A stretch of DNA of 64,000 nucleotides from Desulfuromonadales bacterium (GTDB lineage: Bacteria; Desulfobacterota; JAENJC01). The stretch is taken from contig CAKKSC010000022.1 of assembly GCA_919902985.1 (NCBI GenBank), forward strand, positions 3,436-67,435, in the 5' to 3' direction. The position numbers and the translations under genes were made by a program. The notes below the pieces were generated by a model, which had not been told where the DNA came from, did no database searches, and saw only the letters and a program-made list of their open reading frames with translations. Positions 1 through 64,000 of this stretch are shown in pieces (positions within the stretch are counted from its first letter, which is position 1; every line of letters starts with the position of its first letter).

Positions 1-432
1 TGCTGTTGAGTTTAACCCGCCAAACCATGTGCCTGGCGTTGCCGCACCCGCCAGATTGGACACAATCAAATCGGTCAGCGGGGTGACATTAACGGTGCCC
101 AAAGCTGAGGCAATGGAATGGTAAGAAGTGGTGTTGAGTGTGCCATTAATCGTGCCGCCGCTGACTTGCACTGCGCAGGGTGGTGTCTGTCCGGAGACAG
201 TGACTTGCCAGTCACCCGTGCTGCTCGTGGTGGTAGAGAGTGCGCTGCCTGCCGCACAACTGACGGTGATAGTGCCCCCAACTATCGGGGAGCCTACCGC
301 CGCAGTGCCACTCAGGGTGCTGGCAGCAGGGCTGCTGCTTCCACTGCCGCTACCGCATCCAGTCATGGCAAGCACCCCTGCAATGAGCAGCAAACACATG
401 GCTGCCAAAAAACTTTTTGATCGTTTGTTCAT
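1..432 (-). CDS. lipoprotein (partial; 3' end runs off window start)
   Basis: Reverse-strand ATG at 430-432 with AGGAGG 4 nt upstream; N-terminus MNKRSKSFLAAMCLLLIAGVLAMTGC = signal peptide + lipobox; Ser/Thr/Gly-rich mature region. Absent from ORF track because it leaves the window. Confidence 0.55.
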   Translation of the reverse strand, partial: MNKRSKSFLAAMCLLLIAGVLAMTGCGSGSGSSSPAASTLSGTAAVGSPIVGGTITVSCAAGSALSTTTSSTGDWQVTVSGQTPPCAVQVSGGTINGTLNTTSYHSIASALGTVNVTPLTDLIVSNLAGAATPGTWFGGLNSTA

Positions 433-478
433 AATGCCTCCTTTTTAATGTTTGAACAAATCAGGGTATTTCAGTTCA

Positions 479-575
479 GTAGGTTGGGTTAGGCGTTTTC
501 CTGCCGTATCCCAACAAAAGTGGTGGGACTGGCTAAACCGTTGGGTTACGCGATGAAACTGCTAACCCAACCTAC
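479..575 (-). promoter_or_regulatory. structured 5' leader with alternative helices (candidate attenuator/riboregulator) upstream of lipoprotein gene
   Basis: Perfect 14-nt inverted repeat gtaggttgggttag (479-492) / ctaacccaacctac (562-575). A second copy gttgggttac (540-549) can pair with the same partner, giving mutually exclusive structures. Further IRs and the palindrome GTTCTAAATTAGAAC lie at 588-650. Confidence 0.3.
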
Positions 576-671
576 GATTTGAAAAAGCGTAAATCGGGAA
601 CGGGGTCATATTGTTTCGTTCTAAATTAGAACCCGTCCCTGATTTACTTCGTTGCTCCCGATATAAGGAAA

Positions 672-698
672 GTCCCCCTCTCCGAAGATAAGGGGGAC
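672..698 (-). terminator. hairpin downstream of lipoprotein gene 714..1838
   Basis: GTCCCCC-N13-GGGGGAC stem-loop directly 3' of the minus-strand stop. The T-tract is weak. Confidence 0.35.
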
Positions 699-713
699 GA
701 CCTGTCGGGCAGT

Positions 714-1838
714 CTATTTTGAGGACTCCATTGCCATTTCAAGGAAGTGACCAAAGGCATTTTTAGTAAGAGCCGTATACTGGACAGGGTCCACAACAAC
801 CCCGGTGCGAGTGATGCTTGCACTGCTGCCTCGTCCTCCACCCATGGCTGCCATCATCCCAACGGCCTGAGTGATACCTCCTGCCACCTTGTCGCCGGTT
901 GATGTCTCATCCTTGATCTCTTTAACAAAGTCTTTCTGAGCGATGATCGGGTATTTGAGAAGGAATTCGGGATTTTTCCCGTTAGTCATGCACTCCTGCT
1001 TCCCGGAAAAAGGCGCCTTCCAGCATTTCATTGACTCGTTCGCCACGAACATGACCTGGCCCCGTACTGCAAGCCGCACCTCTCCTTTTACCGATGCCGT
1101 ATCTCTTGAGGCATGCTTCTGCATCCCGTCGCTGCTCCCCTCAAGTCTGGCGAAATCAACCATGATATCGACGTGGGCTGCGTCAGCCTTCAGGGAATCG
1201 ATAAGACGTCCCTCGTGCATCAATGGAGAATTGCCTGATGCCTGTGAGAAGGCCATTGAAAGGGCTTTCCCGGTTCCTACATAAGCAGGATTAAAGACCT
1301 TCTGTCCTTTTGGAGCAAGCACCTTGTACTTTGCCTTGCTCCCTGGAGGTGTGAACTCAAATGGGCTGTCCTTACCGCCTTCGTGCATCTTCAGGAAGTG
1401 CTCATTAGATGCAAGTTCTGAAGCAGGGACAATAGCCCGCCCGGATGCCTTGATACCCTGTTCCGCCTGCAAACAGAGGTCCTCTGCAAGCTGCTGCAAC
1501 TGTTCATCGCTTATGCCGCGCAGGTAATAGAATGAGCTTACTTTAGCATCAACCCGCCCTTTGCTTTCACTGGACGGAGCAAAGGCTCCAACACCTGTCT
1601 CAGCGCTGGCACTGGTCATCTCACCGACAAGGACATTGCAGGATGTGATGGCGATCTTGTCAAGATTCTTATTGTTCTTGGTGTTACGTGCATCGATGAA
1701 CTGGACGGCCTGGGAGGCGGCTGACTGAGAAGGGTCGAATTTTGGGTCAGGCTTAGTCATCCCCCCACAGCCGCTGAGAATGCCTCCAATAATGATCGGA
1801 TATACTATCTTTACTGGTATTCTGGTTCTGATTTTCAT
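714..1838 (-). CDS. lipoprotein of unknown function
   Basis: ORF 714..1889. Best start is the internal MKIRTRIPVKIVYPIIIGGILSGCGG (signal peptide + lipobox LSGC) preceded by AAGGAGAAAAC. No family recognised. Confidence 0.6.
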   Translation of the reverse strand: MKIRTRIPVKIVYPIIIGGILSGCGGMTKPDPKFDPSQSAASQAVQFIDARNTKNNKNLDKIAITSCNVLVGEMTSASAETGVGAFAPSSESKGRVDAKVSSFYYLRGISDEQLQQLAEDLCLQAEQGIKASGRAIVPASELASNEHFLKMHEGGKDSPFEFTPPGSKAKYKVLAPKGQKVFNPAYVGTGKALSMAFSQASGNSPLMHEGRLIDSLKADAAHVDIMVDFARLEGSSDGMQKHASRDTASVKGEVRLAVRGQVMFVANESMKCWKAPFSGKQECMTNGKNPEFLLKYPIIAQKDFVKEIKDETSTGDKVAGGITQAVGMMAAMGGGRGSSASITRTGVVVDPVQYTALTKNAFGHFLEMAMESSK

Positions 1839-2049
1839 GTTTTCTCCTTTTTGATTTTTATTGTCAGCCGGAAAGATGATTGTGAGCAAAACCCTTTCTT
1901 GTTATCATTGTTCCAACAGCCTTGGAATTTAGCTTTAGCGTACAAATCAGATGAGTCCAGTTCAATAGCCGGATAAATCATGATTTGTTGACGCGGCTAT
2001 TATCAAAGAGTTCGGGACACCTGTAAATAGCAGGAATTAACCTTTTTGC

Positions 2050-2067
2050 ATGACTAAAATTAGTCAT
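2050..2067. promoter_or_regulatory. perfect palindrome ATGACTAAAATTAGTCAT in divergent promoter region
   Basis: 8-2-8 inverted repeat between the divergently transcribed lipoprotein gene and the NarL-type regulator. Candidate operator. Confidence 0.3.
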
Positions 2068-2163
2068 TTATTTTAATGACGCATCGATGTATAAAGGAAA
2101 AGATAATCTATTTTCTGACAGTTATTTCTCTATCTGCAAAACAAAGGGGCTGGTGATTTAATC

Positions 2164-2841
2164 ATGATGCATGTCGTAATTGTTGAAGATGATCCCCTTG
2201 GAGGAAGCCTTTTAAGGGAATATGTTGATGGCGGAGAAGTTCGGGTCAACGCCCTTTATACGTCGGGAGAAGAGGCCGTGGAAGCGTTGGGGAAGCTGCC
2301 GCTGCCCGATGTCATCCTTATGGATGTGGGTCTTCCAGGCATGTCCGGGATTGAAACAACAGAGATCATAAAAAAGAAGTACCCTTCCATTGAAATCATT
2401 ATTCAGACTATTTTTGAAGATGCTGAGGTAATTACTGACGCCATTAAAGCCGGAGCGACAGGTTATCTCCTCAAGGCCTCCCCGAAGGAAGAAATTCTGA
2501 AAGCCATATGGGAGGTTAAGTCGGGCGGCTCATACTTATCCGGGAAGATTGCCAGGAAGGTATTGCAGCAATTCAACAGGTCTGAAACAACTTCCTCTCA
2601 GGAAGGCCTAAGGGAAGAGAGCGCCCACCGTTTTCAGCTCACACCCAGGGAAGAGTTAATCCTTGGGGAGCTGATCAGGGGAGCATCCTACAAGATGATT
2701 GCCGATGCACTATGCATCAGTGTTCATACGGTCAACAACCATGTCCGCAAGATTTACGAAAAGATGCACGTCAACTCACGGGGAGAGGCTGTTGCCCTGG
2801 CAACAGGATGGGATGAAGGGAGTTCTTCCATTCCCCGCTGA
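2164..2841 (+). CDS. NarL/FixJ-family response regulator (REC + LuxR-type HTH)
   Basis: N-terminal receiver (VIVEDDP...ILMDVGLPGMSG) and C-terminal LuxR HTH (YKMIADALCISVHTVNNHVRKIYEKM). Confidence 0.85.
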   Translation: MMHVVIVEDDPLGGSLLREYVDGGEVRVNALYTSGEEAVEALGKLPLPDVILMDVGLPGMSGIETTEIIKKKYPSIEIIIQTIFEDAEVITDAIKAGATGYLLKASPKEEILKAIWEVKSGGSYLSGKIARKVLQQFNRSETTSSQEGLREESAHRFQLTPREELILGELIRGASYKMIADALCISVHTVNNHVRKIYEKMHVNSRGEAVALATGWDEGSSSIPR

Positions 2842-2862
2842 GAACGCCTCTCTTCTATGTCC

Positions 2863-4119
2863 TTAAAAGAACGAGGTAACCCGCAAATAATAGTCGCGCA
2901 CGTTGGGGAAATTCATTCCACTATAGGTGTCCTGTACCTCCAGCTTGACTATCAGTGGCATGGGGAGGTTCCCGCGCTGCCAGCGTTCAATACCACTCCA
3001 AGAAATAGAGGCACGCCACTGATCTGCACGGACGCTTGTGTTTTTCTCCAGGGATGCTGTATCCGTTCCCTGTCCTGATCCGTATCGGTCACTTCCCTTG
3101 TCGTAACGATGCCATGTGCCGGACAAACGCCAGTTGGCCAGACTTTTTCCCAGTTCAACGTCGTATTCAAAGTAATCACCCAGGTCGCGCGTCACCCTTT
3201 CTTTAGTTGCCGATGTGGCCAACAGCTCGCCCGGAGCCGGAACCCGGACAGTTCTATGGTCCTCCATCTGGACGTTATGTTCTACGAGAAGGCGGGCGTC
3301 AAAACCGGCACCCAGGCTGCGGAAGTACTCCACCCTTGCCCTCAGGTCGGTACTGCCGTCTCCAAGAGGGACATCGAGAAGGTTATCAGGGTCGTCCTCC
3401 CTGGCCAGACCAAAGCGGACGCCAAGGCCGAGGATTGCGCTGTCATGTTTGCCCTTATGAAATCGCCATAGAATCCCGACAGTAGGATCAGAGAAACCGG
3501 ACACGGTCGTTTCTTCGATCCTTTTATATCCATAGCCAAAGGCAGGGTCCGTCAGTATTTTCTGGAGGCCTTCTGTTCCCACTGGCTCTGTAGCCCCGGC
3601 GCCAACGGGAGCGAAAGGGAAGTTTGCGGCGCCTATCGGCACACCTGGATTAAACGCGGGATTGAAACCGATATTCCCGCCTGAGACTGAAAAATTTGCG
3701 GCTGCTCTGCTCCGCCCGAAGGGAAGTTGCAATCCGAGAGTCAGGTTATCAGTCAGACCATAACCGACGAGAAGTTCAGCAAAGAGATTTTCAACTTTTG
3801 AGTCAATAGACATATTGCCAAGGGACATGCCGGGGCCAAAAACCGTCAGAGAAGGAAAGATGCTGCTCCCCAGATCGAGCCCATCGTATTTTTTGTCGAG
3901 ATCAACAAGGTTGCCATCTTCATCATACCACTTATCATAACCATTGACGCGTACCTCAAGTCGCGCTGCCCATCGTCCCCTGGGAGCCATGACATCCAGC
4001 CCATGCGACGCGGACGATTGTAACTTTTCCTCAGCATAAGCAGTTGAAGATATTACCGTGGACATAAAAAAGCATGTAATCATCAAGCGTAGTGCTCTGC
4101 CATAAAAAGCAGTTTCCAT
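2863..4119 (-). CDS. outer-membrane beta-barrel protein (porin-like)
   Basis: N-terminal signal peptide; alternating amphipathic segments; C-terminal ...RVTSFF with terminal Phe, typical of OM beta-barrels. Confidence 0.55.
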   Translation of the reverse strand: METAFYGRALRLMITCFFMSTVISSTAYAEEKLQSSASHGLDVMAPRGRWAARLEVRVNGYDKWYDEDGNLVDLDKKYDGLDLGSSIFPSLTVFGPGMSLGNMSIDSKVENLFAELLVGYGLTDNLTLGLQLPFGRSRAAANFSVSGGNIGFNPAFNPGVPIGAANFPFAPVGAGATEPVGTEGLQKILTDPAFGYGYKRIEETTVSGFSDPTVGILWRFHKGKHDSAILGLGVRFGLAREDDPDNLLDVPLGDGSTDLRARVEYFRSLGAGFDARLLVEHNVQMEDHRTVRVPAPGELLATSATKERVTRDLGDYFEYDVELGKSLANWRLSGTWHRYDKGSDRYGSGQGTDTASLEKNTSVRADQWRASISWSGIERWQRGNLPMPLIVKLEVQDTYSGMNFPNVRDYYLRVTSFF

Positions 4120-4155
4120 AAAGTGATTCCTCCCGGGATTTTTCTTAAATTACCC

Positions 4156-6009
4156 CTACAGCAAAAGTTCCATTGTAATGCACGTTCCTTCACCCGGATT
4201 TGACCGGATATTCAGTCCTGCATTCATTTCCCTGCATCGTCGCTCCATATTTTTCAGGCCGTGGCCACCGCCTGTCCGCCGGGCTGAATCAAAACCCCGC
4301 CCATCATCCTTAATTTCAAAAGTTATCTTTTCTGCATCATCTCTGATGTTTACAGTAATTGTCTTTGCATCCCCATATTTGATAGTATTGGTCAACGCCT
4401 CCTGGAATATGCGAAGCAGGTTGAGACTGACAATATGGGGAACCATCCGCTCTTCATTGATCAGTCTCCTCGATACGCTGCACTCGAGACCGGCCATCAG
4501 GGCAACTTCTTTGGTCTTTTCTCCCAGGTGAAACGACAGCACTCCCATCGTTGCCATTTCACCTTCCATGGTGAGTATAAGATTTCTCAGCTCTGCCAGA
4601 CCTTCGTCCAGTACCCCTCTCAGTTGAGAAAGCCGCATTTCCGGTTCGGGCGCGCCTCTGAGGATAAGATCAACCAGCATGACGCCATTGGAAAAATTTC
4701 TGCCCAGGCCGTCATGAATTTCTCTGGAGATTCGCTCCCTTTCATCCGTCACAGCCTGTTTCGTTTCCATTTCCCGCATCTGCGCATGTGAGATCTCGAT
4801 CTCTGTTCTGGCTGCATTGACTCTATTTTCAAGCTCCTTGTTCAATGCCTCCGCTTCATCAAGGGCCGTAATAAAGCGCCGTATGAGATGCCAGGCCATG
4901 ATCATGAAGATAATCGGCGCTGAATAGTGATTAAGGTGAAAGTCGGTAAAGCCTGTAGATGAAATAAGCCGGGACTGTAAGATCCAGTCATGCACAGCAG
5001 TTAGAAGTACAATGGCGATGCCGAGGCCCATCACCCCCGACTCCCGGCTCCCCTCGACCTTCCAATGGCGAAGGAGTTGGAAGGCAGTATAAAAACCGAG
5101 AAGCATGGAGCCGCTATACCAGAAGACCGCCACACCGTTCATCTCGCCCAGTTCGGCAAAGGCCAGTGCAACCCCCCCTGAAACAGCAAAAAGGAGATAA
5201 ATCGATTCGAGTACTCTTCTTTTGCGCTTAAGAAAACGGTGCGAGAATATGGCAAGAAAAATGGTCCACCAGGTCAGGCTCCCATATGCTACCCAGTCCC
5301 AGGCCTTCGCCGATAGAGGGATGTCATGAATAAACAGGTTAAGGCTAAAAATAGACCACATCAGAACGGAAAGCGCAAACCACAGGTAGGAGGTATCGTT
5401 GCGTCTTCTGACCCAGAGAGCAAACATGAAGACGCCTACAGCAAGAGTCTCCGGGAAAAGCATGGCGCTGATATCGTTCTGAAACAGCTTTCTTAACTCG
5501 AATCGACGCTGAAGCAGCTTAATATCACCTAACTGGAGAGGTGATAGCTGGATATCATAAGGATAACCTTTAATGCGCACATCGATAATGTTCTCACCGG
5601 AACGCCACAGCGCCGGAGGAACGGTAAAAAGGAGCGGCCGGTTCCAGTTGCGCGCAACAGGCTCTTCAAATGAGCCGCCGTCGCCGATAAACTGCCCGTT
5701 AAGAAAAACTGCGGCATTCATACTGAGTTTTTGAAGATAGATCCCCCAGGTATTTGCTGGGCAGGCATCCAGTTGAAGATGAAGACGATACCAGCCGTTT
5801 TGCCCTTTTTTGTAAAGCCCCTTTTCCCAATGATGGGGGAGCGTCAGCGGACGCCATTGATCCGGTGGGAGGATAGGGGGAGTTGAAGCATTGGAAAGGA
5901 CAAATCCCGCCTCTGAAATATCACGGAGACCGCTGCTATCGGAAGTTTGGCCGCCAAAAGCCACAGATGGTGCAAGGAGTAGCAGGAAAAAAACGAGCAG
6001 TTTATTCAT
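4156..6009 (-). CDS. 7TMR-DISM sensor histidine kinase (HisKA_3/NarX-type)
   Basis: Signal peptide, periplasmic 7TMR-DISM-like domain, 7 TM helices, then HisKA_3 (ERERISREIHDGLG) and HATPase (GGGHGLKNM). Likely partner of the NarL-type RR at 2164. Confidence 0.8.
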   Translation of the reverse strand: MNKLLVFFLLLLAPSVAFGGQTSDSSGLRDISEAGFVLSNASTPPILPPDQWRPLTLPHHWEKGLYKKGQNGWYRLHLQLDACPANTWGIYLQKLSMNAAVFLNGQFIGDGGSFEEPVARNWNRPLLFTVPPALWRSGENIIDVRIKGYPYDIQLSPLQLGDIKLLQRRFELRKLFQNDISAMLFPETLAVGVFMFALWVRRRNDTSYLWFALSVLMWSIFSLNLFIHDIPLSAKAWDWVAYGSLTWWTIFLAIFSHRFLKRKRRVLESIYLLFAVSGGVALAFAELGEMNGVAVFWYSGSMLLGFYTAFQLLRHWKVEGSRESGVMGLGIAIVLLTAVHDWILQSRLISSTGFTDFHLNHYSAPIIFMIMAWHLIRRFITALDEAEALNKELENRVNAARTEIEISHAQMREMETKQAVTDERERISREIHDGLGRNFSNGVMLVDLILRGAPEPEMRLSQLRGVLDEGLAELRNLILTMEGEMATMGVLSFHLGEKTKEVALMAGLECSVSRRLINEERMVPHIVSLNLLRIFQEALTNTIKYGDAKTITVNIRDDAEKITFEIKDDGRGFDSARRTGGGHGLKNMERRCREMNAGLNIRSNPGEGTCITMELLL

Positions 6010-6230
6010 AATATAATTTTCATAAAACCCTATTTAACTCTGTTTAAAGAATCTATAAACATACTGAAGTCATGTCAGTTGTCCCGAATACAGACGCAGT
6101 GCGCTTTTCGTGGATGAGAAGAATATCATAAGATAGGTAGCAACACAACGTAGAAAGAAACCTAAACTCATCGTTTTTAACCCTATTCTATGATAATCTA
6201 TGCGCATAAATCGATGATTGGGAGGCTACA

Positions 6231-7379
6231 GTGACAGAAGACAGGATCAGGGAAATCATACATGAAGCGGAGGAGTGTTATAACAGACTCGCTTCGACCA
6301 TAGTGGAGATACCCGATTACACACTCGACAGCCTACCAAAAGAAAAAAGTAACAGCTTTATAAATGGGGGACTTTATGAGTTCACAGCATACAGGAGGGA
6401 GTTTAAAGCACGGCTCATCTTCATCTGCCTTAAGGCCCCGGATGAGCAGGCCTATTTTCTGGAGAGGTTCAGGATTTACAGCATGGAAAGCCCTCAGGGG
6501 ATTGAAAGGGCAGATGACCCGGCGTATTTAAAAGGGACCGGGGAATCGGTTTATCTGAGGATACCGGCTGGTTCCACAATCCTTGATATCGGATGTGGGA
6601 CCGGTAAGTATCTTAAGGTTATGAATGGCAGAAATATTACTACTCTGGCCATGGATATATCAAAAGAGCTTATAGATGAGGACAGGAAGTCGCTGGATTT
6701 GAAGGGTGTCCGCTTCTTCCCAGGCGACTGTCTCGACCTGCGCTTTCTGAAAGAGAAGGAACTGGACTTTCTCACCGGGGTCAACATCCTGAATGTCCTC
6801 TATCCGGAGATGGTTGAGTCCTTGCTGGATCAGGGGGCAAGGGTGGCAAAAGGCGGTCTGTTTGCCTTTACACTCCCTGCCAGGGCAGATATTTGGACTG
6901 AGTACTCGCCGGATTTGGAGGACCATTCAGGAAGGGGGTTGAAAAGGGGCTCGGATGAGTATCTTGAGGTCGCCTCCAATCAGACCTTTCGTGGTCAGAT
7001 GAGGCTCTTCTCCCATGTCAGGAGACTGTGCTCTGAAAAAGGCTGGAAATGGAGGATATTCAGGTTTGTAGATAGCTCCATCCTGGACTCGTTTAAGTTT
7101 AACAAGACCCTGGATGTTAGATATCTGAAGGAAGGGGAGGATTCGCTCTTAAAGCTCCTTGAATTCCCTGTAAGGAGGGCAGGCCATTCGGAAGTCCCGC
7201 CAGAGGGTTCATTCCTCGTGTGCGCCATAGGTTACGGCTTGGAGGTGTACTTTGGAGGGGATGAGCTTCCGCCAGCTGAAGAGGTCAGTTATTTTAATGC
7301 CGATGCGCTGTTCGAGAGATTCGAGATCAGACAGGAGCAGAAAGAGTCCATAGCCCGCTGGAACCTGCCTTTTGTATAG
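6231..7379 (+). CDS. class I SAM-dependent methyltransferase-domain protein
   Basis: Motif I ILDIGCGTGKYL and acidic motif II LAMDIS; N- and C-terminal regions unassigned. Confidence 0.6.
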   Translation: MTEDRIREIIHEAEECYNRLASTIVEIPDYTLDSLPKEKSNSFINGGLYEFTAYRREFKARLIFICLKAPDEQAYFLERFRIYSMESPQGIERADDPAYLKGTGESVYLRIPAGSTILDIGCGTGKYLKVMNGRNITTLAMDISKELIDEDRKSLDLKGVRFFPGDCLDLRFLKEKELDFLTGVNILNVLYPEMVESLLDQGARVAKGGLFAFTLPARADIWTEYSPDLEDHSGRGLKRGSDEYLEVASNQTFRGQMRLFSHVRRLCSEKGWKWRIFRFVDSSILDSFKFNKTLDVRYLKEGEDSLLKLLEFPVRRAGHSEVPPEGSFLVCAIGYGLEVYFGGDELPPAEEVSYFNADALFERFEIRQEQKESIARWNLPFV

Positions 7380-7433
7380 TAATGACTACGACTCCGACAA
7401 ATTTTTTGCTTTTCACAAATGAATAAACATAGG

Positions 7434-7562
7434 AGCCTCTTGCAAAAGTCCCCAAAATACCCTTCGACAAGCTCAGGGTGAACGGGGTTGGGTTGAAATT
7501 ATTGAACTTTATTCGTTCGTGGTGAGCCTGTCGAACCACAAAAGATAGTTTTGCAAGAGGCT
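7434..7562. repeat. MITE/REP-like nested inverted-repeat element between convergent genes
   Basis: Terminal 13-bp perfect IR GCCTCTTGCAAAA / TTTTGCAAGAGGC plus an inner ~24-bp imperfect IR (cttcgacaagctcagggtgaacgg / ccgttcgtggtgagcctgtcgaac). One arm recurs at 27897-27945. Confidence 0.45.
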
Positions 7563-7568
7563 TATAGT

Positions 7569-8927
7569 TCAAAACATTACTTCCATGGCCTCCCGCACTG
7601 TCCCGACAGGTACGATCTCGATCCCGTCAATCCGTTGAGAAAGTTTGTTCCCTGAAGGAACGATGCACCTTGTAAATCCGAGCTTTGCGGCCTCCCCGAC
7701 CCTGAGTTCAGCCTGCGCGACTCCCCTGATCTCCCCGGTCAGCCCGATCTCGCCGATTATCACGGTCTTTGGGTCTATCGGCTTGTCGAGGAAGGATGAC
7801 GCGACTGCTGTTATTATGCCGAGGTCAACGGCAGGTTCGTCAATTTTAACTCCGCCTGCAACATTTACGAAGATGTCCTGACCTATCAGGTTCAGTCCAA
7901 CCTTCTTTTCAAGGACAGCGACAAGAAGGGAGACCCTGTTATGGTCAACCCCTATGGTTGTCCTGCGCGGGACTGCAAAATTAGTAGGCGACACAAGGGC
8001 CTGGAGCTCCACGAGGATAGGCCTCGTTCCCTCTAATGAGGTCACGACTGTGGAGCCGGATGCGTTTAACGGCCTCTCTGCCAGGAATATCTCGGATGGA
8101 TTGGATACCTCTTTAAGCCCGGAATCTGTCATCTCAAACACGCCTATCTCGTTTGTTGAGCCGTACCTGTTCTTTACGGCCCTGAGGATGCGATATGCGT
8201 GCCCCCTCTCCCCCTCGAAATATATGACAGTGTCAACCATATGCTCCAGGAGTCTCGGCCCCGCGATGGCCCCTTCCTTTGTGACATGCCCTATAAGGAA
8301 GGTTGATACACCTGTTCCCTTGGAGAGCTGCATGAGGCGACCAGCGCACTCCCTCACCTGGCTTATGCTGCCCGGGGCAGAGTCTATCTCGGTCGTAAAT
8401 ATGGTCTGGATCGAGTCTATAACAAGAAGTGCCGGCCTCAGCTTTTTGACCTCTTCCAGTATGGTCTCCAGTGATGTCTCTGCCGCCACAAAAAGGTCCT
8501 TTGCCTTAACTCCAAGCCTCTCGGCCCTCATCCTGGTCTGCCTCGCAGACTCCTCACCCGACACATAAAGCACAGGAAGGCCTTGGGATGCAACCATTTC
8601 CATGGCCTGAAGCAGAAGAGTCGATTTTCCTATGCCGGGGTCTCCCCCTATCAATATAAGGGAGCCCTTCGCAATCCCTCCGCCAAGGACCCTGTCGAAC
8701 TCCGCTATCCCGACCTGGACCCTGTGTTCATCCGTAACCTCTATGTCGCAGATAGGCACGGGAGGCTGGGGCTTTATAAGCTCCAGCCCCTTCTTAATTG
8801 AACGCTCCTTTTGAAACACCTCTTCAACAAAAGAGTTCCATGCGCCGCAGTCAGGACATCTTCCGAGCCACTTTGGCGCCTGGTATCCGCAGGACTGGCA
8901 TGAAAATACGGTGTTTGTCTTGGCCAT
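7569..8927 (-). CDS. radA: DNA repair protein RadA/Sms
   Basis: N-terminal C4 zinc finger (CQSCGYQAPKWLGRCPDCGAWNSF), RecA-like Walker A GGDPGIGKST, C-terminal Lon-like domain. Confidence 0.9.
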   Translation of the reverse strand: MAKTNTVFSCQSCGYQAPKWLGRCPDCGAWNSFVEEVFQKERSIKKGLELIKPQPPVPICDIEVTDEHRVQVGIAEFDRVLGGGIAKGSLILIGGDPGIGKSTLLLQAMEMVASQGLPVLYVSGEESARQTRMRAERLGVKAKDLFVAAETSLETILEEVKKLRPALLVIDSIQTIFTTEIDSAPGSISQVRECAGRLMQLSKGTGVSTFLIGHVTKEGAIAGPRLLEHMVDTVIYFEGERGHAYRILRAVKNRYGSTNEIGVFEMTDSGLKEVSNPSEIFLAERPLNASGSTVVTSLEGTRPILVELQALVSPTNFAVPRRTTIGVDHNRVSLLVAVLEKKVGLNLIGQDIFVNVAGGVKIDEPAVDLGIITAVASSFLDKPIDPKTVIIGEIGLTGEIRGVAQAELRVGEAAKLGFTRCIVPSGNKLSQRIDGIEIVPVGTVREAMEVMF

Positions 8928-9012
8928 TGTAAAAAACGCTCCAACTGTAAGTCACGGTATTATACCGAATGTTCAGATTGAGTCAATAACAAGGACGTTG
9001 AATACCATAAAC

Positions 9013-9041
9013 TTGACAGTCTTTCTTACAGGGAATAAGAT
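9013..9041 (+). promoter_or_regulatory. putative sigma70-type promoter for spy/cpxP-like gene
   Basis: TTGACA-N17-TAAGAT located ~28 nt upstream of the AAGGAGG RBS. Confidence 0.3.
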
Positions 9042-9068
9042 AAGAAAAAAATAAAAAGGAGGTTATCG

Positions 9069-9557
9069 ATGGGAAAAAATCATAGAATTATCCCGATGTC
9101 AATACTTGCTCTTATCGCTTGTGCAACACTATTGTCAGCTCAAATGAACGGTCCCGGGCACGAACATGACAAGAAGATGGGCAAAACGGAAAAGACAGAG
9201 CAACACAAAGGTCCTGGCATGGAGATGGACACGCCACGCTGGAAGCAGACGCTCACAGAAGAACAGAAGATGAAGGTCGATAAGATGCATCTGGAATTAA
9301 AAAAGGCCATGAACATACTTGAGTCAAAGATGAATCTGAAAGAGGTTGAGATGAATAACTTTGCTACACAAGATAATGCCGACACTAAAGCCCTTCATCG
9401 TGCTATAGACGAGATAATGGAGCTCAAAAAGGAGATGATGATAAAGAAATATGACCATATAATCGAAATGCGCTCCATACTTACACCTGAACAGCGTGTA
9501 TCCTTTGATCTTGGGCTCAGCAGCGGCATGGGCGGGATGCATCAGGGACATCATTAA
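9069..9557 (+). CDS. periplasmic Spy/CpxP/ZraP-family protein (LTXXQ motifs)
   Basis: Signal peptide; two LTXXQ motifs (LTEEQ, LTPEQ); Gly/His-rich C-terminus; strong RBS. Confidence 0.7.
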   Translation: MGKNHRIIPMSILALIACATLLSAQMNGPGHEHDKKMGKTEKTEQHKGPGMEMDTPRWKQTLTEEQKMKVDKMHLELKKAMNILESKMNLKEVEMNNFATQDNADTKALHRAIDEIMELKKEMMIKKYDHIIEMRSILTPEQRVSFDLGLSSGMGGMHQGHH

Positions 9558-10435
9558 AATGAAGCAACTGAATTTGAGAGGGTGGAAAACTCGGACAGGG
9601 TCAGGGTTTCTCCCCTCCTTGAACCATCTATCCCTGCCCTCTTCAAGGCTGCCTCTACATCATTCTTTAGGAGGCTCAGGCCGGAACTTAGGGCATTCAG
9701 CAGAGTCTTTCTCCTCTGGCCAAAGGCGGCCTTTACCACCTTCAGCATAAGCTCCTCGTTATCTGTCTTTACAGACGGCTCTGCAAGCATTTCAAGCCTT
9801 ACAACGGCAGAATCAACCTTTGGAGGCGGTGTGAATGCGTGAGGTGAAACCTTGAAAAGGAGAGAGGGCACTGTGTAAAGCTGGGCAAAGACGGAGAGGA
9901 TGCCGTAGTCCTTTGTGCATGGTTTTGCTACAAGCCTGTCGGCAACCTCTTTCTGGAACATAAGGGTCATGGACGAGATGTATTCCTTGCCCTCAAGCAG
10001 CCTGAAGAGAACTGGAGTGGATATGTTGTAGGGAAGATTTGCCACAACCTTGATCTTCCTGCCGACCCTTTTATACAACCCGCCTATGTCAAATTTAAGG
10101 GCATCGGCATTTATAATCTCAACATTATTTTCTGAGAACTTCTCTGAAAGGATCGAACAAAGCTCCCGGTCCAGTTCAACGGCCATGACCCTCTCTGCTT
10201 TTTGAGAAAGCAGGGATGTCATATCTCCAAAGCCCGGCCCTATCTCAAGGACAATGTCATCCTTCGAGACTCCGGCCCCGTCAATGATCTTGCGGATTAT
10301 ATTCTGGTCTCTGAGGAAGTGCTGACCAAAACGCTTTTTAGAAACAAAGGATGAGGGATGAGGGATAAGGGATGAATCAAAACTTTTATTTACTTCAGCC
10401 CTCATCCTTCCGCCCTCGGCCTTGTCTTTTTTCAT
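9554..10435 (-). CDS. rsmA: 16S rRNA (adenine1518/1519-N6)-dimethyltransferase RsmA/KsgA with N-terminal insertion
   Basis: KKRFGQHFL start motif and LEIGPGFGDMT SAM motif. About 25 extra residues after MKKDKAEG are encoded by a palindromic DNA element. Confidence 0.85.
   Translation of the reverse strand: MKKDKAEGGRMRAEVNKSFDSSLIPHPSSFVSKKRFGQHFLRDQNIIRKIIDGAGVSKDDIVLEIGPGFGDMTSLLSQKAERVMAVELDRELCSILSEKFSENNVEIINADALKFDIGGLYKRVGRKIKVVANLPYNISTPVLFRLLEGKEYISSMTLMFQKEVADRLVAKPCTKDYGILSVFAQLYTVPSLLFKVSPHAFTPPPKVDSAVVRLEMLAEPSVKTDNEELMLKVVKAAFGQRRKTLLNALSSGLSLLKNDVEAALKRAGIDGSRRGETLTLSEFSTLSNSVASF
10349..10407. repeat. palindromic element embedded in-frame at the 5' end of rsmA
   Basis: GGATGAGGGATGAGGGATAAGGGATGAA ... 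TTCAGCCCTCATCC: arms GGATGAGGG / CCCTCATCC around an AT-rich loop. Confidence 0.5.
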
Positions 10436-10457
10436 CCTTCCTCCTTCATCCCTTTCA

Positions 10458-11978
10458 CTATATCCCTGTTATCTCGTACTGCTCCTGATGGAATGTGTTT
10501 CTGGCCTTTATGATGATCTTCTTTCCAAGCAAGGTCTCAAGCTCTTCAACGCTCTGGCTTTCCTCATCATATAAAATGTCTGCTATCTCCGGGTTCACTG
10601 AGATCATAATCTTGTCGCCGGGAAGTTCAATATTGTCACGCCTTATCGCCCTGAATATCCCGTAACAGACCGTGTTCTTTGACTTTATCCTTCCCCTTCC
10701 ATCGCAGTACGGGCATGGCTCGCAAAGGGCCTGGTTCAGGCTCTCCCTCACCCTCTTCCGGGTCATCTCAATCAGGCCAAATTCCGATATCTTCAATATG
10801 TTCGTCCTGGCCTTGTCCTTCTTCAGGGCCTCCATCAGGGCATTGTATACCTTTTCCCTGTTTGCGGGCTTGTCCATGTCTATGAAGTCTATGATTATTA
10901 TGCCGCCAAGGTTTCTAAGACGGAGCTGATAAGCCACCTCCTTGACCGCCTCCAGATTGGTCTTAAGCACCGTGTCTTCGAGCTTCTTTTTACCGGTATA
11001 CCTGCCTGTATTTACGTCAATGGCGGCCAGGGCCTCGGTCTGGTCAATGATTATGTACCCGCCGGACTTGAGCCAGACCCTTTTTCCCAGGGCCCTGCTT
11101 ATCTCAAGCTCTATCCCGAAGGCATCGAATATAGGCTCATTCCTGTCGAAAAGCTCTACATACCCGGAAAGCTTTGGCATGAAGGTATTCACAAACTCCA
11201 TGGCCTTCGCGTATTCCTTCGGGGAGTCTATGACCAGACGGGATATATCTGTGGAGAACATGTCCCTTATGACCCTCAGGGTAAGGTTCAGCTCCGAGTG
11301 GATTAACGATGGGGCAGGTGCGCTTTCCCTCTTTTTCTGAATGCTGTCCCACAGCTTGACAAGATAATCCATATCAGCCTTCAGGTCGTCTTCGCTCTTC
11401 CCCTCACTTACCGTCCTGACAATAAACCCGGTTCCAGGGGGCTTCATCCTGAGGAGGATCTCCTTCAACCTCTTCCTCTCCTTATCGTCCTCAATCCTCC
11501 TCGATACCCCCACATGGTCCACAGTTGGGGTAAAAACGAGGTGCCTTCCAGCCAGGGAGAGATGGGATGTTATCCTGGCTCCCTTGGCTCCGAGAGGCTC
11601 CTTTGATACCTGGACAAGTATCTCCTGCCCCTCTTTTAAAAGGTCCTCAATCGGAACAGACGAGGCAGATGTGAACCTGGCAGGGCCAAACTCAGATTCA
11701 AACTCTATCCCCTCGTCCCCATCTTTCATGAATACCTCGTATTCGTCCAGCTCTTCCCTTACGTCCGTGACATAGAGAAAGGCGGTCCTTTCAAGCCCGA
11801 TATCCACAAAGGCCGCCTGCATGCCTGGAAGTATCTTTACCACCTTCCCTTTGTAAATGTTACCAAATATGCCGAGGTCGCCGCTCCTCTCCACGAAAAG
11901 CTCGGAAACCACGCCGTTCTCGAGGAGGGCAACCCTTGTCTCATATGATGGCGCGTTTATTATCAGTTCATTTGACAT
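10458..11978 (-). CDS. rng: Rne/Rng-family ribonuclease (RNase G-like)
   Basis: S1 domain, DNase I-like catalytic region and Zn-link CPYCDGRG; 506 aa fits RNase G size. Confidence 0.85.
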   Translation of the reverse strand: MSNELIINAPSYETRVALLENGVVSELFVERSGDLGIFGNIYKGKVVKILPGMQAAFVDIGLERTAFLYVTDVREELDEYEVFMKDGDEGIEFESEFGPARFTSASSVPIEDLLKEGQEILVQVSKEPLGAKGARITSHLSLAGRHLVFTPTVDHVGVSRRIEDDKERKRLKEILLRMKPPGTGFIVRTVSEGKSEDDLKADMDYLVKLWDSIQKKRESAPAPSLIHSELNLTLRVIRDMFSTDISRLVIDSPKEYAKAMEFVNTFMPKLSGYVELFDRNEPIFDAFGIELEISRALGKRVWLKSGGYIIIDQTEALAAIDVNTGRYTGKKKLEDTVLKTNLEAVKEVAYQLRLRNLGGIIIIDFIDMDKPANREKVYNALMEALKKDKARTNILKISEFGLIEMTRKRVRESLNQALCEPCPYCDGRGRIKSKNTVCYGIFRAIRRDNIELPGDKIMISVNPEIADILYDEESQSVEELETLLGKKIIIKARNTFHQEQYEITGI

Positions 11979-12963
11979 CTATGCTCCTTAGAAACCCTGC
12001 GCTGTCCTCAGGCAGGGCCATATTTATATACATTCCGGTCCCCATCTCAAATCCAGATGTCTGGTAAACCCTTGGCACTATGCTCAGGTACCAGTGGAAG
12101 AATTCAACATTTCCAAAGACGGGCCTCATGGAACGTATTGTATAATTAAAATCAGGATTATCAAGACCGTAATATACCTTTCCCAGCGTGGTCTTTATAA
12201 TCCTGGCCAAATCATTTATCTCTTCGTCTGTTATCCCTGAAAAGGAGGGGTTGTGCCTTCTGGGGAATACCCACATATGAAAAGGAGAGAGGGCTGCATA
12301 GGGGATAAATGAAACGAAGTGCTCTGTCTCCATTATTATCCTTGTTCCTTCCTGCAACTCATCTTTCAGGGTCTTACACATGAGGCAGTCGCCGGTGTCA
12401 TCAAAAAAGCGAATCCCCTCATCCATCCTCATCCTGACCTGGATGGGTGTCACAGGCAACCCTACCAGCTGGGAGTGGGGGTGCTCGATAGACGTTCCCG
12501 CCCTTTCCCCCTGGTTTTTAAATATTATGACATGCTCCACCCTCGGGTCTTTGTAGGCCTCCACAAACCTCTCCCTGTATACCCTGAGGATGTCTTCCAC
12601 CTGGCTTAGGGGAAGGATGGCCGTGGTCATGTTGTGAAATGGAGTCTCGACAATGACCTCATGGATACCCACCCCGCTTAAATTCCTCTTAATGCCGCCA
12701 TTCCCCCGCATTCTTTCTCCTTCAAGGGAGAGGGCCGAAAATTTGTTAGGCATGACCCTGATCTTCCACGCCTTTTCGTCCTTAAGGGAGAATGTCTCAG
12801 GAGGCGTCCTTTTCTCATTCCCCGGGCAGAAGGGGCAAGTCTCGGAATAGAGCGGAAGCGCCGGCCTCTCGGATTTTACCCTGAAGTCCTCTGGCCTCTT
12901 GGCCCTTTCTTTGGCAATTATAACCCACTCACGAGTAATAAGGTTTAGCCGTAGTTCCTGCAT
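11968..12963 (-). CDS. galactose-1-phosphate uridylyltransferase-family (HIT-like GalT) protein
   Basis: CPFCPGNE zinc motif and HPHSQ active-site motif. Confidence 0.75.
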   Translation of the reverse strand: MQELRLNLITREWVIIAKERAKRPEDFRVKSERPALPLYSETCPFCPGNEKRTPPETFSLKDEKAWKIRVMPNKFSALSLEGERMRGNGGIKRNLSGVGIHEVIVETPFHNMTTAILPLSQVEDILRVYRERFVEAYKDPRVEHVIIFKNQGERAGTSIEHPHSQLVGLPVTPIQVRMRMDEGIRFFDDTGDCLMCKTLKDELQEGTRIIMETEHFVSFIPYAALSPFHMWVFPRRHNPSFSGITDEEINDLARIIKTTLGKVYYGLDNPDFNYTIRSMRPVFGNVEFFHWYLSIVPRVYQTSGFEMGTGMYINMALPEDSAGFLRSIDVK

Positions 12964-13004
12964 TCTAACCTCCTTCCTTGTAGGGGCGAGGCGTTGCCTC
13001 GCCC

Positions 13005-15566
13005 CTACAATAAATGTGTCCTTGTCTTCACGATCCTCAGCAGCCTTGTTTCTTCATCCCCAAGCCCGAAAAGGGCATGCATAAGCTCGCCCGGCTTTAT
13101 GCCTCCTTCCTTCCCGGTCTTTATGGTCATCTCTATTTTATTGTCCACGCTATCAAGCCTTTCAATCAGGGGCCTTATGTCATACTCCTTCCCTGTCCGT
13201 TCTTTTTTAAACAGAAACATCTCTTTTTCCATAAAAGACCGAAGTATTGCCCCATCCTCCAGTGGGCCGGGGACAGTCCCCATTCTACGACTACGCTCCG
13301 CTTCGTCCGTAAATAGGGACAGTCCCCTGTGTATCTCGTAATCCGCCTTTGTAACCGCAGACGTAACGGCAGGGGATGAGATTGGGACATCAATGGCCGT
13401 TTCTATTCTGATCCCTTCAGGAAGTTGCAGGTTAAGTCTGTCCCTTGCCTCGCCAGACGCCAGATATCCCTCTATCTCAATGTCGGCAAACTCCTCCAGA
13501 GATTCCATTCCAAGTGATATTGGAGGAGAGAAGGTGATCTTTGGCGCAGGGTGAAAACCGGCGGAATAACGAACAGGGATACCTGCCCTTCTGACTGCCC
13601 TTGCAAAGAGGCTCGACAGTTCCAGGTGCCCGAGGAACCTGGCGTCTCCCATCTTAGAGTATGTGAGGCGAATCCGGCGGACAGCGAGGGTTTGCGCTGG
13701 TTTAAGAAGCGGTCTCGGACGCCTCCTGACCTCACCTTCTCCAACCCTGTTTTTTATCGTCTGAAAATCGCACAGTCCGCACCCCGTGCAGTCGTCATAT
13801 CGGCAGTCTGGTGTGAATACTTCGTCAAGGCCCTTCTTCGCCTCAAGCTTAAGGTATTTCTTTGAAATGCCTGAATCTATATGGTCCCAGGGCAGGGTTT
13901 CCTCCATCCCCCTTTTCCTGAGGTAAAAGAGAGGGTCTATGCCGCAATCTTCAAATGCCTTCTGCCAGAGGTCAAACCTGAACACCTCCCCCCATCCGTC
14001 AAACCTGCACCCAAGCTCAAAGGCCATGGCTATACTCTTTGACAGCCTCCTGTCACCTCTGGCAAAGACCCCCTCCAGCTCACTCATGGCAGGTTCGTGC
14101 CATTTGAAGGTCACCCTGTTTTTCTTCAGCTCCATCCTGAGGAGGTCGTGCCTCCTCTTTGTCTCCTTAAGGCCTATCTGCTCTTCCCACTGGAAAGGGG
14201 TATGGGGCTTAGGCACGAAGGTTGCGACCGACGCGGTGACGTTTTTCCCTCCGGCCTTTCTGGCAATTTTTAGGGTCTTGCCGGAAAGTTCGGCAATAGC
14301 CATTAAATCTTCATCCGTCTCTGTCGGGAGGCCTATCATGAAATAGAGTTTTATGGTCTCCCATCCCGCCTCAAATACCTGCTGGACTGAGTTCAGGAGG
14401 TCAGCCTCCGTTATCCCCTTGTTTATCACATCCCTGAGCCTCTCACTACCGGCCTCAGGGGCCATGGTGAAACCGGTCTTCCTGACCCGACTTATCTCCG
14501 ATATCAGTTCAGGGCTCATAGTGTCAACACGCATGGAAGGCAGCGAGATGGCAATTTTTTCATCTGAATATCTGTCCATCAGATTGGCAAGCAGATCACT
14601 TATACAGGAATAGTCTCCAGTGGAAAGGGAGAGGAGGGTCAGGTCCTCATATCCGGTGGAACGTAACGCCTTCTCTGCTATCTCCTGAAGCTTTTCCGGA
14701 GTCCTCTCCCTCGTAGGTCTGTATATCATCCCGGCCTGGCAGAACCTGCACCCTCTGGTGCATCCGCGCGTTACCTCCAGTGTCACCCTGTCATGGACTA
14801 TAGCCATGAAAGGGACTATCGGCCTGTCTGGATATGGAACCGTGTTTAGGTCTGCGACTGTCCTCTTTTCGACCTTTGGATAGTCATCATATTGTGGCCT
14901 TATCTCCTTCATCGTCCCATCATTGTTATAAGAGACGTCAAAGAAAGACGGCACATAGATGCCCTTTATGCCTGTCAAGGCTCGAAGGAGGCCCAACTTC
15001 CCACCTTCGCATCCTCTCAACTTCCAACTCCTGTATGCTTCCGCTATCTCAGGGAATGCCTCTTCCCCGTCTCCTATCAGCGCAGCATCCAGAAAATCGG
15101 CTACAGGCTCCGGGTTGAAGACACATGGGCCCCCTGCAATAATCAGAGGGAAGGACTCATCCCTCTCTGATGCCCATATAGGGATACCGGCCAGGTCCAT
15201 CATATTCAGCATGTTGGTATGAGAGAGGTCGTACTGGATTGAAAAACCTATTATGTCGAACTCCAGAAGATGGAGGTTTGATTCCAGGGAAGAAAGTGGA
15301 AGGGACCTTTCTCTTAGAATTTTCTCCATATCGATCCAGGGGGCATATACCCTCTCTGCCGCGACTTCCGGGATTCTGTTCAATATGTGATAGAGGATAT
15401 GGAGTCCCTGATGCGACATCCCAACTTCATATACATCAGGAAATGCCAGGGCGATCTTGACGTCTACCTTATCGAGATCTTTGTGGATTGAGTTGACCTC
15501 TGTCCCAAGGTAGCGGCTCGGCTTGCTGACGAGAGGCAGGAGGTCTTTAAAAGACGGGTTGTCCAT
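13005..15566 (-). CDS. B12-binding radical SAM protein fused to DUF2344-like C-terminal domain
   Basis: CTRGCRFC (Cx3Cx2C) cluster motif; N-terminal B12-binding-like region; 853 aa. Confidence 0.85.
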   Translation of the reverse strand: MDNPSFKDLLPLVSKPSRYLGTEVNSIHKDLDKVDVKIALAFPDVYEVGMSHQGLHILYHILNRIPEVAAERVYAPWIDMEKILRERSLPLSSLESNLHLLEFDIIGFSIQYDLSHTNMLNMMDLAGIPIWASERDESFPLIIAGGPCVFNPEPVADFLDAALIGDGEEAFPEIAEAYRSWKLRGCEGGKLGLLRALTGIKGIYVPSFFDVSYNNDGTMKEIRPQYDDYPKVEKRTVADLNTVPYPDRPIVPFMAIVHDRVTLEVTRGCTRGCRFCQAGMIYRPTRERTPEKLQEIAEKALRSTGYEDLTLLSLSTGDYSCISDLLANLMDRYSDEKIAISLPSMRVDTMSPELISEISRVRKTGFTMAPEAGSERLRDVINKGITEADLLNSVQQVFEAGWETIKLYFMIGLPTETDEDLMAIAELSGKTLKIARKAGGKNVTASVATFVPKPHTPFQWEEQIGLKETKRRHDLLRMELKKNRVTFKWHEPAMSELEGVFARGDRRLSKSIAMAFELGCRFDGWGEVFRFDLWQKAFEDCGIDPLFYLRKRGMEETLPWDHIDSGISKKYLKLEAKKGLDEVFTPDCRYDDCTGCGLCDFQTIKNRVGEGEVRRRPRPLLKPAQTLAVRRIRLTYSKMGDARFLGHLELSSLFARAVRRAGIPVRYSAGFHPAPKITFSPPISLGMESLEEFADIEIEGYLASGEARDRLNLQLPEGIRIETAIDVPISSPAVTSAVTKADYEIHRGLSLFTDEAERSRRMGTVPGPLEDGAILRSFMEKEMFLFKKERTGKEYDIRPLIERLDSVDNKIEMTIKTGKEGGIKPGELMHALFGLGDEETRLLRIVKTRTHLL

Positions 15567-15618
15567 GCATTATTTGTATCATAAGGAGCCACCTGTGTCT
15601 ATTAAATCATTCCCTCTT

Positions 15619-15897
15619 TTACCTACGCCTCTTCTGCATCTCTTCTTTATGAAACTTCTGATACAGGACATCCCACTCCCTGCTTCCGGCAGGAATATTC
15701 CTGGAATACGAAGATATCTTGTTCCTGACAATCGTATCCACATCGTCCTCTACATTCAGATAGTTGGCGATAGATCTTTTTATCTCATCAACCACCTTGT
15801 GTTCCTCATCCTCGTCATAATCTATCAATTCATCCTTCCACAATCCGTCGGCCACCAGGTGGGAGATATGGCTTATCCTGTCTTCGCTTAGTTTCAT
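15619..15897 (-). CDS. small acidic protein, DUF507-like (paralog 2)
   Basis: 92 aa; overlaps the upstream paralog by ATGA; family assignment from memory, moderate confidence. Confidence 0.5.
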   Translation of the reverse strand: MKLSEDRISHISHLVADGLWKDELIDYDEDEEHKVVDEIKRSIANYLNVEDDVDTIVRNKISSYSRNIPAGSREWDVLYQKFHKEEMQKRRR

Positions 15898-16175
15898 ATG
15901 GTCAGGTCCCTCTCTTTTACAAGTTTTTCCTTTATCTTGTTGAACATCTTCATATACTCCAGTTTGCCGCCCTTGAAATCGGCTTCGTAGGTCTCAAGAA
16001 ACTTTTTGACCTCTCTGTCCAGTTCCTCCTCTACCATCAAATCTCTGGTAATTATCTCTACAATTCGATGCAGCACCTTGTCTTCCGGGGCATTGACGGT
16101 CACCATATCCATCCCCTTCAGCTTTTTCAGGATAACCCTTGAAACCTCTTCTGTCTGTAGCTTTGTAAGCCTCAT
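15894..16175 (-). CDS. small acidic protein, DUF507-like (paralog 1)
   Basis: 93 aa; translationally coupled with the downstream paralog. Confidence 0.5.
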   Translation of the reverse strand: MRLTKLQTEEVSRVILKKLKGMDMVTVNAPEDKVLHRIVEIITRDLMVEEELDREVKKFLETYEADFKGGKLEYMKMFNKIKEKLVKERDLTI

Positions 16176-16449
16176 TTACACCTCCGATCTGAATATTAGC
16201 CAATATGAAGATAGGTGTCAACATTATACTCTTTTGACCAAGTTGCTTTCAAACATCTTCTTATCGGATTAACGAAAGCTTACTTGGTATTTATACCCGG
16301 ATGGGTATTATGCCTGAGTATGCAAAATTTTAATTGAATGCGAATTGGTATTAGAGCTGACTTGCCTCAGATACAAAGGGGTAAAATTATCTTTTATCGC
16401 TATTCAATCGGTATTGCTATCAGAGAGGAAAAATGCTAAAAAGATAAAA

Positions 16450-17328
16450 ATGGAAAGGTATACAAAGTCCTTTATCGCCTCTGCGCTCATATATGCCATA
16501 ATAGGTTCTTTTTTAGGTATTTTATATCTCCTGACCTCCGAAGGATTCATATCTATTAACGGGGTATCGATATACCCTCTGATCGTGGCAACCGTTCATG
16601 CATTCCTGCTGGGTTTCTTTACAATGATGATCTTCGGGGTGACGTACCACATAATCCCTATGTTTACGGAAAAGGGGTTCTACAGCCCCGTCCTCGCGTA
16701 TACCCATCTCTTCCTCTCCAATCTGGGGGTCATAGGTATAATCACTTTCCTTTTGTTCTCCACCTATTACCCAACGGAGAGCCATCCCATGGCAAAAGGC
16801 GCTGCTGTTCTTGAGGCGGCCTCCCTCATAGTATTTATCTTCAATATGCTCCTGACCTTCATCAAAGGTATCCCGGGAACCGGCCCTCCCAATCCATTCG
16901 GGACGACAGACAAGGAGACAGACCTTGTGGCCACCCGTTATACCAGCGCCAGCATTATTTATTTCCTGATAGGTTGCGTCCTGGGGGCATGGATGTTCTT
17001 AAGCCCGGGGGATATCTATTTTATTATGCCGGTCCATGCCCATATCAATCTTGTGGGGTTTGTGTCTATGATGATATTCGGGGTTTCATACCACATGTTC
17101 CCGAGGTTCGCAGGTAGGCCTCTTCACAGCATCCCGATCGCAAGGCGCCAGTTTACGGTTCTCAATGTCGGGCTTATTGGGATGGTTCTCCTCTTTGCCT
17201 TTGCAGAGAGGGATGGAGCGATATACAGAGTTATCCTTCCTCTATTTGGGACAGCAACTTCAGTCTCCATCGGTCTTTATGTGTACAATGTCTGGAAGAC
17301 CTTAGGCGCTAATCACCCCTCAACTTAA
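16450..17328 (+). CDS. polytopic membrane protein with internally duplicated His motif
   Basis: ~8 TM helices; duplicated HAFLLGFFTMMIFGVTYHIIPMF / HAHINLVGFVSMMIFGVSYHMFPRF. Start taken at the internal ATG after AGAGAGG. Confidence 0.5.
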   Translation: MERYTKSFIASALIYAIIGSFLGILYLLTSEGFISINGVSIYPLIVATVHAFLLGFFTMMIFGVTYHIIPMFTEKGFYSPVLAYTHLFLSNLGVIGIITFLLFSTYYPTESHPMAKGAAVLEAASLIVFIFNMLLTFIKGIPGTGPPNPFGTTDKETDLVATRYTSASIIYFLIGCVLGAWMFLSPGDIYFIMPVHAHINLVGFVSMMIFGVSYHMFPRFAGRPLHSIPIARRQFTVLNVGLIGMVLLFAFAERDGAIYRVILPLFGTATSVSIGLYVYNVWKTLGANHPST

Positions 17329-17364
17329 TCCTTTCCCCTGAGGGCGAGGAAAGAGAGTATAAAA

Positions 17365-18747
17365 ATGGCTAAGATTTATGAATCGGATACCATCGCTGCC
17401 ATAGCCACTCCCATGGGGGAGGGGGGGATAGGTATTGTTCGACTGAGCGGCTCGCTTTGCCCCGAAATTGCCAGGAGGATATTAAAGAGGAAGGCTGACG
17501 GCCCATGGGAATCTCACAGGCTTTACTATGGTCACGTCATTGATCCTGAATCAGGCATGATTGTGGATGAGTCGTTATGCGTCCTGATGAAGGGACCTAA
17601 GAGCTATACAAGGGAGGATGTGCTGGAGATCCATTGCCACGGAGGATCACTGGCAACGGAGCTGGTTCTGGAACTTGTATTGAGGGAAGGGGCAAGGCTG
17701 GCCGAGCCGGGAGAGTTCACAAAAAGGGCATTCCTGAATGGCCGCATCGACCTTACCCAGGCAGAGGCCGTCATAGACCTGATCCGGGCAAAGACATCGG
17801 CAGGACAGGTTGCCGCCTCAGAACAGTTATCCGGACGCCTCTACAGTGAGCTCATGGAGGCAAAGAAGAACCTTTCGTCCGTTCTTACTCATCTTGAGGC
17901 ATACATAGACTTTCCTGAAGAGGACATCGAACTTTCTACCAAAGATGGGTTTATAAAAAACTTAACCGAAGTGGGCACACTGCTAAACAGGCTTGTATCA
18001 TCTTACGAAGAGGGGAGAATATACAGGGACGGTCTGACAACAGTGATTGTAGGCAGGCCTAATGTAGGTAAATCATCCCTTTTAAACCAGCTGCTTAAGG
18101 AAAAGAGAGCGATTGTGACCTCTGTGCCTGGTACTACAAGGGACGTGATTGAAGAGTATATGAATATCAGAGGTGTCCCATTGAGGCTTGCTGATACGGC
18201 GGGGATAAGGGAGACTGAGGACCTGGTGGAGATAGAAGGTGTCAAGCTTGCCAGGGAGACCTTAGGCAGGGCAGACATAGTCCTTTTCGTCCTGGACGGA
18301 AGCCAGCCTATTACAGATGATGACAGGCGTCTTGCCGGGATACTGAAAGAAAAAGCGGTCATCATGGTAATAAATAAGAGCGACCTGCCAAAGAGGGTGA
18401 CCAGAGAAGAGATAGGAGAATTGCTGATTGATAAGCCCGTTATCTATCTCTCGGCGGAAAATGGAGAAGGGATGGAAACCCTCCATGAGGCCATCTTCAA
18501 GGCTGCGGTTCATGGAAAGGAGGCATCAGGGGGGTTGATAATAACCAGGGCAAGGCACAGGGACATATTGCATAAAGGGATTGTAGCTGTGAATGCGTCC
18601 ATTCAGGGGATAATAGGAGATGCCTCCCCTGAGTTCATAAGTATTGATCTAAGGGCAGCCCTGAACTCCATAAGTGATATTGTAGGTGAGACAACTCCCG
18701 ATGATATCCTGGACAGGATATTCAGCGAATTCTGTATCGGTAAGTAG
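17365..18747 (+). CDS. mnmE: tRNA modification GTPase MnmE
   Basis: G-domain GRPNVGKSSLLN; ends with the C-I-G-K motif. Confidence 0.9.
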   Translation: MAKIYESDTIAAIATPMGEGGIGIVRLSGSLCPEIARRILKRKADGPWESHRLYYGHVIDPESGMIVDESLCVLMKGPKSYTREDVLEIHCHGGSLATELVLELVLREGARLAEPGEFTKRAFLNGRIDLTQAEAVIDLIRAKTSAGQVAASEQLSGRLYSELMEAKKNLSSVLTHLEAYIDFPEEDIELSTKDGFIKNLTEVGTLLNRLVSSYEEGRIYRDGLTTVIVGRPNVGKSSLLNQLLKEKRAIVTSVPGTTRDVIEEYMNIRGVPLRLADTAGIRETEDLVEIEGVKLARETLGRADIVLFVLDGSQPITDDDRRLAGILKEKAVIMVINKSDLPKRVTREEIGELLIDKPVIYLSAENGEGMETLHEAIFKAAVHGKEASGGLIITRARHRDILHKGIVAVNASIQGIIGDASPEFISIDLRAALNSISDIVGETTPDDILDRIFSEFCIGK

Positions 18748-18773
18748 CTACATCTGAGGGCTATCTATGCAAT

Positions 18774-18905
18774 TTATGAGGAATGGGCGACAAGCTTCAT
18801 CTCCTTCCCGCAACAAACCAGTGTCCCACCCCCTGCCTCCAGAACCTCTACCTTATTGCCGCATATCTCACAGTAATAGACCTCGCCTTTTTCCTTTGCT
18901 CCCAT
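18774..18905 (-). CDS. desulforedoxin (43 aa)
   Basis: Reverse-strand [43 protein letters not shown] matches the desulforedoxin CxxC...CC fold; AAGGAGAG RBS. Below the ORF-track size cutoff. Confidence 0.85.
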
Positions 18906-18967
18906 CCCCTTCTCTCCTTCTTGCTAAGTTTTAAAATATTACCCTAACAACAAATTACAGCTACCCT

Positions 18968-19609
18968 TTATTTACTTCCGTACCGATGCCGCAGGAACTC
19001 AATAACCCCTGGAAGGATCGAAACAAATATGATACCTGTTATGACAAGTGTAAAGTTGTGCTTGACGGCAGGAATATTGCCGAACATATACCCTCCAAAT
19101 ATGAAGACAGCTATCCAGGCCACCCCTCCAACGATGTTATAGTTTATGAAGTGCCAATATGACATGCTTCCTACTCCAGCCACAAACGGGGCAAAGGTAC
19201 GGATTATGGGCATGAATCTGGCTATAACTATGGTCTTCCCACCGTGCCTTTCATAGAACTGATGGGTTCGTTCAAGGTATTCCCTTTTAAAAAACCGTGA
19301 CCCGCTCTGCTGAAAGACCTTCGGCCCCATATAGTGCCCTATCCAGTAGTTCAAAGTATCACCTGCCACAGCCGCTATAGTGAGAAGTCCAAACAGCCAG
19401 AAAGGGTCGAGAAAACCCATGGCGGCAATTGCCCCTGCCGCAAAGAGGAGGGAGTCTCCTGGAAGGATGGGCATTATGACAAGCCCTGTCTCACAAAAGA
19501 TGATGAGAAAGAGGACCATGTATGTCCATGTTCCATAGCTCTGTATAATGGTATTCAGGTGCTTGTCGAGGTGCATGAATAGATCGATGAAGCCTGTCAA
19601 TAATTCCAT
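18968..19609 (-). CDS. DedA/SNARE-associated family membrane protein
   Basis: Characteristic DedA motifs (FCETGLVIMPILPGDSLLFAAG). Confidence 0.8.
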   Translation of the reverse strand: MELLTGFIDLFMHLDKHLNTIIQSYGTWTYMVLFLIIFCETGLVIMPILPGDSLLFAAGAIAAMGFLDPFWLFGLLTIAAVAGDTLNYWIGHYMGPKVFQQSGSRFFKREYLERTHQFYERHGGKTIVIARFMPIIRTFAPFVAGVGSMSYWHFINYNIVGGVAWIAVFIFGGYMFGNIPAVKHNFTLVITGIIFVSILPGVIEFLRHRYGSK

Positions 19610-19618
19610 TGCTCTCCT

Positions 19619-20401
19619 TTAGATCGGAACAAAGTGGTTGAGAGGGTGGTTCCCCTTTCCAATGTCGTCAAACCCGCTCTTTATTCCATTAAGTACATAT
19701 CCCTTGGCCTTCGATACCGCTTCCTTAAGTTCTAACCCCCTTGCAAGGCCTGCGGCAATGGCGGCTGACAATGTGCAACCTGTCCCGTGGCTTAACTTCT
19801 GCACCCTTGTGGCCTCATAAGTCTCAAATTTAATTCCGTCAAAGAGGATGTCGACGGCCTTGCCTTCAAGATGTCCGCCCTTTATCAGGACGCTTTTTGA
19901 GCCTGTTTTACTGAACAGTGCAGTGGCAGCCTCTTTCATGGAGCTTATGTCAGTAACCTTCATTCCCGAGAGGATTGATGCCTCAAGAAGATTTGGTGTG
20001 ATAATGGTGCATAGGTTAATCAGCGTATCTTTTAATATCTGTACAGCTTCCTCTTCCAGTAAAGGTTCCCCGCTGCCGGAAATCAACACCGGATCAAGGA
20101 CTATGTTGGCTACCTTCGTCTCCTCAATAAACTGGCTCACAGCAATGACATTCTCAAGGGTCCCCAACATGCCGATCTTTACCGCATCAATCCTGATATC
20201 CTCGTGGATGCTCTTAAGCTGCTTTACCAGAAAGGCAGAAGGCACATGGGAAACATCCTGGACACCAACTGTGTTCTGGGCTGTAAGAGAGGTAATGGCG
20301 GCCATTCCATATACCCTGTATGCGCAGAATGTCTTTAAGTCTGCCTGAATACCTGCCCCCCCTGATGGGTCGGAGCCTGCTATGGATAATACAGTTTTCA
20401 T
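19619..20401 (-). CDS. thiD: hydroxymethylpyrimidine/phosphomethylpyrimidine kinase
   Basis: LSIAGSDPSGGAGIQADLKTF and ribokinase-like fold motifs. Confidence 0.85.
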   Translation of the reverse strand: MKTVLSIAGSDPSGGAGIQADLKTFCAYRVYGMAAITSLTAQNTVGVQDVSHVPSAFLVKQLKSIHEDIRIDAVKIGMLGTLENVIAVSQFIEETKVANIVLDPVLISGSGEPLLEEEAVQILKDTLINLCTIITPNLLEASILSGMKVTDISSMKEAATALFSKTGSKSVLIKGGHLEGKAVDILFDGIKFETYEATRVQKLSHGTGCTLSAAIAAGLARGLELKEAVSKAKGYVLNGIKSGFDDIGKGNHPLNHFVPI

Positions 20402-21018
20402 ATTTGAAATGCCTCAAGAAACTTTCTTGTTGCTCCCTCTATATCATCTGCTTTAAGAATGGCAGATATCACAGCAGCGCAGTCGGTCCCGGTGTCTATG
20501 ACTTCTTTAAGGTTCTCAAGGTTTATCCCGCCTATGGCCACAACCGGAATATTTACACTCTTCTTTACTTCTCGTAGCGCCTGTAATCCCTTGGCCTCTT
20601 CGGCACCTGCTTTGGTCTCTGTTTTAAATACAGGGCCGAAACCGATGTAATCGGCCCCTTCCTGTTCCGCCTTTAACGCCTGTTCTAAGTCATGGGTCGA
20701 GAGACCTATCACCCTGCCCTTTCCCAAAATCTTTCTTGCCTCGGCAATCGGCAGGTCGTCCTGGCCAAGATGTACTCCATCTGCATTTGACAGCAGGGCG
20801 ATGTCCGCCCTGTCGTTTACTATGAATAGGGACCCAGCCTTTCTTGCAAGCAACCCGATCTCTCTGGACTGCCTCAGAAGCTCCTTTGATGAAAGCCCTT
20901 TCCCCCTGAGTTGTAGAACCCTTGACCCTCCGGCCAATACTCTTTTGGCAAGCTCAATATTCGACAGATCAGGGCGGATAGAATTGTCTATTATTGCATT
21001 GAGGCCCTTGATTTTCAT
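20398..21018 (-). CDS. thiE: thiamine-phosphate synthase
   Basis: FIVNDRADIA...GVHLGQDDLP motifs; overlaps thiD by 4 nt. Confidence 0.85.
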   Translation of the reverse strand: MKIKGLNAIIDNSIRPDLSNIELAKRVLAGGSRVLQLRGKGLSSKELLRQSREIGLLARKAGSLFIVNDRADIALLSNADGVHLGQDDLPIAEARKILGKGRVIGLSTHDLEQALKAEQEGADYIGFGPVFKTETKAGAEEAKGLQALREVKKSVNIPVVAIGGINLENLKEVIDTGTDCAAVISAILKADDIEGATRKFLEAFQI

Positions 21019-21619
21019 CTTTTCATCGATATCATGAATATCGCCGTATCCGCGAAGAGGTTTGGCAATATCTTTGTAACCCTGTTCTTCCTGATGAATA
21101 CCGAGTCCAGCACGCTGAACCCCCTTTTCTCACAATATTCCTCAAAGTCTTTGATGCTTATAAAATGGACGTTTGGGGTATTGTACCACATGTAAGGGAG
21201 GGAGGGGGTTACTGGTGTTATCCCTCCGAAGAAGACCTGCAGGCGCACAGGGTAATAACCGAAATTCGGGACCCGATTATTACCTTCCTCCCGACCCGGA
21301 GGGCCTCTTTGACAACATTGTCCGGGTTCCAGACCTGCTGGAGGCTCTCGTTCAGTATAACGTAGTCGAAAGAGCCATCCCCATATTCGGACAATCCGCT
21401 GTCAATGTCGCCGTGATGGACACTGAGCCCCTTTTCAACACAGGAATATATGGCCTGTTCGCTGAACTCTATCCCTTGCCCCCTGACCTTATTTTCCTGC
21501 TCCAGCAGGTAGAGGAGATCCCCTTCCCCGCACCCTAGATCTAGGACCGAGGCCCCTCCCATCACTATGCCGAGGATCAATTTATGGTCCAGCTTAATCT
21601 CAGTATTTACCACATTCAT
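21015..21619 (-). pseudogene. metW: methionine biosynthesis protein MetW, interrupted by a 1-nt frameshift
   Basis: ORFs 21218..21619 and 21015..21248 are the N- and C-halves of MetW. The frames join (…VIIG / PNFGYYPVRLQVFFGG) if one G is added in the C/G homopolymer at 21272-21274. Confidence 0.7.
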
Positions 21620-22791
21620 TCTTTTACGGCCTTTTCAAGGAAATGCCTGATGAGATGCCCTTGCTGCTCCGATTCAATGAGGAAGGAATCGTGGCCGAAG
21701 GGTGCATCTATCTCGCAGTATGTAGCGTTTAGCCCGGCCATCTTGCAGGCCCTTACGATCTCTTTTGAGTGCTCAGGCGGATAGAGCCAGTCGGTCTTAA
21801 AGGATATGACGAGGACTCTCATATCGCTTTTCTTTAATGCAGGATGCAGACCTCCGGAGACGTCGAAATGGTCCATGGACTTGCTGATATACAGATATGA
21901 GTTTGCGTCAAACCGTTCAACGAATTTATTCCCCTGGTAGCTAAGATACTGCTCTACACCAAAGACAGCAGAAGACTTAAAAGGCGCGGCAATGTCCCGC
22001 CTCTTCGTGGTTTTTTCTTCAAGGGATTTTTCACTCATGTAAGTGATATGCCCGACCATCCGTGCCACGGCAAGCCCCGCAGCAGGCGGCGGGCCGTCGT
22101 AATAATCGCCTGATTTCCAGTTCGGGTCCGCCATGATCGCCTGTCTGCCGACCTCATTGAAGGCGATCTGCTGCGGCGTATGTCTTACCGTTGCGGCTAT
22201 GGGTATGGCGCTTCTCACCCTCTCAGGATAGGATGCCATCCACTGCAAGGCCTGCATCCCGCCCATGGAGCCGCCTGCAACTGCAAGGAGCTTGTCTATG
22301 CCAAGGTGATCGATCAAATGCCTTTGGGCGTTTACCATGTCGTCTATGGTTATCATTGGGAACTTGAGACCATAAGGCGCGCCGGTCTCAGGGTCTATCG
22401 AAGAAGGCCCGGTTGACCCCTTGCACCCGCCGATGACGTTGGAGCAGATGACAAAGTATTTGTCGGTATCAAATCCCTTTCCCGGCCCTATCAGGATGTC
22501 CCACCACCCCGGCTTTTCAGTGCCTTCACGGAACCCTGCGGCATGGGCATCGCCTGAGAAGGCATGAAGCACCAGGACAGCGTTAGACCTTTCGCTGTTC
22601 AGGCTCCCGTAAGTTTCATACGCCAGCATCACTGGAGAGAGCTTCCCGCCGCTCAAAGTGACAAGCTCGTTAAACGTAAAATATCGCGTCTTTACAATTC
22701 CAAGGCCTCCAGCCTTCTCCATATCTGCTTGTTGAGCTGCTTTGCCAGTCGTATTGTGTATATGGTTCATTATATCAATTCTGTTTCTCAT
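21616..22791 (-). CDS. metX: homoserine O-acetyltransferase
   Basis: Alpha/beta-hydrolase with GGSMGGMQ nucleophile elbow and the VLVLHAFSGDAHAAG region; the exact start among several Met codons is uncertain. Confidence 0.85.
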   Translation of the reverse strand: MRNRIDIMNHIHNTTGKAAQQADMEKAGGLGIVKTRYFTFNELVTLSGGKLSPVMLAYETYGSLNSERSNAVLVLHAFSGDAHAAGFREGTEKPGWWDILIGPGKGFDTDKYFVICSNVIGGCKGSTGPSSIDPETGAPYGLKFPMITIDDMVNAQRHLIDHLGIDKLLAVAGGSMGGMQALQWMASYPERVRSAIPIAATVRHTPQQIAFNEVGRQAIMADPNWKSGDYYDGPPPAAGLAVARMVGHITYMSEKSLEEKTTKRRDIAAPFKSSAVFGVEQYLSYQGNKFVERFDANSYLYISKSMDHFDVSGGLHPALKKSDMRVLVISFKTDWLYPPEHSKEIVRACKMAGLNATYCEIDAPFGHDSFLIESEQQGHLIRHFLEKAVKE

Positions 22792-22865
22792 ATTTTGTCA
22801 GTGCCCATTATGTCAAAATCTAAAACTGTTTGTCCAGAAGATAAAAAAACAGGAGTCAGAATTTT

Positions 22866-22906
22866 ATTTGCAATCGCGGCTTGTTTTCAGTTAAGCTATA
22901 ATACTG
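22866..22906 (+). promoter_or_regulatory. conserved ~40-nt upstream element, copy 1 (metX / cupin divergent region)
   Basis: atttgcaatcgcggcttgttttcagttaagctataatactg; ~85% identical to copy 2 at 28569-28608; contains TATAAT. Confidence 0.4.
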
Positions 22907-22934
22907 TAATTCGGTGCTAAGAGGAGTCTAAGTT

Positions 22935-23372
22935 GTGCTAATCCGTCATAAAGGAAATTTCCGCTGGGAGAACATTTCTCTCCTGGCCTATAAGGAGGAG
23001 GGCAACTGCTTCAGGGATATCACCCGGCAGATACTTTTTGAAGGGGCTGCGAACATCCCCTGCCAACTAAGGTATTTTGAGATTGCATCCGGCGGTCATT
23101 CGACTTTGGAGCATCATGAGCATCTGCATCTTGTGATTATTGCGAGAGGTGAAGGGCATGTGCTGATAGGGGATGAGATCCACAGTGTCAGGGAGAACGA
23201 TGTCATGGAGATACCCTCCCACACCTGGCACCAGTTCAGGGCTACCTCGGACAACCCTCTCGGTTTTTATTGTATAGTGAACATCGAACGCGACCGGCCG
23301 GTAAGGCCGAGCGAGGATGATCTTAAATATCTGCGCAGGAAACCGGAGATAGCGGCGTTCATAAGGACATAA
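22935..23372 (+). CDS. cupin-domain protein
   Basis: Cupin His motifs (HHEHLHLVII...GDEIHSV...H); GTG start 9 nt after AGAGGAG. Confidence 0.65.
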   Translation: MLIRHKGNFRWENISLLAYKEEGNCFRDITRQILFEGAANIPCQLRYFEIASGGHSTLEHHEHLHLVIIARGEGHVLIGDEIHSVRENDVMEIPSHTWHQFRATSDNPLGFYCIVNIERDRPVRPSEDDLKYLRRKPEIAAFIRT

Positions 23373-23412
23373 ACGGACATCGAATCATAGAAAAAGCCTT
23401 TAAAGAGGTGAA

Positions 23413-25146
23413 ATGAAAAACGCTATAAAGATGGATACAAATAGCTTGAGACGCCTTGCCGGGTCGCGCTCTTTTGAGCGAGGTGAGGCGTATTTTGAAG
23501 AGGGAAGGGTCGGCAGTCTTGTGGAAGACAAGGGGAGGATCACGGCCTTTGTTCACGGATCGAGCAAATACAGGGTAAAGTTATGGGATGAGGACGGCCT
23601 TGAATACGAATGTTCATGTCCTGTTGGCCAGGACGGTGATTTCTGCAAGCACTGCGTGGCAGTCGGCTTGACCTGGTTGGCAGGAAATGACAATAAGGGA
23701 AAGAACGCCCTCTCTTCAGGCTCAAAGGTTACCTTTAAAGATATACGCTCCTATCTGCTGACGCAAGACAAGGAAATGCTGACGGAGATGATTCTGGATC
23801 AGGCTGCGGAGGATGAACGACTGCGGAATAAGCTCCTATTGCAGGCGGCAAGCAGTAAAAAGGAAGGGATAAACCTGACTGCCTACAGGCAGGCGATTGA
23901 CAATGCCGTAAGTCCCGATGGGTATGTTGGTTATTATGAGATGTACGACTACTCTCAAGGGATAGATGAGGTGGTCTCCTCCGTCTCCGAACTGCTGAAA
24001 AAAGGCAAGGCCGCTAAAGTAATCGAACTCTGTGAGTATGCACTTCGTAAAGTTGAAAAGGCAATCAATCACGTGGATGACTCGGACGGTCACATGGGCG
24101 GCATCCTGGAAAGGCTTCAGGAGCTTCATCTCTCCGCCTGCAAAAAGGCCAAGCCCGACCCGGAGGCGCTTGCAAAAAGACTGTTTGATTGGGAAATAAG
24201 CGGAGAATGGGACACCTTTTACGGCGCAGTCAAGGCCTATTCGGAAGTCCTCGGCAAAAAAGGACTTGCCTTATACCGGCAGTTAGCAGAGGAGGAGTGG
24301 AAAAAGATAAAACCTCTTGGCCCTGGTGAGAAAGACTCTGACCGGTACGGCATGCGATTCAGAGTAACGCATATTATGGGAGACCTTGCAAAGGAATCCG
24401 GCGACATAGAAGCCCTTGTGGCAATAAAGAGCCGCGACCTGTCGAACTCTTATGACTTTTTGAATATTGCCGAGATTTACAAGGGGTCCGGCAACAGAAA
24501 AAAAGGATTAGATTGGGCGGAGCTCGGCCTCAAGACATTCCCTAAAAAGCCGGATTCTCGGCTCATGGATTTTGTGGCAGAGGAGTATCACCATCTCAAA
24601 CGCCACGACGAGGCGATGAAGCTGATATGGATGCAGTTTGAGGAAAATCACACTTTCCATACGTACGATAAATTGAAAACCCATGCGGACAAGACCGGAG
24701 AATGGCCAGCTTGGAGGGAAAAGGCCTTAAAAGCGATACGCGAGGATTTAAAGCGCAACATGAAGGTCGGCAAGTCCCCCTGGCCCTGGATGAAAGGACA
24801 TGACCACTCCCTACTTGTTGAGATTTTCCTCTTTGAGAAAAATATTGATGTCGCATGGAAAGAGGCCAACGATGGAGACTGTTCCGACTCCCTCTGGTTC
24901 AGGCTTGCGGAGGCACGCGAAAAAGGCCACCCGAATGATGCCATAGACGTTTATCAGAAGATGATAAACCCTATTGTTGACCGGAAGAACAACAGCTCAT
25001 ACGAAGAGGCAACAAAGCTTATCATGAAGATTCATGCGTTAATGAAGAATATCGGCGAAGAATCAAAGTTTGCGTCTTATCTAAACTCCGTCAGAAGCGC
25101 TCATAAACCTAAGAGGAACTTTATGAAGCTGTTGGAGCGGATATAA
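23413..25146 (+). CDS. SWIM zinc-finger domain protein
   Basis: N-terminal SWIM CxC-Xn-CxH (YECSCPVGQDGDFCKHC) and a long alpha-helical C-terminal region; RBS AAAGAGGTG. Confidence 0.7.
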   Translation: MKNAIKMDTNSLRRLAGSRSFERGEAYFEEGRVGSLVEDKGRITAFVHGSSKYRVKLWDEDGLEYECSCPVGQDGDFCKHCVAVGLTWLAGNDNKGKNALSSGSKVTFKDIRSYLLTQDKEMLTEMILDQAAEDERLRNKLLLQAASSKKEGINLTAYRQAIDNAVSPDGYVGYYEMYDYSQGIDEVVSSVSELLKKGKAAKVIELCEYALRKVEKAINHVDDSDGHMGGILERLQELHLSACKKAKPDPEALAKRLFDWEISGEWDTFYGAVKAYSEVLGKKGLALYRQLAEEEWKKIKPLGPGEKDSDRYGMRFRVTHIMGDLAKESGDIEALVAIKSRDLSNSYDFLNIAEIYKGSGNRKKGLDWAELGLKTFPKKPDSRLMDFVAEEYHHLKRHDEAMKLIWMQFEENHTFHTYDKLKTHADKTGEWPAWREKALKAIREDLKRNMKVGKSPWPWMKGHDHSLLVEIFLFEKNIDVAWKEANDGDCSDSLWFRLAEAREKGHPNDAIDVYQKMINPIVDRKNNSSYEEATKLIMKIHALMKNIGEESKFASYLNSVRSAHKPKRNFMKLLERI

Positions 25147-25247
25147 AACAGAAAAATTTAGACCAAATTATTCCGGATTCTTTCGCTTGACTATATTGCA
25201 ACTATGCGTAATACTTATGCTTAAGTAACTAATAGCAGGAGGCCTTC

Positions 25248-25529
25248 ATGCAAACAGCAATTTTGAAAACTGAGATTTATAAAGAAATATCCTTGCTGCG
25301 TGAGGACAAGTTAAGCGAGGTCAAAGACTTCATAGAATTTATCCTATCCCGCCAGAAACCTTCAAAAAAGGATGTTGTGCAATTAAAGGGAATTTGGGCG
25401 GACAAGGGTTTTGAAAAAATCGGAAATCTTGAGAAAGAACTTAAATCCATTCAAAAAATGACAATGCAGTCTATTATAAAAGCGAAAGGGCCGTCCAGGT
25501 CAATATTGCCATTATGCGGGCCTTTGTAA
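25248..25529 (+). CDS. DUF2281-like small protein (antitoxin-type), with a non-native 3' end
   Basis: N-terminal [27 protein letters not shown] pattern; the tail overlaps a decayed ORF6N-family remnant. Confidence 0.4.
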
Positions 25530-25689
25530 AACTCAGGGAAATCCTATCGACACATAAAGAACTTGCCCATAAATTGGCTGAGCATGAAAGGAAGATCGAG
25601 AACACGATGGAGAGATAAAAGTAATCTTTGACGCCATCCGCGGGCTAATGGCGGCACCGGAGCCGAAAAAGAAGAAGATAGGGTTTTGA
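25445..25689 (+). pseudogene. remnant of ORF6N-family gene (C-terminal part, stop + frameshift)
   Basis: ...[41 protein letters not shown], then in the +2 frame VIFDAIRGLMAAPEPKKKKIGF*, matching the usual C-terminus of ORF6N-domain proteins. Confidence 0.5.
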
Positions 25690-25825
25690 GCCTCCCCTCT
25701 TAAGATAAGAGGGTTTATGCCCTGTGGGTAGATTGAGGGGCGTTATGAAAGTGTTCCAGTGGGGAGTGAATTAGCTATGGTGTCCCCGGAATTTCTGAAG
25801 GGCGTATTAGGGGCGCTAAAGTGGT

Positions 25826-26041
25826 GTGCGGAGCGGGCTTAAATCAATCTGTTTGCTAATAAATATGGGAAGTGTCCCTCATTTCCCCTCATTTCCCCTT
25901 GGTATTCAAGAAACAAAGAGCGACAGCGCAACTAAGAACCGCAGGTTCTTGCGCCGTCTTCAACAGATAGATAAGCTTCCAAAACGTGACCAGGAAGCCC
26001 TTTTACGGACGATTGATGCTTTTCTTGCAAAGGGGGAATGA
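25826..26041 (+). CDS. hypothetical small protein
   Basis: 71-aa ORF followed 3 nt later by another small ORF; low confidence. Confidence 0.25.
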   Translation: MRSGLKSICLLINMGSVPHFPSFPLGIQETKSDSATKNRRFLRRLQQIDKLPKRDQEALLRTIDAFLAKGE

Positions 26042-26044
26042 TCT

Positions 26045-26221
26045 ATGCACGATAATTTCGATTCAGCCTTTGACGAACTCCTGGAGAAGGGGTTTATTGA
26101 ATACGTCGAGAAAAGACCGGACGGCGAACCGGAATACCGGCTCACCGCCAAAGGAATTAAGCAAAAGGGGCAGTTGGACTTATTGGAGAGAAAGAAGGGG
26201 GCTAATCTGAACCACCCGTAA
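26045..26221 (+). CDS. hypothetical small protein (58 aa)
   Basis: MHDNFDSAFDELLEKGFIEYVEKRPDGEPEYRLTAKGIKQKGQLDLLERKKGANLNHP; below the ORF-track cutoff; low confidence. Confidence 0.25.
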   Translation: MHDNFDSAFDELLEKGFIEYVEKRPDGEPEYRLTAKGIKQKGQLDLLERKKGANLNHP

Positions 26222-26224
26222 AAA

Positions 26225-27001
26225 TTAAGACCCCTTGAGATAGTAATAGAACATCCAGCTATTTTTGAACATGTGAAATACTATCGGGTGAATCAAAGAA
26301 CCACGTCTTTTATATAGCCACACAAAAAATAAGCCGGTAATAAACACACCGATGCTTGGTAATAAAGGATAAAAATGGGAATGTGTCCAAAGCAAAGATG
26401 ACAGGATGGCGGCAGCAAACCCGCCTAATTTCCTATAAAGTGGGCTATAAAGTAATCCTCGGAATACCGTCTCTTCTACTACCGGAGCAAGAATTACTGT
26501 ATTAAAAAAGTAGAATATGAAGACCTTCCAATTCAGTGATTTAATTTCATTTAACTGCGAATCTAAGGGATTAATAATCAAGTTAAAATTCAAAAAATAG
26601 ATGCTTAAAGCATTAAATAGCAACAGAACTGCGCAGAGCTTCACAATAAAGGGAAACTGGTTAAGTTTCAGATTAAATGCCGTGATAACAGACACCCTGT
26701 GTCTGTAAAAATATACGAGTGCCAAGATAAAGATAAAAGCATAGTCAACAAACGCATAAACCTCAAAGTTAAAAGAATTATATTCAAAGTATTGAACAAA
26801 AGGAATAGCGCTCCAAAACCATTGAATTAAAGCGAGGCTTAGATAAAAGATTAATATTATTATTACAGGGATTAAGGACCAGTTCTGCCTTTTAAGTGAT
26901 TCACTCTCAGGCTCGAACCGATCCTTAAATAATGTCAGCAATAGAAGAAGAATGACAGGGAAATATAAATAGATAAATAGTTGAAAATAGGCCATCCGCA
27001 T
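26225..27001 (-). CDS. CPBP-family intramembrane metalloprotease (CAAX protease/Abi), candidate immunity protein
   Basis: EExxxR motif (VVEETVFRGLLY) and FxxxH (WTHSHF) in a polytopic membrane protein; sits directly downstream of the RHS C-terminal fragment. Confidence 0.8.
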   Translation of the reverse strand: MRMAYFQLFIYLYFPVILLLLLTLFKDRFEPESESLKRQNWSLIPVIIILIFYLSLALIQWFWSAIPFVQYFEYNSFNFEVYAFVDYAFIFILALVYFYRHRVSVITAFNLKLNQFPFIVKLCAVLLLFNALSIYFLNFNLIINPLDSQLNEIKSLNWKVFIFYFFNTVILAPVVEETVFRGLLYSPLYRKLGGFAAAILSSLLWTHSHFYPLLPSIGVFITGLFFVWLYKRRGSLIHPIVFHMFKNSWMFYYYLKGS

Positions 27002-27004
27002 CGT

Positions 27005-27763
27005 TTACTTACAACTTGGTGGTGGCGTCTCAGCATTTGCTGGCTTAGGAGTAAATATATTTGGGTCAAGTATTATTGGAAGAAGAGTTCCTTTTGTTAC
27101 AGTCCTCACAACAGGAGCAATAACACCCTTCCAAGCAGCCTGACCTACCGTCACACCTCCATTTATCCCGACTGTTCCAAACTGTCCAGGTATTGCATTA
27201 CCGCCGGATGGAGTCATACCATTTAAATTAGAAGGTAAAGGTCCCGTATAATTACTCGGCGGAGTATATGGATTATCCGGCATAACGTTCGTAAACCCTG
27301 GGCCAGTTATTCCGAAAAGACCCGAAGGGTCAATCCAGTTCACCGGGTTATTTCCCACGTACCCGTACAGGCTCATATCACCGCCCGCAAACCCGATTGG
27401 GTCTTTTGCCGTCCATTTCCCTGTCTCCGCATCATAATCCCTGGCCCCAAACCTCGTCAGCCTTGTATCCCTGTCATACAAGCCGCCCGCAAAGCCAAAC
27501 GGCTGGAACCCAGGATTGGTATCGTTTATGACTTCTCCGAATTCGTTATAATCAAGCTGCTGCGCTATTGCGCCTGTGGAGGCATTTACCACAAGGCGAG
27601 GGCTTCCAAGATGATCGGTAATGATGCGATATGTAATGCCGCCTTTAATCATGTACTCCGGGATGTTCGTATTGTTAGCATAAACAAATCTTGAAACTAC
27701 GTTTCCAGCGCCGTGGGAAACCTTGGGGACGTTGTTTCTATTCATGTAATTCTTATGTGACAA
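27005..27763 (-). CDS. orphan RHS repeat-associated core + C-terminal toxin domain (5'-truncated)
   Basis: [16 protein letters not shown]...[19 protein letters not shown]...[12 protein letters not shown] hallmark, then a ~105-aa Gly/Pro-rich C-terminal domain. No YD-repeat body; weak TTG start without RBS. Confidence 0.75.
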
Positions 27764-28112
27764 CGTTCAGAAATCCAGGACACTTCCGCTATTCCTCTAC
27801 AATCTTCATCAGTACGTTTTTTATATTAATTTGACGTTAGAATTATTGCGCAGGGGGATAAAGGAGTCAATAAAAATGTTTCGATTAATAAGCCTTTCCT
27901 TCGACAAGCCTGCGACGAGCTCAGTCGAGCACTCAGGATGAACGGTTGTTGAGAGGACATCAAGGACAACTCCACCCCCACCGCTGACAAAACCGCTTAT
28001 AGTTCAAGCGTTCAAAATATCTACATGTGTTTCTGATATTGCTAATGTTGGCTGCGAATAGGGATTAGTTGTAAACCCCTGTGGTGCGGTGAATGAAAAA
28101 ATATTACGTCCG

Positions 28113-28457
28113 CTAAACTGCCGCGTACACGACCTTTCCCGTCCTTTTGATTTCGCCCAGGAATGAAGCTTTGTCCGCCTTGCTGAACTCATCAGGAGAA
28201 CAGCCTATGGGTTCTACAACTGATAAATATTTTGATATCGCCTTTGCCAGTTTTTCCTGTATCATCAAGATGCCCTTCCCGGCAAAAGAGGGTGATATTA
28301 TTGCAATATCCACATCGGAGAACTCTCTTGGGTTGCCATTTGCATAAGAGCCATACAAAACGATCTCCTTGACCTTTATCTTGTGAGCCTCAAGGTCGTA
28401 AACCACATTATCTATTATCTTCTTTAAATCTCCCTGAGATAGTTTTGCTTTAGCCAT
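28113..28457 (-). CDS. nucleotidyltransferase-domain protein (MNT-type)
   Basis: LYGSYANGNPREFSDVDIAI minimal nucleotidyltransferase motif; no intact HEPN partner next to it. Confidence 0.75.
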   Translation of the reverse strand: MAKAKLSQGDLKKIIDNVVYDLEAHKIKVKEIVLYGSYANGNPREFSDVDIAIISPSFAGKGILMIQEKLAKAISKYLSVVEPIGCSPDEFSKADKASFLGEIKRTGKVVYAAV

Positions 28458-28568
28458 TTTATAACCTCTTTGCTTTTCTTTAAATGCTCTTCTGCGGTCG
28501 TTTTGTTAAACTGCCTGGCCAGTTTTGCAAAATCTTCCGGGTATCGAAATCCAGTATAAAGGAATTTC

Positions 28569-28608
28569 ATTTGCAATCACAGCATATTTTCAGTTAAGCT
28601 GTATCCTG
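28569..28608 (+). promoter_or_regulatory. conserved ~40-nt upstream element, copy 2 (metY leader)
   Basis: atttgcaatcacagcatattttcagttaagctgtatcctg, 25 nt upstream of the metY start. Confidence 0.4.
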
Positions 28609-28633
28609 CAATCTTGTATAAGGAGTTGAATAA

Positions 28634-29926
28634 ATGAAACAGGAAAAGGAATTCGGGTTTGATACTCGGATGGTGCATGCAGGGCATATCCCGGACTCGC
28701 AGACCGGATCACGTGCCGTCCCCATCTATCAGACCTCTTCATTCGTCTTTTTTGACGCGGACCACGCGGCAGAGCTTTTTGACCTCAAGCAGTACGGGCA
28801 TATATACTCCAGGATCAGCAACCCGACCGTCTCGGTATTTGAGGAGCGCATGGCTTCGCTGGAGGGGGCTACAGGTGCGGTGGCTACTACTACTGGGATG
28901 TCTGCACAGCTTACAGTATTCATGACCCTCCTTGAACCTGGGGATGAGGTGGTCTCATCAGCCCATCTTTACGGGGGGACGCTGGTACAGTTCACCCATA
29001 CATTGAAAAGAATGGGAGTGTCCGTGACCTTTGTAGACCCTACCGATATAGGAGCATGGGAGCGGGCGATAACTCCCCGCACAAAGGCCCTGTATGGAGA
29101 ATTGATCGGAAACCCAAGGGGTAGCATCATGGACCTTGAAAAGATCGGGGTCCTGGCAGCCCAGCACTGCATACCCCTCATCATAGACAACACAATGGCA
29201 ACGCCGTACCTTTGTCGTCCCATGGGTTTCGGGGCATCCATAGTGGTCTATTCAGCCACCAAGTTCATCGGCGGGCATGGGAACTCCTTGGGAGGCGTGG
29301 TCCTTGACTCCGGTAAGTTCGATTATTCCCGTTTCCCAGCCATTGCCGAGCCGTCTCCGAAATACCACAACCTTCGCTTTTACGATACCTTCGGCCATTA
29401 CGGGTTTCTGATGAAGTTGAGGGTTGAGACGGTGCGTGACACAGGCTGTTGCCTCTCTCCAATGAACGCCTTTCTTCTGATACAAGGGCTTGAGACCCTC
29501 TCTCTCCGAATGGAGAGACATGTGGAGAATGCGCTGAAGATAGCCACTTTCCTGGAAGAGCACCCGAAGGTCGCGTGGGTAGCCTATGCAGGCCTGCCCA
29601 GCCACCCCCAGCATGATCTGGCCAATAAGTATATGCCTAAAGGTCCCGGCGCAGTCTTCTCCTTCGGGCTTAAGGATAAGGCAGGCGAAGATGTGCGCCT
29701 GTCAGGTAAAAGATTTATCGAAAATTTAAAGCTGTTCAGTCACCTGGCTAACATCGGAGATGTGCGCAGTCTCGTAATACATCCCGCCTCTACCACTCAC
29801 CAGCAGCTAACTGATGAAGAGTTGAAAGCGTGCGGAGTGGGGCCGGAACTTATCCGACTATCAATCGGAATCGAAAATGTGGAGGACCTTCTATGGGATC
29901 TGGAACAGGCGTTTCATGCTCTATAA
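28634..29926 (+). CDS. metY: O-acetylhomoserine aminocarboxypropyltransferase (sulfhydrylase)
   Basis: PLP-dependent Cys/Met metabolism enzyme (SATKFIGGHG lysine region); RBS AAGGAG. Confidence 0.9.
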   Translation: MKQEKEFGFDTRMVHAGHIPDSQTGSRAVPIYQTSSFVFFDADHAAELFDLKQYGHIYSRISNPTVSVFEERMASLEGATGAVATTTGMSAQLTVFMTLLEPGDEVVSSAHLYGGTLVQFTHTLKRMGVSVTFVDPTDIGAWERAITPRTKALYGELIGNPRGSIMDLEKIGVLAAQHCIPLIIDNTMATPYLCRPMGFGASIVVYSATKFIGGHGNSLGGVVLDSGKFDYSRFPAIAEPSPKYHNLRFYDTFGHYGFLMKLRVETVRDTGCCLSPMNAFLLIQGLETLSLRMERHVENALKIATFLEEHPKVAWVAYAGLPSHPQHDLANKYMPKGPGAVFSFGLKDKAGEDVRLSGKRFIENLKLFSHLANIGDVRSLVIHPASTTHQQLTDEELKACGVGPELIRLSIGIENVEDLLWDLEQAFHAL

Positions 29927-29940
29927 CTCTTAACTCAGTA

Positions 29941-30432
29941 TTGACTAAAGAGCAGAAGGAACTGTATCAAAATCCGGAAGATATCCGGAAGATATTGAAT
30001 GAATGCAAGACTATCGCCATTGTGGGGCTGTCCACCGACAAGCAGAAGGCGAGCTATTTCGTTGCATCGTATATGCGTTCATCGGGATATCGAATCATAC
30101 CGGTAAACCCCAGGGCAGAGCGGATACTGGGCGAAACTTGTTACCCGGACTTGAAGAGCATTCCCGAACCTGTGGACCTGGTGGATATTTTCCGGCCCTC
30201 TTACGATTGTCTGGAGATAGCACAGGAGGCAATCGCCTGTAAGGTGAAGGCCGTATGGTTACAGCTTAAAATCATTAATGAGGAGGCGGCTGAACTGGCG
30301 CGAAAGGCCGGTTTACTCGTTGCGATGGACTGTTGCATTAAAATGGAGCATGGGCGTTATTGCGGTGGACTGCACGAAGCAGGGATGAATACCGAGATCA
30401 TCTCGGCCCAGCGGGTTCATCGGTTTGTTTAA
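29941..30432 (+). CDS. CoA-binding domain protein
   Basis: KTIAIVGLSTDKQKASYFVASYM...IIPVNP Rossmann-like CoA-binding motif; TTG start inferred; the ORF extends upstream into metY. Confidence 0.55.
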   Translation: MTKEQKELYQNPEDIRKILNECKTIAIVGLSTDKQKASYFVASYMRSSGYRIIPVNPRAERILGETCYPDLKSIPEPVDLVDIFRPSYDCLEIAQEAIACKVKAVWLQLKIINEEAAELARKAGLLVAMDCCIKMEHGRYCGGLHEAGMNTEIISAQRVHRFV

Positions 30433-31487
30433 GTATTCATCAACACCAGCGCCTTTATTGAATCTCCTGCGTCAGCCGTTGTATTAAAGGCTTCCCCAGC
30501 CTGTTCAAGCGGGTATCTGTGTGTGACTATCTTTTCCGCGCTCACTACACCCATCTCAATCAGTTCCAGGGCCTCCCTTGTATCGAAAGGCCCGCAGGAG
30601 TACGAAGGGACAAGGGATATCTCGTTGAAATATATGTCATGGGGGTTTATAAGAAGGTTCTCCTCTTTTGGCGTAGGGGTGAAGAGAAGGACAGTCCCGC
30701 CTCTCCCGCAGCATTTTATTCCCTCCTCCATAGCTTTTATGGAGCTTGGCCCCACAACTACAATATCCGCCATGATCCCGCCGGTGGCATCTTTCACAGC
30801 ATCAAATAAATCCAGCTCCGTCAGATTTACTACCAGATCAGCCCCCATCCCCTTTGCGTAGTCGCACCTGAACTTTTGAAAATCTGCGGCTATCACCTTC
30901 TTTGCCCCGTAATGCTTCGCCAGAAGGACATTCAACTGCCCCATTGTGCCGAGGCCCTGTACCAGAACGATGTCCCCCTGCCTTATCCGTGCCCTTTTGA
31001 ACCCCTTGACCACGCAGGCCGTCGGCTCGGTAAGGGTCGCATCCTCCATCGAGATGCCGTCCGGCAAAAGAAGCGTATCTCCCTGAAGGTTCTCCTCCGG
31101 GATCTTCACATATTCCGCGATCCCGCCTGGGACTATCTTTGTCTTCCTCCATGTATCGCACTGGACATAATCACCCCGGCGGCAGAAGCGGCAGGTGAAG
31201 CATGGGCCATGATGGTGTATTGCAACTCTGTTCCCGACCTTAAAGTTCTTTACCTCTTTACCGACTTCTACAATGGTTCCCGCCGGTTCATGCCCAAGGA
31301 CAATAGGGGCCTTTTTCCTGATGTACCAGGGCATCACATCGCCGGAGCATATCCCGCAGGCGGAGGCCTTAACCAGCGCCTCCCTTGGGCCCACATCCGG
31401 GACAGGCATCTCTTCGATGCGTATATCTTTAAAGTCATATGCCACAGCGGCCTTCATAGTCTTGTTCATCGTTTGCATCCCTTTCAT
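30429..31487 (-). CDS. zinc-dependent alcohol dehydrogenase (MDR family)
   Basis: GICSGD...GHEPAG catalytic zinc motifs, C-x2-C-x2-C-x7-C structural zinc site, GLGTMG NAD motif. Confidence 0.8.
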   Translation of the reverse strand: MKGMQTMNKTMKAAVAYDFKDIRIEEMPVPDVGPREALVKASACGICSGDVMPWYIRKKAPIVLGHEPAGTIVEVGKEVKNFKVGNRVAIHHHGPCFTCRFCRRGDYVQCDTWRKTKIVPGGIAEYVKIPEENLQGDTLLLPDGISMEDATLTEPTACVVKGFKRARIRQGDIVLVQGLGTMGQLNVLLAKHYGAKKVIAADFQKFRCDYAKGMGADLVVNLTELDLFDAVKDATGGIMADIVVVGPSSIKAMEEGIKCCGRGGTVLLFTPTPKEENLLINPHDIYFNEISLVPSYSCGPFDTREALELIEMGVVSAEKIVTHRYPLEQAGEAFNTTADAGDSIKALVLMNT

Positions 31488-31899
31488 TAGCAGGTAATCA
31501 GATTAACATGTTATTGGGATATCGGCAAGATGATTGAAGAACCTATAACCCACCAACTACAGAGTTCTGTAGTTTGATCAACCTTTAAAAAAGCATTTGG
31601 GATGCAGATTTTTGCCGATTTTGCAAAGAGAAAGGAGACATTTAGGAAAGCCGGTAGAACCCAAGTTAAGCCGTTGTAAAAAAACTGTTACATCGCAATA
31701 TAGTGATTGGCATAAGGGGCCGTAACGAAATGGTTGGAAATGTAATGATTATTTCGTAACGGTCCCTAAAGGAAGATCAAGGTTCTTACGGGGATACTTT
31801 ATTAAAGACTGTTTAAATTTATAGGAGATAAAATGGAATTGTCGATAAAGAGAAGAGTAGGGAGGTGGGATAATCCACCTCCCCGGATCGATTACTCTT

Positions 31900-32211
31900 T
31901 TAAGAGCCTTGATGCTTTGCCTTTTCCTTTTGATATGCCTCTTTCCCTGCCTCATAGGCAGTCCTTACCTCGTCCTTCTTTTCCTGCATAGAGTTTTTGA
32001 TGGCTTCGAGACGCTCCTCGATCTCTTCCAGAGCGGCGTCATATCCTTCTTTTGTCCGCACTCTTGCCTTTTCTGCTCCCTCTCTTATCCGCCTCCTTGT
32101 TTCTTCCCCTGATGCAGGCGCATACAACAAGGCAATCCCTGCCCCAATCGCGCCTCCAAGCAAAAAGCCTAATACTGTGTTCGTCCCTCCTGAATGGTTA
32201 TTCCCGCACAT
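31900..32211 (-). CDS. YtxH-domain protein
   Basis: GFLLGGAIGAGIALLYAPASGEETRRRI N-terminus plus a coiled-coil tail. Confidence 0.55.
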   Translation of the reverse strand: MCGNNHSGGTNTVLGFLLGGAIGAGIALLYAPASGEETRRRIREGAEKARVRTKEGYDAALEEIEERLEAIKNSMQEKKDEVRTAYEAGKEAYQKEKAKHQGS

Positions 32212-32578
32212 TTTCTTTTCCCCCCTTTCTGAAATGTTTTAATCCGAACGTTATGCCTGCCATTACACCGGCCATCTTTAACACAGGCCCCTTGATAGCG
32301 TCTATAACAACCTCTGCAACCCCTGTTGCCTTTAAGGTCACATCTTTAAACTTCTTTACGGTCTCCTCCATGTCCCCCACCTGGCCGTTTACCCTGTGCG
32401 TTATCTCCTTTACATCCTCAAGGACCCTCTTCCCCTGCTCCGAAAACTCCTGAACTGCCTTCGCGGTTTGGCGAAGTTGGGTAATCGCAGGGATGAGGGA
32501 TACAACCAGTATTAAAAAGGAGATGGCAATTATGAATATGGAAAGTTCGGCCAGTGAAACAGTAAATGTCATATACAC
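32198..32578 (-). CDS. DUF948-domain membrane-anchored protein
   Basis: N-terminal TM helix followed by LIPAITQLRQTAKAV; typical neighbour of YtxH genes. Confidence 0.55.
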   Translation of the reverse strand: MYMTFTVSLAELSIFIIAISFLILVVSLIPAITQLRQTAKAVQEFSEQGKRVLEDVKEITHRVNGQVGDMEETVKKFKDVTLKATGVAEVVIDAIKGPVLKMAGVMAGITFGLKHFRKGGKENVRE

Positions 32579-32838
32579 CTCGGGATAATAAATCTACTAT
32601 AATCAGTCTTGAACTAAACTTACCCTGTTAATGTTGAGTTGTCAAGTAAGGGGGATCATATAATTGCCTTGACACTTACCGTTTTTGTCTGCTATTTTTT
32701 TGTATAGTAGCAGACTTGAATTGATATATGGGTCTGACATCATAAGTCGGTGAACGCCGCTGGTACTGATTATTAAAGCAAGGAGGCTTCATGTACTCAT
32801 TTAGCATCTATGACTTCTATGTAAAGGGGGGGGTGTTC

Positions 32839-33411
32839 ATGCACCCGATCCTTCTATGTTCCATCTTATCCCTTGCAATATTCATGGAAAGGCTCTGGAG
32901 CCTGAGAAGAAAAAAAGTCATCCCTGAAGCCCTCCTTCCAAAACTTGAAAGGCTTATTAATGAAGGAAAGATTACAGAGTCCATCGCCCTCTGTAAGGCC
33001 GATAATTCTTCTATGGCCAGGATAGTTATGGCAGGGATAAAGAACTCAGATAAAAAAAGGGAACTTATTAAGGAGGCGATGCAGGAGACAGGAAGCAGAG
33101 AGGCTGTCTATCTGGAGAAGTACCTGGAGGCGCTTTCCACTATTGCCGGGGTAAGTACCCTTCTTGGTCTGTTAGGTACCATACAGGGAATGATAATTAT
33201 TTTTTCCATGATAGCCATTGAATCTACAGTAAACCCCCAGGCTCTTGCAGGAGGCATATCCACAGCGCTTAACACGACAGCCGCCGGTCTGGTTGTTGCC
33301 ATACCGACAACCATATTCTACAAGTATCTTATGGGGAAGGCTGAGACAATGGTCGTCGAGATGGAAGAGTATGCGACCCGGATGGTAGATATAATTAAGG
33401 GGAACGATTAA
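32839..33411 (+). CDS. exbB: MotA/TolQ/ExbB proton-channel family protein
   Basis: Three TM helices with the conserved LSTIAGVSTLLGLLGTIQGMI region; start taken at the internal ATG. Confidence 0.8.
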   Translation: MHPILLCSILSLAIFMERLWSLRRKKVIPEALLPKLERLINEGKITESIALCKADNSSMARIVMAGIKNSDKKRELIKEAMQETGSREAVYLEKYLEALSTIAGVSTLLGLLGTIQGMIIIFSMIAIESTVNPQALAGGISTALNTTAAGLVVAIPTTIFYKYLMGKAETMVVEMEEYATRMVDIIKGND

Positions 33412-33827
33412 TGCGCTTCAGGAAACCAAGACACGGCAGGGGCTCAGTAAATATGGACGTGACCCCCATCCTGGATACGGCCTTTAACCTGCTCCTCTTC
33501 TTCGCCCTTTCCTTCAACTTCGGCGTTGCGCCGGGACTGAAGGTCAAGCTACCTGAAGCCTCGGCGGAAGCGTTGAAAAAAGAGAATAAGGAGATAACGG
33601 TGAGTATCTCCAAGGAAGGGGTACTCTCCCTTGAAGGGAAGACGGTGACTGTAAATGACCTTACCAGCAGATTCAAGGCCCTCCGGTCTAAAAACCCGGA
33701 TGCCATGGTGATAGTCCAGGGAGACGCAGAGGCCCTTCACGGAAAAGTTGTCCAAGTGATGGACGCTGCCAAGGGAGCAGGACTAAGTAAACTGGCTATT
33801 GCGACAAGACCTAAAGAAGGCAGGTAA
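33411..33827 (+). CDS. exbD: ExbD/TolR biopolymer transport protein
   Basis: Single TM helix (PILDTAFNLLLFFAL) plus periplasmic domain; start overlaps the exbB stop. Confidence 0.8.
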   Translation: MRFRKPRHGRGSVNMDVTPILDTAFNLLLFFALSFNFGVAPGLKVKLPEASAEALKKENKEITVSISKEGVLSLEGKTVTVNDLTSRFKALRSKNPDAMVIVQGDAEALHGKVVQVMDAAKGAGLSKLAIATRPKEGR

Positions 33828-33946
33828 CAGAACAGAGAAGATGGGTATTGACAAGGAACCAAGAAAAATGGTATAAATATTTAGTCATACTGTTGATATC
33901 CATCTTATTTTTTGGATGTTTTATATCTCTTGCAGGAGGTGTTTTA

Positions 33947-34248
33947 TGGCAATGATAAATTGTTGGGAAGCGAAAAACTGTGGCAGGGAGCCTGGAGGCA
34001 GCAAGGTCTCTGAGTTTGGTGTTTGTCCTGCGGCAACAGAGACGAAGCTTGACGGCTACCATAACGGCACAAACGCCGGCAGGGTCTGCTGGGCTGTTGC
34101 CGGGACCTATTGCGGAGGAAAGGTTCAAGGTACATTTGCGAATAAGGAAGAAAATTGCTCTGCCTGCGATTTTTATAAAGATGTTATTAAGGCAGAAGGG
34201 AAAAATTACACAGGAGTAATGCCGATTTTGAAAAAACTCAAATCTTAA
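33947..34248 (+). CDS. small Cys-rich two-CW-motif protein
   Basis: NCWEAKNCGREPGG and RVCWAVAGTYCGG repeats plus CSACDFY; about 100 aa; no signal peptide. Confidence 0.5.
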
Positions 34249-34406
34249 TTTCCTCAATAATCCCAGTATCGGATATCTGTTAATTCAATAATGTCCCGGG
34301 CTCTATGTCATTCCCTGGATGACTGGCGGGGAGTGGAACAGAGTCCTGTTGCATTAACAGCCAAAGAAGAGGATGGAAATGTCGGAAGTTCAGTACTGAA
34401 TAATAC

Positions 34407-34748
34407 TTACGAATTCCCCACCCTGCCTGCCTGGAACAGGCCGAGATGTTCCAGAGCCAGAGAGCTTTGGCTCAGAAACCTTATCCCCATGCCTTTAGGA
34501 AGTCCGTTATTCGACTCAGGACTTATGTTGTTCCAGACCACCTCCCCCAGCACCTCTACGGCGCTGTGCAGAGTAGGAAGGTTAAGATGGAGAACCACCA
34601 TGCTCCCAGGAGGGAGTGGTTTGTGTGAAGGCAAATAGATGCCTCCAGCGCTTATATTCAGGGAGAAGACGCTCTGTACTGAGTCATTACTGGTGAAATC
34701 CACATTGATCCTTATCGGTATACGGGGATTTTCCCTCTGATTACCCAA
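34407..34748 (-). CDS. PilZ-domain protein
   Basis: RIPIRINV ... NISAGGIYL c-di-GMP-binding PilZ motifs. Confidence 0.65.
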   Translation of the reverse strand: MGNQRENPRIPIRINVDFTSNDSVQSVFSLNISAGGIYLPSHKPLPPGSMVVLHLNLPTLHSAVEVLGEVVWNNISPESNNGLPKGMGIRFLSQSSLALEHLGLFQAGRVGNS

Positions 34749-36138
34749 TAGATGCTCCTTTGAAAAACCTGGTAATTATCTCTATATCTCCTTCAATTAA
34801 TGTCCTCATATCAAAAACAACCTCGTCCTGCTCTATCCTTGCAACAATTGCGTTGGAGTTCGTTCTCAGCTTCTTTTCCAGCCTGTTTGGGGATATCCCT
34901 TTTGCCTTAATAACCACAAGCTTTGTAGGTATCTCCTGAAGGGGCATTGCGCCTCCTCCAACCTGTGAGAAGCCGTCTCTTATGCTTACCTCAAACCTTC
35001 CGCCTGGGATGCCTCTGAGTCCTTTCAGCAACCTCCTTGCCGTCTTTGCCAGGTCCGCAACCTGGAGGGTCAGCATCCTTAACACAGGTATCTCATGGAA
35101 TGCCTTCAATTCATCCATGTATACCTTTAAAGTAGCCTCCAGTGCCGCAACAGTGAGCTTGTCAATCCTCAGCGCCCTTGTAAGAGGGTTTTTCTTAATG
35201 GCAGCTATGATTTCCTTCTTTCCGACGATAATCCCGGCCTGAGGGCCTCCAAGCAGCTTGTCTCCGCTGAATGTAATAACGTCTATCCCTCCTGCTACGG
35301 AGTCCTGGACCGTTGGCTCTCTTTTTATTCCATACCCGGAAAGGTCAACAAGGCTTCCGCTGCCGAGGTCGTTCATCACAGGGATATTATTCTCCTTGCC
35401 GAGCTTGGCTAAATCCTGAATAGGGACATCCGCCGTGAACCCGACCATGTCGAAGTTGCTCCTGTGGACCTTCATAATCAGTGATGTTTCAGGGGTCATT
35501 GCAGCCTCATAATCATTGAGATGTGTCCTGTTGGTGGTCCCAACCTCCACAAGACTTGCCGCGCTCTTTCTCATCACATCCGGTATTCTGAAGGAACCAC
35601 CTATTTCAACCAGTTCTCCGCGTGAGACTATGACCTCCTTCCCCTCCGCCAGGGTGTTGAGGACGAGCAGAACAGCAGCGGCGTTATTGTTGACAACCAA
35701 AGCGGCCTCTGACCCTGTAAGCCGGCAAAGAAGCGGTTCCAGGTGTGAATACCTTTCGCCCCTTTCCCCCTTCTCCAGGTCAAATTCAAGGTTGGCATAA
35801 GCAGTCGAGACTTCAATGAGGTTTTTCAATGCCGATACTGGAAGGGGCGCCCTTCCAAGGTTCGTATGGAGGATTACGCCAGTGGCATTTACAACCCTCG
35901 CCATACTGAGTTTCCCGCTTTTTTCTATCTCAGTCTCCACCTTCTTGCGGAACTCGCCAATATTAAACCTGTAAATCCTTGCTTCGCTGCCTTTTATCAA
36001 CTCCCTTTCTTTATCAAGGGCGGTCCTTATGGCTTCAACAACTATCGGGCGCGACCTTTCTTTTAGGAATCCGGCTGTCTTGCTGTCCTTAAGGATGGAA
36101 TCAACCGACGGCAGCTTTCTTAAAAGTTCCTTCTTCAT
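34741..36138 (-). CDS. selA: L-seryl-tRNA(Sec) selenium transferase
   Basis: SelA family PLP enzyme; size and motifs (FSGDKLLGGPQAGIIVG) fit. Confidence 0.85.
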   Translation of the reverse strand: MKKELLRKLPSVDSILKDSKTAGFLKERSRPIVVEAIRTALDKERELIKGSEARIYRFNIGEFRKKVETEIEKSGKLSMARVVNATGVILHTNLGRAPLPVSALKNLIEVSTAYANLEFDLEKGERGERYSHLEPLLCRLTGSEAALVVNNNAAAVLLVLNTLAEGKEVIVSRGELVEIGGSFRIPDVMRKSAASLVEVGTTNRTHLNDYEAAMTPETSLIMKVHRSNFDMVGFTADVPIQDLAKLGKENNIPVMNDLGSGSLVDLSGYGIKREPTVQDSVAGGIDVITFSGDKLLGGPQAGIIVGKKEIIAAIKKNPLTRALRIDKLTVAALEATLKVYMDELKAFHEIPVLRMLTLQVADLAKTARRLLKGLRGIPGGRFEVSIRDGFSQVGGGAMPLQEIPTKLVVIKAKGISPNRLEKKLRTNSNAIVARIEQDEVVFDMRTLIEGDIEIITRFFKGASIG

Positions 36139-36268
36139 TGCGACCGGATTATATTAACAAAGGCAGGCAGTGTCAAGGTTTAAACTGCTGTTATCTCTTG
36201 ACTTTCTGAGGTGCGGGTGCTAACCTGCGGCTATCAATTCCATCTCCTGCTGAAAGGAGCAATCAGAT

Positions 36269-37132
36269 ATGAAGATAAGAAAGGCTGTATTTCCGGCTGC
36301 CGGGCTTGGTACAAGATTCCTTCCCGTAACCAAGGCCATTCCAAAGGAGATGCTCCCCCTGGTTGACACACCGCTGATTCAATACTGCGTGGAGGAGGCC
36401 ATCGCTTCTGGTATAGAGGATGTAATAATAATCACAGGCCGCGGCAAGACGGCCATAGAAGACCATTTCGACACATCAAAAGAACTCGAGGTGTTGTTGG
36501 AGGAAAAGGGGAAGACAGACCTTTTGAAGATGGTCAGGGACATATCAAACCTTGTCAGGTTCTCATACACAAGACAAAAAGAAGCGTTGGGACTTGGGCA
36601 CGCAATCCTTTGCGCTAAAGACCTGGTGGGAGAAGAACCCTTTGCGGTATTTCTGGGAGATGATATCATAGATTCCAAGGTCCCTGCCATGAAACAGATG
36701 ACTGAGGTGTATAAAAAATACAGACACTCCGTCCTGGCAGTACAAAGGGTTCCAAGGGAGAATATATCAAGTTATGGGGTGATTAAAGGGACGGCAGCAG
36801 GTAACCACCTATTTGAAGTAACCGATCTGGTTGAAAAACCGAGGCCCGAAGATGCCCCATCTGACTTGGCGGTCATAGGGAGATATATCCTTACCCCGGA
36901 TGTCTTTGAGTATCTGGAAAATACCAGACCTGGGAAAAACGGGGAGATTCAACTGACCGATGCCCTAAAGGCAATGGCTGGCAGGCATCCCATATATGCC
37001 CTTGAGTTTGAGGGCGACAGGTACGATGCAGGGGACAAGCTTGGTTTTTTAAAGGCCACTGTCTCCCTTGCCCTGAAGAGGGACGATTTAAGAGATGAGT
37101 TTGTCGAATTTCTCAAGGGGTTAAAGCTTTAG
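36269..37132 (+). CDS. galU: UTP--glucose-1-phosphate uridylyltransferase
   Basis: KAVFPAAGLGTRFLPVTKAIPKEMLP N-terminal signature. Confidence 0.85.
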   Translation: MKIRKAVFPAAGLGTRFLPVTKAIPKEMLPLVDTPLIQYCVEEAIASGIEDVIIITGRGKTAIEDHFDTSKELEVLLEEKGKTDLLKMVRDISNLVRFSYTRQKEALGLGHAILCAKDLVGEEPFAVFLGDDIIDSKVPAMKQMTEVYKKYRHSVLAVQRVPRENISSYGVIKGTAAGNHLFEVTDLVEKPRPEDAPSDLAVIGRYILTPDVFEYLENTRPGKNGEIQLTDALKAMAGRHPIYALEFEGDRYDAGDKLGFLKATVSLALKRDDLRDEFVEFLKGLKL

Positions 37133-37190
37133 TGGTCAGGGGTCAGTGATCAGTGGTCAGTTACTGACAACCGGCCACTGACCACCTTTT
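37133..37190 (+). terminator. palindromic repeat (family B) acting as galU terminator
   Basis: TGGTCAGGGGTCAGTGATCAGTGGTCAGTTACTGACAACCGGCCACTGACCACC followed by TTTT; nested stems GTGGTCAG / CTGACCAC. Confidence 0.5.
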
Positions 37191-37203
37191 GGGGGGAGAA
37201 GAT

Positions 37204-37653
37204 ATGGGATCATCACCAAAGCAAGGGAAAGAAAAGACAACAAAGATTGAAAGTGAGATAGACGAGATAGATGAGCCATTCTTTGCCGTCTTCGGATTCG
37301 AATCTAACAAGGAAGAAGGTTTCCCAGTGATAGATGTCTTCGAAAACTCCGACAATATCTTTATAGAGGCCGAACTGCCCGGCATAGACAGGGAGAGGAT
37401 GCGGATAAGTGTAGCTGAAGGGGAGCTGGTGATAGAGGGAGATAAGGCTGGAGACAGGGAGGAGAACGGCAAGGTAAACTATATATGCATAGAGAGGAGC
37501 TTTGGGAAGTTTTGCAGGACGGTAGAGATACCCAAGGCTGCTGACACAAGCAAGGTAAGGGCCAGATACAAGGAAGGGATACTTCTAGTCACCATCCCGA
37601 AGGTTAAAGAACAAAGAAAGAAAAAGAGAAAGATAGAGATAGAGATAGAGTAA
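37204..37653 (+). CDS. Hsp20/alpha-crystallin family small heat-shock protein
   Basis: Alpha-crystallin domain (FPVIDVFENSDNIFIEAELPG...GILLVTIPK); ATG after GGGGGAGAAG. Confidence 0.85.
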   Translation: MGSSPKQGKEKTTKIESEIDEIDEPFFAVFGFESNKEEGFPVIDVFENSDNIFIEAELPGIDRERMRISVAEGELVIEGDKAGDREENGKVNYICIERSFGKFCRTVEIPKAADTSKVRARYKEGILLVTIPKVKEQRKKKRKIEIEIE

Positions 37654-37679
37654 AAATACAAGATATCTGGAGGTAGATA

Positions 37680-40091
37680 GTGGAAGAAAAGGAAACAGAA
37701 GCTGAAGAGTTAAAAATACCTGACACATTGCCGCTTCTTCCAGTCAGGGATATAGTGGTGTTCCCGTACATGATACTCCCTCTCTTCATAGGGAGGGAGA
37801 TGTCCATAAAGGCGGTAGATGATGCCCTTGCTAAGGACCGGCTGATTCTCCTTGTTGCCCAAAAGGATATAAGCGACGAGGACCCCAAGCCGGAAGGAAT
37901 CCATAAAGTCGGGACTGTGGCAATGATAATGAGGATGCTGAAGCTGCCCGACGGAAGGGTAAAAATCCTGGTGCAAGGTCTGACCAAGGCTGCAATAGAT
38001 GAATACGTCCAGTTGAGCCCCACGTATCTTGTTAAGCTGACCAAGATGAAAGAGCCGCCAATCCCGGAGATCTCTCTGGAAACCGAGGCCCTGATGAGGG
38101 CAGTCAAGGAGCAGGTTGGGAAGATAATATCAATGGGGAAGGTACTTTCCCCTGACGTTATCCTGATCCTGGACAGTATAAACGACCCAGGCAGGCTGGC
38201 AGACCTTGTAGCCTCCAACCTTGGGTTGAAGATAGAGGAATCCCAGCAGATCCTTGAGATCGTTGATCCCCTTGAACGCCTTAACAAGATAAATGAGTTT
38301 TTGAACAGGGAGGTCCAACTCCTTACAATGCAGGTCAAGATCCAGTCCCAGGCAAGAGAGGAGATGACTAAGACCCAGAGGGAGTACTATCTCAGGGAGC
38401 AGCTAAGGGCTATCCAGTCTGAACTGGGCGAGATTGATGAAAAGGCCGAGGAAATCACTGACCTCAAGGAGAAGATAAAGGCCGCGAAGATGCCTGAAGA
38501 GGTCGAAAAGGAGTCTAACAAGCAGCTAAAGAGGCTTGAACAGATGCATCCAGATGCTGCTGAATCGGGTGTGATAAGGACATATATAGAATGGCTTACG
38601 GAGCTCCCGTGGAGCGTAGCGACCCAGGACAACCTTGACCTGAAGGCCGCCCAATCGGTGCTGGATGAGGACCACTATGACCTTGAGAAGGTAAAGGAGA
38701 GGATAGTCGAATACCTTGGAGTCAGAAAACTTAAGGAAAAGATGAAGGGGCCGATCCTCTGCTTTGTGGGTCCTCCCGGCGTCGGGAAGACATCTTTGGG
38801 AAAATCTATTGCAAGGGCGCTGGGAAGGAAATTTTTAAGAGTATCACTTGGCGGTATGAGGGACGAGGCGGAGATAAGGGGGCATAGAAGGACATACGTA
38901 GGGGCCCTTCCCGGAAGGATAATCCAGGGGATAAAGCAGGCCGGCACCAATAATCCGATATTCATGCTGGATGAGATAGACAAGGTAGGGACTGACTGGA
39001 GAGGAGACCCATCATCAGCCCTTCTGGAGGTGCTGGATCCGGAGCAGAACTTTGCCTTCAGCGACCACTATCTTAACCTGCCTTTTGACCTCTCCAATGT
39101 GATGTTTATTACGACAGCAAACCTGCTGGATCCTATCCCTCCTGCTCTTAGGGACAGAATGGAGGTAATATCTCTTTCCGGTTATACCGAGGAGGAGAAG
39201 GTAAAGATAGCAAAAAAGTACCTCATCCCGAGACAGGTGGAGGAAAACGGTCTGAAGGCTGAGAATATAGACATTACAGACGAAGGACTCAGGATGATCA
39301 TTTCCCACTATACAAGGGAAGCAGGACTCAGGAATCTCGAAAGAGAGATTGCCGGCGTATGCCGCAAGGTGGCAAGGAGGATAGCCGAGGGGCAGAAAGA
39401 CGTTACTAAGATCACTGCAGCCAATATTCACCGCTTTCTTGGGGTGCCCAAGATACTGCCTGAGGCAGAGCAGGAGAAGAGTGAGGTCGGAGTTGCCACA
39501 GGTCTTGCCTGGACCGAGGCAGGAGGCGAGATCCTTTATATAGAGACTTCCATACTCAAGGGAAAGGGAAGCCTTATCCTTACCGGACATCTGGGAGATG
39601 TGATGAAGGAATCGGCTCAGGCTGCACTCAGTTATGCCAGGTCGAAGGCCATGGATTTCGATATCCCTGAAGACTTCTATGAAAAGAACGATATCCATAT
39701 ACACGTTCCTGCCGGCGCTATTCCAAAAGACGGGCCTTCGGCAGGGGTCACAATGGCCACATCTCTTATTTCCGCATTGACAAAGATACCTGTCAGCAAG
39801 GATGTGGCGATGACTGGAGAGATAACCTTGAGGGGAAGGGTTCTCCCTATCGGAGGGTTGAAGGAAAAGGCCCTGGCTGCACTGATGGCTGGGATAAAGA
39901 CCGTAATAATCCCCAGCAGGAACAAGAAGGACCTTGAGGATATTCCAAAGGAGCTGCGGAAGAAGATAACCTTCATTTTTGCCGACCATATAGATGAAAT
40001 ACTTAAAGTTGCCTTGGTGAAGAAGAAGGATGCCAGTAAGAAGCCGAATAGGCGTCCGGTAAAGACTGTCGGCAGGCGGTCAAGAGCATAA
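37680..40091 (+). CDS. lon: ATP-dependent Lon protease
   Basis: Lon N-domain, AAA+ module GPPGVGKTS, protease domain with PKDGPSAG; GTG start. Confidence 0.95.
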
Positions 40092-40108
40092 AAGTGAAGG
40101 CGAAGAGG

Positions 40109-40137
40109 TAAAAGATAAAAGATAAAAGATAAAAGAT
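40109..40137. repeat. tandem heptamer (AAAAGAT)x4 in AT-rich intergenic region
   Basis: taaaagataaaagataaaagataaaagat directly after the lon stop, followed by ttttaacc repeats. Confidence 0.6.
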
Positions 40138-40234
40138 TTTAAACCTTTCGCCTTTTGCCTTTAACCTTTTAACCTGTTATTCAAGGAGAAACCATCTGTT
40201 AACGGAACTAAAAAAGGGCGGCCTTCAGAGAAAG

Positions 40235-43200
40235 ATGTTTATTCTGATGCTGACGGTAGGTATCCTTCCCGGGCTTGTTGGTATAGCCTTTATATCTTTG
40301 ATGGGTGAAAAGCTCATGCTGCAGTCTATAGGCCCTGGGTTGGTAGGGACTGCGGAAAAGGCGGCATCTGAAGTTGATACAATTTTGGGCCTTCGTAACA
40401 GGGAGGCCGGCGAGCTCGGTAAAAATAAAGCACTTCTGGAGCTTATCAGGAATAATAAAGACAGGTATAATTCGAAGAATGAAAATAAGATACTGGAAGA
40501 GCTTGAGGCGCTCTGGAAATCTGCTGACCCTGCCCTCCTCAAGGCTACCCTTGAAAATGAGGCTTCCTTAATCCTTAGAGGGAGAGTCGACAAAGAGCCT
40601 GATACATTTTGCCACTTTATAGTTACTGATTCAAAAGGAGGTCTTATAGCAGCCTCCCATCCTGTCCCCAACTTTTCTTATTCAGGGGAGGTTTGGTGGA
40701 AAGAGGCTATGGGGGGAGGATCATATTTGAAGCCCCCCCACATGTGTTCTGCAGGCAGAGGAAATTACAACTTGTTTTTTGCCGTGCCAATAATGGAATC
40801 CGAAGGCAAAGAGCCTCTTGGCGTGTTGAAAGTGGAGTTCCAGGTGGGCAAGATCCTTGCCCCATTGAAAAACTTCCGGTATGGTAAAACCGGGCACTTA
40901 CAGATTATTGACTCATCAGGTCTTGTGTTTGCGGAGGCGCTTGGCGTTGAGAATGCCTCTTTCCCCCAATCACTTCTAAAGACTATAAATCAGACAAAGA
41001 CGGGATGGACTATCTCAGTCGATGAGCATGGCGTGAAGTCGGCAATAGCCTTTGCCCCTATAAAGGCACAGGATTGGGACGTTATCCTTACTCAGAATAT
41101 GGAGGAAATATACGCACCTCTGAAGACCCTCGCATGGGGAACAGCCGTCCCCGGTTTATTCACCGTTATACTACTGGCTCTGATTTGGTTTAACATCTCA
41201 AAAAGAATGATTATTAAACCTATCTCACATCTGAGTGAAGGGGCCCACCTTATAGGTCACGGTTACCTGGATTACAGACTCAACATAAAGACAGGAGATG
41301 AGCTTGAAAGCCTTGCTAATGAATTCAATACCATGGCGGGAAATCTCAGCGCATCCCAGGAAAAGCTTAAGATGTGGAATGAGGAGCTTAGGGAAGAAGT
41401 AATGAGGCGGACGGCCGAGCTGGAAGAGGCAAATGAGGAATTAAAGGAAAGCAAAGAGGATATGGAAGACTCCCTCCAGCAGGTGATGGGCTTAAATGAG
41501 GAACTCAAGGACAGCAGAGTGGAGCTGAATAAGAAAAATGCTGACCTTGGCAGCGCCAACCTCAAACTGAGAGAGATGGACAAGCTAAAATCGGAGTTCC
41601 TTGCCAATATGTCCCACGAGCTAAGAACACCTCTTACGGCAATCATTGGGTTCTCTGAGCTTCTGGTAGACGGGGTAATGGGGGACATGAACGAGGAACA
41701 GGCCGGTTGTGTGGGAGACATACTAACCAGCGGTCAGCACCTGCTTAAGCTGATTAACGATATATTGGACCTCTCAAAGATAGAGGCAGGGAAGATGGAG
41801 CTGCACCACGAGACATTTGACCTGGGAGCGACGATATCGTTCATCAGAAAAACGACGGCGGCCCTGATTGAAGAGAAAAAGCAGATATTAAAGATCGAAG
41901 TGTCCGAAGGAATCCCAGATATCTATGCCGACAAGGGGAAGATAAAACAACTCTTACTCAACCTGGTAGGGAATGCCATAAAATTTACACCGGAAGGAGG
42001 GACTATTACTATAGGTGCGGAGTTCAAGGATAGCTATTTTGTGCTTTCAGTATCGGACACAGGGATAGGAATAAAACCGGAAGACAGGGAGAGGATATTC
42101 CAGGAGTTTCAGCAGGGAGAAGGTTCCATATCCAGGGAGTATGAAGGCACTGGCCTTGGTCTCACCTTGACCAGGAAGTTTGCAGAGATGCACGGCGGTA
42201 TCCTGGAGCTGGAAAGCGAGGTGGGAAAAGGGAGCAGGTTCACGGCTTATATCCCGGTTATGCTTGAAAAAAGGTCTTCATTGAGAAAAGAGGAGATTAG
42301 TCCGGTGGAGGAATCCAGGGAAACCAAAGAGATGACAAAACCTTCAGCAGGGCAGGAGACTCAGCCCCTTATCCTTGTGGTGGAAGACGACCCGAAGCTG
42401 TCCAAACTTCTCTCTGTTTATCTGACTCAGTCTGGATACAGAGTAGAAGCTGCAACGGATGGCGATGAGGCGATAAAAAAGGCCGCTATACTCCAGCCGT
42501 TCGCCATCACCCTTGACATCATGCTCCCTAAAAAGGATGGATGGGAGGTCATACAGGAGTTAAAGGCAATTCCTGAGACAAGAGATATACCAGTGATCAT
42601 AGTTTCCATGGTGGAAAATCAGGACCTCGGTTTCTCTCTTGGTGCGCTTGATTATCTTGTAAAACCAGTTACCAGGGAGGCCCTTCTTGGAAGTCTCGAG
42701 AGATACAACGATAAGACAAGGTTCACAAAGGGGGCTATAAATATTCTGGTTGTGGATGATGACCCGAAGATATTGGAATTCCTTTCTACCATCCTGACGA
42801 GGGATGGTTACCATGTAAAATCGGCTTCAGGGGGGGAGGAAGGGCTTCGAATGGCCATTGAACAGTTGCCCGACCTTATCATCCTTGATCTGATGATGCC
42901 AAAGGTCAGTGGGCTTGATGTCGTAAGAGAGCTTAAGAAGCATCCTGACGCCAAAGAGATACCGGTCCTTGTCCTCACTGCAAAAGACCTGACAAAGGAG
43001 GAGAAGGACACCCTCCTGGCGGATGTCGCAAAGGTTGTCCAGAAGGGAGAGCTGTCTAAGGAAGATCTAATAGATGAGATACGGAGGATCGAGGTACTCC
43101 ATCCTGGCAGGGCTGGGCTGTTCGACCATGTAACTGGATTGCTTAACCGCAGATACTTCATAAGCCGGCTGTCTCACGAGATCAACAGGTCTCACAGGTA

Positions 43201-43621
43201 CGGCAGGGACCTTTCCATATCGCTCATAGACGTAGACCATTTTGGGCACTACAACGAGGTAAACGGCTATTTGCTTGGCGATACGCTGCTTAAGGATATT
43301 GCCATGCTCCTCAATAAAAACCTGAGAAAGGCCGACATTGCCATGCGCTACACCGGAGGAAAATTTGCTGTTATATTCCCTGAAACTGGGAAGAATGCCG
43401 CAATGGCGGTTGCCGGTAAACTCTGCACCCTTATAGAGGTGTATCCATTCCCAAAGAGGGAGAATCAGCCTCTTGGAAGAGTGACGATAAGCATATCCCT
43501 TGCGACATATCCAGCCGACGGTATTGAAACCGGAGAGTTGATAAAAAGGCTGGAAAACGCCATAGAAAAGACGGTAAAAGTGGGTGGGAACAGGGCTATG
43601 GATGTGGGAGAGGCACTATGA
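40235..43621 (+). CDS. hybrid sensor histidine kinase (Cache-like sensor, HAMP, HisKA, HATPase, 2x REC, degenerate GGDEF)
   Basis: H-box SHELRTPL, HATPase GTGLGLTL, two receiver domains, and a C-terminal GGDEF-like domain carrying YTGGKFAVIF in place of GG(D/E)EF. Confidence 0.85.
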   Translation: MFILMLTVGILPGLVGIAFISLMGEKLMLQSIGPGLVGTAEKAASEVDTILGLRNREAGELGKNKALLELIRNNKDRYNSKNENKILEELEALWKSADPALLKATLENEASLILRGRVDKEPDTFCHFIVTDSKGGLIAASHPVPNFSYSGEVWWKEAMGGGSYLKPPHMCSAGRGNYNLFFAVPIMESEGKEPLGVLKVEFQVGKILAPLKNFRYGKTGHLQIIDSSGLVFAEALGVENASFPQSLLKTINQTKTGWTISVDEHGVKSAIAFAPIKAQDWDVILTQNMEEIYAPLKTLAWGTAVPGLFTVILLALIWFNISKRMIIKPISHLSEGAHLIGHGYLDYRLNIKTGDELESLANEFNTMAGNLSASQEKLKMWNEELREEVMRRTAELEEANEELKESKEDMEDSLQQVMGLNEELKDSRVELNKKNADLGSANLKLREMDKLKSEFLANMSHELRTPLTAIIGFSELLVDGVMGDMNEEQAGCVGDILTSGQHLLKLINDILDLSKIEAGKMELHHETFDLGATISFIRKTTAALIEEKKQILKIEVSEGIPDIYADKGKIKQLLLNLVGNAIKFTPEGGTITIGAEFKDSYFVLSVSDTGIGIKPEDRERIFQEFQQGEGSISREYEGTGLGLTLTRKFAEMHGGILELESEVGKGSRFTAYIPVMLEKRSSLRKEEISPVEESRETKEMTKPSAGQETQPLILVVEDDPKLSKLLSVYLTQSGYRVEAATDGDEAIKKAAILQPFAITLDIMLPKKDGWEVIQELKAIPETRDIPVIIVSMVENQDLGFSLGALDYLVKPVTREALLGSLERYNDKTRFTKGAINILVVDDDPKILEFLSTILTRDGYHVKSASGGEEGLRMAIEQLPDLIILDLMMPKVSGLDVVRELKKHPDAKEIPVLVLTAKDLTKEEKDTLLADVAKVVQKGELSKEDLIDEIRRIEVLHPGRAGLFDHVTGLLNRRYFISRLSHEINRSHRYGRDLSISLIDVDHFGHYNEVNGYLLGDTLLKDIAMLLNKNLRKADIAMRYTGGKFAVIFPETGKNAAMAVAGKLCTLIEVYPFPKRENQPLGRVTISISLATYPADGIETGELIKRLENAIEKTVKVGGNRAMDVGEAL

Positions 43622-44010
43622 ACAAGATCCTTATTGTCGAGGACAACGAGATGAACCTGAAGCTTATCAGGACCGTGCTGAAGGCAAAAGGATTTCTGTT
43701 AGCGGAGGCCAGGGACGGAGAAGAGGCCCTGAAAATGGCAGTCGCTGAGAGGCCGGACATAATCCTTATTGACATCCAGATCCCAAAGATAGACGGTCTT
43801 GAAGTAACCAGAAGGATTAGGGCAATAGATGACCTTAAAGATAGACAGATAATAGCTATTACAGCCCATGCTATGGAGGGAGACAGGAATAAGATCCTTG
43901 AGGCGGGGTGTGATGGCTACATAGCAAAACCAATAAACACAAGAACCTTCATTGACGAGATTGAAGCGATCTTAAAACAGAAGGATGAAAGGCTGAAGGA
44001 TGAGGGCTGA
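43618..44010 (+). CDS. single-domain response regulator (REC)
   Basis: ILIVEDNEMN...LIDIQIPKIDG...KP receiver motifs; start overlaps the HK stop. Confidence 0.8.
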   Translation: MNKILIVEDNEMNLKLIRTVLKAKGFLLAEARDGEEALKMAVAERPDIILIDIQIPKIDGLEVTRRIRAIDDLKDRQIIAITAHAMEGDRNKILEAGCDGYIAKPINTRTFIDEIEAILKQKDERLKDEG

Positions 44011-45079
44011 AGGCATCCCACATCCCCCGTCCTTACGGGACATCGGCGAATTCGGCCTGATTAAGAGGATTGCACGGAAGGCAAAGAGAAAAGATACATC
44101 CGTCCTTATTGGGATCGGTGATGACGCGGCGGTGCTTACCCCCCCCATCTCCCCCTTATTAAGGGGGGGCGAAGGGGGGGTGGCGCCCCTACTGGTAACA
44201 ACAGATTCGCTCATAGAGGATGTGCATTTCAGACGGGATTATCAGCCGGAAGCCATAGGATGGAAGGCCCTGGCAGTAAATATAAGCGATATTGCCGCAA
44301 TGGGGGGAGTCCCAGAGCATTACCTCCTTTCGCTTGGGGTCCCGGAAGGGATATCAATCGAGTATATAGACCGTTTTGTTAGGGGTATGACTGAAGCAGC
44401 TGAGGAATATGGGCTCTCCATGATCGGGGGGGACACCACCTCATCTCCTGACAAGTTTTATATATCCGTTACCGTATTGGGGAAGGGAAGCGAGACCCTC
44501 TTACTAAGGAAAGGTGCAAGGGCTGGAGATGTTATATTTGTCACAGGGACGTTAGGGGATTCGGCGCTGGGGCTTAAGATATTAGAAGATAAGAAGGTAA
44601 GCATTTGGGAAGATGAACGTTTCTCAACCGCTCAACCTCTCAACCGCTCAACCTCTCAACTCATAAACCGCCATCTCAGGCCCACTCCAAGGGTCAAGGA
44701 AGGCATACAACTGGCAAAGACCGGCATGGTTACATCTATGATAGATATAAGCGACGGACTCCTGTGTGACCTTGGGCATATATGCGAAGAGAGCAGGGTG
44801 GGGGCCAGGGTACGGATAGACGAGCTTCCACTGTCACAGGGATTCAATACCTTCTCGGCCAAATATGGCGGAATAGAGCTTGCCTTGAGCGGTGGTGAGG
44901 ATTACGAACTTTTGTTTACAGTGCGAAGCAAAGATGTTAAAAGCTTCATGAGTATGACCGAAGGGACAAAATATACGCCCATAGGCGAGGTCATGAAGGA
45001 CAGGGTAATTGAGGTAATTGGAGCCGATGGCAGCAGGTATCTTCCCAAAAGTAGCGGATACGAGCACTTCAGAAGGTAA
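44000..45079 (+). CDS. thiL: thiamine-monophosphate kinase with two internal repeat insertions
   Basis: GIGDDAAVL...LVTTDSLIEDVHF and GGDTTSSPD ThiL/AIR-synthase-like motifs; 359 aa (longer than usual). Confidence 0.8.
   Translation: MRAEGIPHPPSLRDIGEFGLIKRIARKAKRKDTSVLIGIGDDAAVLTPPISPLLRGGEGGVAPLLVTTDSLIEDVHFRRDYQPEAIGWKALAVNISDIAAMGGVPEHYLLSLGVPEGISIEYIDRFVRGMTEAAEEYGLSMIGGDTTSSPDKFYISVTVLGKGSETLLLRKGARAGDVIFVTGTLGDSALGLKILEDKKVSIWEDERFSTAQPLNRSTSQLINRHLRPTPRVKEGIQLAKTGMVTSMIDISDGLLCDLGHICEESRVGARVRIDELPLSQGFNTFSAKYGGIELALSGGEDYELLFTVRSKDVKSFMSMTEGTKYTPIGEVMKDRVIEVIGADGSRYLPKSSGYEHFRR
44139..44180 (+). repeat. GC-rich palindromic mini-element in-frame in thiL
   Basis: CCCCCCCCATCTCCCCCTTATTAAGGGGGGGCGAAGGGGGGG encoding PPISPLLRGGEGGV. 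Confidence 0.6.
44623..44661 (+). repeat. tandem repeat (CTCAACCGCTCAACCT)x2.4 inside thiL
   Basis: ctcaaccgctcaacctctcaaccgctcaacctctcaact encoding QPLNRSTSQLINR. Confidence 0.6.
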
Positions 45080-45965
45080 AGAGAGACTGCCGGCTATCTC
45101 TGACCTGGTTAGAGAGAGGCATGGGGCCTTGCTCCAGAGGGACACAGCGGCCATCCATTACTCGGAAGCCACCTTTAAGGCAATAAGGGATATCCTCTTT
45201 GAAAGAGAAGGGTTTGATTTAGATTCGTATAAAGACAAATGCATCCAGAGGAGGATATCATTCAGGATAAGGACATCAGGATGCAAGAACACTGAAGAGT
45301 ATATTGAACTCCTCAATAAGAAGGAAGAGGAGGTAAAGAAGCTTCTTAACGCCTTAACTATTAATGTAACGGAGTTTTTCAGGAACCAATCCACCTTTGA
45401 CAAGCTGAAAGATATCGTATTTCCTGACATATTTGCAGCAAATGGAGGGGGTAGAACGGTAAGGATATGGAGCGCCGGGTGCGCCAGCGGGGAAGAGCCT
45501 TATACCATTGCCATCATCCTGAAAGAGTTTTTCCCTGAAGAGTTAAAAAGATTCAACATAGAAATAACGGCAACCGATGTAGATGAAGGGGTTCTGAAAA
45601 AGGCCGCTGAAGGTCATTATCAAAGGGACAAGCTGGTCGGCATGGTTCCCGAGCTGAGGGTCAGGTTTTTTAAGGAAGATGGCGATAAGTACGGGCTTTC
45701 CAACGAGATAAAAAAAATGGTAACTTTCAGGAAAGAGGATATATTTCAGGAAAGACTGAACAGGGACAAAGACCTTATCATCTGCAGGAACCTGCTGATA
45801 TATTTTTCCAGAGAGAAACAGGAGTGGGTACTGAATGAATTCTGGAAAACCCTCAACCCCGGCGGATTTCTTATCCTTGGCAGGGCAGAGATACTGGTAG
45901 GAGAGAGCAGAAAACTGTTTTCAACCATATGCCCGAGAGAAAGGATATATAGAAAATCGTTTTGA
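45018..45965 (+). CDS. cheR: chemotaxis protein methyltransferase CheR
   Basis: CheR N-terminal helical domain plus SAM-MTase (RIWSAGCASGEEPYTIAI); start overlaps the thiL 3' end and is uncertain. Confidence 0.85.
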   Translation: MEPMAAGIFPKVADTSTSEGKERLPAISDLVRERHGALLQRDTAAIHYSEATFKAIRDILFEREGFDLDSYKDKCIQRRISFRIRTSGCKNTEEYIELLNKKEEEVKKLLNALTINVTEFFRNQSTFDKLKDIVFPDIFAANGGGRTVRIWSAGCASGEEPYTIAIILKEFFPEELKRFNIEITATDVDEGVLKKAAEGHYQRDKLVGMVPELRVRFFKEDGDKYGLSNEIKKMVTFRKEDIFQERLNRDKDLIICRNLLIYFSREKQEWVLNEFWKTLNPGGFLILGRAEILVGESRKLFSTICPRERIYRKSF

Positions 45966-46021
45966 AACTATTGTAGAGACGCCCAGCCGGGGCGTCTCTA
46001 CAATAATAAAGGAGGTTCATT

Positions 46022-47278
46022 ATGAGAGTGGAACTTGGTCAAAAGTTTATTATCGGATTCATACTGGTAATAGGGGCTGTGGTGATGGTCCCTTACCTGA
46101 TCGGCTTTCTCCAGATGGAGGGCTGGATAAACCAGCTTATTTCTACTTTGGCAGCCATTATTGTGGGGCTCACGATAGGAATATTCATGGCAAGGAGCTT
46201 TAGCAAGGACTTCAGGGAGATTACTTACTCCGCAGAGATGATAAGCAAGGGGGACCTGACTCATAAGATTCCCCCTTACAGTAAGGTGTTTCCGGATGAA
46301 ACTGCAGACATTGCTGACGCTATAAACAGGATGCTCTCAAACCTGCAGGATCTGGTCAGGCACATAAAAGAGGTGTCGGACAGGGTCTCTGAGGCAGCTC
46401 AGGGACTTTCTGCGACTGCCGAAGAGATGAACGCATCTACCGAGGAGATCGGTTCTACCATGGAGCATGTCTCAAAGGGGGCCGAGCAGCAGGTCGAGCT
46501 GGCGGAAAAGACATCAAGGCTTATAAAGGAGATGGCATCGTCCATAGAGCTTATAGCTATAAGCGCAAAAGATGCTGCGGATTCGGCGACTTCAACCAGC
46601 CATACAGCAGAAAATGGCGGGAATATGGCACGGGCTGCCATGGAAAAAATGAGAAAGGTGTTTGACAGTATAGATGATTCCAGGGTGTCCGTCATGAACC
46701 TCGGCGACAAGGTAGGTCAGATCGGGAAGATTGCCGATGTTATAACGAGGATCGCCCAACAGACCAACCTGTTGGCCCTGAACGCAACCATCGAAGCAGC
46801 CAGGGCCGGTGAATATGGAAGGGGATTTGCTGTGGTTGCAGAGGAGGTGCGCAAGCTTGCGGAGAGCACGGCCAACTCTGCTGAGGAGATCACTACTATC
46901 ATCGAGGAAGTAGAAAAGGAAAGCGGGAAGACACTGGGGTCTATGAAGGAAAGCACAAGGGAGATAGAGGCAGGGAAAGAGGTCATAAATACTACAACAA
47001 AATCGTTTGAGGATGTAGTAAGGATCGTCATGGAGACAACGATGAAGGTTAAGAAGATATCCGATCTATCCCAGAAAGGGACTGAGGGGGCAGAAAAGAT
47101 GGTCAAGGCCATAGATGAGATAGCAAAAGTGGCGGAAGACAATGCCGCGGCTACAGAGCAGATATCTGCAGCAACTGAGCAACAGACCGCCTCCATGGAG
47201 GAAATGGCAAGGGCAGCCCAGGAGCTGTCCGATACCTCCGAGCAACTGAAAGGCGTTGTATCAAGGTTCAGTGTATAG
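46022..47278 (+). CDS. methyl-accepting chemotaxis protein
   Basis: Two TM helices, HAMP, and the conserved MCP signalling domain ([35 protein letters not shown]). Confidence 0.85.
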
Positions 47279-47285
47279 GGGACAT

Positions 47286-47717
47286 ATGCAGCAGGTAATG
47301 ACATTTCAGATTGGGAACGAGTTTTACGGCATTGATGTCGCAAAGGTGAGTGAGATTGTGGAGTTTACTCAACTGACGCCTTTACCCAAGGCCCCTGTAT
47401 GGATAAACGGGATATTGAACCATCATGGACGGATAGCAACCGTATTGAACCTCTCCACTTTTTTCGACTTCATTCCTACCAGTGAGAACAATTTAAGGAG
47501 GATTGCTGTAATAGACAATTCGTTAATGGATATTGGGGTCCTCCTGGAGGGGCATTTAGAAGTTATCTCTGAATGGGAAGCCAAGACAGAGATATCGGCT
47601 GATCCAGAATTTTTGAAAAGCAAATACGTCGCCAACGTACTTGTTTCCAGGGGTAGAGTCGTCAATCTGCTTGATACGGACAGACTCATAACTGACCTGG
47701 ATGGATATTTTGTGTAA
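47286..47717 (+). CDS. cheW: chemotaxis coupling protein CheW
   Basis: CheW-like domain (FQIGNEFYGIDVAKVSEIV...GRIATVLNL); ATG after AGGGGA. Confidence 0.85.
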   Translation: MQQVMTFQIGNEFYGIDVAKVSEIVEFTQLTPLPKAPVWINGILNHHGRIATVLNLSTFFDFIPTSENNLRRIAVIDNSLMDIGVLLEGHLEVISEWEAKTEISADPEFLKSKYVANVLVSRGRVVNLLDTDRLITDLDGYFV

Positions 47718-47761
47718 TAAAATTCACATGAGCCATAGGCTCACAAAGGAGCCTGAAAATT

Positions 47762-47875
47762 AACCCACCCTCACTTCAATCCTCTACCCACGTGGCATAA
47801 ATCATTGAGGGAGAGGAAACCTCTCTTATTCCCTCCCCTTCACAAGGGGAGGGTTAGGGTGAGGATGGGGTAAAT
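47762..47875. repeat. intergenic cluster of GC-rich hairpins related to the in-frame palindromic elements
   Basis: aacccaccctcacttcaatcctc ... GAGAGG-aaac-CCTCTC ... CCCTCCCCTT-caca-AGGGGAGGG ... gggttagggtgagg. Confidence 0.4.
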
Positions 47876-47907
47876 AGGGGATTTTCGGAGCAAAATAAGG
47901 AGGGAAT

Positions 47908-48279
47908 ATGTCTTATAAGGTACTTGTAGTTGATGACGCAGCCTTTATGAGGAACATGATCAAGGATGTCTTTGGCTCAATGCCCGGGTTTACAGTGATA
48001 GGGGAGGCTTCCAACGGCATAGAGGCGATAGAGAAATACAAGGAACTGCGGCCTGACCTGGTCACCATGGATATCGTGATGCCGCTCAAGAGCGGAATAG
48101 AAGCGGCCAGAGAGATAACCAACGCGGACCGTGAGGCCAGGATAATAATGTGCAGCGCCCTGGGGCAGGAAAGTCTTGTTATGGAGGCCATTGACGCCGG
48201 AGCCAGTGACTTTATAGTAAAGCCCTTCAAGGCAGAGAAGGTACAGGAAGTTGTAAGCAGGGTTCTTAGGATTAAATAA
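47908..48279 (+). CDS. cheY: chemotaxis response regulator CheY
   Basis: Single REC domain (VLVVDDAAFMR...VTMDIVMPLKSG...KP). Confidence 0.85.
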   Translation: MSYKVLVVDDAAFMRNMIKDVFGSMPGFTVIGEASNGIEAIEKYKELRPDLVTMDIVMPLKSGIEAAREITNADREARIIMCSALGQESLVMEAIDAGASDFIVKPFKAEKVQEVVSRVLRIK

Positions 48280-48303
48280 GGTGTAGAGGGGTCGTTTTTA
48301 TTT

Positions 48304-50265
48304 ATGGATATGTCCAAATATAAAAGCATGTTTTTAACTGAGGCCAGGGAACATCTTGGTAATATGAACCAGGTTGTGCTTGTTCTGGAAAAAGATCCTG
48401 GAGACAAGGGGAATATAGACTCACTTTTCAGATCGGCCCATTCAGTTAAAGGCATGGCTGCATCCATGGGTTATGATGGTATAGCTGAGCTTAGCCATAA
48501 AATGGAAGATATGATGGACAAGTTTCGCAAGGGGGAGATGCCTATAACGCCGGAGGCGACCGACATCCTTCTGGAAGGAGTTGACGCCCTTGGGCAGATG
48601 ATAGATGCGGTGGAGCAGGACAGGATATCTGATGTGGATGTCTCCAGGACAATAGAACGGATAAAGGGGTACGGGGCACAAAAGTCAGTGGTCAGTCTGA
48701 ACCCTGCTACTGAAGTCGAGCCACCGGCCACTGACTACCGGCCACTGACCACCGGGTTCAATATCTCCATAGAAATCTCCCAGGACTCTCCGGCGCCTTC
48801 TGTCAGGGCCGTCCTGATACTTAGAAAACTAAAAGAGCTTGGAGAGGTCATATCGACAAACCCTTCCGAGGCGGACCTGAAAGGCAGGAAGTTGTCAGGG
48901 CCGTTGTCTGTTAAGTTTGTATCTGACACGGCTCAGGAGAAGATTGAAGAGGTTGTCAGGGGGATGGGAGAGGTGTCTTCCCTAAAGGTCGAGCCTCTGA
49001 AAGATGAGGTTCAGGCTCCTGATTTTAGAACTCCAATCGCCGCTCCCCAAAAAGAATCGGTGAAAAGTGAAGCAGAGGAACCGAAGGGATCGAGACCCGA
49101 AATCCCTTCAATAGGGCCTTTGCAGCAGACCGTTAAGGTCAATACCGCCCTTCTCGACTATTTTGTGAATGCCATTGGCGAACTAATCATAAATAAGTCC
49201 AGGCTCCATGATATCTCACGGGGGATACCTTCCAAGGAGTTAAGTGATGGGCTAAACCATCTTGACAGGCTTGTAAGAGACCTGCAAAACCAGGTGATGA
49301 GCGTCAGGATGATGCCTATGGAAAGCTTAATGGAGAGGTTCCCAAGGATTGTCCGGGACCTGGCCAGGAAAGAGGGGAAAGAAGTCACTCTTAACATGGA
49401 GGGGCAGGACATAGAACTGGACCGTTCCATTATAGAAGGACTGGGAAATCCTCTGATACATATAATCAGGAATGCTGTGGACCACGGCATTGAACTGCCT
49501 GACGACAGAAGGGCCGCCGGCAAACCTCTCCCTGCCAAGATTTTAATAAAGGCATCCAGGGAAAAGGACCAGGTTTTCATAGAGATATCCGATGACGGAA
49601 AGGGAATGGACCCTGAAAGGCTTAAGGAAGCAGCAATAAACAAGGGGCTGATAACCCCTGAACAGGCAGCAGGGATGAGTAAAAAGGAAGCGCTCCTCCT
49701 TACATGTATTCCCGGCTTCAGCACGGCCAAGGTCGTTTCCGACATATCAGGAAGAGGCGTCGGGATGGACGCCGTGAAGTCGGCAATAGAGCCTATCGGC
49801 GGCAGTATTGATATAGATTCCAGGCCGGGGGCAGGGACAAGGATTACACTTAAGCTCCCTCTGACAGTCGCCATAATCCAGTCCCTTTTGATTGAAGCCG
49901 CCCAGGAGATATATGCCATTCCGATAAGCAGGGTGCTGAAGACTATGGAGATAGACAGGGATACTGTGAAGACCAGTCAGAAGCAGAGTCTGATAGATTT
50001 TGACGGCTTTCTTATACCTCTCCTCAGCATTAGGAAGATATTTACACTGCCGCCCTTGGCAGGGCAGGCCAAATTTATACCGGTTGTAGTCACTGAGGTT
50101 AAAGGTAAGATCGTAGGACTAGTGGTAGACAGGCTGGTTGGACAACAGGAAACCTTTATAAGGCCGCTTGGAAGGCCCCTCAACAAGATAGGCGGCCTGT
50201 CCGGAACCACTGTCCTCGGTAACGGCCGGACCATTTTTTTATTGGATGTGGGGAATATAGTATGA
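48304..50265 (+). CDS. cheA: chemotaxis histidine kinase CheA
   Basis: P1 Hpt (SAHSVKG), dimerisation domain, HATPase and C-terminal CheW-like domain; a repeat-derived linker insertion after P1. Confidence 0.9.
   Translation: MDMSKYKSMFLTEAREHLGNMNQVVLVLEKDPGDKGNIDSLFRSAHSVKGMAASMGYDGIAELSHKMEDMMDKFRKGEMPITPEATDILLEGVDALGQMIDAVEQDRISDVDVSRTIERIKGYGAQKSVVSLNPATEVEPPATDYRPLTTGFNISIEISQDSPAPSVRAVLILRKLKELGEVISTNPSEADLKGRKLSGPLSVKFVSDTAQEKIEEVVRGMGEVSSLKVEPLKDEVQAPDFRTPIAAPQKESVKSEAEEPKGSRPEIPSIGPLQQTVKVNTALLDYFVNAIGELIINKSRLHDISRGIPSKELSDGLNHLDRLVRDLQNQVMSVRMMPMESLMERFPRIVRDLARKEGKEVTLNMEGQDIELDRSIIEGLGNPLIHIIRNAVDHGIELPDDRRAAGKPLPAKILIKASREKDQVFIEISDDGKGMDPERLKEAAINKGLITPEQAAGMSKKEALLLTCIPGFSTAKVVSDISGRGVGMDAVKSAIEPIGGSIDIDSRPGAGTRITLKLPLTVAIIQSLLIEAAQEIYAIPISRVLKTMEIDRDTVKTSQKQSLIDFDGFLIPLLSIRKIFTLPPLAGQAKFIPVVVTEVKGKIVGLVVDRLVGQQETFIRPLGRPLNKIGGLSGTTVLGNGRTIFLLDVGNIV
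48684..48753 (+). repeat. palindromic repeat (family B) in-frame in the cheA P1-P2 linker
   Basis: GTCAGTGGTCAGT...CCGGCCACTGACTACCGGCCACTGACCACC; shares CCGGCCACTGACCACC and the GTGGTCAGT arm with the galU terminator repeat at 37133-37190. Confidence 0.5.
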
Positions 50266-50305
50266 GGTAAGGGGCGGGTTTGATACCCGCCTATAACGGG
50301 GTTAT

Positions 50306-50908
50306 ATGAAACGGCTAAACGAAAGCGATCTCGATTTTCTCAGGGAGCTCTCCAATATAGGTGTAGGACACGCGGCTACAGCCCTTTCCCAGCTTATCGG
50401 AAGGCAGGTAGGGATGAGGGTCCCGAAAGTCAGTATAGTAGACCTGGCGTCAGTTCCCGAACTAATGGGTGGGAGCGAAAAAATTGTGAGCGGTGTTTAC
50501 CTCCAGGTATTAGGAGATGCCAGAGGCGCTATCCTGCTGATATTCCCTGATGACAGCTCAAGGGCACTGATAAGCTTGCTGCTGAAAAGAGTTGACGAGC
50601 CTCTTTCAGAGATGGGAGCATCAACACTCAAGGAAGTTGGAAATATCCTTGCATCTGCCTATTTGAGCGTCCTTGGGAACATGCTTGATATAACCCTGAT
50701 CCCCTCGATCCCCTCTCTGGCCCACGACATGGTCGGCGCAGTAGTAGATATTGTATTATCCGATCTGGGCGAGATTGGCGACACTGCATTTGTCTTTGAG
50801 ACTGAATTTTATGACATGACTAATGATATAAAGGGGCATTTTTTCCTCCTTCCTGGCCCTGACTCCATAGATGTTATAATGAGAGCCATCGGGAGCAAGA
50901 ATGGATAA
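50306..50908 (+). CDS. cheC: CheC-like chemotaxis phosphatase
   Basis: CheC/CheX fold motifs (ELSNIGVGHAATALSQL; second repeat EVGNILASAYL). Confidence 0.7.
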   Translation: MKRLNESDLDFLRELSNIGVGHAATALSQLIGRQVGMRVPKVSIVDLASVPELMGGSEKIVSGVYLQVLGDARGAILLIFPDDSSRALISLLLKRVDEPLSEMGASTLKEVGNILASAYLSVLGNMLDITLIPSIPSLAHDMVGAVVDIVLSDLGEIGDTAFVFETEFYDMTNDIKGHFFLLPGPDSIDVIMRAIGSKNG

Positions 50909-51398
50909 GGTAGTGGTCAGAATAGCGGATTACAGGATTGCTGAGGCGCCGGCAACCCTCGTCACTTACGGTCTTGGGTCGTGCGTAGCCGTTGCCCTCT
51001 ATGACACTGAGACAAGGATGGGCGGTTTATGCCATATAATGCTTCCCAGCAGCTCCAAAGCAAGGGATTCAGGGAACCCAAAAAAGTTCGCCGACATCTG
51101 CATCTCCGAGATGTTAGAGGATATGGAGAATAGAGGCTGTAATGTGGACAGGATGGTGGCCAAGATAGCCGGGGGCGCCAGGATGTTTGATCTCCCGAAC
51201 AAGGAAAAATCATCTTCTATAGGGGAGAGAAACCGTGATGCAGTATTGATCGAGCTTGCAAAGAGAAGGATCCCGCTGATTGCGGAGGATACCGGCGAAA
51301 ACTATGGACGGACTATGGAGTTCCACCTCGGGAACGGTGATATGCTGGTAATATCTCTGCGTGGCGGAACAAAGGTGTATAGAGACGAGGCACTATGA
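50901..51398 (+). CDS. cheD: chemoreceptor glutamine deamidase CheD
   Basis: GLGSCVAVALYD...GGLCHIMLP catalytic Cys/His region. Confidence 0.8.
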   Translation: MDKVVVRIADYRIAEAPATLVTYGLGSCVAVALYDTETRMGGLCHIMLPSSSKARDSGNPKKFADICISEMLEDMENRGCNVDRMVAKIAGGARMFDLPNKEKSSSIGERNRDAVLIELAKRRIPLIAEDTGENYGRTMEFHLGNGDMLVISLRGGTKVYRDEAL

Positions 51399-52147
51399 AT
51401 GTTAATGTATTAACAGAACTCCTGGATGGCGTAAAAAACGGGACCGTTTCAACCGAATCAGCCCTGTCCAGGCTTAAGGCGCTCCCTTTTGAGGACATGG
51501 GTCAGGCCGTAATTGACAGCCACAGGGAGTTGAGGCAGGGGTTCCCAGAGGTCATCCTCGGAGAAGGGAAAAGCACAGCGCAGATAATAAGCATAATCGA
51601 AAAACTGCGTTCCAACGGCTCCAGCATCCTGGCCACCAGGATTGATGCTGCAAAGGCGGTAGCGATCATCAAGGCAGTCCCATCTGTTCAATACAACAGC
51701 GATGCCAGAACCCTTACCTTTATGGAAGGAGAGTTTAAAGAAAAAGGAAAGGGTATCATCATGGTGATATCCGCCGGAACATCAGATATCCCTGTTGCGG
51801 AAGAGGCCGCAATTACGGCCTTTATGATGGGGAACAGGGTGGACAGGCTTTATGACGTTGGAGTGGCCGGTATCCATAGACTCTTTTTCCACAGGGAGCG
51901 TATAACCTCTGCCGGCGTCCTGATTGTCTGCGCCGGGATGGAAGGCGCCCTCCCGAGCGTTGTGGGAGGGATAGTGGCCAGACCGGTCATTGCAGTGCCT
52001 ACGAGCGTTGGGTACGGTGCCAGCTTTGGCGGCATCAGCGCCCTTCTCGGGATGCTCAACTCCTGTGCCCCTGCTGTAACGGTGGTGAATATTGACAATG
52101 GCTTCGGGGCAGGTTATGCGGCAAGCCTGATAAATAGAAAAGATTGA
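51395..52147 (+). CDS. larB: nickel-pincer cofactor biosynthesis protein LarB (PurE-like)
   Basis: PurE-like core (AGMEGALPSVV...VPTSVGYG...VVNIDNGFGA) with an N-terminal extension. Confidence 0.8.
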   Translation: MNVNVLTELLDGVKNGTVSTESALSRLKALPFEDMGQAVIDSHRELRQGFPEVILGEGKSTAQIISIIEKLRSNGSSILATRIDAAKAVAIIKAVPSVQYNSDARTLTFMEGEFKEKGKGIIMVISAGTSDIPVAEEAAITAFMMGNRVDRLYDVGVAGIHRLFFHRERITSAGVLIVCAGMEGALPSVVGGIVARPVIAVPTSVGYGASFGGISALLGMLNSCAPAVTVVNIDNGFGAGYAASLINRKD

Positions 52148-52148
52148 T

Positions 52149-53375
52149 ATGATAGCATACTTTGATTGTTTTTCAGGTATCAGCGGTGATATGATTGTGG
52201 GGGCCTTCCTGGATGCCGGAGTTCCGTTTGAGTGGCTGAAGGATGAGCTGGAGAAACTCTCACTGAAAGGATATAAGCTGGGGGTAGAGGACGTTAAACG
52301 GGGAGGAATAGGAGGGAAGAAATTCCATGTAGAGACCCCCCCCCTCAATCCCCTCCTTAGTAAGGGGGGGGTAGTTGAGAGAAGACTTGGAGACATAACG
52401 GGGATAATCGAGAAAAGCACCCTCTCGAAAGATGTTAAAGAGCTGAGCATTCTGGTATTTCAAAGACTTGCCGGGGCAGAGGCAAGGGTACACAGGATCG
52501 GGGTTGACGATATACACTTCCATGAGGTAGGCGGAGTAGACTCCATTATTGATATTGTGGCAGCATCCCTGTCCCTCTCTTTTCTGAAAATAAAAGAGGT
52601 TTATGCATCAGAGATTCCAGTGTCTCACGGCATAATATTGAGTAGTCACGGGAGGTTGCCTCTGCCCGCGCCTGCCACGATGGAGCTGCTGAAGGATGTC
52701 CCTGTTTGTCAAAGTTCAACAACAGGCGAGCTTGTGACACCAACCGGTGCAGCCTTTCTTTCCGTAGTATGCAAAGGGTTTGGTCCCATCAGACCTATGA
52801 GGCTTAAAGGTATTGGATATGGGGCTGGAGAAAGGGATAATGAAGGTCTTCCGAACCTGCTGAGGGTAATGATTGGAGAGCCACCCCCCCTCAATCCCCC
52901 CCTTAATAAGGGGGGGGCGAAAGGGGGGGTAGAGGTTGACTCCGTCATGGTCATAGAGTCCAACATAGACGACATGAGCCCTGAGATTTACGGTTTTGTC
53001 ATGGAGCGGCTCTTTGATGAGGGGGCGCTGGATGTTTCTCTGATACCTGTCTACATGAAAAAAGGGAGGCCTGGAACCATTGTCCAGGTCTTGTGTGAGG
53101 CTGGGATGGAAAAGTCGCTTGGAGAGTTGCTCCTTAAGGAGACCTCGACAATAGGTGTCAGGTTTTACAGGACGGACAGATTGAAGCTGCAGCGGGAAAC
53201 CGTTGAGGTAAAGACCAGGTTTGGCACAGTAAGAGCGAAGGTGGCAAGGTCTCCATGGGGGAACAAGGCGCGGCCTGAGTACGAAGACTGCAGGAAGGTG
53301 GCTATGGATATGGGAGCTCCCCTTCTGGATGTCTATACAGAAGCTGTTAAGGAGTTTAAGGAAAATGACGAATAG
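52149..53375 (+). CDS. larC: nickel-pincer cofactor biosynthesis protein LarC (DUF111) carrying two in-frame palindromic insertions
   Basis: N-terminus MIAYFDCFSGISGDMIVGAFLDAGV matches the LarC family. Confidence 0.8.
   Translation: MIAYFDCFSGISGDMIVGAFLDAGVPFEWLKDELEKLSLKGYKLGVEDVKRGGIGGKKFHVETPPLNPLLSKGGVVERRLGDITGIIEKSTLSKDVKELSILVFQRLAGAEARVHRIGVDDIHFHEVGGVDSIIDIVAASLSLSFLKIKEVYASEIPVSHGIILSSHGRLPLPAPATMELLKDVPVCQSSTTGELVTPTGAAFLSVVCKGFGPIRPMRLKGIGYGAGERDNEGLPNLLRVMIGEPPPLNPPLNKGGAKGGVEVDSVMVIESNIDDMSPEIYGFVMERLFDEGALDVSLIPVYMKKGRPGTIVQVLCEAGMEKSLGELLLKETSTIGVRFYRTDRLKLQRETVEVKTRFGTVRAKVARSPWGNKARPEYEDCRKVAMDMGAPLLDVYTEAVKEFKENDE
52336..52371 (+). repeat. GC-rich palindromic mini-element in-frame in larC (copy 1)
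   Basis: CCCCCCCCCTCAATCCCCTCCTTAGTAAGGGGGGGG encoding PPLNPLLSKGG. Confidence 0.6.
52884..52929 (+). repeat. GC-rich palindromic mini-element in-frame in larC (copy 2)
   Basis: CCCCCCCTCAATCCCCCCCTTAATAAGGGGGGGGCGAAGGGGGGG encoding PPPLNPPLNKGGAKGG. Confidence 0.6.
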
Positions 53376-54789
53376 AGGTCCGAAGGTCCTGATCGTTGAT
53401 GGAGATAGAGTAATCAGGAATGTAGTCATGGAGATGCTGACTAATTGGGGATATGAGGGGATAGAGGCCGGGAACGGCAAGGATGCCCTGCGCAGAGTGA
53501 TGGTTGATAAGCCGGACCTTATTCTTCTTGACCTGATCATGCCTGATATTAACGGGTTTGAGGTATGCTGGAAAATAAGAAAGGAAATGAATGTCCTTGC
53601 AACACCGATTATCATTTTGACCGCAAGAGGCGAAAAAGATGACATCCTGAAAGGGCTTGAGGTTGGAGCAAACGATTATATAGTTAAGCCCGCAGAACCG
53701 TTGGAGCTTGAGGCAAGGATAAAGACACATCTCCGCATCAAGAGACTGTATGACGATGCAAGCGCAGAGAAAGAAGATCTGACAAGGCTCCTGGAGCTAT
53801 CCAAGGCAGTTTCATCTACCCTTAATTCACGGGACATATTTTATACTATTGTCAAGAGTGTGGGAAAGGTAATAGATGTTGACAGATGCTCCATTGTCAG
53901 GGTTGGAAGGAAGAAGGGGGTAGGTTATGTTGTGACAACCTACGAAAACCCCGGCATAAAGAATCTTGCCATAGACCTCGAGAAGTACCCTGAGATTAGA
54001 AGTGCCCTTGAGGTAAAGGGGACCGTTATAATAGACGATATACAAAACGATCCGAGGATGACCTCCGTGAAAGATATTATTAAGGAACTTGGTTTAAGCT
54101 CCCTGCTGGTTATTCCCATAATACTAAGTAAGGAGGTTATAGGAACCCTTATGCTCAGGATATCCAGAAAGGAAACGAACTTTTCCCCAAGGGAAGTCAA
54201 GCTATGTCAGGCCATTGCCAGCCTTGCAGCCAGCGCCCTGACAAATGCCCACCTCTTCGAATCCGGCGAGATCTCTAATCTGGAACTGGAAAAACTAGCC
54301 ATAACCGATGGCCTGACAGGGGCATACAACCATCGTCACTTTCGCACAAGACTGGACGAGGAGTTTACCCGCGCCAAAAGATACGCTACACCGCTGTCCT
54401 GTATAATGATGGATATAGACCACTTTAAACAAATCAACGATGCATTCGGCCATGCTCAGGGCGATATGGTACTTAGCGAGATAACCGATGTGATAAAGAA
54501 TAATGTGAGGAAGAGCGATATCGTGGCCCGCTACGGAGGAGAAGAGTTTGTGGCGCTCCTGCCAAATACTGATGAAGAGGGGGCCTTTGTACAGGCCGAA
54601 AGATTAAGAGAGGCTGTCAAGGGTTACAGATGTTCTGGCAGAGACAGGTGTATAATGGTAACTATCAGCCTGGGGGTTTCAACCTTCCCGTCTCCAGAGA
54701 TATCTACTGCCGATGACCTGGTGGGTAAGGCAGATGATGCACTGTATAGGGCGAAGAGAAGCGGAAGGAACAGGACGGTAGAGGCATAG
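53368..54789 (+). CDS. response regulator with GAF and GGDEF domains (diguanylate cyclase)
   Basis: REC (VLIVDGD...LDLIMPDINGF), GAF, and GGDEF with an intact RYGGEEF active site. Confidence 0.85.
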   Translation, partial: TNRGPKVLIVDGDRVIRNVVMEMLTNWGYEGIEAGNGKDALRRVMVDKPDLILLDLIMPDINGFEVCWKIRKEMNVLATPIIILTARGEKDDILKGLEVGANDYIVKPAEPLELEARIKTHLRIKRLYDDASAEKEDLTRLLELSKAVSSTLNSRDIFYTIVKSVGKVIDVDRCSIVRVGRKKGVGYVVTTYENPGIKNLAIDLEKYPEIRSALEVKGTVIIDDIQNDPRMTSVKDIIKELGLSSLLVIPIILSKEVIGTLMLRISRKETNFSPREVKLCQAIASLAASALTNAHLFESGEISNLELEKLAITDGLTGAYNHRHFRTRLDEEFTRAKRYATPLSCIMMDIDHFKQINDAFGHAQGDMVLSEITDVIKNNVRKSDIVARYGGEEFVALLPNTDEEGAFVQAERLREAVKGYRCSGRDRCIMVTISLGVSTFPSPEISTADDLVGKADDALYRAKRSGRNRTVEA

Positions 54790-54800
54790 GAGGTTATTAA

Positions 54801-57653
54801 TTGAATTATAAAGAAACAATAAACCTTCCCTTAACAGAGTTCCCCATGAGGGCGAACCTTAACCAGAAGGAACCTGAACTCCTTAAGGAATGGGATGAGG
54901 CAGGACTTTATCAAAAGATCAGGGACAAGTCAAAGGGAAGGCCGAGATACATCCTCCATGACGGGCCACCTTACGCCAACGGCCATATACACATAGGGCA
55001 CTCCATAAACAAAATTTTGAAAGATATTGTTGTAAAGTCGCGGCAGATGTCCGGCTTCGACGCCCCTTATATCCCGGGATGGGACTGCCACGGCTTGCCT
55101 ATAGAACTTCAGGTGGATAGGGACCTTGGCTCAAAGAAGCAGGGAATGAGCAAGCTTGATATCCGCAGGCACTGCCGTGAGTATGCCGGAAAGTTCATAG
55201 ATATCCAGAGGGACGAGTTTAAGAGACTCGGCATCCTCGGAGACTGGGGAAGGCCCTATCTAACGATGGACTTCGCCTATGAAGCCGCTACAGCAAAGGA
55301 GCTTGGAAAGTTCTTTGAAAAGGGCGCAGTTTACAAGGGCCGCAAGCCTGTCCACTGGTGCTCATCCTGCCAGACGGCCCTGGCAGAGGCGGAGGTGGAG
55401 TACAATGAAAAGACATCGCCGTCGATTTACGTGAAGTTTAAGGTAGGGGCGTATGGCAATACGCCCTTACAAAAAATAGTTGGTGACCGGCATGCCTCCA
55501 TCGTTATCTGGACAACCACCCCCTGGACCATACCTGCCAATATGGCTATATCGGTACACCCTGATTATGACTATTCGATTGTTGAAACTCCCCCCATCCT
55601 CCTTCTTGCTAAAGAAGGGGAGCCGGAGGCGGGGGAGTTCTTGATCCTTGCCACAGAACTCGTCCCTTCCTGCATGGAGAAATGGGGCATTTCAGATTAC
55701 AAGACCATAGCGAAGGTCAAGGGCAATGAACTCAAGGGTATAGTCTGCAGGCATCCTTTTGTCGAGCGCTACTCTGTTGTCGTCACAGGCACCCATGTTG
55801 CCCTCGATGCCGGGACCGGCTGTGTTCACACTGCCCCGGGTCATGGAGAGGACGATTACCGCATAGGACTCGAATATGGTCTTGAGATATATACCCCGGT
55901 TGACAAGGCAGGGAGATTTACTGATGACGTCCCGTTCTTTGCCGGTGAGCAGGTATTCAAGGCCAACAAGGGTGTCATAGAAAAGCTTAATGAGGTTGGG
56001 GCTCTGATAAAGGAGGAGTCCATTCAGCACTCCTATCCTCACTGCTGGAGATGCAAGGGGCCGATCATCTTCAGGGCCACGGAGCAGTGGTTCATTTCCA
56101 TGGAAAGGAACGACCTCAGGAAGAAGGCCATTGATGCAATAAACAAAGAAATCCGCTGGATACCACACTGGGGGAAGGACCGTATTCTTGGAATGATTAC
56201 CAACAGGCCTGACTGGTGTATATCGAGGCAGAGGACATGGGGTGTGCCAATTACTGTCTTTTACTGCAAGGGTTGCGGCGAGATCCTTTCTGATAAGGCT
56301 GTATTCGACCACGTGGTCTCACTCTTCAAAAATGGCGGAGCTGATGTCTGGTTTGATAAGGAGGTAAGCGAGCTACTGCCTCCCGGTTCTAAATGCAAGA
56401 AGTGCGAAGGAAGCGAATTCGAAAAGGAAATGGACATACTTGACGTATGGTTCGACTCAGGGGTGAGCCATGCAGCTGTATTGGAGTCGAGGGAAGAACT
56501 CTCCTCCCCTGCCGACCTTTATTTAGAGGGGAGCGACCAGCACAGGGGATGGTTCCATTCCTCCCTCCTTGCCTCTATGGGGACCAGGGACAGGGCCCCT
56601 TACAAGGCAGTCCTGACCCACGGTTTCGTGGTGGACGGCGAGGGGAAGAAGATGTCCAAATCTTCAGGAAATGTCGTCGCCCCGCAGGAGATAATAAAAA
56701 AATATGGTGCAGAGGTCTTGAGGCTCTGGGTTGCGGCAGAGGACTACAGGGACGACATCCGTATTTCAGAAGGAATAGTCGTCCAGCTCTCCGATGCATA
56801 TAAGAAAATAAGAAACACCTTCCGTTATTTATTGAGTAACATTTATGACTTTGACCCTTCAAAACAGCTGGTGCAGTACAAAGATATGCTTGAGATAGAC
56901 AGGTGGGCGTTGCTTCGGCTCTATACCCTTTCAAACAGGGTTGAAAAGGCTTATAACGATTTCGAGTTCCATCAGATATACCATTCGACCCACGCCTTCT
57001 GCGTAAACGATCTTTCATCCTTTTACTTCGATATCCTGAAGGACAGACTTTATACAGCCAGAAAAGATTCTGTCGAGAGGCGTTCGGCCCAGACGGCACT
57101 CTTCCACATTCTCAATTCAATGGTAAGATTGATGGCCCCCATATTCTCCTTCACATGCGAGGAAGTATGGAAATTTATGCCAACAACTCCCCCCAACCCC
57201 CTCTTTAGTAAAGAGGGGGTGCCGAAGGCGGGGGAGTTTAAAAGAGAAGAGTCCGTCCATCTTGTCTCTTTCCTTAAATCTAACGAGGAATGGAAGGATG
57301 ATGAGCTTCTGAAAAGCTGGGAGATGCTTCGATCAGTCAGGGAAGAGGTTCTAAAGGTCCTTGAGGTGGCCAGAAGAGAGAAGATGATAGGCAACTCCCT
57401 TGAAGCGGAGGTAACTCTTTACGCTCCGGATGACCTCTACAAGTTGCTCAGGGTCTACGAAGGTCAACTGAAATACATATTCATCGTATCCAGTGTCATC
57501 CTCTACAGTGAAGATAGAGGGAAGCCTGTCGAGGTCACGGTAGCACAGGCATCCGGGCAGAAGTGCGAGAGGTGCTGGAACTACGACATGACGGTTGGTA
57601 TTAACGGTGAACATCCGACTGTGTGTGACAGGTGCGTGAGGGCGGTGAGTTAA
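54801..57653 (+). CDS. ileS: isoleucine--tRNA ligase (type 1) carrying two in-frame palindromic insertions
   Basis: HIGH ([11 protein letters not shown]) and KMSKS motifs, C-terminal zinc finger CERCWNY...CDRC; TTG start. Confidence 0.95.
55588..55637 (+). repeat. GC-rich palindromic mini-element in-frame in ileS (copy 1)
   Basis: CTCCCCCCATCCTCCTTCTTGCTAAAGAAGGGGAGCCGGAGGCGGGGGAG encoding [17 protein letters not shown]. Confidence 0.6.
57187..57236 (+). repeat. GC-rich palindromic mini-element in-frame in ileS (copy 2)
   Basis: CTCCCCCCAACCCCCTCTTTAGTAAAGAGGGGGTGCCGAAGGCGGGGGAG encoding [17 protein letters not shown]; near-identical architecture to copy 1. Confidence 0.6.
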
Positions 57654-58169
57654 GTGGACGGGAAAAAAAGATATGTCCTTTTAATCGCCATAGCCGGGCT
57701 GGTTCTGCTCCTGGACCAGCTCACAAAGATTTATATAGTCTCGAGATTCAGCCTGTATGAGTCGCTCACCATTATAGAGGACTTTTTTCACATCACATAT
57801 ATTAGAAACCCCGGGGCAGCATTCGGGATATTTGCCGGAAGCGCCGCTTCATTCAGGATCCCATTCTTCCTGACCCTCTCTTTTGTTGCAATCATTGGAA
57901 TGCTGTTTTTTTATAAGACTGTAGCAGAAGAACTCCTTCGTATCGCCCTTTCACTTATACTGGGAGGGGCTTTAGGGAACATGATAGACAGGGCGAGGTT
58001 TGGCGAGGTAATTGATTTTATTGACGTCCATTGGTATAGTAATCACTGGCCCGCCTTCAATGTGGCAGATTCCGCCATTACCATAGGTGTCGGGCTCATG
58101 ATACTGGATATGCTTATAAAAGAAAACGGCTCTCACCGCAAAGGCGCAAAGGACGCAGAGAAAGACTAA
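57654..58169 (+). CDS. lspA: lipoprotein signal peptidase II
   Basis: NPGAAFG and FNVADSAI LspA motifs; GTG start overlapping the ileS stop. Confidence 0.85.
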   Translation: MDGKKRYVLLIAIAGLVLLLDQLTKIYIVSRFSLYESLTIIEDFFHITYIRNPGAAFGIFAGSAASFRIPFFLTLSFVAIIGMLFFYKTVAEELLRIALSLILGGALGNMIDRARFGEVIDFIDVHWYSNHWPAFNVADSAITIGVGLMILDMLIKENGSHRKGAKDAEKD

Positions 58170-58207
58170 TATAAAAAACCTATGCTGGCTTCAACTCAAA
58201 GCGAATT

Positions 58208-58975
58208 ATGCATCCCATCTTAATTAAACTCGGACCCTTCACCATCTATTCCTATGGATTCTTCCTCGCCATAGGGTTTATGCTGGCCATCGTCTATGTG
58301 ACAAGAGAGGCAAAAAGGGTAGGAGTAGACCCTCAGAAGGTTTCAGACATGGCCTTCTACCTCATAGTTTCGGCCCTTGTCGGAGCGAGACTTCTTTTTG
58401 TTCTTACTGAGCTCCACGACTTTGTTGAAAACCCTCTTGAGGTGTTCAAGATATGGAAGGGGGGGCTCGTCTTCTACGGTGGGTTTATCGGAGCCCTCAT
58501 TGCAGGGATATGGTATGTAAAGCGGAAGAATATGCCTCTTTGGAAGACCGCCGACATAATCGCCCCTGCCATTGCCCTTGGGCAGTCACTGGGAAGGATA
58601 GGTTGTTTTTCCGCAGGGTGCTGCTATGGAAAAGAGTGCGATCTCCCCTGGGCAGTTACATTCACAGACCCGAACTCCCTTGCCAGGCTTGGGGTTCCAC
58701 TGCATCCTACCCAGCTCTATGAGTCCGCCCTTGATTTCGGAATATTCCTGTTCCTTATTGTCTTTAGAAAAAGAAAGACCTTTGAAGGCCAGCTGATCTG
58801 GCTTTATTCCCTTCTGTATGCCGTTGCGCGCCTCGTTGTCGAGTCTTTCAGGGGAGACCCGAGAGGGTTTGTTGGAGGTATGCTGGCCACTTCCCAGCTC
58901 ATAGGTATCGTCATGATACCCATCTCAATATTTATGCTTATGAAACTTGGCAGGAAGAAGCCCGGTTTTAAATGA
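58208..58975 (+). CDS. lgt: prolipoprotein diacylglyceryl transferase
   Basis: Lgt signature (GPFTIYSYGFFLAIGF ... G-rich loop GRIGCFSAGCCYG). Confidence 0.9.
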   Translation: MHPILIKLGPFTIYSYGFFLAIGFMLAIVYVTREAKRVGVDPQKVSDMAFYLIVSALVGARLLFVLTELHDFVENPLEVFKIWKGGLVFYGGFIGALIAGIWYVKRKNMPLWKTADIIAPAIALGQSLGRIGCFSAGCCYGKECDLPWAVTFTDPNSLARLGVPLHPTQLYESALDFGIFLFLIVFRKRKTFEGQLIWLYSLLYAVARLVVESFRGDPRGFVGGMLATSQLIGIVMIPISIFMLMKLGRKKPGFK

Positions 58976-59004
58976 TCTGATATCTTTCAATCCAACAGTT
59001 AAAC

Positions 59005-59037
59005 AAAAAAGCCCTCTGGAGTCCCAGGGGGCTTTTT
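59005..59037. terminator. bidirectional rho-independent terminator between lgt and glnA
   Basis: AAAAAAGCCCTCTGGAGTCCCAGGGGGCTTTTT: ~10-bp stem flanked by an A-tract and a T-tract. Confidence 0.6.
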
Positions 59038-59061
59038 ATTGTCGTTTTATCAAAACATTTC

Positions 59062-60474
59062 TTAGCAGTCGTAATAGAGTGCGAACTCGTAAGGTGTCGG
59101 CCTCATGGCCATTGGTTTTACCTCTTTGTCAGTCTTGTACTCAATCCAGGTCTCGATAACGTCTTTTGTGAATACATCGCCCTTCAGCAGGAACTCATGA
59201 TCATTCTGAAGTGCAGTAAGGGCTTCTTCCAGAGAACCGCAGCATGAAGGAACCTTGGAAAGCTCCTCTGGAGACAGGCCGTATATATCTTTATCAAGAG
59301 GATCTCCCGGATTTATCTTGTTCTGGATGCCATCCAGGCCGGCCATCAGCATGGCGGAAAATGCCAGGTAGCCGTTGCATGCAGGATCAGGGAACCTTAC
59401 CTCAATCCTCTTCGCCTTAGGAGAAGGTGAATACATAGGAATCCTGATGGATGCAGACCTGTTCCTCCCGGAATATGCCAGGTTCACAGGCGCCTCAAAC
59501 CCTGGGACCAGTCTTCTGTATGAGTTGGTTGTCGGGTTGCAGATAGCGTTAAGGGCCTTTGCATGCTTCAGGATGCCGCCAATATAGTAAAGAGCCATCT
59601 TGCTCATCCCGCCGTACTCTTCACCGGCAAACAGTGGCTTCCCGCCTTTCCAGAGACTCTGGTGACAATGCATGCCGCTGCCGTTGTCTCCAAAAAGAGG
59701 CTTTGGCATGAAGGTCACGGTCTTGTTGTGCATGTAGGCCACATTCTTAATTATGTGTTTGAACCACTGGAGCTGGTCACCCATTTTAAGGAGGGAGTTG
59801 AATCTTATGTCAATCTCTGCCTGTCCTGCGCTGGCAACTTCGTGGTGCTGTCTCTCGACAGGTATCCCCATGCTCTCCATGATCATGCACATTTCAGTCC
59901 TGATGTCCTGCTGGCTGTCAGTTGGGGAAACAGGGAAGTAGCCTTCCTTATAACGAGGCTTGTAACCGAGGTTTGGCCCTTCCTCTCTGCCGCTGTTCCA
60001 GCGACCCTCAATGGAGTCGATATAATAAAAACCATGATTACCATGCTGGTCAAAGCGTATATCATCGAATATAAAAAACTCCGGTTCGGGGCCAAAATAT
60101 GCGGTGTCAGCAATCCCTGTTGACTTGAGATATGCCTCCGCCTTCTTCGCTATGCTCCTGGGGTCCCTGCTGTAGGTTTCCCTGGTTATAGGGTCTATGA
60201 TATCGCAGATAAGGCTAAGGGTTGCCTCCTCCATGAATGGGTCCATTACCGCTGTGGACGGGTCCGGGATAACGAGCATGTCGCTCGCATGGATAGGCTG
60301 CCATCCCCTTATGCTTGAGCCGTCAAAACCCAGCCCCTCCTCGAATATCTCCTCTTTCAACTCTGAGACAGGGATGGTGAAATGCTGCCAGATACCTACG
60401 AAGTCCAGAAACTTCAGGTCTACCATCTTGGCGTTGTTTTCGTTTGAAAATTTTACTACGTCCTTAGGTGTCAT
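59062..60474 (-). CDS. glnA: glutamine synthetase type I
   Basis: GS beta-grasp N-domain and catalytic domain motifs ([21 protein letters not shown]-like). Confidence 0.95.
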
Positions 60475-60545
60475 CTTTACTCCTCCTTATATTTTAGTGA
60501 ATAGCAATACAGTTATTTTCTATTCACTTTTGCCTGTTACCGGAG

Positions 60546-60899
<354 letters not shown>

Positions 60900-61296
60900 T
60901 CAATATCGGTTGCTTTTAACATAAAAAAAAGAGCATTGCAAGGAAGAATGAAAAACCTCCATTACTGCTTCAAAAACTTGTATATTTAAAGCACTGCAAG
61001 GGGTATGCCGTATTGTAATATATTGATTTTGCTGGGGTTGGCCCTTTTGCTAAGCCTAAAATTGATATTAGCTGCTCATTAGTTAAGCAAGAAAATATTT
61101 TACCATCTTTCAAGTGTGAACAATATCGCCTGTTTAAAAATATCTGCCCATGTTGCGGGCAGTTGCATAATGATTGTGCAGATTGTTGAGAGGGGAGGAA
61201 CTGAGATGTTGTGGTTGCAATGAATGGATACTCATGGTATTTTTGTAGCATCAATAGGCGTTTATTTTATATAAAATATTAGCAGGGAGGTGCAGT

Positions 61297-61671
61297 ATGA
61301 CAGCAAGAAATCAGGTTTACAGGTGTGAGAAGTGCGGCAATATCGTTGAGGTGCTTAATGCTGGTGGCGGGACACTGGTATGCTGCGGGGCAGATATGAC
61401 ACTTCTTGTTGAGAACACAGTGGACGCGTCGAAAGAGAAGCATGTCCCGGTAATAGAAAGGACTGCGGATGGGATAAAGGTGAAGGTCGGAGCTGTTCCG
61501 CATCCTATGGAGGACAAGCACTTCATCATGTGGATTGAATTGATTGCAGATGGGAATGTCTACCGTCAGTTCCTGACGCCTGGGAGTGCTCCTGTGACCT
61601 TCTTCCCTGTGGCAGCCGGAAATGTGACCGCAAGAGAGTATTGCAACCTTCACGGTCTGTGGAAAAGCTGA
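61297..61671 (+). CDS. dfx: desulfoferrodoxin (2Fe superoxide reductase)
   Basis: N-terminal desulforedoxin-like CxxC...CC plus a C-terminal neelaredoxin domain (HVPVIE...H...CNLHGLWK). Confidence 0.9.
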
Positions 61672-61710
61672 TACAAGACTGCCGGAATCATATGTCAGAG
61701 GTAAGCAGCC

Positions 61711-62379
61711 ATGCGCATCCTTATTGTGGAAGATGAAAAGGCCCTTGCCAATAATCTGAAAAGAGGCCTTTCTGAAGAAGGTTATAGCGCAGATGTGGCC
61801 TATGATGGAGAAGAGGGCGGCTTTATGGCAGAGACCGAGCCATATGACCTGATCATTCTCGATATAATGCTTCCAAAGGTTGACGGCTTCACTCTCCTCA
61901 AGAACATCAGAAAACAGGGGATTAAGGCCCCAGTCCTTATGTTGACAGCGAAGGACGCGATATCAGACAAGATCAAGGGGCTTGACACCGGGGCCGATGA
62001 CTATATTATAAAACCATTCGATTTCGATGAACTCCTGGCCAGGGTCAGGGCCCTGCTTAGGCGGAAGGGGGAAGTGAAGTCAGCGGTTATAGGTATTGGT
62101 GACCTGGAGATAGACACAGCAGGGCATCAGGTCAAAAGGGGAGGGAAGGATATAAACCTTTCAGCAAGGGAATATGCCCTTCTGGAATACCTGGCCTATA
62201 ATAAAGATAAGGTTGTAACAAGGATCGATATATCGGAACATATATATGACTATGACTTTGACCTTGACAGTAACATTATAGATGTCTATATAAACTTCCT
62301 TAGAAACAAGATTGATAAGGGGTTTGAAAAAAAACTGATCCATACCGTTCGGGGAGCGGGGTATATACTTAAAGAGTGA
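61711..62379 (+). CDS. OmpR-family response regulator
   Basis: REC domain plus a winged-helix Trans_reg_C domain (LSAREYALLEYLAYN...VHTVRGAGY). Confidence 0.85.
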   Translation: MRILIVEDEKALANNLKRGLSEEGYSADVAYDGEEGGFMAETEPYDLIILDIMLPKVDGFTLLKNIRKQGIKAPVLMLTAKDAISDKIKGLDTGADDYIIKPFDFDELLARVRALLRRKGEVKSAVIGIGDLEIDTAGHQVKRGGKDINLSAREYALLEYLAYNKDKVVTRIDISEHIYDYDFDLDSNIIDVYINFLRNKIDKGFEKKLIHTVRGAGYILKE

Positions 62380-62420
62380 AATTGTAGGGACTCCCCGCCG
62401 GAGCTTCTCTGCCTTGTGCT

Positions 62421-63803
62421 ATGTTTAGATCTATAAAAACACGTCTTCTTATCTGGTTGCTTTCTGCCCTTGCCGTCATAATGATAAGCCTCGGACTTTT
62501 CCTGTACAACCGTCTTGATATTATTGTGATAGATATGGTTGACCACCTCCTTTCAGACAAGGCGGAACTCTTGAAGGGGCTTGTCCACGAGCATAATGGG
62601 GAGATCGAGTTTGAGATATCTGATGTGACTTTAGGGGATTATTCGATAAAGGATTCAGGGCATTATTTTGAGATAGCCGACGCCGAAGGTAAGACTCTCG
62701 TAAAATCAAGGTCGCTCGGTGATTATAGCTTTGCAGGATCACACTCTCCTAAAGATACAGGATTTTTTACAGGGCCGGGACCGTCTCCGGTATCTGTTCG
62801 CCTGTTTGTTCACGAGTTTCTCACATTTGAAAATGAAAGATTTGTTCTCTATGTTGCGGAAGAGTTAAAGGAAGAGCTTGGCCTACTGAGGGCCTTCAAG
62901 GTGTTCCTGCTCAGTGTTTTTCCTCTGACCATATTGCTTACTGGAGTCGGGAGCATATTTATTGTGCAGCTTTCCCTTAGACCGTTGACCTCCTTTTCCC
63001 AACAGATTGGTTTGATCACAGAGAAAAGGCTCCATGAAAGGGTAGACTCACAGGGGGTCGATGCAGAGCTTAAGGAGCTTGCCTCTTCCTTCAATGAGAC
63101 GATGGACCGCCTGGAGAAGGCCTTTCAGGCCCAGAGGGACTTTTTGTCCGATGCATCACATGAACTCAGGACACCTACCGCTGTGATAAAGAGCACGGCA
63201 GATATTACCTTGCGGCGGGAGAGGTCTGCTGTCGAATACAGGGAGGCATTGGGAACTGTAAAGGATGCGGCTGAGAGGATGGGAGGGCTTATAGACAGGC
63301 TTCTGAAGCTGTCCAGACTTGATGCAGAGCAGAGCGAGAAAAAAGAAAGGGTCAACCTGAAAGACGTCCTGAAAACGGCTATAAAAACGATCGCTCCGCT
63401 GGCTGAAGCTCAGGGGATAGATATCTATACAGAAAAGGCAGTTGATGTGGCTGTGGAAGGAGATAAAGACCAGCTTTCAGAGCTCTTCCTCAGTATCCTT
63501 GATAATTCCATTAAATACAACAGGCCAAAGGGGAGCGTAAACCTTTCCCTGGCAAGATTGGATAATTGGGCAGTTGTAAAGGTGGCAGATACCGGTATTG
63601 GAATTGCGCCGGAGGCTTTGGACAAGGTATTTGACAGATTCTACAGAGAAGATGTCTCCAGGGGTGAGATTCCGGGGACTGGCCTGGGGCTTCCAATAGC
63701 AAAGGGTATTGCCGAGGGCCACGGCGGGAGGATAGAGGTTGAGAGCAGGGTAGGGGAGGGCAGCACGTTTACCGTATACCTGCCTCTGAATAGCTCTTCC
63801 TAA
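62421..63803 (+). CDS. sensor histidine kinase (2 TM, HAMP, HisKA, HATPase)
   Basis: H-box SHELRTP and HATPase motifs (GTGLGLPIAK); probable partner of the upstream OmpR-type RR. Confidence 0.85.
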   Translation: MFRSIKTRLLIWLLSALAVIMISLGLFLYNRLDIIVIDMVDHLLSDKAELLKGLVHEHNGEIEFEISDVTLGDYSIKDSGHYFEIADAEGKTLVKSRSLGDYSFAGSHSPKDTGFFTGPGPSPVSVRLFVHEFLTFENERFVLYVAEELKEELGLLRAFKVFLLSVFPLTILLTGVGSIFIVQLSLRPLTSFSQQIGLITEKRLHERVDSQGVDAELKELASSFNETMDRLEKAFQAQRDFLSDASHELRTPTAVIKSTADITLRRERSAVEYREALGTVKDAAERMGGLIDRLLKLSRLDAEQSEKKERVNLKDVLKTAIKTIAPLAEAQGIDIYTEKAVDVAVEGDKDQLSELFLSILDNSIKYNRPKGSVNLSLARLDNWAVVKVADTGIGIAPEALDKVFDRFYREDVSRGEIPGTGLGLPIAKGIAEGHGGRIEVESRVGEGSTFTVYLPLNSSS

Positions 63804-63994
63804 CCTGCGGCAATCTTGACGACTATCTTGAATACGTGGGATGGCCTGCCTGCCGCCAGTCTGGGGGCATGACCGTCTTCTGGATATAGCACAGTTAGTT
63901 GTCCAGCCTTAAGATAAACTGGCGTCACCTCACCCTCAGGCGCCGTGCCGAAACAGATGTCCTTTTCCTCGTCATATTCTTCTGTAATAACCAT
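63800..63994 (-). CDS. hypothetical small protein (possibly longer; frame stays open to the window edge)
   Basis: 64-aa ORF converging on the HK gene; no family recognised. Confidence 0.25.
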   Translation of the reverse strand: MVITEEYDEEKDICFGTAPEGEVTPVYLKAGQLTVLYPEDGHAPRLAAGRPSHVFKIVVKIAAG

Positions 63995-64000
63995 CCGTTC

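Follow-up and report, generated by a model that had tools for sequence, protein, structure and literature searches.

The 64,000-nucleotide stretch of the Desulfuromonadales contig CAKKSC010000022.1 analyzed here (positions 3,436 to 67,435, hereafter the window) contains metX, metW, a gene for a small cupin, metY, and a gene for a CoA-binding protein (Table 1). The identities given to metX, metW, the cupin, and metY in the first-pass annotation were confirmed. The cupin is homologous to Rru_A2000, the MTXu-5P methylsulfurylase of R. rubrum (match to 3jzv, E 1.1e-43). Between the cupin gene and metY lies a block of accessory genes that encode a SWIM/DUF6880 protein, a DUF2281-like ORF, a CAAX protease, an Rhs/YD-shell tail, and an MntA-like nucleotidyltransferase. 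The GC content drops to 0.33–0.38 within this block, compared with about 0.49 in the flanks. A family of REP-like, G/C-rich palindromic repeats (repeat families D1/D4) is present in the intergenic regions of the window and of its relatives.

Table 1. Features of the metX–cupin–metY region (positions are those of the window)
Feature	Position	Strand	Basis or remark
metX	21616–22791	−	gene identity
Candidate metX-metW promoter, TGGACA-18-CATAAT with TG	22807–22836	−	separate from the repeated element
Copy 1 of conserved block, about −46 to about +1 (A/T-rich tract, −35, spacer, −10)	22858–22903	+	precedes cupin
Proposed −35 hexamer TTGCAA, copy 1	22868–22873	+	TTG and final A invariant in 13/13 copies
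Proposed −10 hexamer TAAGCT, copy 1, G at −14	22892–22897	+	18 nt after −35; T1, A2, C5, and T6 invariant
Cupin 5′ leader with Shine-Dalgarno GAGGAG (22921–22926)	22904–22934	+	read from sequence
Cupin_2 protein, 145 aa, GTG start	22935–23372	+	homologue of Rru_A2000
Block splitting cupin from metY, about 5.2 kb	23373–28560		accessory genes, partly low GC
Copy 2 of conserved block	28561–28606	+	precedes metY; orthologous copy with same junction in L094
Proposed −35 hexamer TTGCAA, copy 2	28571–28576	+	alignment
Proposed −10 hexamer TAAGCT, copy 2, 18-nt spacer	28595–28600	+	alignment
TATAAGGAGTTGA, metY ribosome-binding site	28617–28629	+	identical to cupin 3′ end in L091
metY (O-acetylhomoserine sulfhydrylase / homocysteine synthase)	28634–29926	+	TIGR01326, 590 bits, above cutoff
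CoA_binding_2 protein, third gene of conserved operon	29893–30432	+	domain and gene order in relatives

The first-pass annotation had described two similar noncoding elements in the same orientation, 25–70 nt ahead of start codons, and this description was found to be correct. The two sequences, at 22866–22906 (copy 1, W1) and 28569–28608 (copy 2, W2), each occur exactly once, on the plus strand, and end 28 nt before the GTG of the cupin gene and 25 nt before the ATG of metY, respectively. A repeat search extended the pair to 22859–22900 and 28562–28603 with 86% identity over 42 ungapped bases (repeat family D9). These 36 matches of 42 exceed the best direct 42-mer match in every one of 30 simulated windows (first-order Markov), among which the maximum was 30 of 42. 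No third copy was found in the window using a 32-base degenerate pattern with up to three mismatches (two matches only), and a search with the 14-mer core returned, beyond the two copies, only chance-level matches with three mismatches. Because a weaker, gapped similarity runs on through the 5′ leader to the ribosome-binding site when the copies are aligned, the homologous unit appears to be a promoter plus leader of about 75 nt rather than an element of 40 nt.

The arrangement in related genomes accounts for the existence of two copies. The conserved operon order in the relatives is cupin, metY, and CoA-binding protein. In four of them (L004, L084, L087, and L088), a single copy of the element precedes the cupin gene, the 5.2-kb block is absent, and the cupin gene abuts metY. 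Among 80 genome loci, about 30, from many phyla, have the cupin gene directly before metY, and the split state is therefore the derived one. The single-copy arrangement is ancestral, and copies 1 and 2 are paralogues of one promoter from one ancestral cupin–metY operon. The earlier suggestion of a motif shared across a methionine or sulfur regulon finds no support in these loci, since the relatives carry one copy and both copies in the window descend from the same promoter.

The junctions provide further detail. The metY-proximal copy in L094 is orthologous to copy 2 with an identical junction, and the cupin–SWIM junction is the same in L091 as in the window. The leader that follows copy 2 and its L094 counterpart aligns with the cupin leaders and terminates in TATAAGGAGTTGA, which in L091 corresponds to the last codons and stop of the cupin gene (ATA AGG AGT TGA). 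This short sequence marks the point at which the cupin ORF is missing upstream of metY. A 10–11-nt repeat, TATAAGGAGT, is found at both the cupin and the metY ribosome-binding sites, with the cupin ORF missing between the two repeats before metY, and an independent loss of the cupin gene in L093 occurred at the same repeat. Most likely, there are two promoter copies because inserted DNA split the methionine operon and a copy stayed with each half. In the lineage of the window, copy 1 would have remained the driver of the cupin gene, followed by the accessory DNA, and copy 2 with its cupin leader would have been joined to metY exactly where recombination of TATAAGGAGT with TATAAGGAGT would remove the cupin ORF. 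We infer this order of the duplication, deletion, and insertion events.

The pattern of conservation fits promoter hexamers. The pattern TTGnnA-N18-TAnnCT is invariant in 13 of 13 copies; seven copies came from a search pattern in which the conserved bases were fixed, and the only unbiased ones are those anchored on proteins (W1, W2, L004, L084, L086, L087, and L088). Within the hexamers, changes are confined to positions 4 and 5 of the −35 (TTGCCA, TTGTAA) and positions 3 and 4 of the −10 (TACACT, TATACT, TAAACT, TAATCT), which are the positions of least importance for sigma-70. The strong positions are fixed and the weak ones are free, as the information content of the hexamers predicts. A −35-like hexamer and a −10-like hexamer with A2 and T6 stand within the 16–19 nt separation of a sigma-70-type promoter and face the gene. 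The 8–9 nt directly after the −35 are hypervariable, and conservation in the promoter-proximal half of the spacer is higher than expected. The upstream limit of conservation lies about 10 nt before the −35 regardless of the neighbor (metX promoter, toxin-antitoxin genes, or REP-like repeats), and the downstream limit lies just past the −10, beyond which the leader is full of indels, as is the cupin leader among the relatives. The element is 74–91% identical among orthologues, compared with 44–77% at the 4-fold degenerate sites of the adjacent cupin gene, and the conserved block is under purifying selection.

A promoter scan with a threshold of 9 of 12 consensus positions was passed, at the aligned positions, by L086 (TTGTAA-18-TATACT) and L084 (TTGCCA-18-TACACT). 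The hexamers of the window (TTGCAA-18-TAAGCT) match 7 of 12 and fall below the threshold. The initial failure to fit the element to the sigma-70 consensus is understandable from this low score. Further observations count against a promoter. The 18-nt spacer exceeds the optimal length, the hexamers alone do not account for the conservation of ATTTGCAATC and TTTTCAGTTA, and copy 1 has a better-looking TATAAT another 5 nt downstream. No −35 partner exists for this TATAAT, and only 3 of 13 copies have its final T. The additional conservation of ATTTGCAATC and TTTTCAGTTA may reflect a protein other than RNA polymerase that reads them.

On balance, we think it likely from the sequence comparisons that both copies are paralogous sigma-70-type core promoters, each with a short 5′ leader, of a split cupin–metY–CoA-binding operon. 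Such a promoter would have an A/T-rich tract directly next to its −35, TTGCAA. Between this hexamer and the −10, TAAGCT, would lie 18 nt of spacer, conserved in the promoter-proximal half (TTTTCAGT, G at −14). RNA polymerase would initiate about 7 nt past the −10, near 22903–22906 for copy 1 and near 28607 for copy 2, and the resulting leaders of about 30 nt would carry only a Shine-Dalgarno sequence. The transcription start and the sigma factor are predictions from these motifs. The promoter would serve a conserved operon for methionine salvage and biosynthesis that encodes the cupin (a homologue of the methanethiol-releasing MTXu-5P sulfurylase), MetY, and the CoA-binding protein.

The element was found only ahead of the cupin gene and metY, which were ancestrally in one operon, in the window, in roughly 70 kb of clade loci, and in a metagenome scanned with a pattern requiring the whole promoter. 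The scan gave seven real matches, all before one or the other of these genes, and two others that are AT-rich chance matches. The conservation of the element ahead of methionine-pathway genes in related genomes supports the promoter option of the first-pass annotation, and the many unrelated loci expected of a generic repeat did not appear. It is highly improbable that the element is a dispersed repeat or mobile promoter of the REP or MITE kind that came to lie beside the met genes by chance. A genuine REP-like family does exist in the window and its relatives, but the element has only two copies in the window, lacks terminal inverted repeats and palindromic structure, and had 7 of its 7 real metagenome matches at the cupin gene or metY. 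The proposed connection with metX is also not sustained. The element faces away from metX, it occurs in many contexts without metX (L004, L086, L093, L094, and L095), and metX has a conserved promoter block of its own, where TGTTTGTCCAGAAGAT is invariant in the window, L084, L086, L087, L088, L091, and L097.

A transcribed regulatory leader RNA (for example, a small riboswitch of the SAM type or the target of an sRNA) would also be a short conserved noncoding element ahead of methionine genes, and copy 2 alone folds somewhat better than its shuffles (z = −2.3, with an ACAGC/GCTGT stem). This stem is broken in L084, L087, and W1, however, the z-scores of copy 1 are +0.7 and −0.1, and RNAalifold found no consensus pair in 12 copies. 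Owing to indels, the element lies anywhere between about 25 and about 245 nt from the start codon. Its separation from the Shine-Dalgarno sequence ranges from about 20 to about 240 nt, and a fixed sequestering fold is thus impossible. No Rfam family reached its gathering threshold in the window, and none matched at E ≤ 1 in 22780–22960 or 28458–28660. The covariance models for SAM-I (RF00162) and the other SAM/SAH classes were unmatched in the window; RF00162 scored 88 bits in the relative L101, which served as the positive control. We therefore regard a leader RNA, which had been one of the options put forward at first, as very improbable, and the reported misfit to SAM-I was borne out.

The poor fit to sigma-54 that had been reported was likewise borne out. 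A sigma-54 promoter (GG-N10-GC) with TTGCA as its −12 element is suggested by copy 2, which reads GGAATTTCATTTGCA with the correct spacing, and by a sigma-54 activator gene on locus L086. Only 5 of 13 copies (W2, L087, L088, L091, and L094) have the GG at −24, the equivalent bases are AG in copy 1 and GT in L086, and L086 also lacks the GC at −12 (TTGT). The conserved block runs on for 25 nt past the would-be −12 element, which this assignment leaves unexplained, and it is very improbable. A site for a MetR-like (LysR-type) activator abutting the −35 is scarcely more probable. The MetR box is a 15-bp palindrome, ATGAA-N5-TTCAT (PMC4239095), for which a perfect ATGAAGTAATTTCAT is found in L086 and a 9 of 10 match, ATAAAGGAATTTCAT, in W2 and L088. 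Seven copies (W1, L087, L091, L084, L097, L093, and L095) lack the upstream half-site, TTCAT is replaced by TTTAT in about half of the copies, and such matches arise easily by chance in an AT-rich context. The distribution of MetR orthologues, in gamma- and beta-proteobacteria and Rhodobacterales (PMC4239095), also counts against MetR. The octamer of the MetJ operator (tandem AGACGTCT boxes, PMC4239095) occurs in neither copy. The SahR/SamR operator is a 20–24-bp palindrome with the common core ATC-N10-GAT (PMC4239095); this core is absent, with TTT or TTC found 10 nt after the ATC that closes ATTTGCAATC, and the element contains no 20-bp palindrome.

More deserving of consideration, although still unlikely, is that the block serves, mainly or in addition, as an operator overlapping the promoter, bound by a transcription factor responsive to methionine or SAM that would have replaced the SAM-I riboswitch of more distant relatives. 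An operator is compatible with a promoter at the same place. Ten spacer bases (TTTTCAGTTA) and also ATTTGCAATC are almost invariant, whereas the adjoining 9 nt vary freely, and a partial dyad, TTTCAG-N12/13-CTGnAA, extends from −21 to +6 in W1, W2, L004, L089/L092, and L094. Some other control is plausible because the operon is SAM-regulated through RF00162 in L101, and the window clade lacks the riboswitch. The symmetry is not convincing, however; L084, L086, L087, and L093 lack the downstream arm, and the spacing of the dyad varies among 12, 13, 14, and 18 nt. There is no conserved regulator gene in the neighborhood, and no copy precedes any other gene in the sequences searched. Conservation beyond the hexamers is usual at this locus because an invariant block of 16 nt likewise surrounds the −35 of the neighboring metX promoter. 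That ATTTGCAATC, TTTTCAGTTA, and the dyad together form the operator of an undescribed methionine-, SAM-, or methanethiol-responsive factor is a slightly more doubtful proposal. If it is true, then the factor took over the cupin–metY salvage operon from a SAM-I riboswitch in an uncultured groundwater lineage, and its operator was copied along with the promoter when the operon was split. The element is most likely an ordinary promoter, with no sign in the sequences searched of a riboswitch or of a wider regulon motif.

The element resembles a sigma-70-type promoter with a weak −10 and a partial extended −10 (G at −14) in its TTGnnA and TAnnnT hexamers 18 nt apart, its A/T-rich tract upstream of the −35, the limits of its conservation at about −46 and +1, and its position 60–70 nt ahead of the start codon in the orientation of the gene. 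It differs from a plain promoter of this type in the 7 of 12 consensus positions of the window copies and in the over-conservation of the C at −10 position 5 and of ten spacer bases. The MetJ, MetR, and SahR/SamR operators of Proteobacteria (PMC4239095) are also cis-elements ahead of methionine genes, but the AGACGTCT repeats and ATC-N10-GAT are absent here, and ATGAA-N5-TTCAT is found in a minority of copies.

Among more distant relatives, the SAM-I (S-box, RF00162) systems of L101–L103 have the same cupin–metY–CoA_binding_2 order, with the regulatory region directly upstream of the cupin gene as in the window operon. Unlike these systems, the window clade has no riboswitch, and its leader of about 30 nt has no conserved structure. 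With such a leader, the window operon must be controlled at initiation, if at all.

The MTA-isoprenoid shunt of R. rubrum employs the RLP Rru_A1998, the cupin Rru_A2000, and an O-acetylhomoserine sulfhydrylase (PMC4958253). The window similarly pairs a cupin, whose substrate is predicted by homology, with an O-acetylhomoserine sulfhydrylase. The locus numbers in R. rubrum are widely separated (cupin A2000; sulfhydrylases A0774 and A0784; PMC4958253). Clusters of RLP, cupin, and metY are found in L008 and L034; unlike in the shunt, no RLP gene adjoins the operon in the window clade. Lineage-specific duplication of methionine regulatory elements is known from the SAM_alpha riboswitch (PMC4239095). 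Here, a promoter and leader were copied as a single operon broke up, and no new gene was recruited to a regulon, but in both cases one cis-element was copied ahead of a second methionine gene within a lineage.

The two strings reported by the first-pass annotation were each found once in the window, and an independent repeat search paired the same regions at 86% identity over 42 ungapped bases. Copy 1 (W1) precedes the gene for a Cupin_2 protein, and copy 2 (W2) precedes metY. The two copies match at 36 of 42 positions. Across 30 first-order Markov simulations of the window, no direct 42-mer match was better than 30 of 42, and thus the claim of two similar non-coding copies is borne out, as are the identities of the neighboring genes (metX, metW, the Cupin_2 protein, and metY). 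Relaxed searches of the window found no third copy.

Coordinates of the features discussed (positions in the window unless a related locus is named).
Feature	Position	Strand	Remark
Conserved block, copy 1 (W1)	22858-22903	+	before cupin gene
Conserved block, copy 2 (W2)	28561-28606	+	before metY
First-pass strings	22866-22906; 28569-28608	+
Repeat-search pair	22859-22900; 28562-28603
metX	21616-22791	-
metW	21015-21619	-	downstream of metX
Cupin_2 protein gene	22935-23372	+	145 aa
metY	28634-29926	+	CoA_binding_2 protein next
metX candidate promoter, TGGACA-18-CATAAT	22836-22807	-	inside block invariant in seven relatives
Alternative -10, TATAAT	22897-22902
Second leader box	22905-22912; 28607-28613
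MetR-type palindrome, 9/10	28556-28570		in W2
MetR-type palindrome, perfect	L086:5932-5946
Accessory block	23373-28560		SWIM zinc-finger/DUF6880 protein, DUF2281-like ORF, CAAX-protease-like membrane protein, Rhs/YD-shell C-terminal fragment, MntA-like nucleotidyltransferase antitoxin
thiE-thiD-dedA, window	18968-21018	-	after metX-metW
thiE-thiD-dedA, L086	L086:8482-10616	+	after metY-CoA_binding_2
REP/MITE-like repeats, window	44127-44170; 52328-52371; 52874-52917; 55586-55639; 57176-57238
REP/MITE-like repeats, relatives	L084:1-40; L086:4850-4900, 5730-5760, 6590-6645

Thirteen distinct copies of the element were collected from the window and from loci of relatives (designated by L numbers). 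W1, W2, L004, L084, L086, L087, and L088 were found via protein homology, and L089/L092, L091, L093, L094, L095, and L097 were found via a DNA pattern. The sequence TTGnnA-N18-TAnnCT is common to all 13 copies, 6 of which are biased to the fixed bases by the way they were found. The -35 hexamer is TTGCAA, TTGCCA, or TTGTAA and the -10 hexamer is TAAGCT, TACACT, TATACT, TAAACT, or TAATCT, with the changes confined to the least-informative positions of the sigma-70 hexamers. Conservation extends to the promoter-proximal half of the spacer (TTTTCAGT, with G at -14) and to ~10 A/T-rich bases that precede the -35. The 8-9 nt 3' of the -35 vary even among close relatives, and the leaders 3' of the -10 contain many indels and range from ~25 to ~245 nt. 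Upstream conservation ends past the ~10 bases whatever neighbor adjoins, be it the metX promoter (W1, L087, L091, L084, and L097), toxin-antitoxin genes (W2, L004, L093, and L094), or REP-like repeats (L086). Between orthologues, identity is 74-91% for the 46-nt block and 44-77% for 4-fold degenerate sites in the neighboring cupin gene, which argues that the block is under purifying selection.

The aligned sites of L086 (TTGTAA-18-TATACT) and L084 (TTGCCA-18-TACACT) pass a consensus scanner as promoter-like. The window copies score 7/12, which is below the threshold of the scanner and accounts for the earlier failure to fit them to sigma-70. Among the options originally offered, the promoter holds. 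The element is probably a sigma-70-type core promoter with a short leader, and its duplication would reflect a split of the cupin-metY operon in which one copy stayed with each half.

The other readings fared less well. A leader RNA was rejected, since no Rfam family was matched in the whole window at the gathering threshold, in both element regions at E ≤ 1, or within this clade in scans of relatives; RNAalifold returned 0 pairs on 12 copies; and an ACAGC/GCTGT hairpin around TTTTCAGTTAA, seemingly compensatory in W1, W2, and L004, fails when L084, L086, and L087 are added. The folding energy of copy 1 is ordinary and that of copy 2 is only mildly low. A leader peptide was likewise discarded; the ATG of the long L004 leader (ATGAGCGAC...) is missing from L089/L092 (ACGAGCCAC). 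For sigma-54, GG-N10-GC fits copy 2, but just 5 of the 13 copies have the -24 GG, and L086 has lost the -12 GC. The alternative -10 in copy 1 lacks a -35 at a distance of 16-18 nt; only 3 of the 13 copies share its T6, and copy 2 has TGTATC there. The minus-strand promoter flagged in copy 1 (CTGAAA-18-TAAAAT) is not conserved, because its -10 turns to TGAAAT in seven copies, including copy 2.

An additional repressor or activator could read the extra conserved bases of the block, and this we regard as unlikely. Using motifs taken from PMC4239095, neither MetJ boxes nor the SahR/SamR core ATC-N10-GAT were present in the element. Seven copies, copy 1 among them, lack the upstream half of the MetR palindrome ATGAA-N5-TTCAT. 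In L086 the -35 is directly adjoined by a perfect MetR-type palindrome (ATGAAGTAATTTCAT), and in W2 and L088 by a 9/10 version (ATAAAGGAATTTCAT); the palindrome is not kept in the other copies and probably arose by chance in AT-rich DNA. A second occurrence of the -35 region (TTGCAATC), the box TGCAATC / TGTAATTC, lies 35-37 nt downstream in the leaders of W1, W2, L004, L091, L092, L094, and L095. This box was rejected as a second operator, being missing from the six other copies and variable in spacing. The suggested operator of a methionine or sulfur regulon has no support so far. Searches with each conserved 10-mer (≤1 mismatch) in the window and in ~70 kb of clade loci gave only chance-like matches inside genes, and a metagenome scan with the pattern ATTTGYMATYNNNNNNTNTYTTCRGTTANNCT returned nine loci, seven of them before cupin or metY and two of them identical AT-rich chance matches. 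All but these two lie before cupin or metY, and thus a generic repeat was also rejected. The proposed link to metX does not stand either, since the element faces away from metX, also occurs without it, and metX has a candidate promoter of its own.

The preferred reading, a core promoter doubled by the splitting of an operon, draws on the arrangement in relatives. In the closest genome locus (L004, a MAG labelled Deltaproteobacteria whose metY is 91% identical), one copy of the element is followed by the cupin gene and then by metY 4 nt on. L084 and L088 have a single element followed by cupin, metY, and CoA_binding_2; L087 agrees with this order up to the end of its short contig, and L086 keeps it with REP-like repeats between cupin and metY. 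With the window cupin as the tblastn query, cupin was found immediately 5' of metY in ~30 of 80 genome loci, which span Bacillota, Verrucomicrobiota, Armatimonadota, Nitrospirota, and others. The single-copy relatives and these loci therefore indicate an old conserved operon, from which the arrangement in the window is derived.

In the window, cupin and metY are separated by an accessory block of ~5.2 kb with a GC content of 0.33-0.38, versus ~0.49 in the flanks. The cupin/SWIM-gene junction is also found in L091 and the element/metY junction in L094, and thus the split is common to a small groundwater-metagenome lineage. In an alignment of the copies and their leaders (A1), W2 and L094 align with the cupin leaders past the 42-nt block and end in TATAAGGAGTTGA, which corresponds to the final codons and stop of the L091 cupin gene (ATA AGG AGT TGA). 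The same TATAAGGAGT is present at the ribosome-binding site of cupin itself. W2 therefore resembles promoter-leader-cupin-metY minus the cupin ORF. The second copy is a paralogue of promoter plus leader, and the cupin ORF would have been removed between two 10-11-nt direct repeats, leaving the W2 leader on metY. An independent cupin loss at the same repeat is found in L093, where the leader is different and longer. The relative timing of duplication, deletion, and insertion is one that we infer.

Several other features of the region were observed. Within the accessory block, the CAAX-protease-like membrane protein adjoins the Rhs/YD-shell C-terminal fragment, and the two are possibly a toxin-immunity remnant. 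The metY-bearing Logan contigs break ~230 nt upstream of metY, within the MntA-like gene, which suggests strain variation at this gene. The genes thiE-thiD-dedA follow metX-metW on the minus strand in the window and L091 and instead follow metY-CoA_binding_2 on the plus strand in L086; the surroundings of the met genes have been rearranged within the clade, by inversion or translocation. The metW frame of the window is divided into two ORFs of 133 and 77 aa, with a break at ~21272, where one nucleotide of the intact 200-aa L091 gene is deleted (GGG-TCCCG vs GGGTTCCCG); either the frameshift is real and metW is a pseudogene, or the assembly is in error here. Intergenic regions of the window and its relatives carry scattered G/C-rich palindromes of a REP/MITE-like repeat family (…CCCCTCTTTAGTAAAGAGGGG…GCCGAAGGCGGGG…), which also sits between cupin and metY in L086.

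The window cupin is strongly homologous to Rru_A2000 of R. rubrum, the MTXu-5P methylsulfurylase (PDB 3jzv, E 1.1e-43). Rru_A2000 frees methanethiol, which O-acetylhomoserine sulfhydrylase joins to O-acetylhomoserine to form methionine (PMC4958253). A gene for a RuBisCO-like protein is directly 5' of cupin-metY in L008 and L034, as the R. rubrum pathway would predict. A SAM-I riboswitch (RF00162, 88 bits) precedes the operon in L101-L103, whose cupin shares 66% identity with that of the window. From the cupin homology and this riboswitch, we conclude that the operon is a genuine methionine operon and is SAM-regulated in relatives. In the window clade, which is without the riboswitch, the operon must be either unregulated or regulated at initiation. 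The nearest metY relatives after L004 (80-86% identity) are from Bacillota MAGs, Propionispora, and Desulfitobacterium (L005-L010 and L076); these carry cupin, with no Rfam riboswitch within 10 kb. The operon may have moved between phyla by lateral transfer.

The apparent "regulon motif" is thus best read as one promoter doubled by the break-up of an operon, and it urges caution in reading short non-coding repeats as operators or riboswitches. With promoter and leader duplicated, and an ORF lost exactly between two similar ribosome-binding sites, both halves of the split operon would stay expressed. A literature search for a described cupin-metY operon found nothing beyond the R. rubrum shunt paper. 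The three-gene unit of an MTXu-5P methylsulfurylase homologue, MetY, and a CoA-binding protein is little noted but conserved in many phyla, which suggests that methanethiol or sulfur salvage is widely coupled to MetY and to homocysteine/methionine synthesis. Control of this operon can be swapped from one lineage to another: relatives use a SAM-I riboswitch, and the window clade a bare promoter. This operon and the interchange outrank the repeat itself in interest; the element is a fresh instance of an already known kind of element.

Follow-up and report, generated by a model that had tools for sequence, protein, structure and literature searches.

The locus lies on the minus strand of the 64,000-nucleotide stretch of DNA analyzed here (the window) and consists of two adjacent genes, both found where an earlier note on this DNA had placed them: an orphan RHS C-terminal ORF (27005-27763, 252 aa from a TTG at 27763) and, directly downstream, a gene for a CPBP/Rce1-like intramembrane glutamic protease (26225-27001, 258 aa, PF02517), a putative immunity protein whose ATG is located 3 nt past the RHS stop. 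Gene callers start the RHS ORF at an ATG at 27745, giving a product of 246 aa (P0001); the earlier note had seen no proper start, which is right only in that this ATG has no obvious Shine-Dalgarno sequence. Residues 72-149 of the ORF match the Rhs-associated core (TIGR03696 Rhs_assc_core, E 8.6e-22, 77.4 bits against a cutoff of 32.5), and residues 26-143 match the end of the TEN_YD-shell profile (PF25023, profile positions 771-893 of 909). These matches and our alignment of RHS cores (A1) define an RHS-derived segment (27317-27750, minus strand) comprising the last shell strands and the core. The ORF does not begin exactly at the core, as had been claimed: it starts ∼45 residues upstream, inside the last shell strands, and its RHS similarity fades upstream of about residue 6, a breakpoint placed by reading the translated frames. 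The segment ends at the autoproteolysis/junction motif DPSGL (residues 145-149, 27317-27331, minus strand), where D145, P146 and G148 are among the 59 invariant columns of the alignment and the sequences diverge straight after. Only the final ∼145 residues of the RHS/YD shell, up to DPSGL, are thus contained in the ORF; the YD-repeat body is absent, as PF25023 is matched over no more than its last ∼120 profile positions.

The rest of the shell is not encoded nearby. The 349-nt non-coding spacer upstream of the RHS fragment (27764-28112, minus strand) has stops in all three frames and contains no YD motif, RHS remnant or repeat, and the next gene encodes an MntA-like nucleotidyltransferase. When the window was searched by tblastn with an intact 1988-aa RHS protein from a Desulfonema MAG (L018), only residues 1740-1988 were matched, by the ORF itself (27008-27754, 55% identity); no YD repeats were detected elsewhere in the 64 kb, nor was any N-terminal delivery or secretion domain. 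The upstream stops, the change to an unrelated gene, the tblastn result and the agreement of independent assemblies at 100% identity together eliminate, for practical purposes, the explanation that an intact rhs gene has been broken by a sequencing frameshift, which the earlier note had held up against its own description of a displaced cassette without a YD body. That description stands: judged from its sequence, the locus is a genuine orphan RHS tip/immunity cassette that has no shell.

The cassette sits in a patch of toxin-antitoxin (TA) and defence genes, with a truncated HEPN remnant, small fragmentary ORFs and a DUF2281 ORF in its surroundings, and no tRNA, repeat or integration scar was found in its flanks. 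The GC content falls to 32-36% across the CPBP gene, compared with ∼48-50% in the flanks. A promoter-like site (TTGACT-17-AATAAT, 27842-27870, minus strand) lies 80-100 nt upstream of the ORF start with 10 of 12 consensus positions matched, although this is a consensus match only and such sites are no more numerous than in shuffled sequence; a terminator-like hairpin with a 13-bp stem and a T-rich tail (26120-26149, minus strand), likewise a consensus match only, begins 76 nt past the CPBP stop. The locus is carried by 13 contigs, and each of those long enough to show both genes has the RHS fragment together with the CPBP gene, so the pattern that the earlier note had considered damaging, a CPBP gene at this locus without the RHS fragment, was not observed. 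These contigs are 99.3-100% identical and therefore represent one population. For this organism, whose genome is a MAG, neither the 64 kb nor a set of 5.8 billion proteins yielded a full-length rhs gene sharing the core, the best non-self RHS core among these proteins being 72-79% identical; the expectation that a full-length gene with the identical core lies elsewhere in the genome is, if anything, weakly disfavored.

The putative toxin is the tip that directly follows DPSGL (27008-27316, minus strand). Its 103 residues, 15% Gly and 17% Pro, correspond to the Gly/Pro-rich domain of ∼105 aa that had been described as unassignable, and profile searches bear this out, with no match in Pfam, NCBIfam or PADLOC. 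An exhaustive HMMER search among 1.84e9 proteins yielded a family of 16 representatives at E≤1e-3; this exhaustive search was needed, as a word-index profile search found only three tips and missed known members. The tip directly follows DPxGL in 11 of the 11 family members of ordinary length examined. Family alignments divide it into an N-module (FGxxGPGFxNV ... AIPGQFGT, the latter motif at 27173-27196), a GxxxGxxxG stretch (27143-27169) and a 45-residue C-module (27008-27142), all on the minus strand. The C-module is the sole part kept in every CPBP-linked tip, including those of L181-183, L098, L180 and L056, where the N-module is missing or different. The conserved residues (G, P, F, Q, N, A, I, T) form no catalytic-type set. 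Most tips contain GxxxGxxxG (the window, L018, L014, P0148, P0161, P0159), but it is missing from P0152, P0155, P0158, P0162 and L181, so this zipper cannot be a universal mechanism.

The tip has no transmembrane-grade hydrophobic segment (maximum 19-residue Kyte-Doolittle mean of 1.55, hydrophobic moment ∼0.3), and its tail shows neither a transmembrane helix nor a basic cluster. An AF2 model built from 13 sequences places one long helix over GxxxGxxxG, with a pLDDT of 55 that is too low for a fold search. Against PDB chain sequences at E≤10, the tip profile retrieved only one unrelated chain (E 1.6), and a plasmid collection contained no tip, only distant CPBPs of Bacillus and Lactiplantibacillus. 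Many tips of the family end in ...C-K, ...C-P or ...C-N-R, which raised the idea of a CaaX-type substrate. We dropped this as specific evidence, because a near-terminal Cys is also enriched in unrelated tips on the same RHS-core clade (27 of 78, p 6.5e-6) and because the CPBP-linked tips L009, L016, P0154, P0161 and P0163 have none.

The downstream gene is a CPBP-family protease gene, as the earlier note had recognized: residues 161-248 match PF02517 (Rce1-like) at E 8.4e-18, with 64.9 bits against a cutoff of 22.4. Only this part fits the general profile, the N-terminal half (residues 1-160) being specific to the clade, and PADLOC has no model for the protein. All catalytic motifs are present on the minus strand: EExxxR (E176, E177, R181; 26459-26476), (F/W)xxxH (H209; 26375-26377) and HxxxN (H243, N247; 26261-26275), and these six residues are invariant across 18 members of the clade. 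The AF2 model (pLDDT 85) is all-helical, with 13 helices that we read as about eight membrane spans.

Is the protease gene a specific partner of the tip or a chance neighbor? In the Desulfonema MAG, the intact RHS protein is teneurin-like (TIG-TTR-NHL-YD-shell), its C-terminus is a tip 64-66% identical to that of the window, and a CPBP gene, 71% identical at the protein level to ours, starts 9 nt after it. The pair of tip and CPBP stands behind intact or long RHS genes in other organisms as well (L018, L015, L011). Read at the level of their genes, these relatives show the same tip as the C-terminal cargo of full-length YD-shell proteins. The CPBP clade itself is rare, with 19 clusters among 5.8 billion proteins, and an RHS C-terminus or a tip remnant precedes it wherever the upstream DNA can be read: an HMM-confirmed RHS core lies directly upstream of seven clusters (P0121, P0122, P0133, P0136, P0124, P0129, P0131), and RHS or tip remnants are found at P0139 (L012), L098 and the P0150 locus. 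As a negative control we reused the generic CPBP loci from scans of genomes and metagenomes for which the CPBP alignment had served as seed; these scans had returned mostly generic CPBPs because the patterns used were universal catalytic motifs, and an RHS core was nearby in only 2 of these ∼157 loci. The gap between tip and CPBP is 3 nt in the window and 0-10 nt in L009-11, L014-18 and L181-183, widening to ∼120 nt at the orphan P0150 locus and ∼240 nt in the decayed L180. Taken together, these arrangements support the CPBP as the specific partner of the tip. L056 and L172 hint that CPBPs were recruited on at least two other occasions. The tip is a module in its own right: the cores of L018 and L181 are 86% identical while their tips are only 25% identical, and members of the tip family also follow unrelated cores (P0149, L016). 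Across six loci, the identities of the tips and those of the CPBPs, compared pair by pair, do not co-vary (Spearman −0.43, n=15 pairs) and are not informative. L018 has no PAAR, and neither PAAR nor another type VI secretion marker was found in the relatives examined.

The two partners decay differently. In L012 the toxin side is a 29-aa stub after KDPLGL, in L098 it is the C-module only, and in L180 an in-frame stop falls within the tip; in each case the CPBP ORF is full-length, and in L098 its motifs, checked by eye, are present. That the toxin is decayed while the protease is intact in these three loci favors an immunity role over a processing role. Gene order, these decay patterns and the analogy with Abi immunity proteins indicate that the CPBP is probably the immunity protein of the tip, and on the same grounds we infer that the tip would act on membranes, as the earlier note had proposed.

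The cargo of RHS/Tc proteins is cut off after DPxGL and kept inside the shell until delivery, and RHS/TcC tips are freed by the shell's own aspartyl autoproteolysis at this motif, with no extra protease required. We consider it fairly probable that the locus is an orphan polymorphic-toxin cassette, made up of the 3' end of a teneurin-like RHS gene, a tip of a rare family and a cognate CPBP, which would function as follows. The active part of the tip would be its C-terminal 45-60 residues, an amphipathic helix, usually with GxxxGxxxG, and then a short hydrophobic segment flanked by Pro, and the tip would work as a bacteriocin-like peptide at the cytoplasmic membrane of the target. The CPBP, with all its catalytic residues intact, would reside in the inner membrane of the producer and neutralize the peptide, most likely by cleavage. 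With the delivery shell gone, the gene in the window has no means of delivering the tip; the present value of the cassette would most likely lie in the CPBP as orphan immunity against neighbors that carry the full weapon, and at best also in a recombination reserve for an rhs gene outside our view.

Known systems provide partial precedents. Like the orphan rhs-CT/rhsI pairs of Enterobacteria (Poole 2011, PMC3150448; Koskiniemi 2014, PMC3967940), the cassette lacks a shell, retains part of the core as far as DPxGL in a truncated gene, and joins a variable tip at the C-terminus to a partner gene that lies close by on the downstream side. It differs from them in that the parent shell is teneurin-like (TIG-TTR-NHL-YD) and the partner, instead of being a small binding protein, is a protease homologue with 8 helices. 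The enterobacterial orphans reportedly adjoin a full-length rhs gene, whereas the orphan in the window stands alone in its TA/defence patch, with no main rhs detected for the organism. For the protease, the closest parallel is found in Gram-positive bacteria: Abi/CPBP proteins are reported to confer immunity to sakacin 23K as well as to plantaricins EF and JK, and neutralization by proteolysis has been proposed for PlnI, PlnL and SkkI, which protect against class IIb bacteriocins (Kjos et al. 2010, cited in PMC8538875). These are also PF02517 membrane proteins with conserved catalytic motifs, encoded next to a small Gly-rich peptide toxin; their toxins, however, are free, leader-containing class IIb peptides, whereas the tip would be covalent cargo of an RHS shell in Desulfobacterota. 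Pseudomonas aeruginosa has an Rhs protein with a pore-forming C-terminal toxin, Tse5 (RhsP1), and a membrane immunity protein, Tsi5 (PMC9637101, PMC10684867). We liken the cassette to this system, in which the tip carried by the RHS shell acts on membranes without being an enzyme and a membrane protein confers immunity, on the supposition that our tip would act in a comparable way. The likeness does not extend to sequence: the tip has no detectable similarity to Tse5 (the PDB chain sequences searched may not include the full protein) and no transmembrane-grade hydrophobic helices, and it is paired with a protease homologue. In NCBIfam, the CPBP domain is matched best by the CPBP-type C-terminal sorting proteases MrtJ, MrtS and myxosortase (NF033192, NF040589, NF040914), which act on a C-terminal tag of partner proteins; the CPBP scores far below their cutoffs (47 vs 75, 42 vs 130 and 29 vs 100), and the tip lacks the tripartite sorting signal of signature motif, transmembrane helix and basic cluster.

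The protease might instead serve the producer, trimming or releasing the tip through the C-module during processing, maturation or export. Models for such a role are SilX and MroQ, which handle signaling peptides, and the PrsW-family peptidases proposed to do so for some polymorphic toxins; SilX is a CAAX protease required for bacteriocin production and is not an immunity protein (PMC9298176), and Zhang et al. 2012 propose CPBP-related membrane peptidases (PrsW) as toxin-release devices (PMC3482391). A short conserved module that accompanies the CPBP in every case would make sense as a place for recognition or cleavage, and the strict conservation of the catalytic residues fits as well. A dedicated processing enzyme would, however, be useless at the three loci where the toxin is decayed and the CPBP intact, and in the window too the CPBP ORF has survived the loss of the shell. 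RHS tips are self-released at DPxGL, and the gene occupies the canonical immunity position. We therefore regard a processing role as unlikely.

Equally unlikely, in our judgment, is that the cassette is an inert relic of a past rhs locus or of a horizontally acquired fragment, neither expressed nor selected. The RHS gene is truncated and without a Shine-Dalgarno sequence, it is surrounded by a HEPN remnant and fragmentary small ORFs, the GC content dips across the CPBP gene, no full-length partner was found, and 13 contigs from a single population give no evidence of selection. Against decay, both ORFs are unbroken, the tip with every family motif and the CPBP with every catalytic residue; the RHS-CPBP pair, and nothing more, lies between the best promoter-like site and a strong terminator-like hairpin; and bacteria are known to keep orphan immunity genes and to benefit from them (PMC10539506). 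Much less probable still is an internal toxin-antitoxin module, in which the CPBP would counteract a fragment translated within the cell. Such a use of an orphan rhs without its delivery part has a reported precedent in Salmonella (PMC7043789), the cassette lies among TA-like genes (the MntA-like nucleotidyltransferase, the DUF2281 ORF), and the 3-nt gap keeps the two genes translationally close-coupled. The peptide, if neutralized by an intramembrane protease, would then need to act from within the cytoplasm of the producer itself, and nothing in our data points to this; we saw neither a regulator nor an autoregulatory feature, and the family otherwise occurs on full delivery shells.

The orphan polymorphic-toxin cassette that we favor has an ordinary architecture, since RHS toxin/immunity cassettes and orphans are well known. 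What is new is a rare tip family without a match in the curated profile libraries searched, and its constant partner, a CPBP intramembrane protease in which every catalytic residue is conserved. In the large 2012 survey of polymorphic toxins, CPBP figures only as a PrsW relative and not as an immunity family (Zhang et al., PMC3482391), and our search of the full-text literature turned up no account of CPBP proteins conferring immunity to RHS, T6SS or polymorphic toxins. More tentatively, and with rather less than even confidence, we suggest that YD-shell proteins of Desulfobacterota deliver a bacteriocin-like membrane peptide and that the dedicated CPBP protease destroys the incoming peptide, amounting to enzymatic immunity. 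If this is true, a proteolytic mechanism of immunity would be described for the first time in a polymorphic-toxin system, and a connection would emerge between the immunity of Gram-positive bacteria to class II bacteriocins and the contact- or shell-delivered toxins of diderm bacteria. A protease as antidote would mean immunity by enzymatic action instead of binding, and would provide the CPBP family with a defined substrate, a peptide of 45-100 residues. To our knowledge, direct substrates of bacterial CPBP members have rarely been defined. The pair is small enough for direct co-expression testing.

The RHS fragment in the window (27005-27763, minus strand) is 252 aa long when read from a TTG, and a co-directional CPBP/Rce1-like intramembrane protease ORF (26225-27001, minus strand, 258 aa; PF02517, E 8.4e-18) begins 3 nt past its stop. 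Residues 72-149 match TIGR03696 (RHS repeat-associated core; E 8.6e-22), and the fragment also aligns to positions 771-893, the extreme end, of the 909-position PF25023 profile for the teneurin/RHS YD-shell. The core ends with DPSGL (residues 145-149), followed by 103 residues (27008-27316; Gly 15%, Pro 17%) that form the putative toxin tip, for which we found no match in Pfam, NCBIfam, PADLOC or PDB sequences. These profile matches bear out the earlier note, which had described an RHS core end, an unassigned C-terminal tail and an adjacent CPBP gene. It had also placed the ORF start exactly at a core motif and denied the ORF a proper start: the ORF begins ~45 residues before that motif, and public gene calls use an ATG at 27745 (P0001, 246 aa, labelled "MAG: Deltaproteobacteria bacterium").

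The fragment is a gene that has been truncated rather than frameshifted. Each of the three frames in the upstream 349 nt (27764-28112) has stops, YD motifs are absent there, and tblastn of an intact 1988-aa relative against the 64 kb finds only its residues 1740-1988, at 27008-27754. Together these results confirm the earlier claim that a YD-repeat body is missing, and they rule out an intact rhs broken by a frameshift. Reading frames and alignment show similarity to the RHS consensus collapsing upstream of ~residue 6, and the next gene upstream is an MntA-like nucleotidyltransferase. The locus is present in 13 public contigs from groundwater and other metagenomes, which represent one population; the 8 that were read are 99.3-100% identical to the window.

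To define the tip family, we searched 1.84 billion representatives exhaustively with HMMER, obtaining 16 proteins at E<=1e-3. The tip directly follows DPxGL in all 11 ordinary-length members read; two very long proteins, whose sequences were not read, matched solely through many short repeated stretches. The conserved features are GL-[FLI]G-x-FGPG[FL]xN[VI], a variable Pro-rich linker and AIPGQFGT, with GxxxGxxxG in most members, YGTPxPIxxxP, and often PxPAEAAxxxC near the end. The alignment contains no conserved enzyme-like set of His, Asp, Glu, Ser or Cys, and the tip is small and looks non-enzymatic. It is itself modular: in one protein (P0160) the N-module is fused to a hydrophobic C-terminus of another kind, while loci L181-L183, L098, L180 and L056 retain just the C-terminal ~45 residues beside their CPBP. 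Because these loci keep only that part, the C-module (27008-27142 in the window) is the piece that co-occurs with CPBP. Tips are also swapped on conserved cores in the classic manner: L018 (a Desulfonema MAG) and L181 have cores that are 86% identical and tips that are 25% identical.

Close relatives of the CPBP protein are scarce (19 clusters, 39-71% identity, among 5.8 billion proteins), and we read the upstream DNA for part of these clusters. At L018, a complete 1988-aa protein with TIG, TTR, NHL propeller and YD shell, PAAR being absent among its domains, ends in DPEGL and a tip 64-66% identical to that of the window; its CPBP (71% identity) starts 9 nt past the RHS gene. An HMM-confirmed RHS core likewise abuts CPBP at L009-L011, L014/L015, L016/L017, L180 and L181-L183, with RHS ORFs of >1065 aa at L014/L015 and >1118 aa at L180. 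At the P0127 locus the end of an 854-aa ORF coincides exactly with the CPBP start. Orphan versions exist as well: P0148 and P0150 both begin at VDPDGL and carry the tip, followed by a 174-aa gene cut by the contig end (P0148, with integrase, primase and TA genes as neighbours) or by a 255-aa Rce1-like gene (P0150). Among ~157 generic CPBP loci, retrieved as controls via universal catalytic motifs, an RHS core lies nearby in only two, L172 and L056; the latter shows the same arrangement in a more distant form. Tip and CPBP are a conserved pair: the immediate downstream position described earlier, a 3-nt gap in the window, recurs with RHS cores in relatives.

L056 (1234-7363, a delta proteobacterium MAG) is a typical main-gene-plus-orphan array. 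Its long RHS gene, which either a frameshift or an assembly error splits at ~5112, has a tip that ends ...IIIPKESIKKINPFIPSPAEACPSK and overlaps a distant 247-aa CPBP; next come a second orphan RHS core, whose tip differs, and a 98-aa membrane protein. At L172 (47-1073), a core ending in DPYGL carries a 56-aa highly charged tail before a 225-aa CPBP that is related to the window clade in the catalytic motifs only. Recruitment of CPBP genes to positions beside RHS tips may have happened repeatedly.

The architecture of the window cassette is of a well-known kind, the orphan RHS tip/immunity cassette (PMC3150448, PMC3967940). What is new is the tip family and the CPBP protease as an RHS partner: both are absent from Zhang et al. 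2012 (PMC3482391), where CPBP is named only as a PrsW relative, and full-text literature searches did not find them.

Is the CPBP protein an immunity protein or a processing protease? The catalytic residues E176, E177, R181, H209, H243 and N247 do not vary among the 18 clade members, and the AF2 model, a confident one (pLDDT 85), is all-helical, its 13 helices being read as about eight predicted membrane spans. CPBP lies immediately downstream of the tip, with a gap of 0-10 nt in most loci, and this is the canonical immunity position. Precedents exist for both roles: Abi/CPBP proteins reportedly confer immunity to sakacin 23K and to plantaricins EF and JK, proteolysis being the proposed mechanism (PMC8538875, citing Kjos 2010), whereas SilX is a CAAX protease required for bacteriocin production and not an immunity protein (PMC9298176). 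What discriminates best between the two roles is an asymmetry of decay. The toxin side is degraded at L012 (KDPLGL, then 29 residues only), L098 (the C-module alone, adjoining an IS200-like remnant) and L180 (tip interrupted by an in-frame stop), yet the CPBP ORF is full-length at all three, its catalytic motifs inspected by eye at L098 only; in the window the shell is lost and CPBP is intact. An antidote is useful without its toxin and a dedicated processing enzyme is not, so this asymmetry favours immunity over a processing role.

How the tip acts is a more tentative matter. At low confidence (pLDDT 55), AF2 places one long helix across tip residues 45-75. In most members this helix includes the glycine zipper, which several others lack. 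The hydrophobicity of the tip falls short of transmembrane grade, and its hydrophobic moment is modest. Our best guess, in which we have less than even confidence, is that the tip would act as a bacteriocin-like, membrane-acting peptide.

Because the shell is absent, the window fragment cannot deliver anything. In the protein database the best rhs core reaches 72-79% identity and none is near-identical, leaving a recombination-reserve role without support, although a MAG is incomplete. The current function of the cassette is most likely orphan immunity. It lies within a low-GC accessory patch (~23.4-28.6 kb) between methionine/thiamine biosynthesis genes and an O-acetylhomoserine sulfhydrylase; GC is 37-43% over 25248-26221 and 32-36% across the CPBP gene, versus ~48-50% in the flanks. 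Its neighbours include a candidate defence protein with SWIM zinc-finger and DUF6880 domains (23413-25146, plus strand, 577 aa; PADLOC PDC-S62 end to end, E 3e-65), which also matches the N-terminus of DpdE models. Between this gene and CPBP (25248-26221, plus strand) are two short ORFs whose winged-helix matches are weak and a DUF2281-like ORF that stays under the Pfam cutoff (E 8e-5). On the other side (28113-28576, minus strand), the MntA-like gene (114 aa; PADLOC PDC-S09, and NCBIfam MntA with a score under the cutoff) follows a HEPN stub, a 50-aa ORF that matches the HEPN profile just across its final ~35 positions; the two resemble a HepT/MntA toxin-antitoxin pair that has decayed. The RHS fragment and CPBP gene lie between the best promoter-like site and a strong terminator-like hairpin; this is weak evidence.

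Short core-plus-tip orphans seem very common in this RHS clade: many of the closest core homologues (e.g., P0012, P0044, P0103, P0119) are just 190-430 aa, and this holds even where the contig is of megabase size or the genome complete (for instance 306 aa in Desulfurivibrio alkaliphilus). Among 78 unrelated tips on window-like cores, surveyed in proteins P0002-P0120, 27 carry a Cys among their last 7 residues and 18 among the last 3 (27008-27016 in the window), typically as ...CP, ...CK or ...C; ~14% would be expected from the Cys content elsewhere in the tips (binomial p 6.5e-6), and this near-terminal Cys is conserved across different toxin types. At L016/L017, the RHS ORF upstream of the CPBP protein P0124 has ~180 Gly/Ala-rich, glycine-zipper-like residues (...IGAAIGAIIGGTTSAVTGG...GAIGGAFLGAASGYG...) between the core end (DPSGH) and the CPBP-linked C-module, possibly a membrane-inserting domain.

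Follow-up and report, generated by a model that had tools for sequence, protein, structure and literature searches.

Introduction

The STRR (short tandemly repeated repetitive) elements, originally defined for heterocystous or filamentous cyanobacteria, are 7-bp repeats that form hairpins between co-transcribed genes; their function is unknown, and roles in mRNA stability or translational coupling have been suggested (PMC2670836). An STRR has also been placed inside a functional RNase P RNA gene (Vioque 1997, as cited in PMC2858038). Geobacter metallireducens has multicopy tandem hepta-, octa-, and nonanucleotide repeats (Aklujkar et al. 2009; PMC2700814), of which paired hepta- and octanucleotide ones occur both between and within genes, among them sets of 4-5 tandem heptanucleotide units (GGACCGG; MTYCTGA); the orthologous proBA spacer carries a different sequence in a sister species, and those authors read the repeats as sites for global regulators (IHF/HU) or as regulatory RNAs. 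TAACTGA direct repeats are known from marine Beggiatoaceae, cyanobacteria, and Bacteroidetes (MacGregor 2015, PMC4679880), with S1, Csp, and CsrA as proposed regulators in Beggiatoa and polymerase slippage as the proposed reason for the 7-nt period; among long simple sequence repeats (LSSRs), those with heptanucleotide units are the most common, according to the summary of Mrazek et al. (2007) in the same source.

Other described families are palindromic. REP, BIME, and REPIN elements are extragenic palindromes at gene 3' ends, connected with mRNA protection and acting as insertion hot spots (PMC3116915, PMC3733652), and a small dispersed repeat (SDR) family goes back to Elhai 2008 (cited through PMC3116915). 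Rickettsia palindromic elements (RPE) and in-frame MITEs (e.g., in Coxiella and Anabaena) place palindromic repeats within coding genes while function is kept (reviewed in PMC3184786; PMC5896051).

Here we examine hairpin-forming repeats at galU and cheA in a 64-kb stretch of DNA, the whole of which we call the window. Its host is named in the sources as a groundwater MAG of the Deltaproteobacteria/Thermodesulfobacteriota, and nothing in the gene content of the window (che cluster, lon, selA) points to a cyanobacterium.

Results

Repeat unit and enrichment

Elements are present at both places where a preliminary description had located them, i.e., directly after galU and within cheA:

36269-37132, + strand: galU, UTP-glucose-1-phosphate uridylyltransferase (ORF, translation, Pfam NTP_transferase 3.1e-35)
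37132-37161, + strand: left arm of the galU hairpin, heptamer array GTGGTCA GGGGTCA GTGATCA GTGGTCA GT (sequence, TRF, period-7 scan)
37162-37186, + strand: right arm of the galU hairpin, TACTGACAACCGGCCACTGACCACC, inverted units TACTGAC AACCGGC CACTGAC CACC (sequence)
37187-37203, + strand: TTTT followed by GGGGGGAGAAGAT, the hsp20 ribosome-binding region (sequence)
37204-37653, + strand: hsp20 (ATG at 37204; HSP20 Pfam match)
48304-50265, + strand: cheA, with P1/Hpt (aa 7-105), P2 (aa 152-231), dimerisation, HATPase_c, and CheW-like domains (ORF, translation, Pfam)
48684-48696, + strand: remnant left arm of the cheA element, GTCAGTGGTCAGT (GTCAGT GGTCAGT; codes SVVS) (sequence, 13-mer scan, comparison with relatives)
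48697-48722, + strand: central segment of the cheA element, CTGAACCCTGCTACTGAAGTCGAGCC (26 nt; codes LNPATEVEP) (sequence, comparison with relatives)
48723-48755, + strand: right arm of the cheA element, ACCGGCCACTGACTACCGGCCACTGACCACCGG (ACCGGC CACTGAC TACCGGC CACTGAC CACCGG; codes PATDYRPLTTG) (sequence, TRF, stop analysis)

The repeat unit is GGTCAGT (complement ACTGACC, with CGRCC variants), and each site consists of an array followed by its inverted counterpart, such that a hairpin results. The two loci had been described as copies of a palindromic repeat; neither is a discrete element of fixed length. Each is a pair of heptanucleotide arrays in inverted orientation, in which the number of units varies; the loci have only the heptamer units in common, and the strings found at both are units of the tandem repeat. 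The 16-mer CCGGCCACTGACCACC occurs at 37171 (spanning 37171-37186 of the galU right arm), at 48724 (with one mismatch), and at 48738. These three matches at ≤2 mismatches in the window compare with 0.04 expected, a count reached in none of 100 shuffles; for the 13-mer, seven matches in the window (0.79 expected) all fall at the galU and cheA loci. The proposal that both loci belong to one repeat family is thus borne out, and they are the only two loci of the GGTCAGT unit in the window.

Period-7 arrays number four in the window, against 0.15 expected in dinucleotide shuffles, and all coincide with hairpins; the other hairpins of the window are built from other units. Related loci, 223 kb in all, contain 40 arrays of this period, about half of them deep inside long ORFs. 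In 12 of 13 hairpins it is the antisense strand that folds better, and this speaks against selection on mRNA structure. Rfam at gathering thresholds yielded no family in the window, and a search of phage genomes gave no match.

The galU-hsp20 junction

The galU stop codon (TAG, 37130-37132) runs straight into the repeat, the left arm overlapping its final base (TRF period 7, 4.4 copies, at 37131-37161). Directly 3' of the right arm stand four T's (37187-37190) and then GGGGGG, with the hsp20 ribosome-binding site abutting the T's. The RNA of 37125-37200 folds at -30 kcal/mol (z = -2.3). An intrinsic terminator is expected to carry at least 5 U in 8 after a G+C-rich stem; here the stem is present, and a consensus terminator scan did not call the hairpin terminator-like. 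The galU hairpin is not a canonical terminator because it has only four T's, and its earlier designation as the galU terminator is not upheld.

Comparison with relatives whose GalU is 87-95% identical to that of the window points the same way. In relative L138 the galU-hsp20 spacer is just 11 nt and the site is empty of any hairpin, so a terminator is not needed at that junction there. The junction is filled with ATGCAAA/TTTGCAT units in L136/L137 and with CAAATTC/GAATTTG units in L139. Conservation at the orthologous gene end, as a terminator would show, is thus lacking, with sequence absent from L138 and unrelated in L136 and L139. This comparison identifies the galU copy as an insertion, placed after the stop codon and ahead of the hsp20 ribosome-binding site; no target-site duplication flanks it when filled and empty sites are aligned. 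A hairpin does stand at this junction in three lineages, each time with a different sequence, and this could reflect selection for a hairpin rather than mere tolerance. The same pattern of insertion and turnover recurs after lon and inside an AIRS-family gene. An RNA thermometer for hsp20 was considered and rejected, as the sequence is not conserved in relatives.

The cheA linker

The cheA copy is translated in frame as KSVVSLNPATEVEPPATDYRPLTTG (aa 127-151), between the P1 and P2 domains, as had been noted. Its right arm (TRF period 14, 2.5 copies, at 48721-48755) carries CGG in every unit in which TGA would be in frame; every reading frame of a pure ACTGACC array contains a stop. The left arm lacks 21 nt (three units) that relatives L007, L011, and L133 have. 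The central segment consists of degenerate units, which partly pair in longer relatives, and is nearly identical between lineages whose CheA proteins are ~70% identical.

Among 47 homologues, the CheA P1-P2 linker varies widely in length and sequence, in agreement with the tolerance of length change that had been presumed for it. The repeat makes up the entire linker throughout a clade in which CheA identity falls to ~70%, and no CheA relative compared has an empty site. The copy had been described as an in-frame insertion: it is in frame, but it is old, being shared by these diverged lineages. Relatives have 5 units per arm; the element differs in length by steps of 21 nt, and CGR takes the place of in-frame TGA. 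Seven amino acids of the right arm are missing in P0004-P0010, a GTAG-type palindrome stands in place of the left arm and centre in L134, a new hairpin is nested inside the old one in L009, and the element has decayed in L135, P0014, P0016-18, and P0020.

At the nucleotide level, the element is more conserved than the gene around it. Between lineages ~70% identical in CheA, 22 of 25 codons in the element are the same, compared to 50% gene-wide (P = 8e-5); the excess has P = 0.009-0.11 in other lineage pairs. Third-codon-position identity reaches 0.8-0.93 in the element (gene mean ~0.5, sd 0.15), making it the top-ranking segment of the gene by this measure for the pairs window-L011 and L011-L133. 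Such synonymous-site conservation is not predicted by a purely neutral model. A 27-pair hairpin is kept in three lineages; RNAalifold, with these three too few for a firm test, found one compensatory pair, several broken pairs, and no support from covariation.

Two further accounts of the cheA copy were rejected: an assembly artefact, given that the identical CheA protein sequence occurs on contigs of at least six independent public assemblies, and an internal CheA-short start after the hairpin, as no start codon with a ribosome-binding site was seen by eye. The best explanation is that the copy simply encodes a flexible P1-P2 tether.

Occurrence of the unit at other loci

The family is not confined to galU and cheA: it is also found in ileS and in a GH3-like gene of relatives, and the arrays are widespread. 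In ileS of relatives, left-arm and right-arm peptides of the GGTCAGT family are in frame at two sites; the ileS of the window has no copy of this unit and carries other palindrome families (C/G-type and GTAG-type) at those two sites. The copy in the GH3-like gene, likewise in frame, is on another contig of a relative's genome (L032). In both ileS and the GH3-like gene, single arms stand alone or hundreds of nucleotides apart. Separately, a GTAG-type palindrome family occurs in the window at 12978-13010, 45969-46005, and 55440-55472.

Beyond this lineage, GGTCAGT arrays occur in many phyla, filamentous cyanobacteria among them. The hisF of an unrelated metagenome contains an array in which TGA has become GGA or AGA at in-frame units, mostly every third. 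A composite six-frame and heptad peptide query matched 444 proteins at E ≤ 1, the top matches listed being largely GQWSVVS-type heptad runs; ORFs of that type crowded out CheA relatives, so this query does not address the cheA centre in other proteins. A scan for the 16-mer in 596 Gb of genome contigs returned at least 120 single, taxonomically scattered matches, which is about chance level and not a genome-wide count; among the matches listed, the source genome did not appear and only L032 was informative. In JGI metagenomes, where the lineage is poorly covered, the cheA central 20-mer matched one cheA relative and one unrelated sequence.

Discussion

With fair confidence, we read the galU and cheA loci as one family of inverted-pair heptanucleotide arrays of the STRR or long-simple-sequence-repeat kind, which would have arisen through copying into tolerated sites together with slippage and is probably neutral or selfish. 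Period-7 arrays of GGTCAGT and of several other units are strongly enriched in the lineage, they are placed directly behind stop codons and in protein loops or linkers that tolerate them, some relatives have nothing at the orthologous site while others have a different unit there, and unit number differs between close relatives. We infer that the arrays would have been repeatedly copied into, or seeded at, a few insertion-tolerant positions, with growth and shrinkage by replication slippage in 7-nt steps, and that intrastrand template switching or gene conversion may uphold the similarity of the arms. Counting against this account, neither a donor copy nor a transposase or target-site duplication was identified in the 64 kb and the related loci covered. 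Within genes, only changes of three units (21 nt, 7 aa) would be expected to survive, and in-frame TGA would have to go from every third unit on the arm that reads ACTGACC. This loss of TGA would explain the alternating CACTGAC/CACCGRC pattern and, through it, the 16-mer found at both loci.

Several features place these arrays beside known systems. Like STRR, they consist of tandem 7-nt units (head to tail in at least three copies) with over-representation of period 7, several unit families per genome, and hairpins from inverted arrays, and their copies are probably dispersed as well, the unit having two loci in the window and further ones in related genomes; moreover, the cyanobacterium Argonema has a long intergenic array (~25-30 units) of the same unit family (GTCAGTG/GTCAGTT). 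They differ from STRR in their host, which is not a cyanobacterium, and in that copies lie in frame, mid-protein, in the housekeeping proteins CheA and IleRS, with stop-avoiding unit variants. The Geobacter repeats come from a deltaproteobacterial lineage as well, with different unit sequences, and the consulted parts of PMC2700814 contain no analysis of reading frame or stop avoidance. With TAACTGA, the GGTCAGT arrays have in common a heptamer with an ACTGA core, a position at gene boundaries, stops in three frames (forward, for TAACTGA), and repeat-encoded peptides in "hypothetical proteins" across scattered phyla; for the most part, however, TAACTGA sets are direct repeats that closely precede start codons rather than inverted pairs, and their ORF-internal copies are mostly at protein ends. 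The cheA copy resembles RPE as an in-frame palindromic repeat in a conserved protein at a site that varies among orthologs (the CheA linker). Yet a defined consensus, ~100-150 bp or longer, is typical of RPE and MITEs, the latter also having TIRs and target duplications, whereas the elements here vary by 7-nt units, have no such common consensus, and have a cheA centre that was not found at other loci. The GGTCAGT family is thus an addition to a known but unexplained kind that includes cyanobacterial STRR, the Geobacter paired heptanucleotide repeats, and the TAACTGA repeats.

A doubtful alternative holds that the galU element works as a Rho-independent terminator, or at least as a hairpin selected for stabilising the 3' end of the mRNA, and keeps galU apart from the heat-shock gene hsp20. 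A stable hairpin does begin at the stop codon and end in TTTT, and the recurrence of hairpins of differing sequence at exactly this junction in three lineages is compatible with a selected structure. Against it stand the silence of the consensus scan, the GGGGGG and hsp20 ribosome-binding site that follow immediately, the hairpin-free L138 spacer, the slightly better folding of the antisense strand (-30.1 vs. -29.3 kcal/mol), and hairpins of the same kind inside ORFs, where termination would be harmful. Most likely, the galU copy is at most an mRNA hairpin (3'-end protection or partial attenuation) and not a required terminator. We also think it unlikely that the elements are non-autonomous mobile DNA of MITE, REPIN, or SDR type, carried in hairpin form by a transposase that is encoded elsewhere and favours existing hairpins or gene ends. 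Sites filled in some relatives and empty in others, copies dispersed over several genes and genomes, and the reuse of sites by other palindromes (GTAG-type in L134 cheA; C/G-type and GTAG-type in the ileS of the window) would all be in keeping with such movement, and the CCGGCCAC variant, stop-avoiding in cheA and present in the noncoding galU copy, hints at a coding-type source. The elements nevertheless vary in length, lack terminal inverted repeats apart from the arrays themselves, and show no target-site duplication when filled and empty galU sites are compared; arms occur singly or far apart in ileS and the GH3-like gene, and the cheA central 20-mer had just two matches in JGI metagenomes, one of them a cheA relative and the other unrelated. 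REPs, moreover, are single, imperfect palindromes of 20-40 nt that are linked to RAYT (Y1/HUH) transposases and have GTAG or CGTC as a conserved head, whereas the elements here are heptamer arrays with arms of GTGGTCA.../...TGACCAC and neither head.

The excess of identical codons and third positions in cheA, along with the 27-pair hairpin, is what selection at the nucleic-acid level would produce, be it on RNA or DNA structure (e.g., a translational pause between P1 and P2) or on an array that binds a regulator of the kind proposed for Geobacter (IHF/HU) and Beggiatoa (S1/Csp/CsrA). We regard such selection as improbable: a lone compensatory pair stands beside several broken ones, the copy in the window does not fold better than shuffled sequence (z = -0.8), the sense RNA folds less well than the antisense strand, the element is replaced or remodelled in the close relatives L134 and L009 and decayed in others, and the same conservation would follow from a short recombination tract with its anchors in the repeated arms. 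Of comparably low probability, in our estimate, is a dedicated mechanism that makes the arrays and inserts them at gene ends or hairpin tips, with the cheA copy kept at the nucleotide level for a hairpin function; the nested hairpin of L009 would be an example of such insertion, and that function would lie in cheA expression or in a recombination or replication signal. Were this true, the filled, empty, and replaced groundwater orthologues would make the decades-old question of STRR origin directly testable. As for the galU/cheA likeness being chance or low complexity devoid of biological relationship, the shared strings are short (13-16 nt) and their unit is simple, but the shuffle controls refute it for 16-mer, 13-mer, and period-7 arrays alike, and the unit recurs at further loci in relatives; its probability is close to nil. 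We favour tolerated-site copying and slippage, with elements that are probably not dedicated regulators but neutral or selfish DNA.

These findings bear on annotation. Heptamer repeats create spurious "hypothetical proteins", with GQWSVVS-type runs able to match Pfam LbR_Ice_bind, and they inflate apparent divergence in linkers; annotation of a post-stop hairpin as a terminator should need a U-tract or conservation. Ultimately, heptanucleotide arrays are among the commonest unexplained repeats of bacterial genomes, and this lineage offers unusually clean comparative material, in which the same junction is empty, filled, or differently filled in relatives, and in which arrays amid essential proteins show, by their 21-nt steps and the removal of in-frame TGA, the action of selective filtering.

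Architecture of the galU and cheA repeats

The 16-mer CCGGCCACTGACCACC (≤2 mismatches) occurs 3 times in the window against 0.04 expected, and a 13-mer of the arm 7 times against 0.79, the latter always at the galU or cheA locus; this excess bears out the preliminary description in placing the two copies in one repeat family. What it had regarded as a discrete palindromic element has a different makeup, as the 16-mer consists of two consecutive units (CGGCCAC TGACCAC), complementary to the left-arm unit GTGGTCA, and each locus thus comprises a heptanucleotide array and then the inverted array (unit GGTCAGT, complement ACTGACC). By Tandem Repeats Finder, the galU stretch 37131-37161 has period 7 with 4.4 copies and the cheA stretch 48721-48755 period 14 with 2.5 copies.

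36269-37132, + strand: galU (Pfam NTP_transferase), stop codon TAG at 37130-37132
From 37132: galU hairpin left arm, GTGGTCA GGGGTCA GTGATCA GTGGTCA GT
Directly 3' of the left arm: galU hairpin right arm, TACTGAC AACCGGC CACTGAC CACC
3' flank of the galU hairpin: TTTT, then GGGGGGAGAAGAT, then the hsp20 ATG at 37204
48304-50265: cheA, with Hpt/P1 at aa 7-105 and P2 at aa 152-231
48684-48755: cheA element, GTCAGTGGTCAGT, 26-nt centre, ACCGGCCACTGACTACCGGCCACTGACCACCGG

The cheA element is translated as KSVVSLNPATEVEPPATDYRPLTTG (aa 127-151), between Hpt/P1 and P2. None of the three frames of a pure ACTGACC array is free of stop codons; in cheA, CGA or CGG takes the place of TGA in each unit where TGA would fall in frame, and it is this removal of in-frame TGA that makes CACTGAC and CACCGRC units alternate. 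An unrelated hisF has the same hairpin, and there the in-frame units carry GGA or AGA.

Evolution of the CheA linker

At least six independent assemblies, one from a Hainich groundwater sample, have contigs encoding an identical CheA protein sequence, which rules out an assembly artefact as the source of the element. CheA homologues were gathered and aligned, and DNA was retrieved for seven lineages. At the related loci L007/L008 (90% identity) the element is complete, with five left units (GTCAGTG GTCAGTG GCCAGAC GCCAGTG GTCAGT) before the 26-nt centre and five inverted units (ACCGACC ACTGACC ACCGACC ACTGACC ACCGG) after it, and it folds at -47.8 kcal/mol (z = -5.4). The window copy has lost exactly 21 nt of the left arm (three units, seven codons) and folds no more stably than shuffled sequence (z = -0.8); the homologues P0004-P0010 have lost seven right-arm codons instead. 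L011 and L133 carry the element too; CheA identity there is only ~70%, and the two lie scattered across the clade in an NJ tree. Elsewhere it is decayed (L135, P0014, P0016-18, P0020), partly replaced by a GTAG-type palindrome (L134), or renewed by a second heptamer hairpin nested inside the old one (L009/P0002). Linker length varies among orthologues, in line with the tolerance of length variation noted previously, and at ~47% identity the linkers of homologues are unrelated and vary in length. The cheA copy had been described as an in-frame insertion: it does lie in frame within the P1-P2 linker, but its presence in ~70%-identical lineages and varied alteration in others show an in-frame repeat that is not a recent insertion. 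The element is the linker itself, old and remodelled by 21-nt steps.

Insertion at the galU-hsp20 junction

The galU hairpin (-30 kcal/mol, z = -2.3, RNA fold) had been taken for the galU terminator. Because only four T's follow, running into the hsp20 Shine-Dalgarno sequence, and a consensus terminator scan did not list the hairpin, that role is unsupported; with neither a U-tract nor conservation at the junction, it does not qualify as an intrinsic terminator. A role as an mRNA hairpin is possible.

GalU relatives were searched for, and the galU-hsp20 junctions of their retrieved loci (L136-L139) were compared. That of L138 (87% GalU identity) is TAG GAGAGAGATTT ATG, 11 nt only; L136/L137 (95%) have a 95-nt hairpin of ATGCAAA / TTTGCAT units and L139 (88%) one of CAAATTC / GAATTTG units, so the repeat unit is not conserved across these loci and the window. 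This variation shows the window hairpin to be an insertion between the stop codon and the hsp20 ribosome-binding site, and comparison of filled and empty junctions revealed no visible target duplication.

Distribution of the GGTCAGT family

The motif is not confined to galU and cheA. A 16-mer scan over 596 Gb of genomes gave, among the matches listed, essentially chance hits and one useful match, L032, another contig of the relative genome containing L011, on which a GH3-like gene has two in-frame arrays (LSTDHRPLATDH and NQWSVAGGQWP) ~500 nt apart. In relatives' IleRS the family occupies two sites: the L008 array encodes QWSGVSGQGSVV, and L009 and L011 encode SGQ(R/W)PVVSGR and, ~165 nt downstream, (A/S)DHRP(P/T)T(T/A)(D/G)H, with conserved coding sequence between the two inverted arms. 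Individual arms can thus be found away from each other, evidence against a mobile unit with a fixed hairpin shape.

With a composite peptide as query, 444 proteins matched at E<=1; the top proteins listed are largely ORFs of GQWSVVS-type heptads. They are spread over many phyla, the filamentous cyanobacteria Argonema and Oscillatoria among them, and some are fused to real enzymes. At the Argonema locus (L142), roughly 25-30 GTCAGTG/GTCAGTT units follow one another between genes, with a palindrome, GTAGGGGCG...CGCCCCTAC, and an array of CTTTTGA beside them, the same repeat mix as in the window. Rfam gave no family in the window, and a phage genome search gave no match.

Many database "hypothetical proteins" (P0241-P0360) are translated GGTCAGT arrays; ORFs of Burkholderia pseudomallei and a bird record entitled "perforin-1, partial" match as well. 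The GQWSVVS heptads of these proteins match Pfam PF21300 (LbR_Ice_bind, the grass antifreeze beta roll), likely a false family assignment. TAACTGA repeats likewise give odd database matches (PMC4679880).

Other repeats in the window and lineage

Four period-7 arrays occur in the window against 0.15 expected from dinucleotide-preserving shuffles, and hairpins coincide with 4/4 of them; away from galU and cheA the arrays are built from other units. In 223 kb of lineage loci, 40 such arrays sort into recurring unit families including GGTCAGT, GTGAGAC, GGATGAG, and AAAACTC, with about half located deep in long ORFs.

10346-10451: second heptamer-hairpin family, GGATGAG x4, spacer, CTCATCC-type units
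40103-40179: post-lon heptamer hairpin, TAAAAGA x4 then CCTTTNN units (z = -3.7)
54801-57653: ileS, with three in-frame palindromes of other families (55440-55472, 55587-55637, 57186-57236)
12978-13010 and 45969-46005: GTAG-headed palindromes, arms TTGTAGGGGCGAGGC/GCCTCGCCCCTACAA and TATTGTAGAGACGCCC/GGGCGTCTCTACAATA
47760-47890: cheW-cheY spacer palindrome, CCCACCCTCAC...CCCTCCCC...GGGGAGGG...GGGTGAGG

The 10346-10451 hairpin, between or overlapping minus-strand ORFs 9554-10435 and 10458-11978, folds on the minus strand at -43.5 kcal/mol (z = -2.9); its GGATGAG unit recurs in relatives, in frame within larC (L009 14678-14710, peptide SSLIPHPSSL) and where the RR and AIRS genes meet (L007 5782-5838). 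The 40103-40179 hairpin lies directly 3' of the lon stop codon, where L138 and L139 have CGTGAGA arrays and L136 and L007 only degenerate 7-nt periodicity. The AIRS-family gene (44000-45079) contains an in-frame 8-nt tandem array, CTCAACCG (~5-6 copies, 44622-44671); at about that position in the gene (~190-205 codons from its start), relatives have heptamer arrays of other units (L007 GATTCAA + AAACTCA, L011 GGGAGTT). At the overlap of response-regulator end and AIRS start, a GAAGGATGA-type 14-nt repeat then GGCATCCCACATCCCC (43980-44013) resembles an eroded version of the clean GGATGAA x4 / TCATCCC hairpin at the same L007 junction.

One ileS palindrome is GTAG-type (GGTAGGGGCGTATGGCAATACGCCCTTACAA, 11-residue peptide) and two are C/G-type (ACTCCCCCC...GGGGGAGT, 17-residue peptides); at the same sites relatives have either GGTCAGT arrays or other inserts, or no insert at all; L008 and L011 are empty at the third. 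A C/G-rich palindrome in the larC (Ni_insertion) ORF 52149-53375, CCCCCCCTCAATCCCCCCC...GGGGGGGCGAAAGGGGGGG (52883-52930), is presumably the C/G family named previously. The intergenic GTAG-headed palindromes are perfect and REP-like; this type also forms part of the L134 cheA linker and lies beside the Argonema heptamer array. The cheW-cheY spacer palindrome is long and imperfect, C/T-rich versus G/A-rich; that spacer holds an unrelated short palindrome in L007 and L009 and a 9-nt-period hairpin (CACAAAGGA type) in L011.

Discussion

Among the window, L011, and L133, third-codon-position identity reaches 0.8-0.93 in the cheA element, compared with a mean of ~0.5 (sd 0.15) over the gene; for two pairs the element is the top-ranking stretch of the gene, and the raised synonymous conservation is restricted to the element. 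Identical residues use the same codon in 22/25 cases versus 50% (L007-L011, P = 8e-5; other pairs P = 0.009-0.11, the pairs not being independent). This excess is real but modest; constraint at the nucleic-acid level can explain it, and so can short tracts of recombination anchored on the repeated arms. In RNAalifold a 27-pair hairpin is kept, with one compensatory pair only and several broken pairs. In 12/13 heptamer hairpins (window, L007, L009, L011, L133, L136, L139, L143) the strand antisense to the genes folds more stably than the sense strand, which argues against selection for mRNA structure; this preference could stem from stop avoidance in coding copies, to which the sense-strand A.C mismatches are partly due, or from a strand-specific mutation bias. 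The cheA central 20-mer was found in JGI metagenomes only twice, in a cheA relative and on an unrelated contig. That a dedicated mechanism generates or inserts the arrays and that the cheA hairpin is also functional seems to us quite improbable.

Vioque in 1997 reportedly placed STRRs inside the gene for RNase P RNA (cited in PMC2858038). As 7-bp hairpins that lie between the genes of filamentous cyanobacteria, STRRs have been recognised for a long time, their function unexplained (PMC2670836). In the deltaproteobacterium Geobacter metallireducens, repeat families with 3-5 hepta-, octa- or nonanucleotide units in tandem are described, mostly as opposite-strand pairs, between genes and "even within genes", with a different sequence in the orthologous proBA spacer of the sister species (PMC2700814). 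TAACTGA heptamers of Beggiatoaceae, cyanobacteria, and Bacteroidetes, in one orientation with stops in all frames, also yield repeat-encoded hypothetical proteins (PMC4679880); a passage there credits Mrazek et al. 2007 with heptanucleotides as the most abundant long simple repeats and with proposing polymerase slippage. Rickettsia RPEs, and also MITEs, provide known cases of in-frame palindromic repeats (PMC3184786, PMC5896051). The heptamer elements are not REP/REPIN, because they have no GTAG or CGTC head, nor MITEs, because they have no fixed length, TIR, or TSD.

Ultimately, the feature belongs to the known heptanucleotide-repeat class (STRR / LSSR), here in a groundwater 'Deltaproteobacteria' MAG, to which it adds three useful details: the 21-nt steps, the removal of in-frame TGA, and the turnover of units at orthologous sites.
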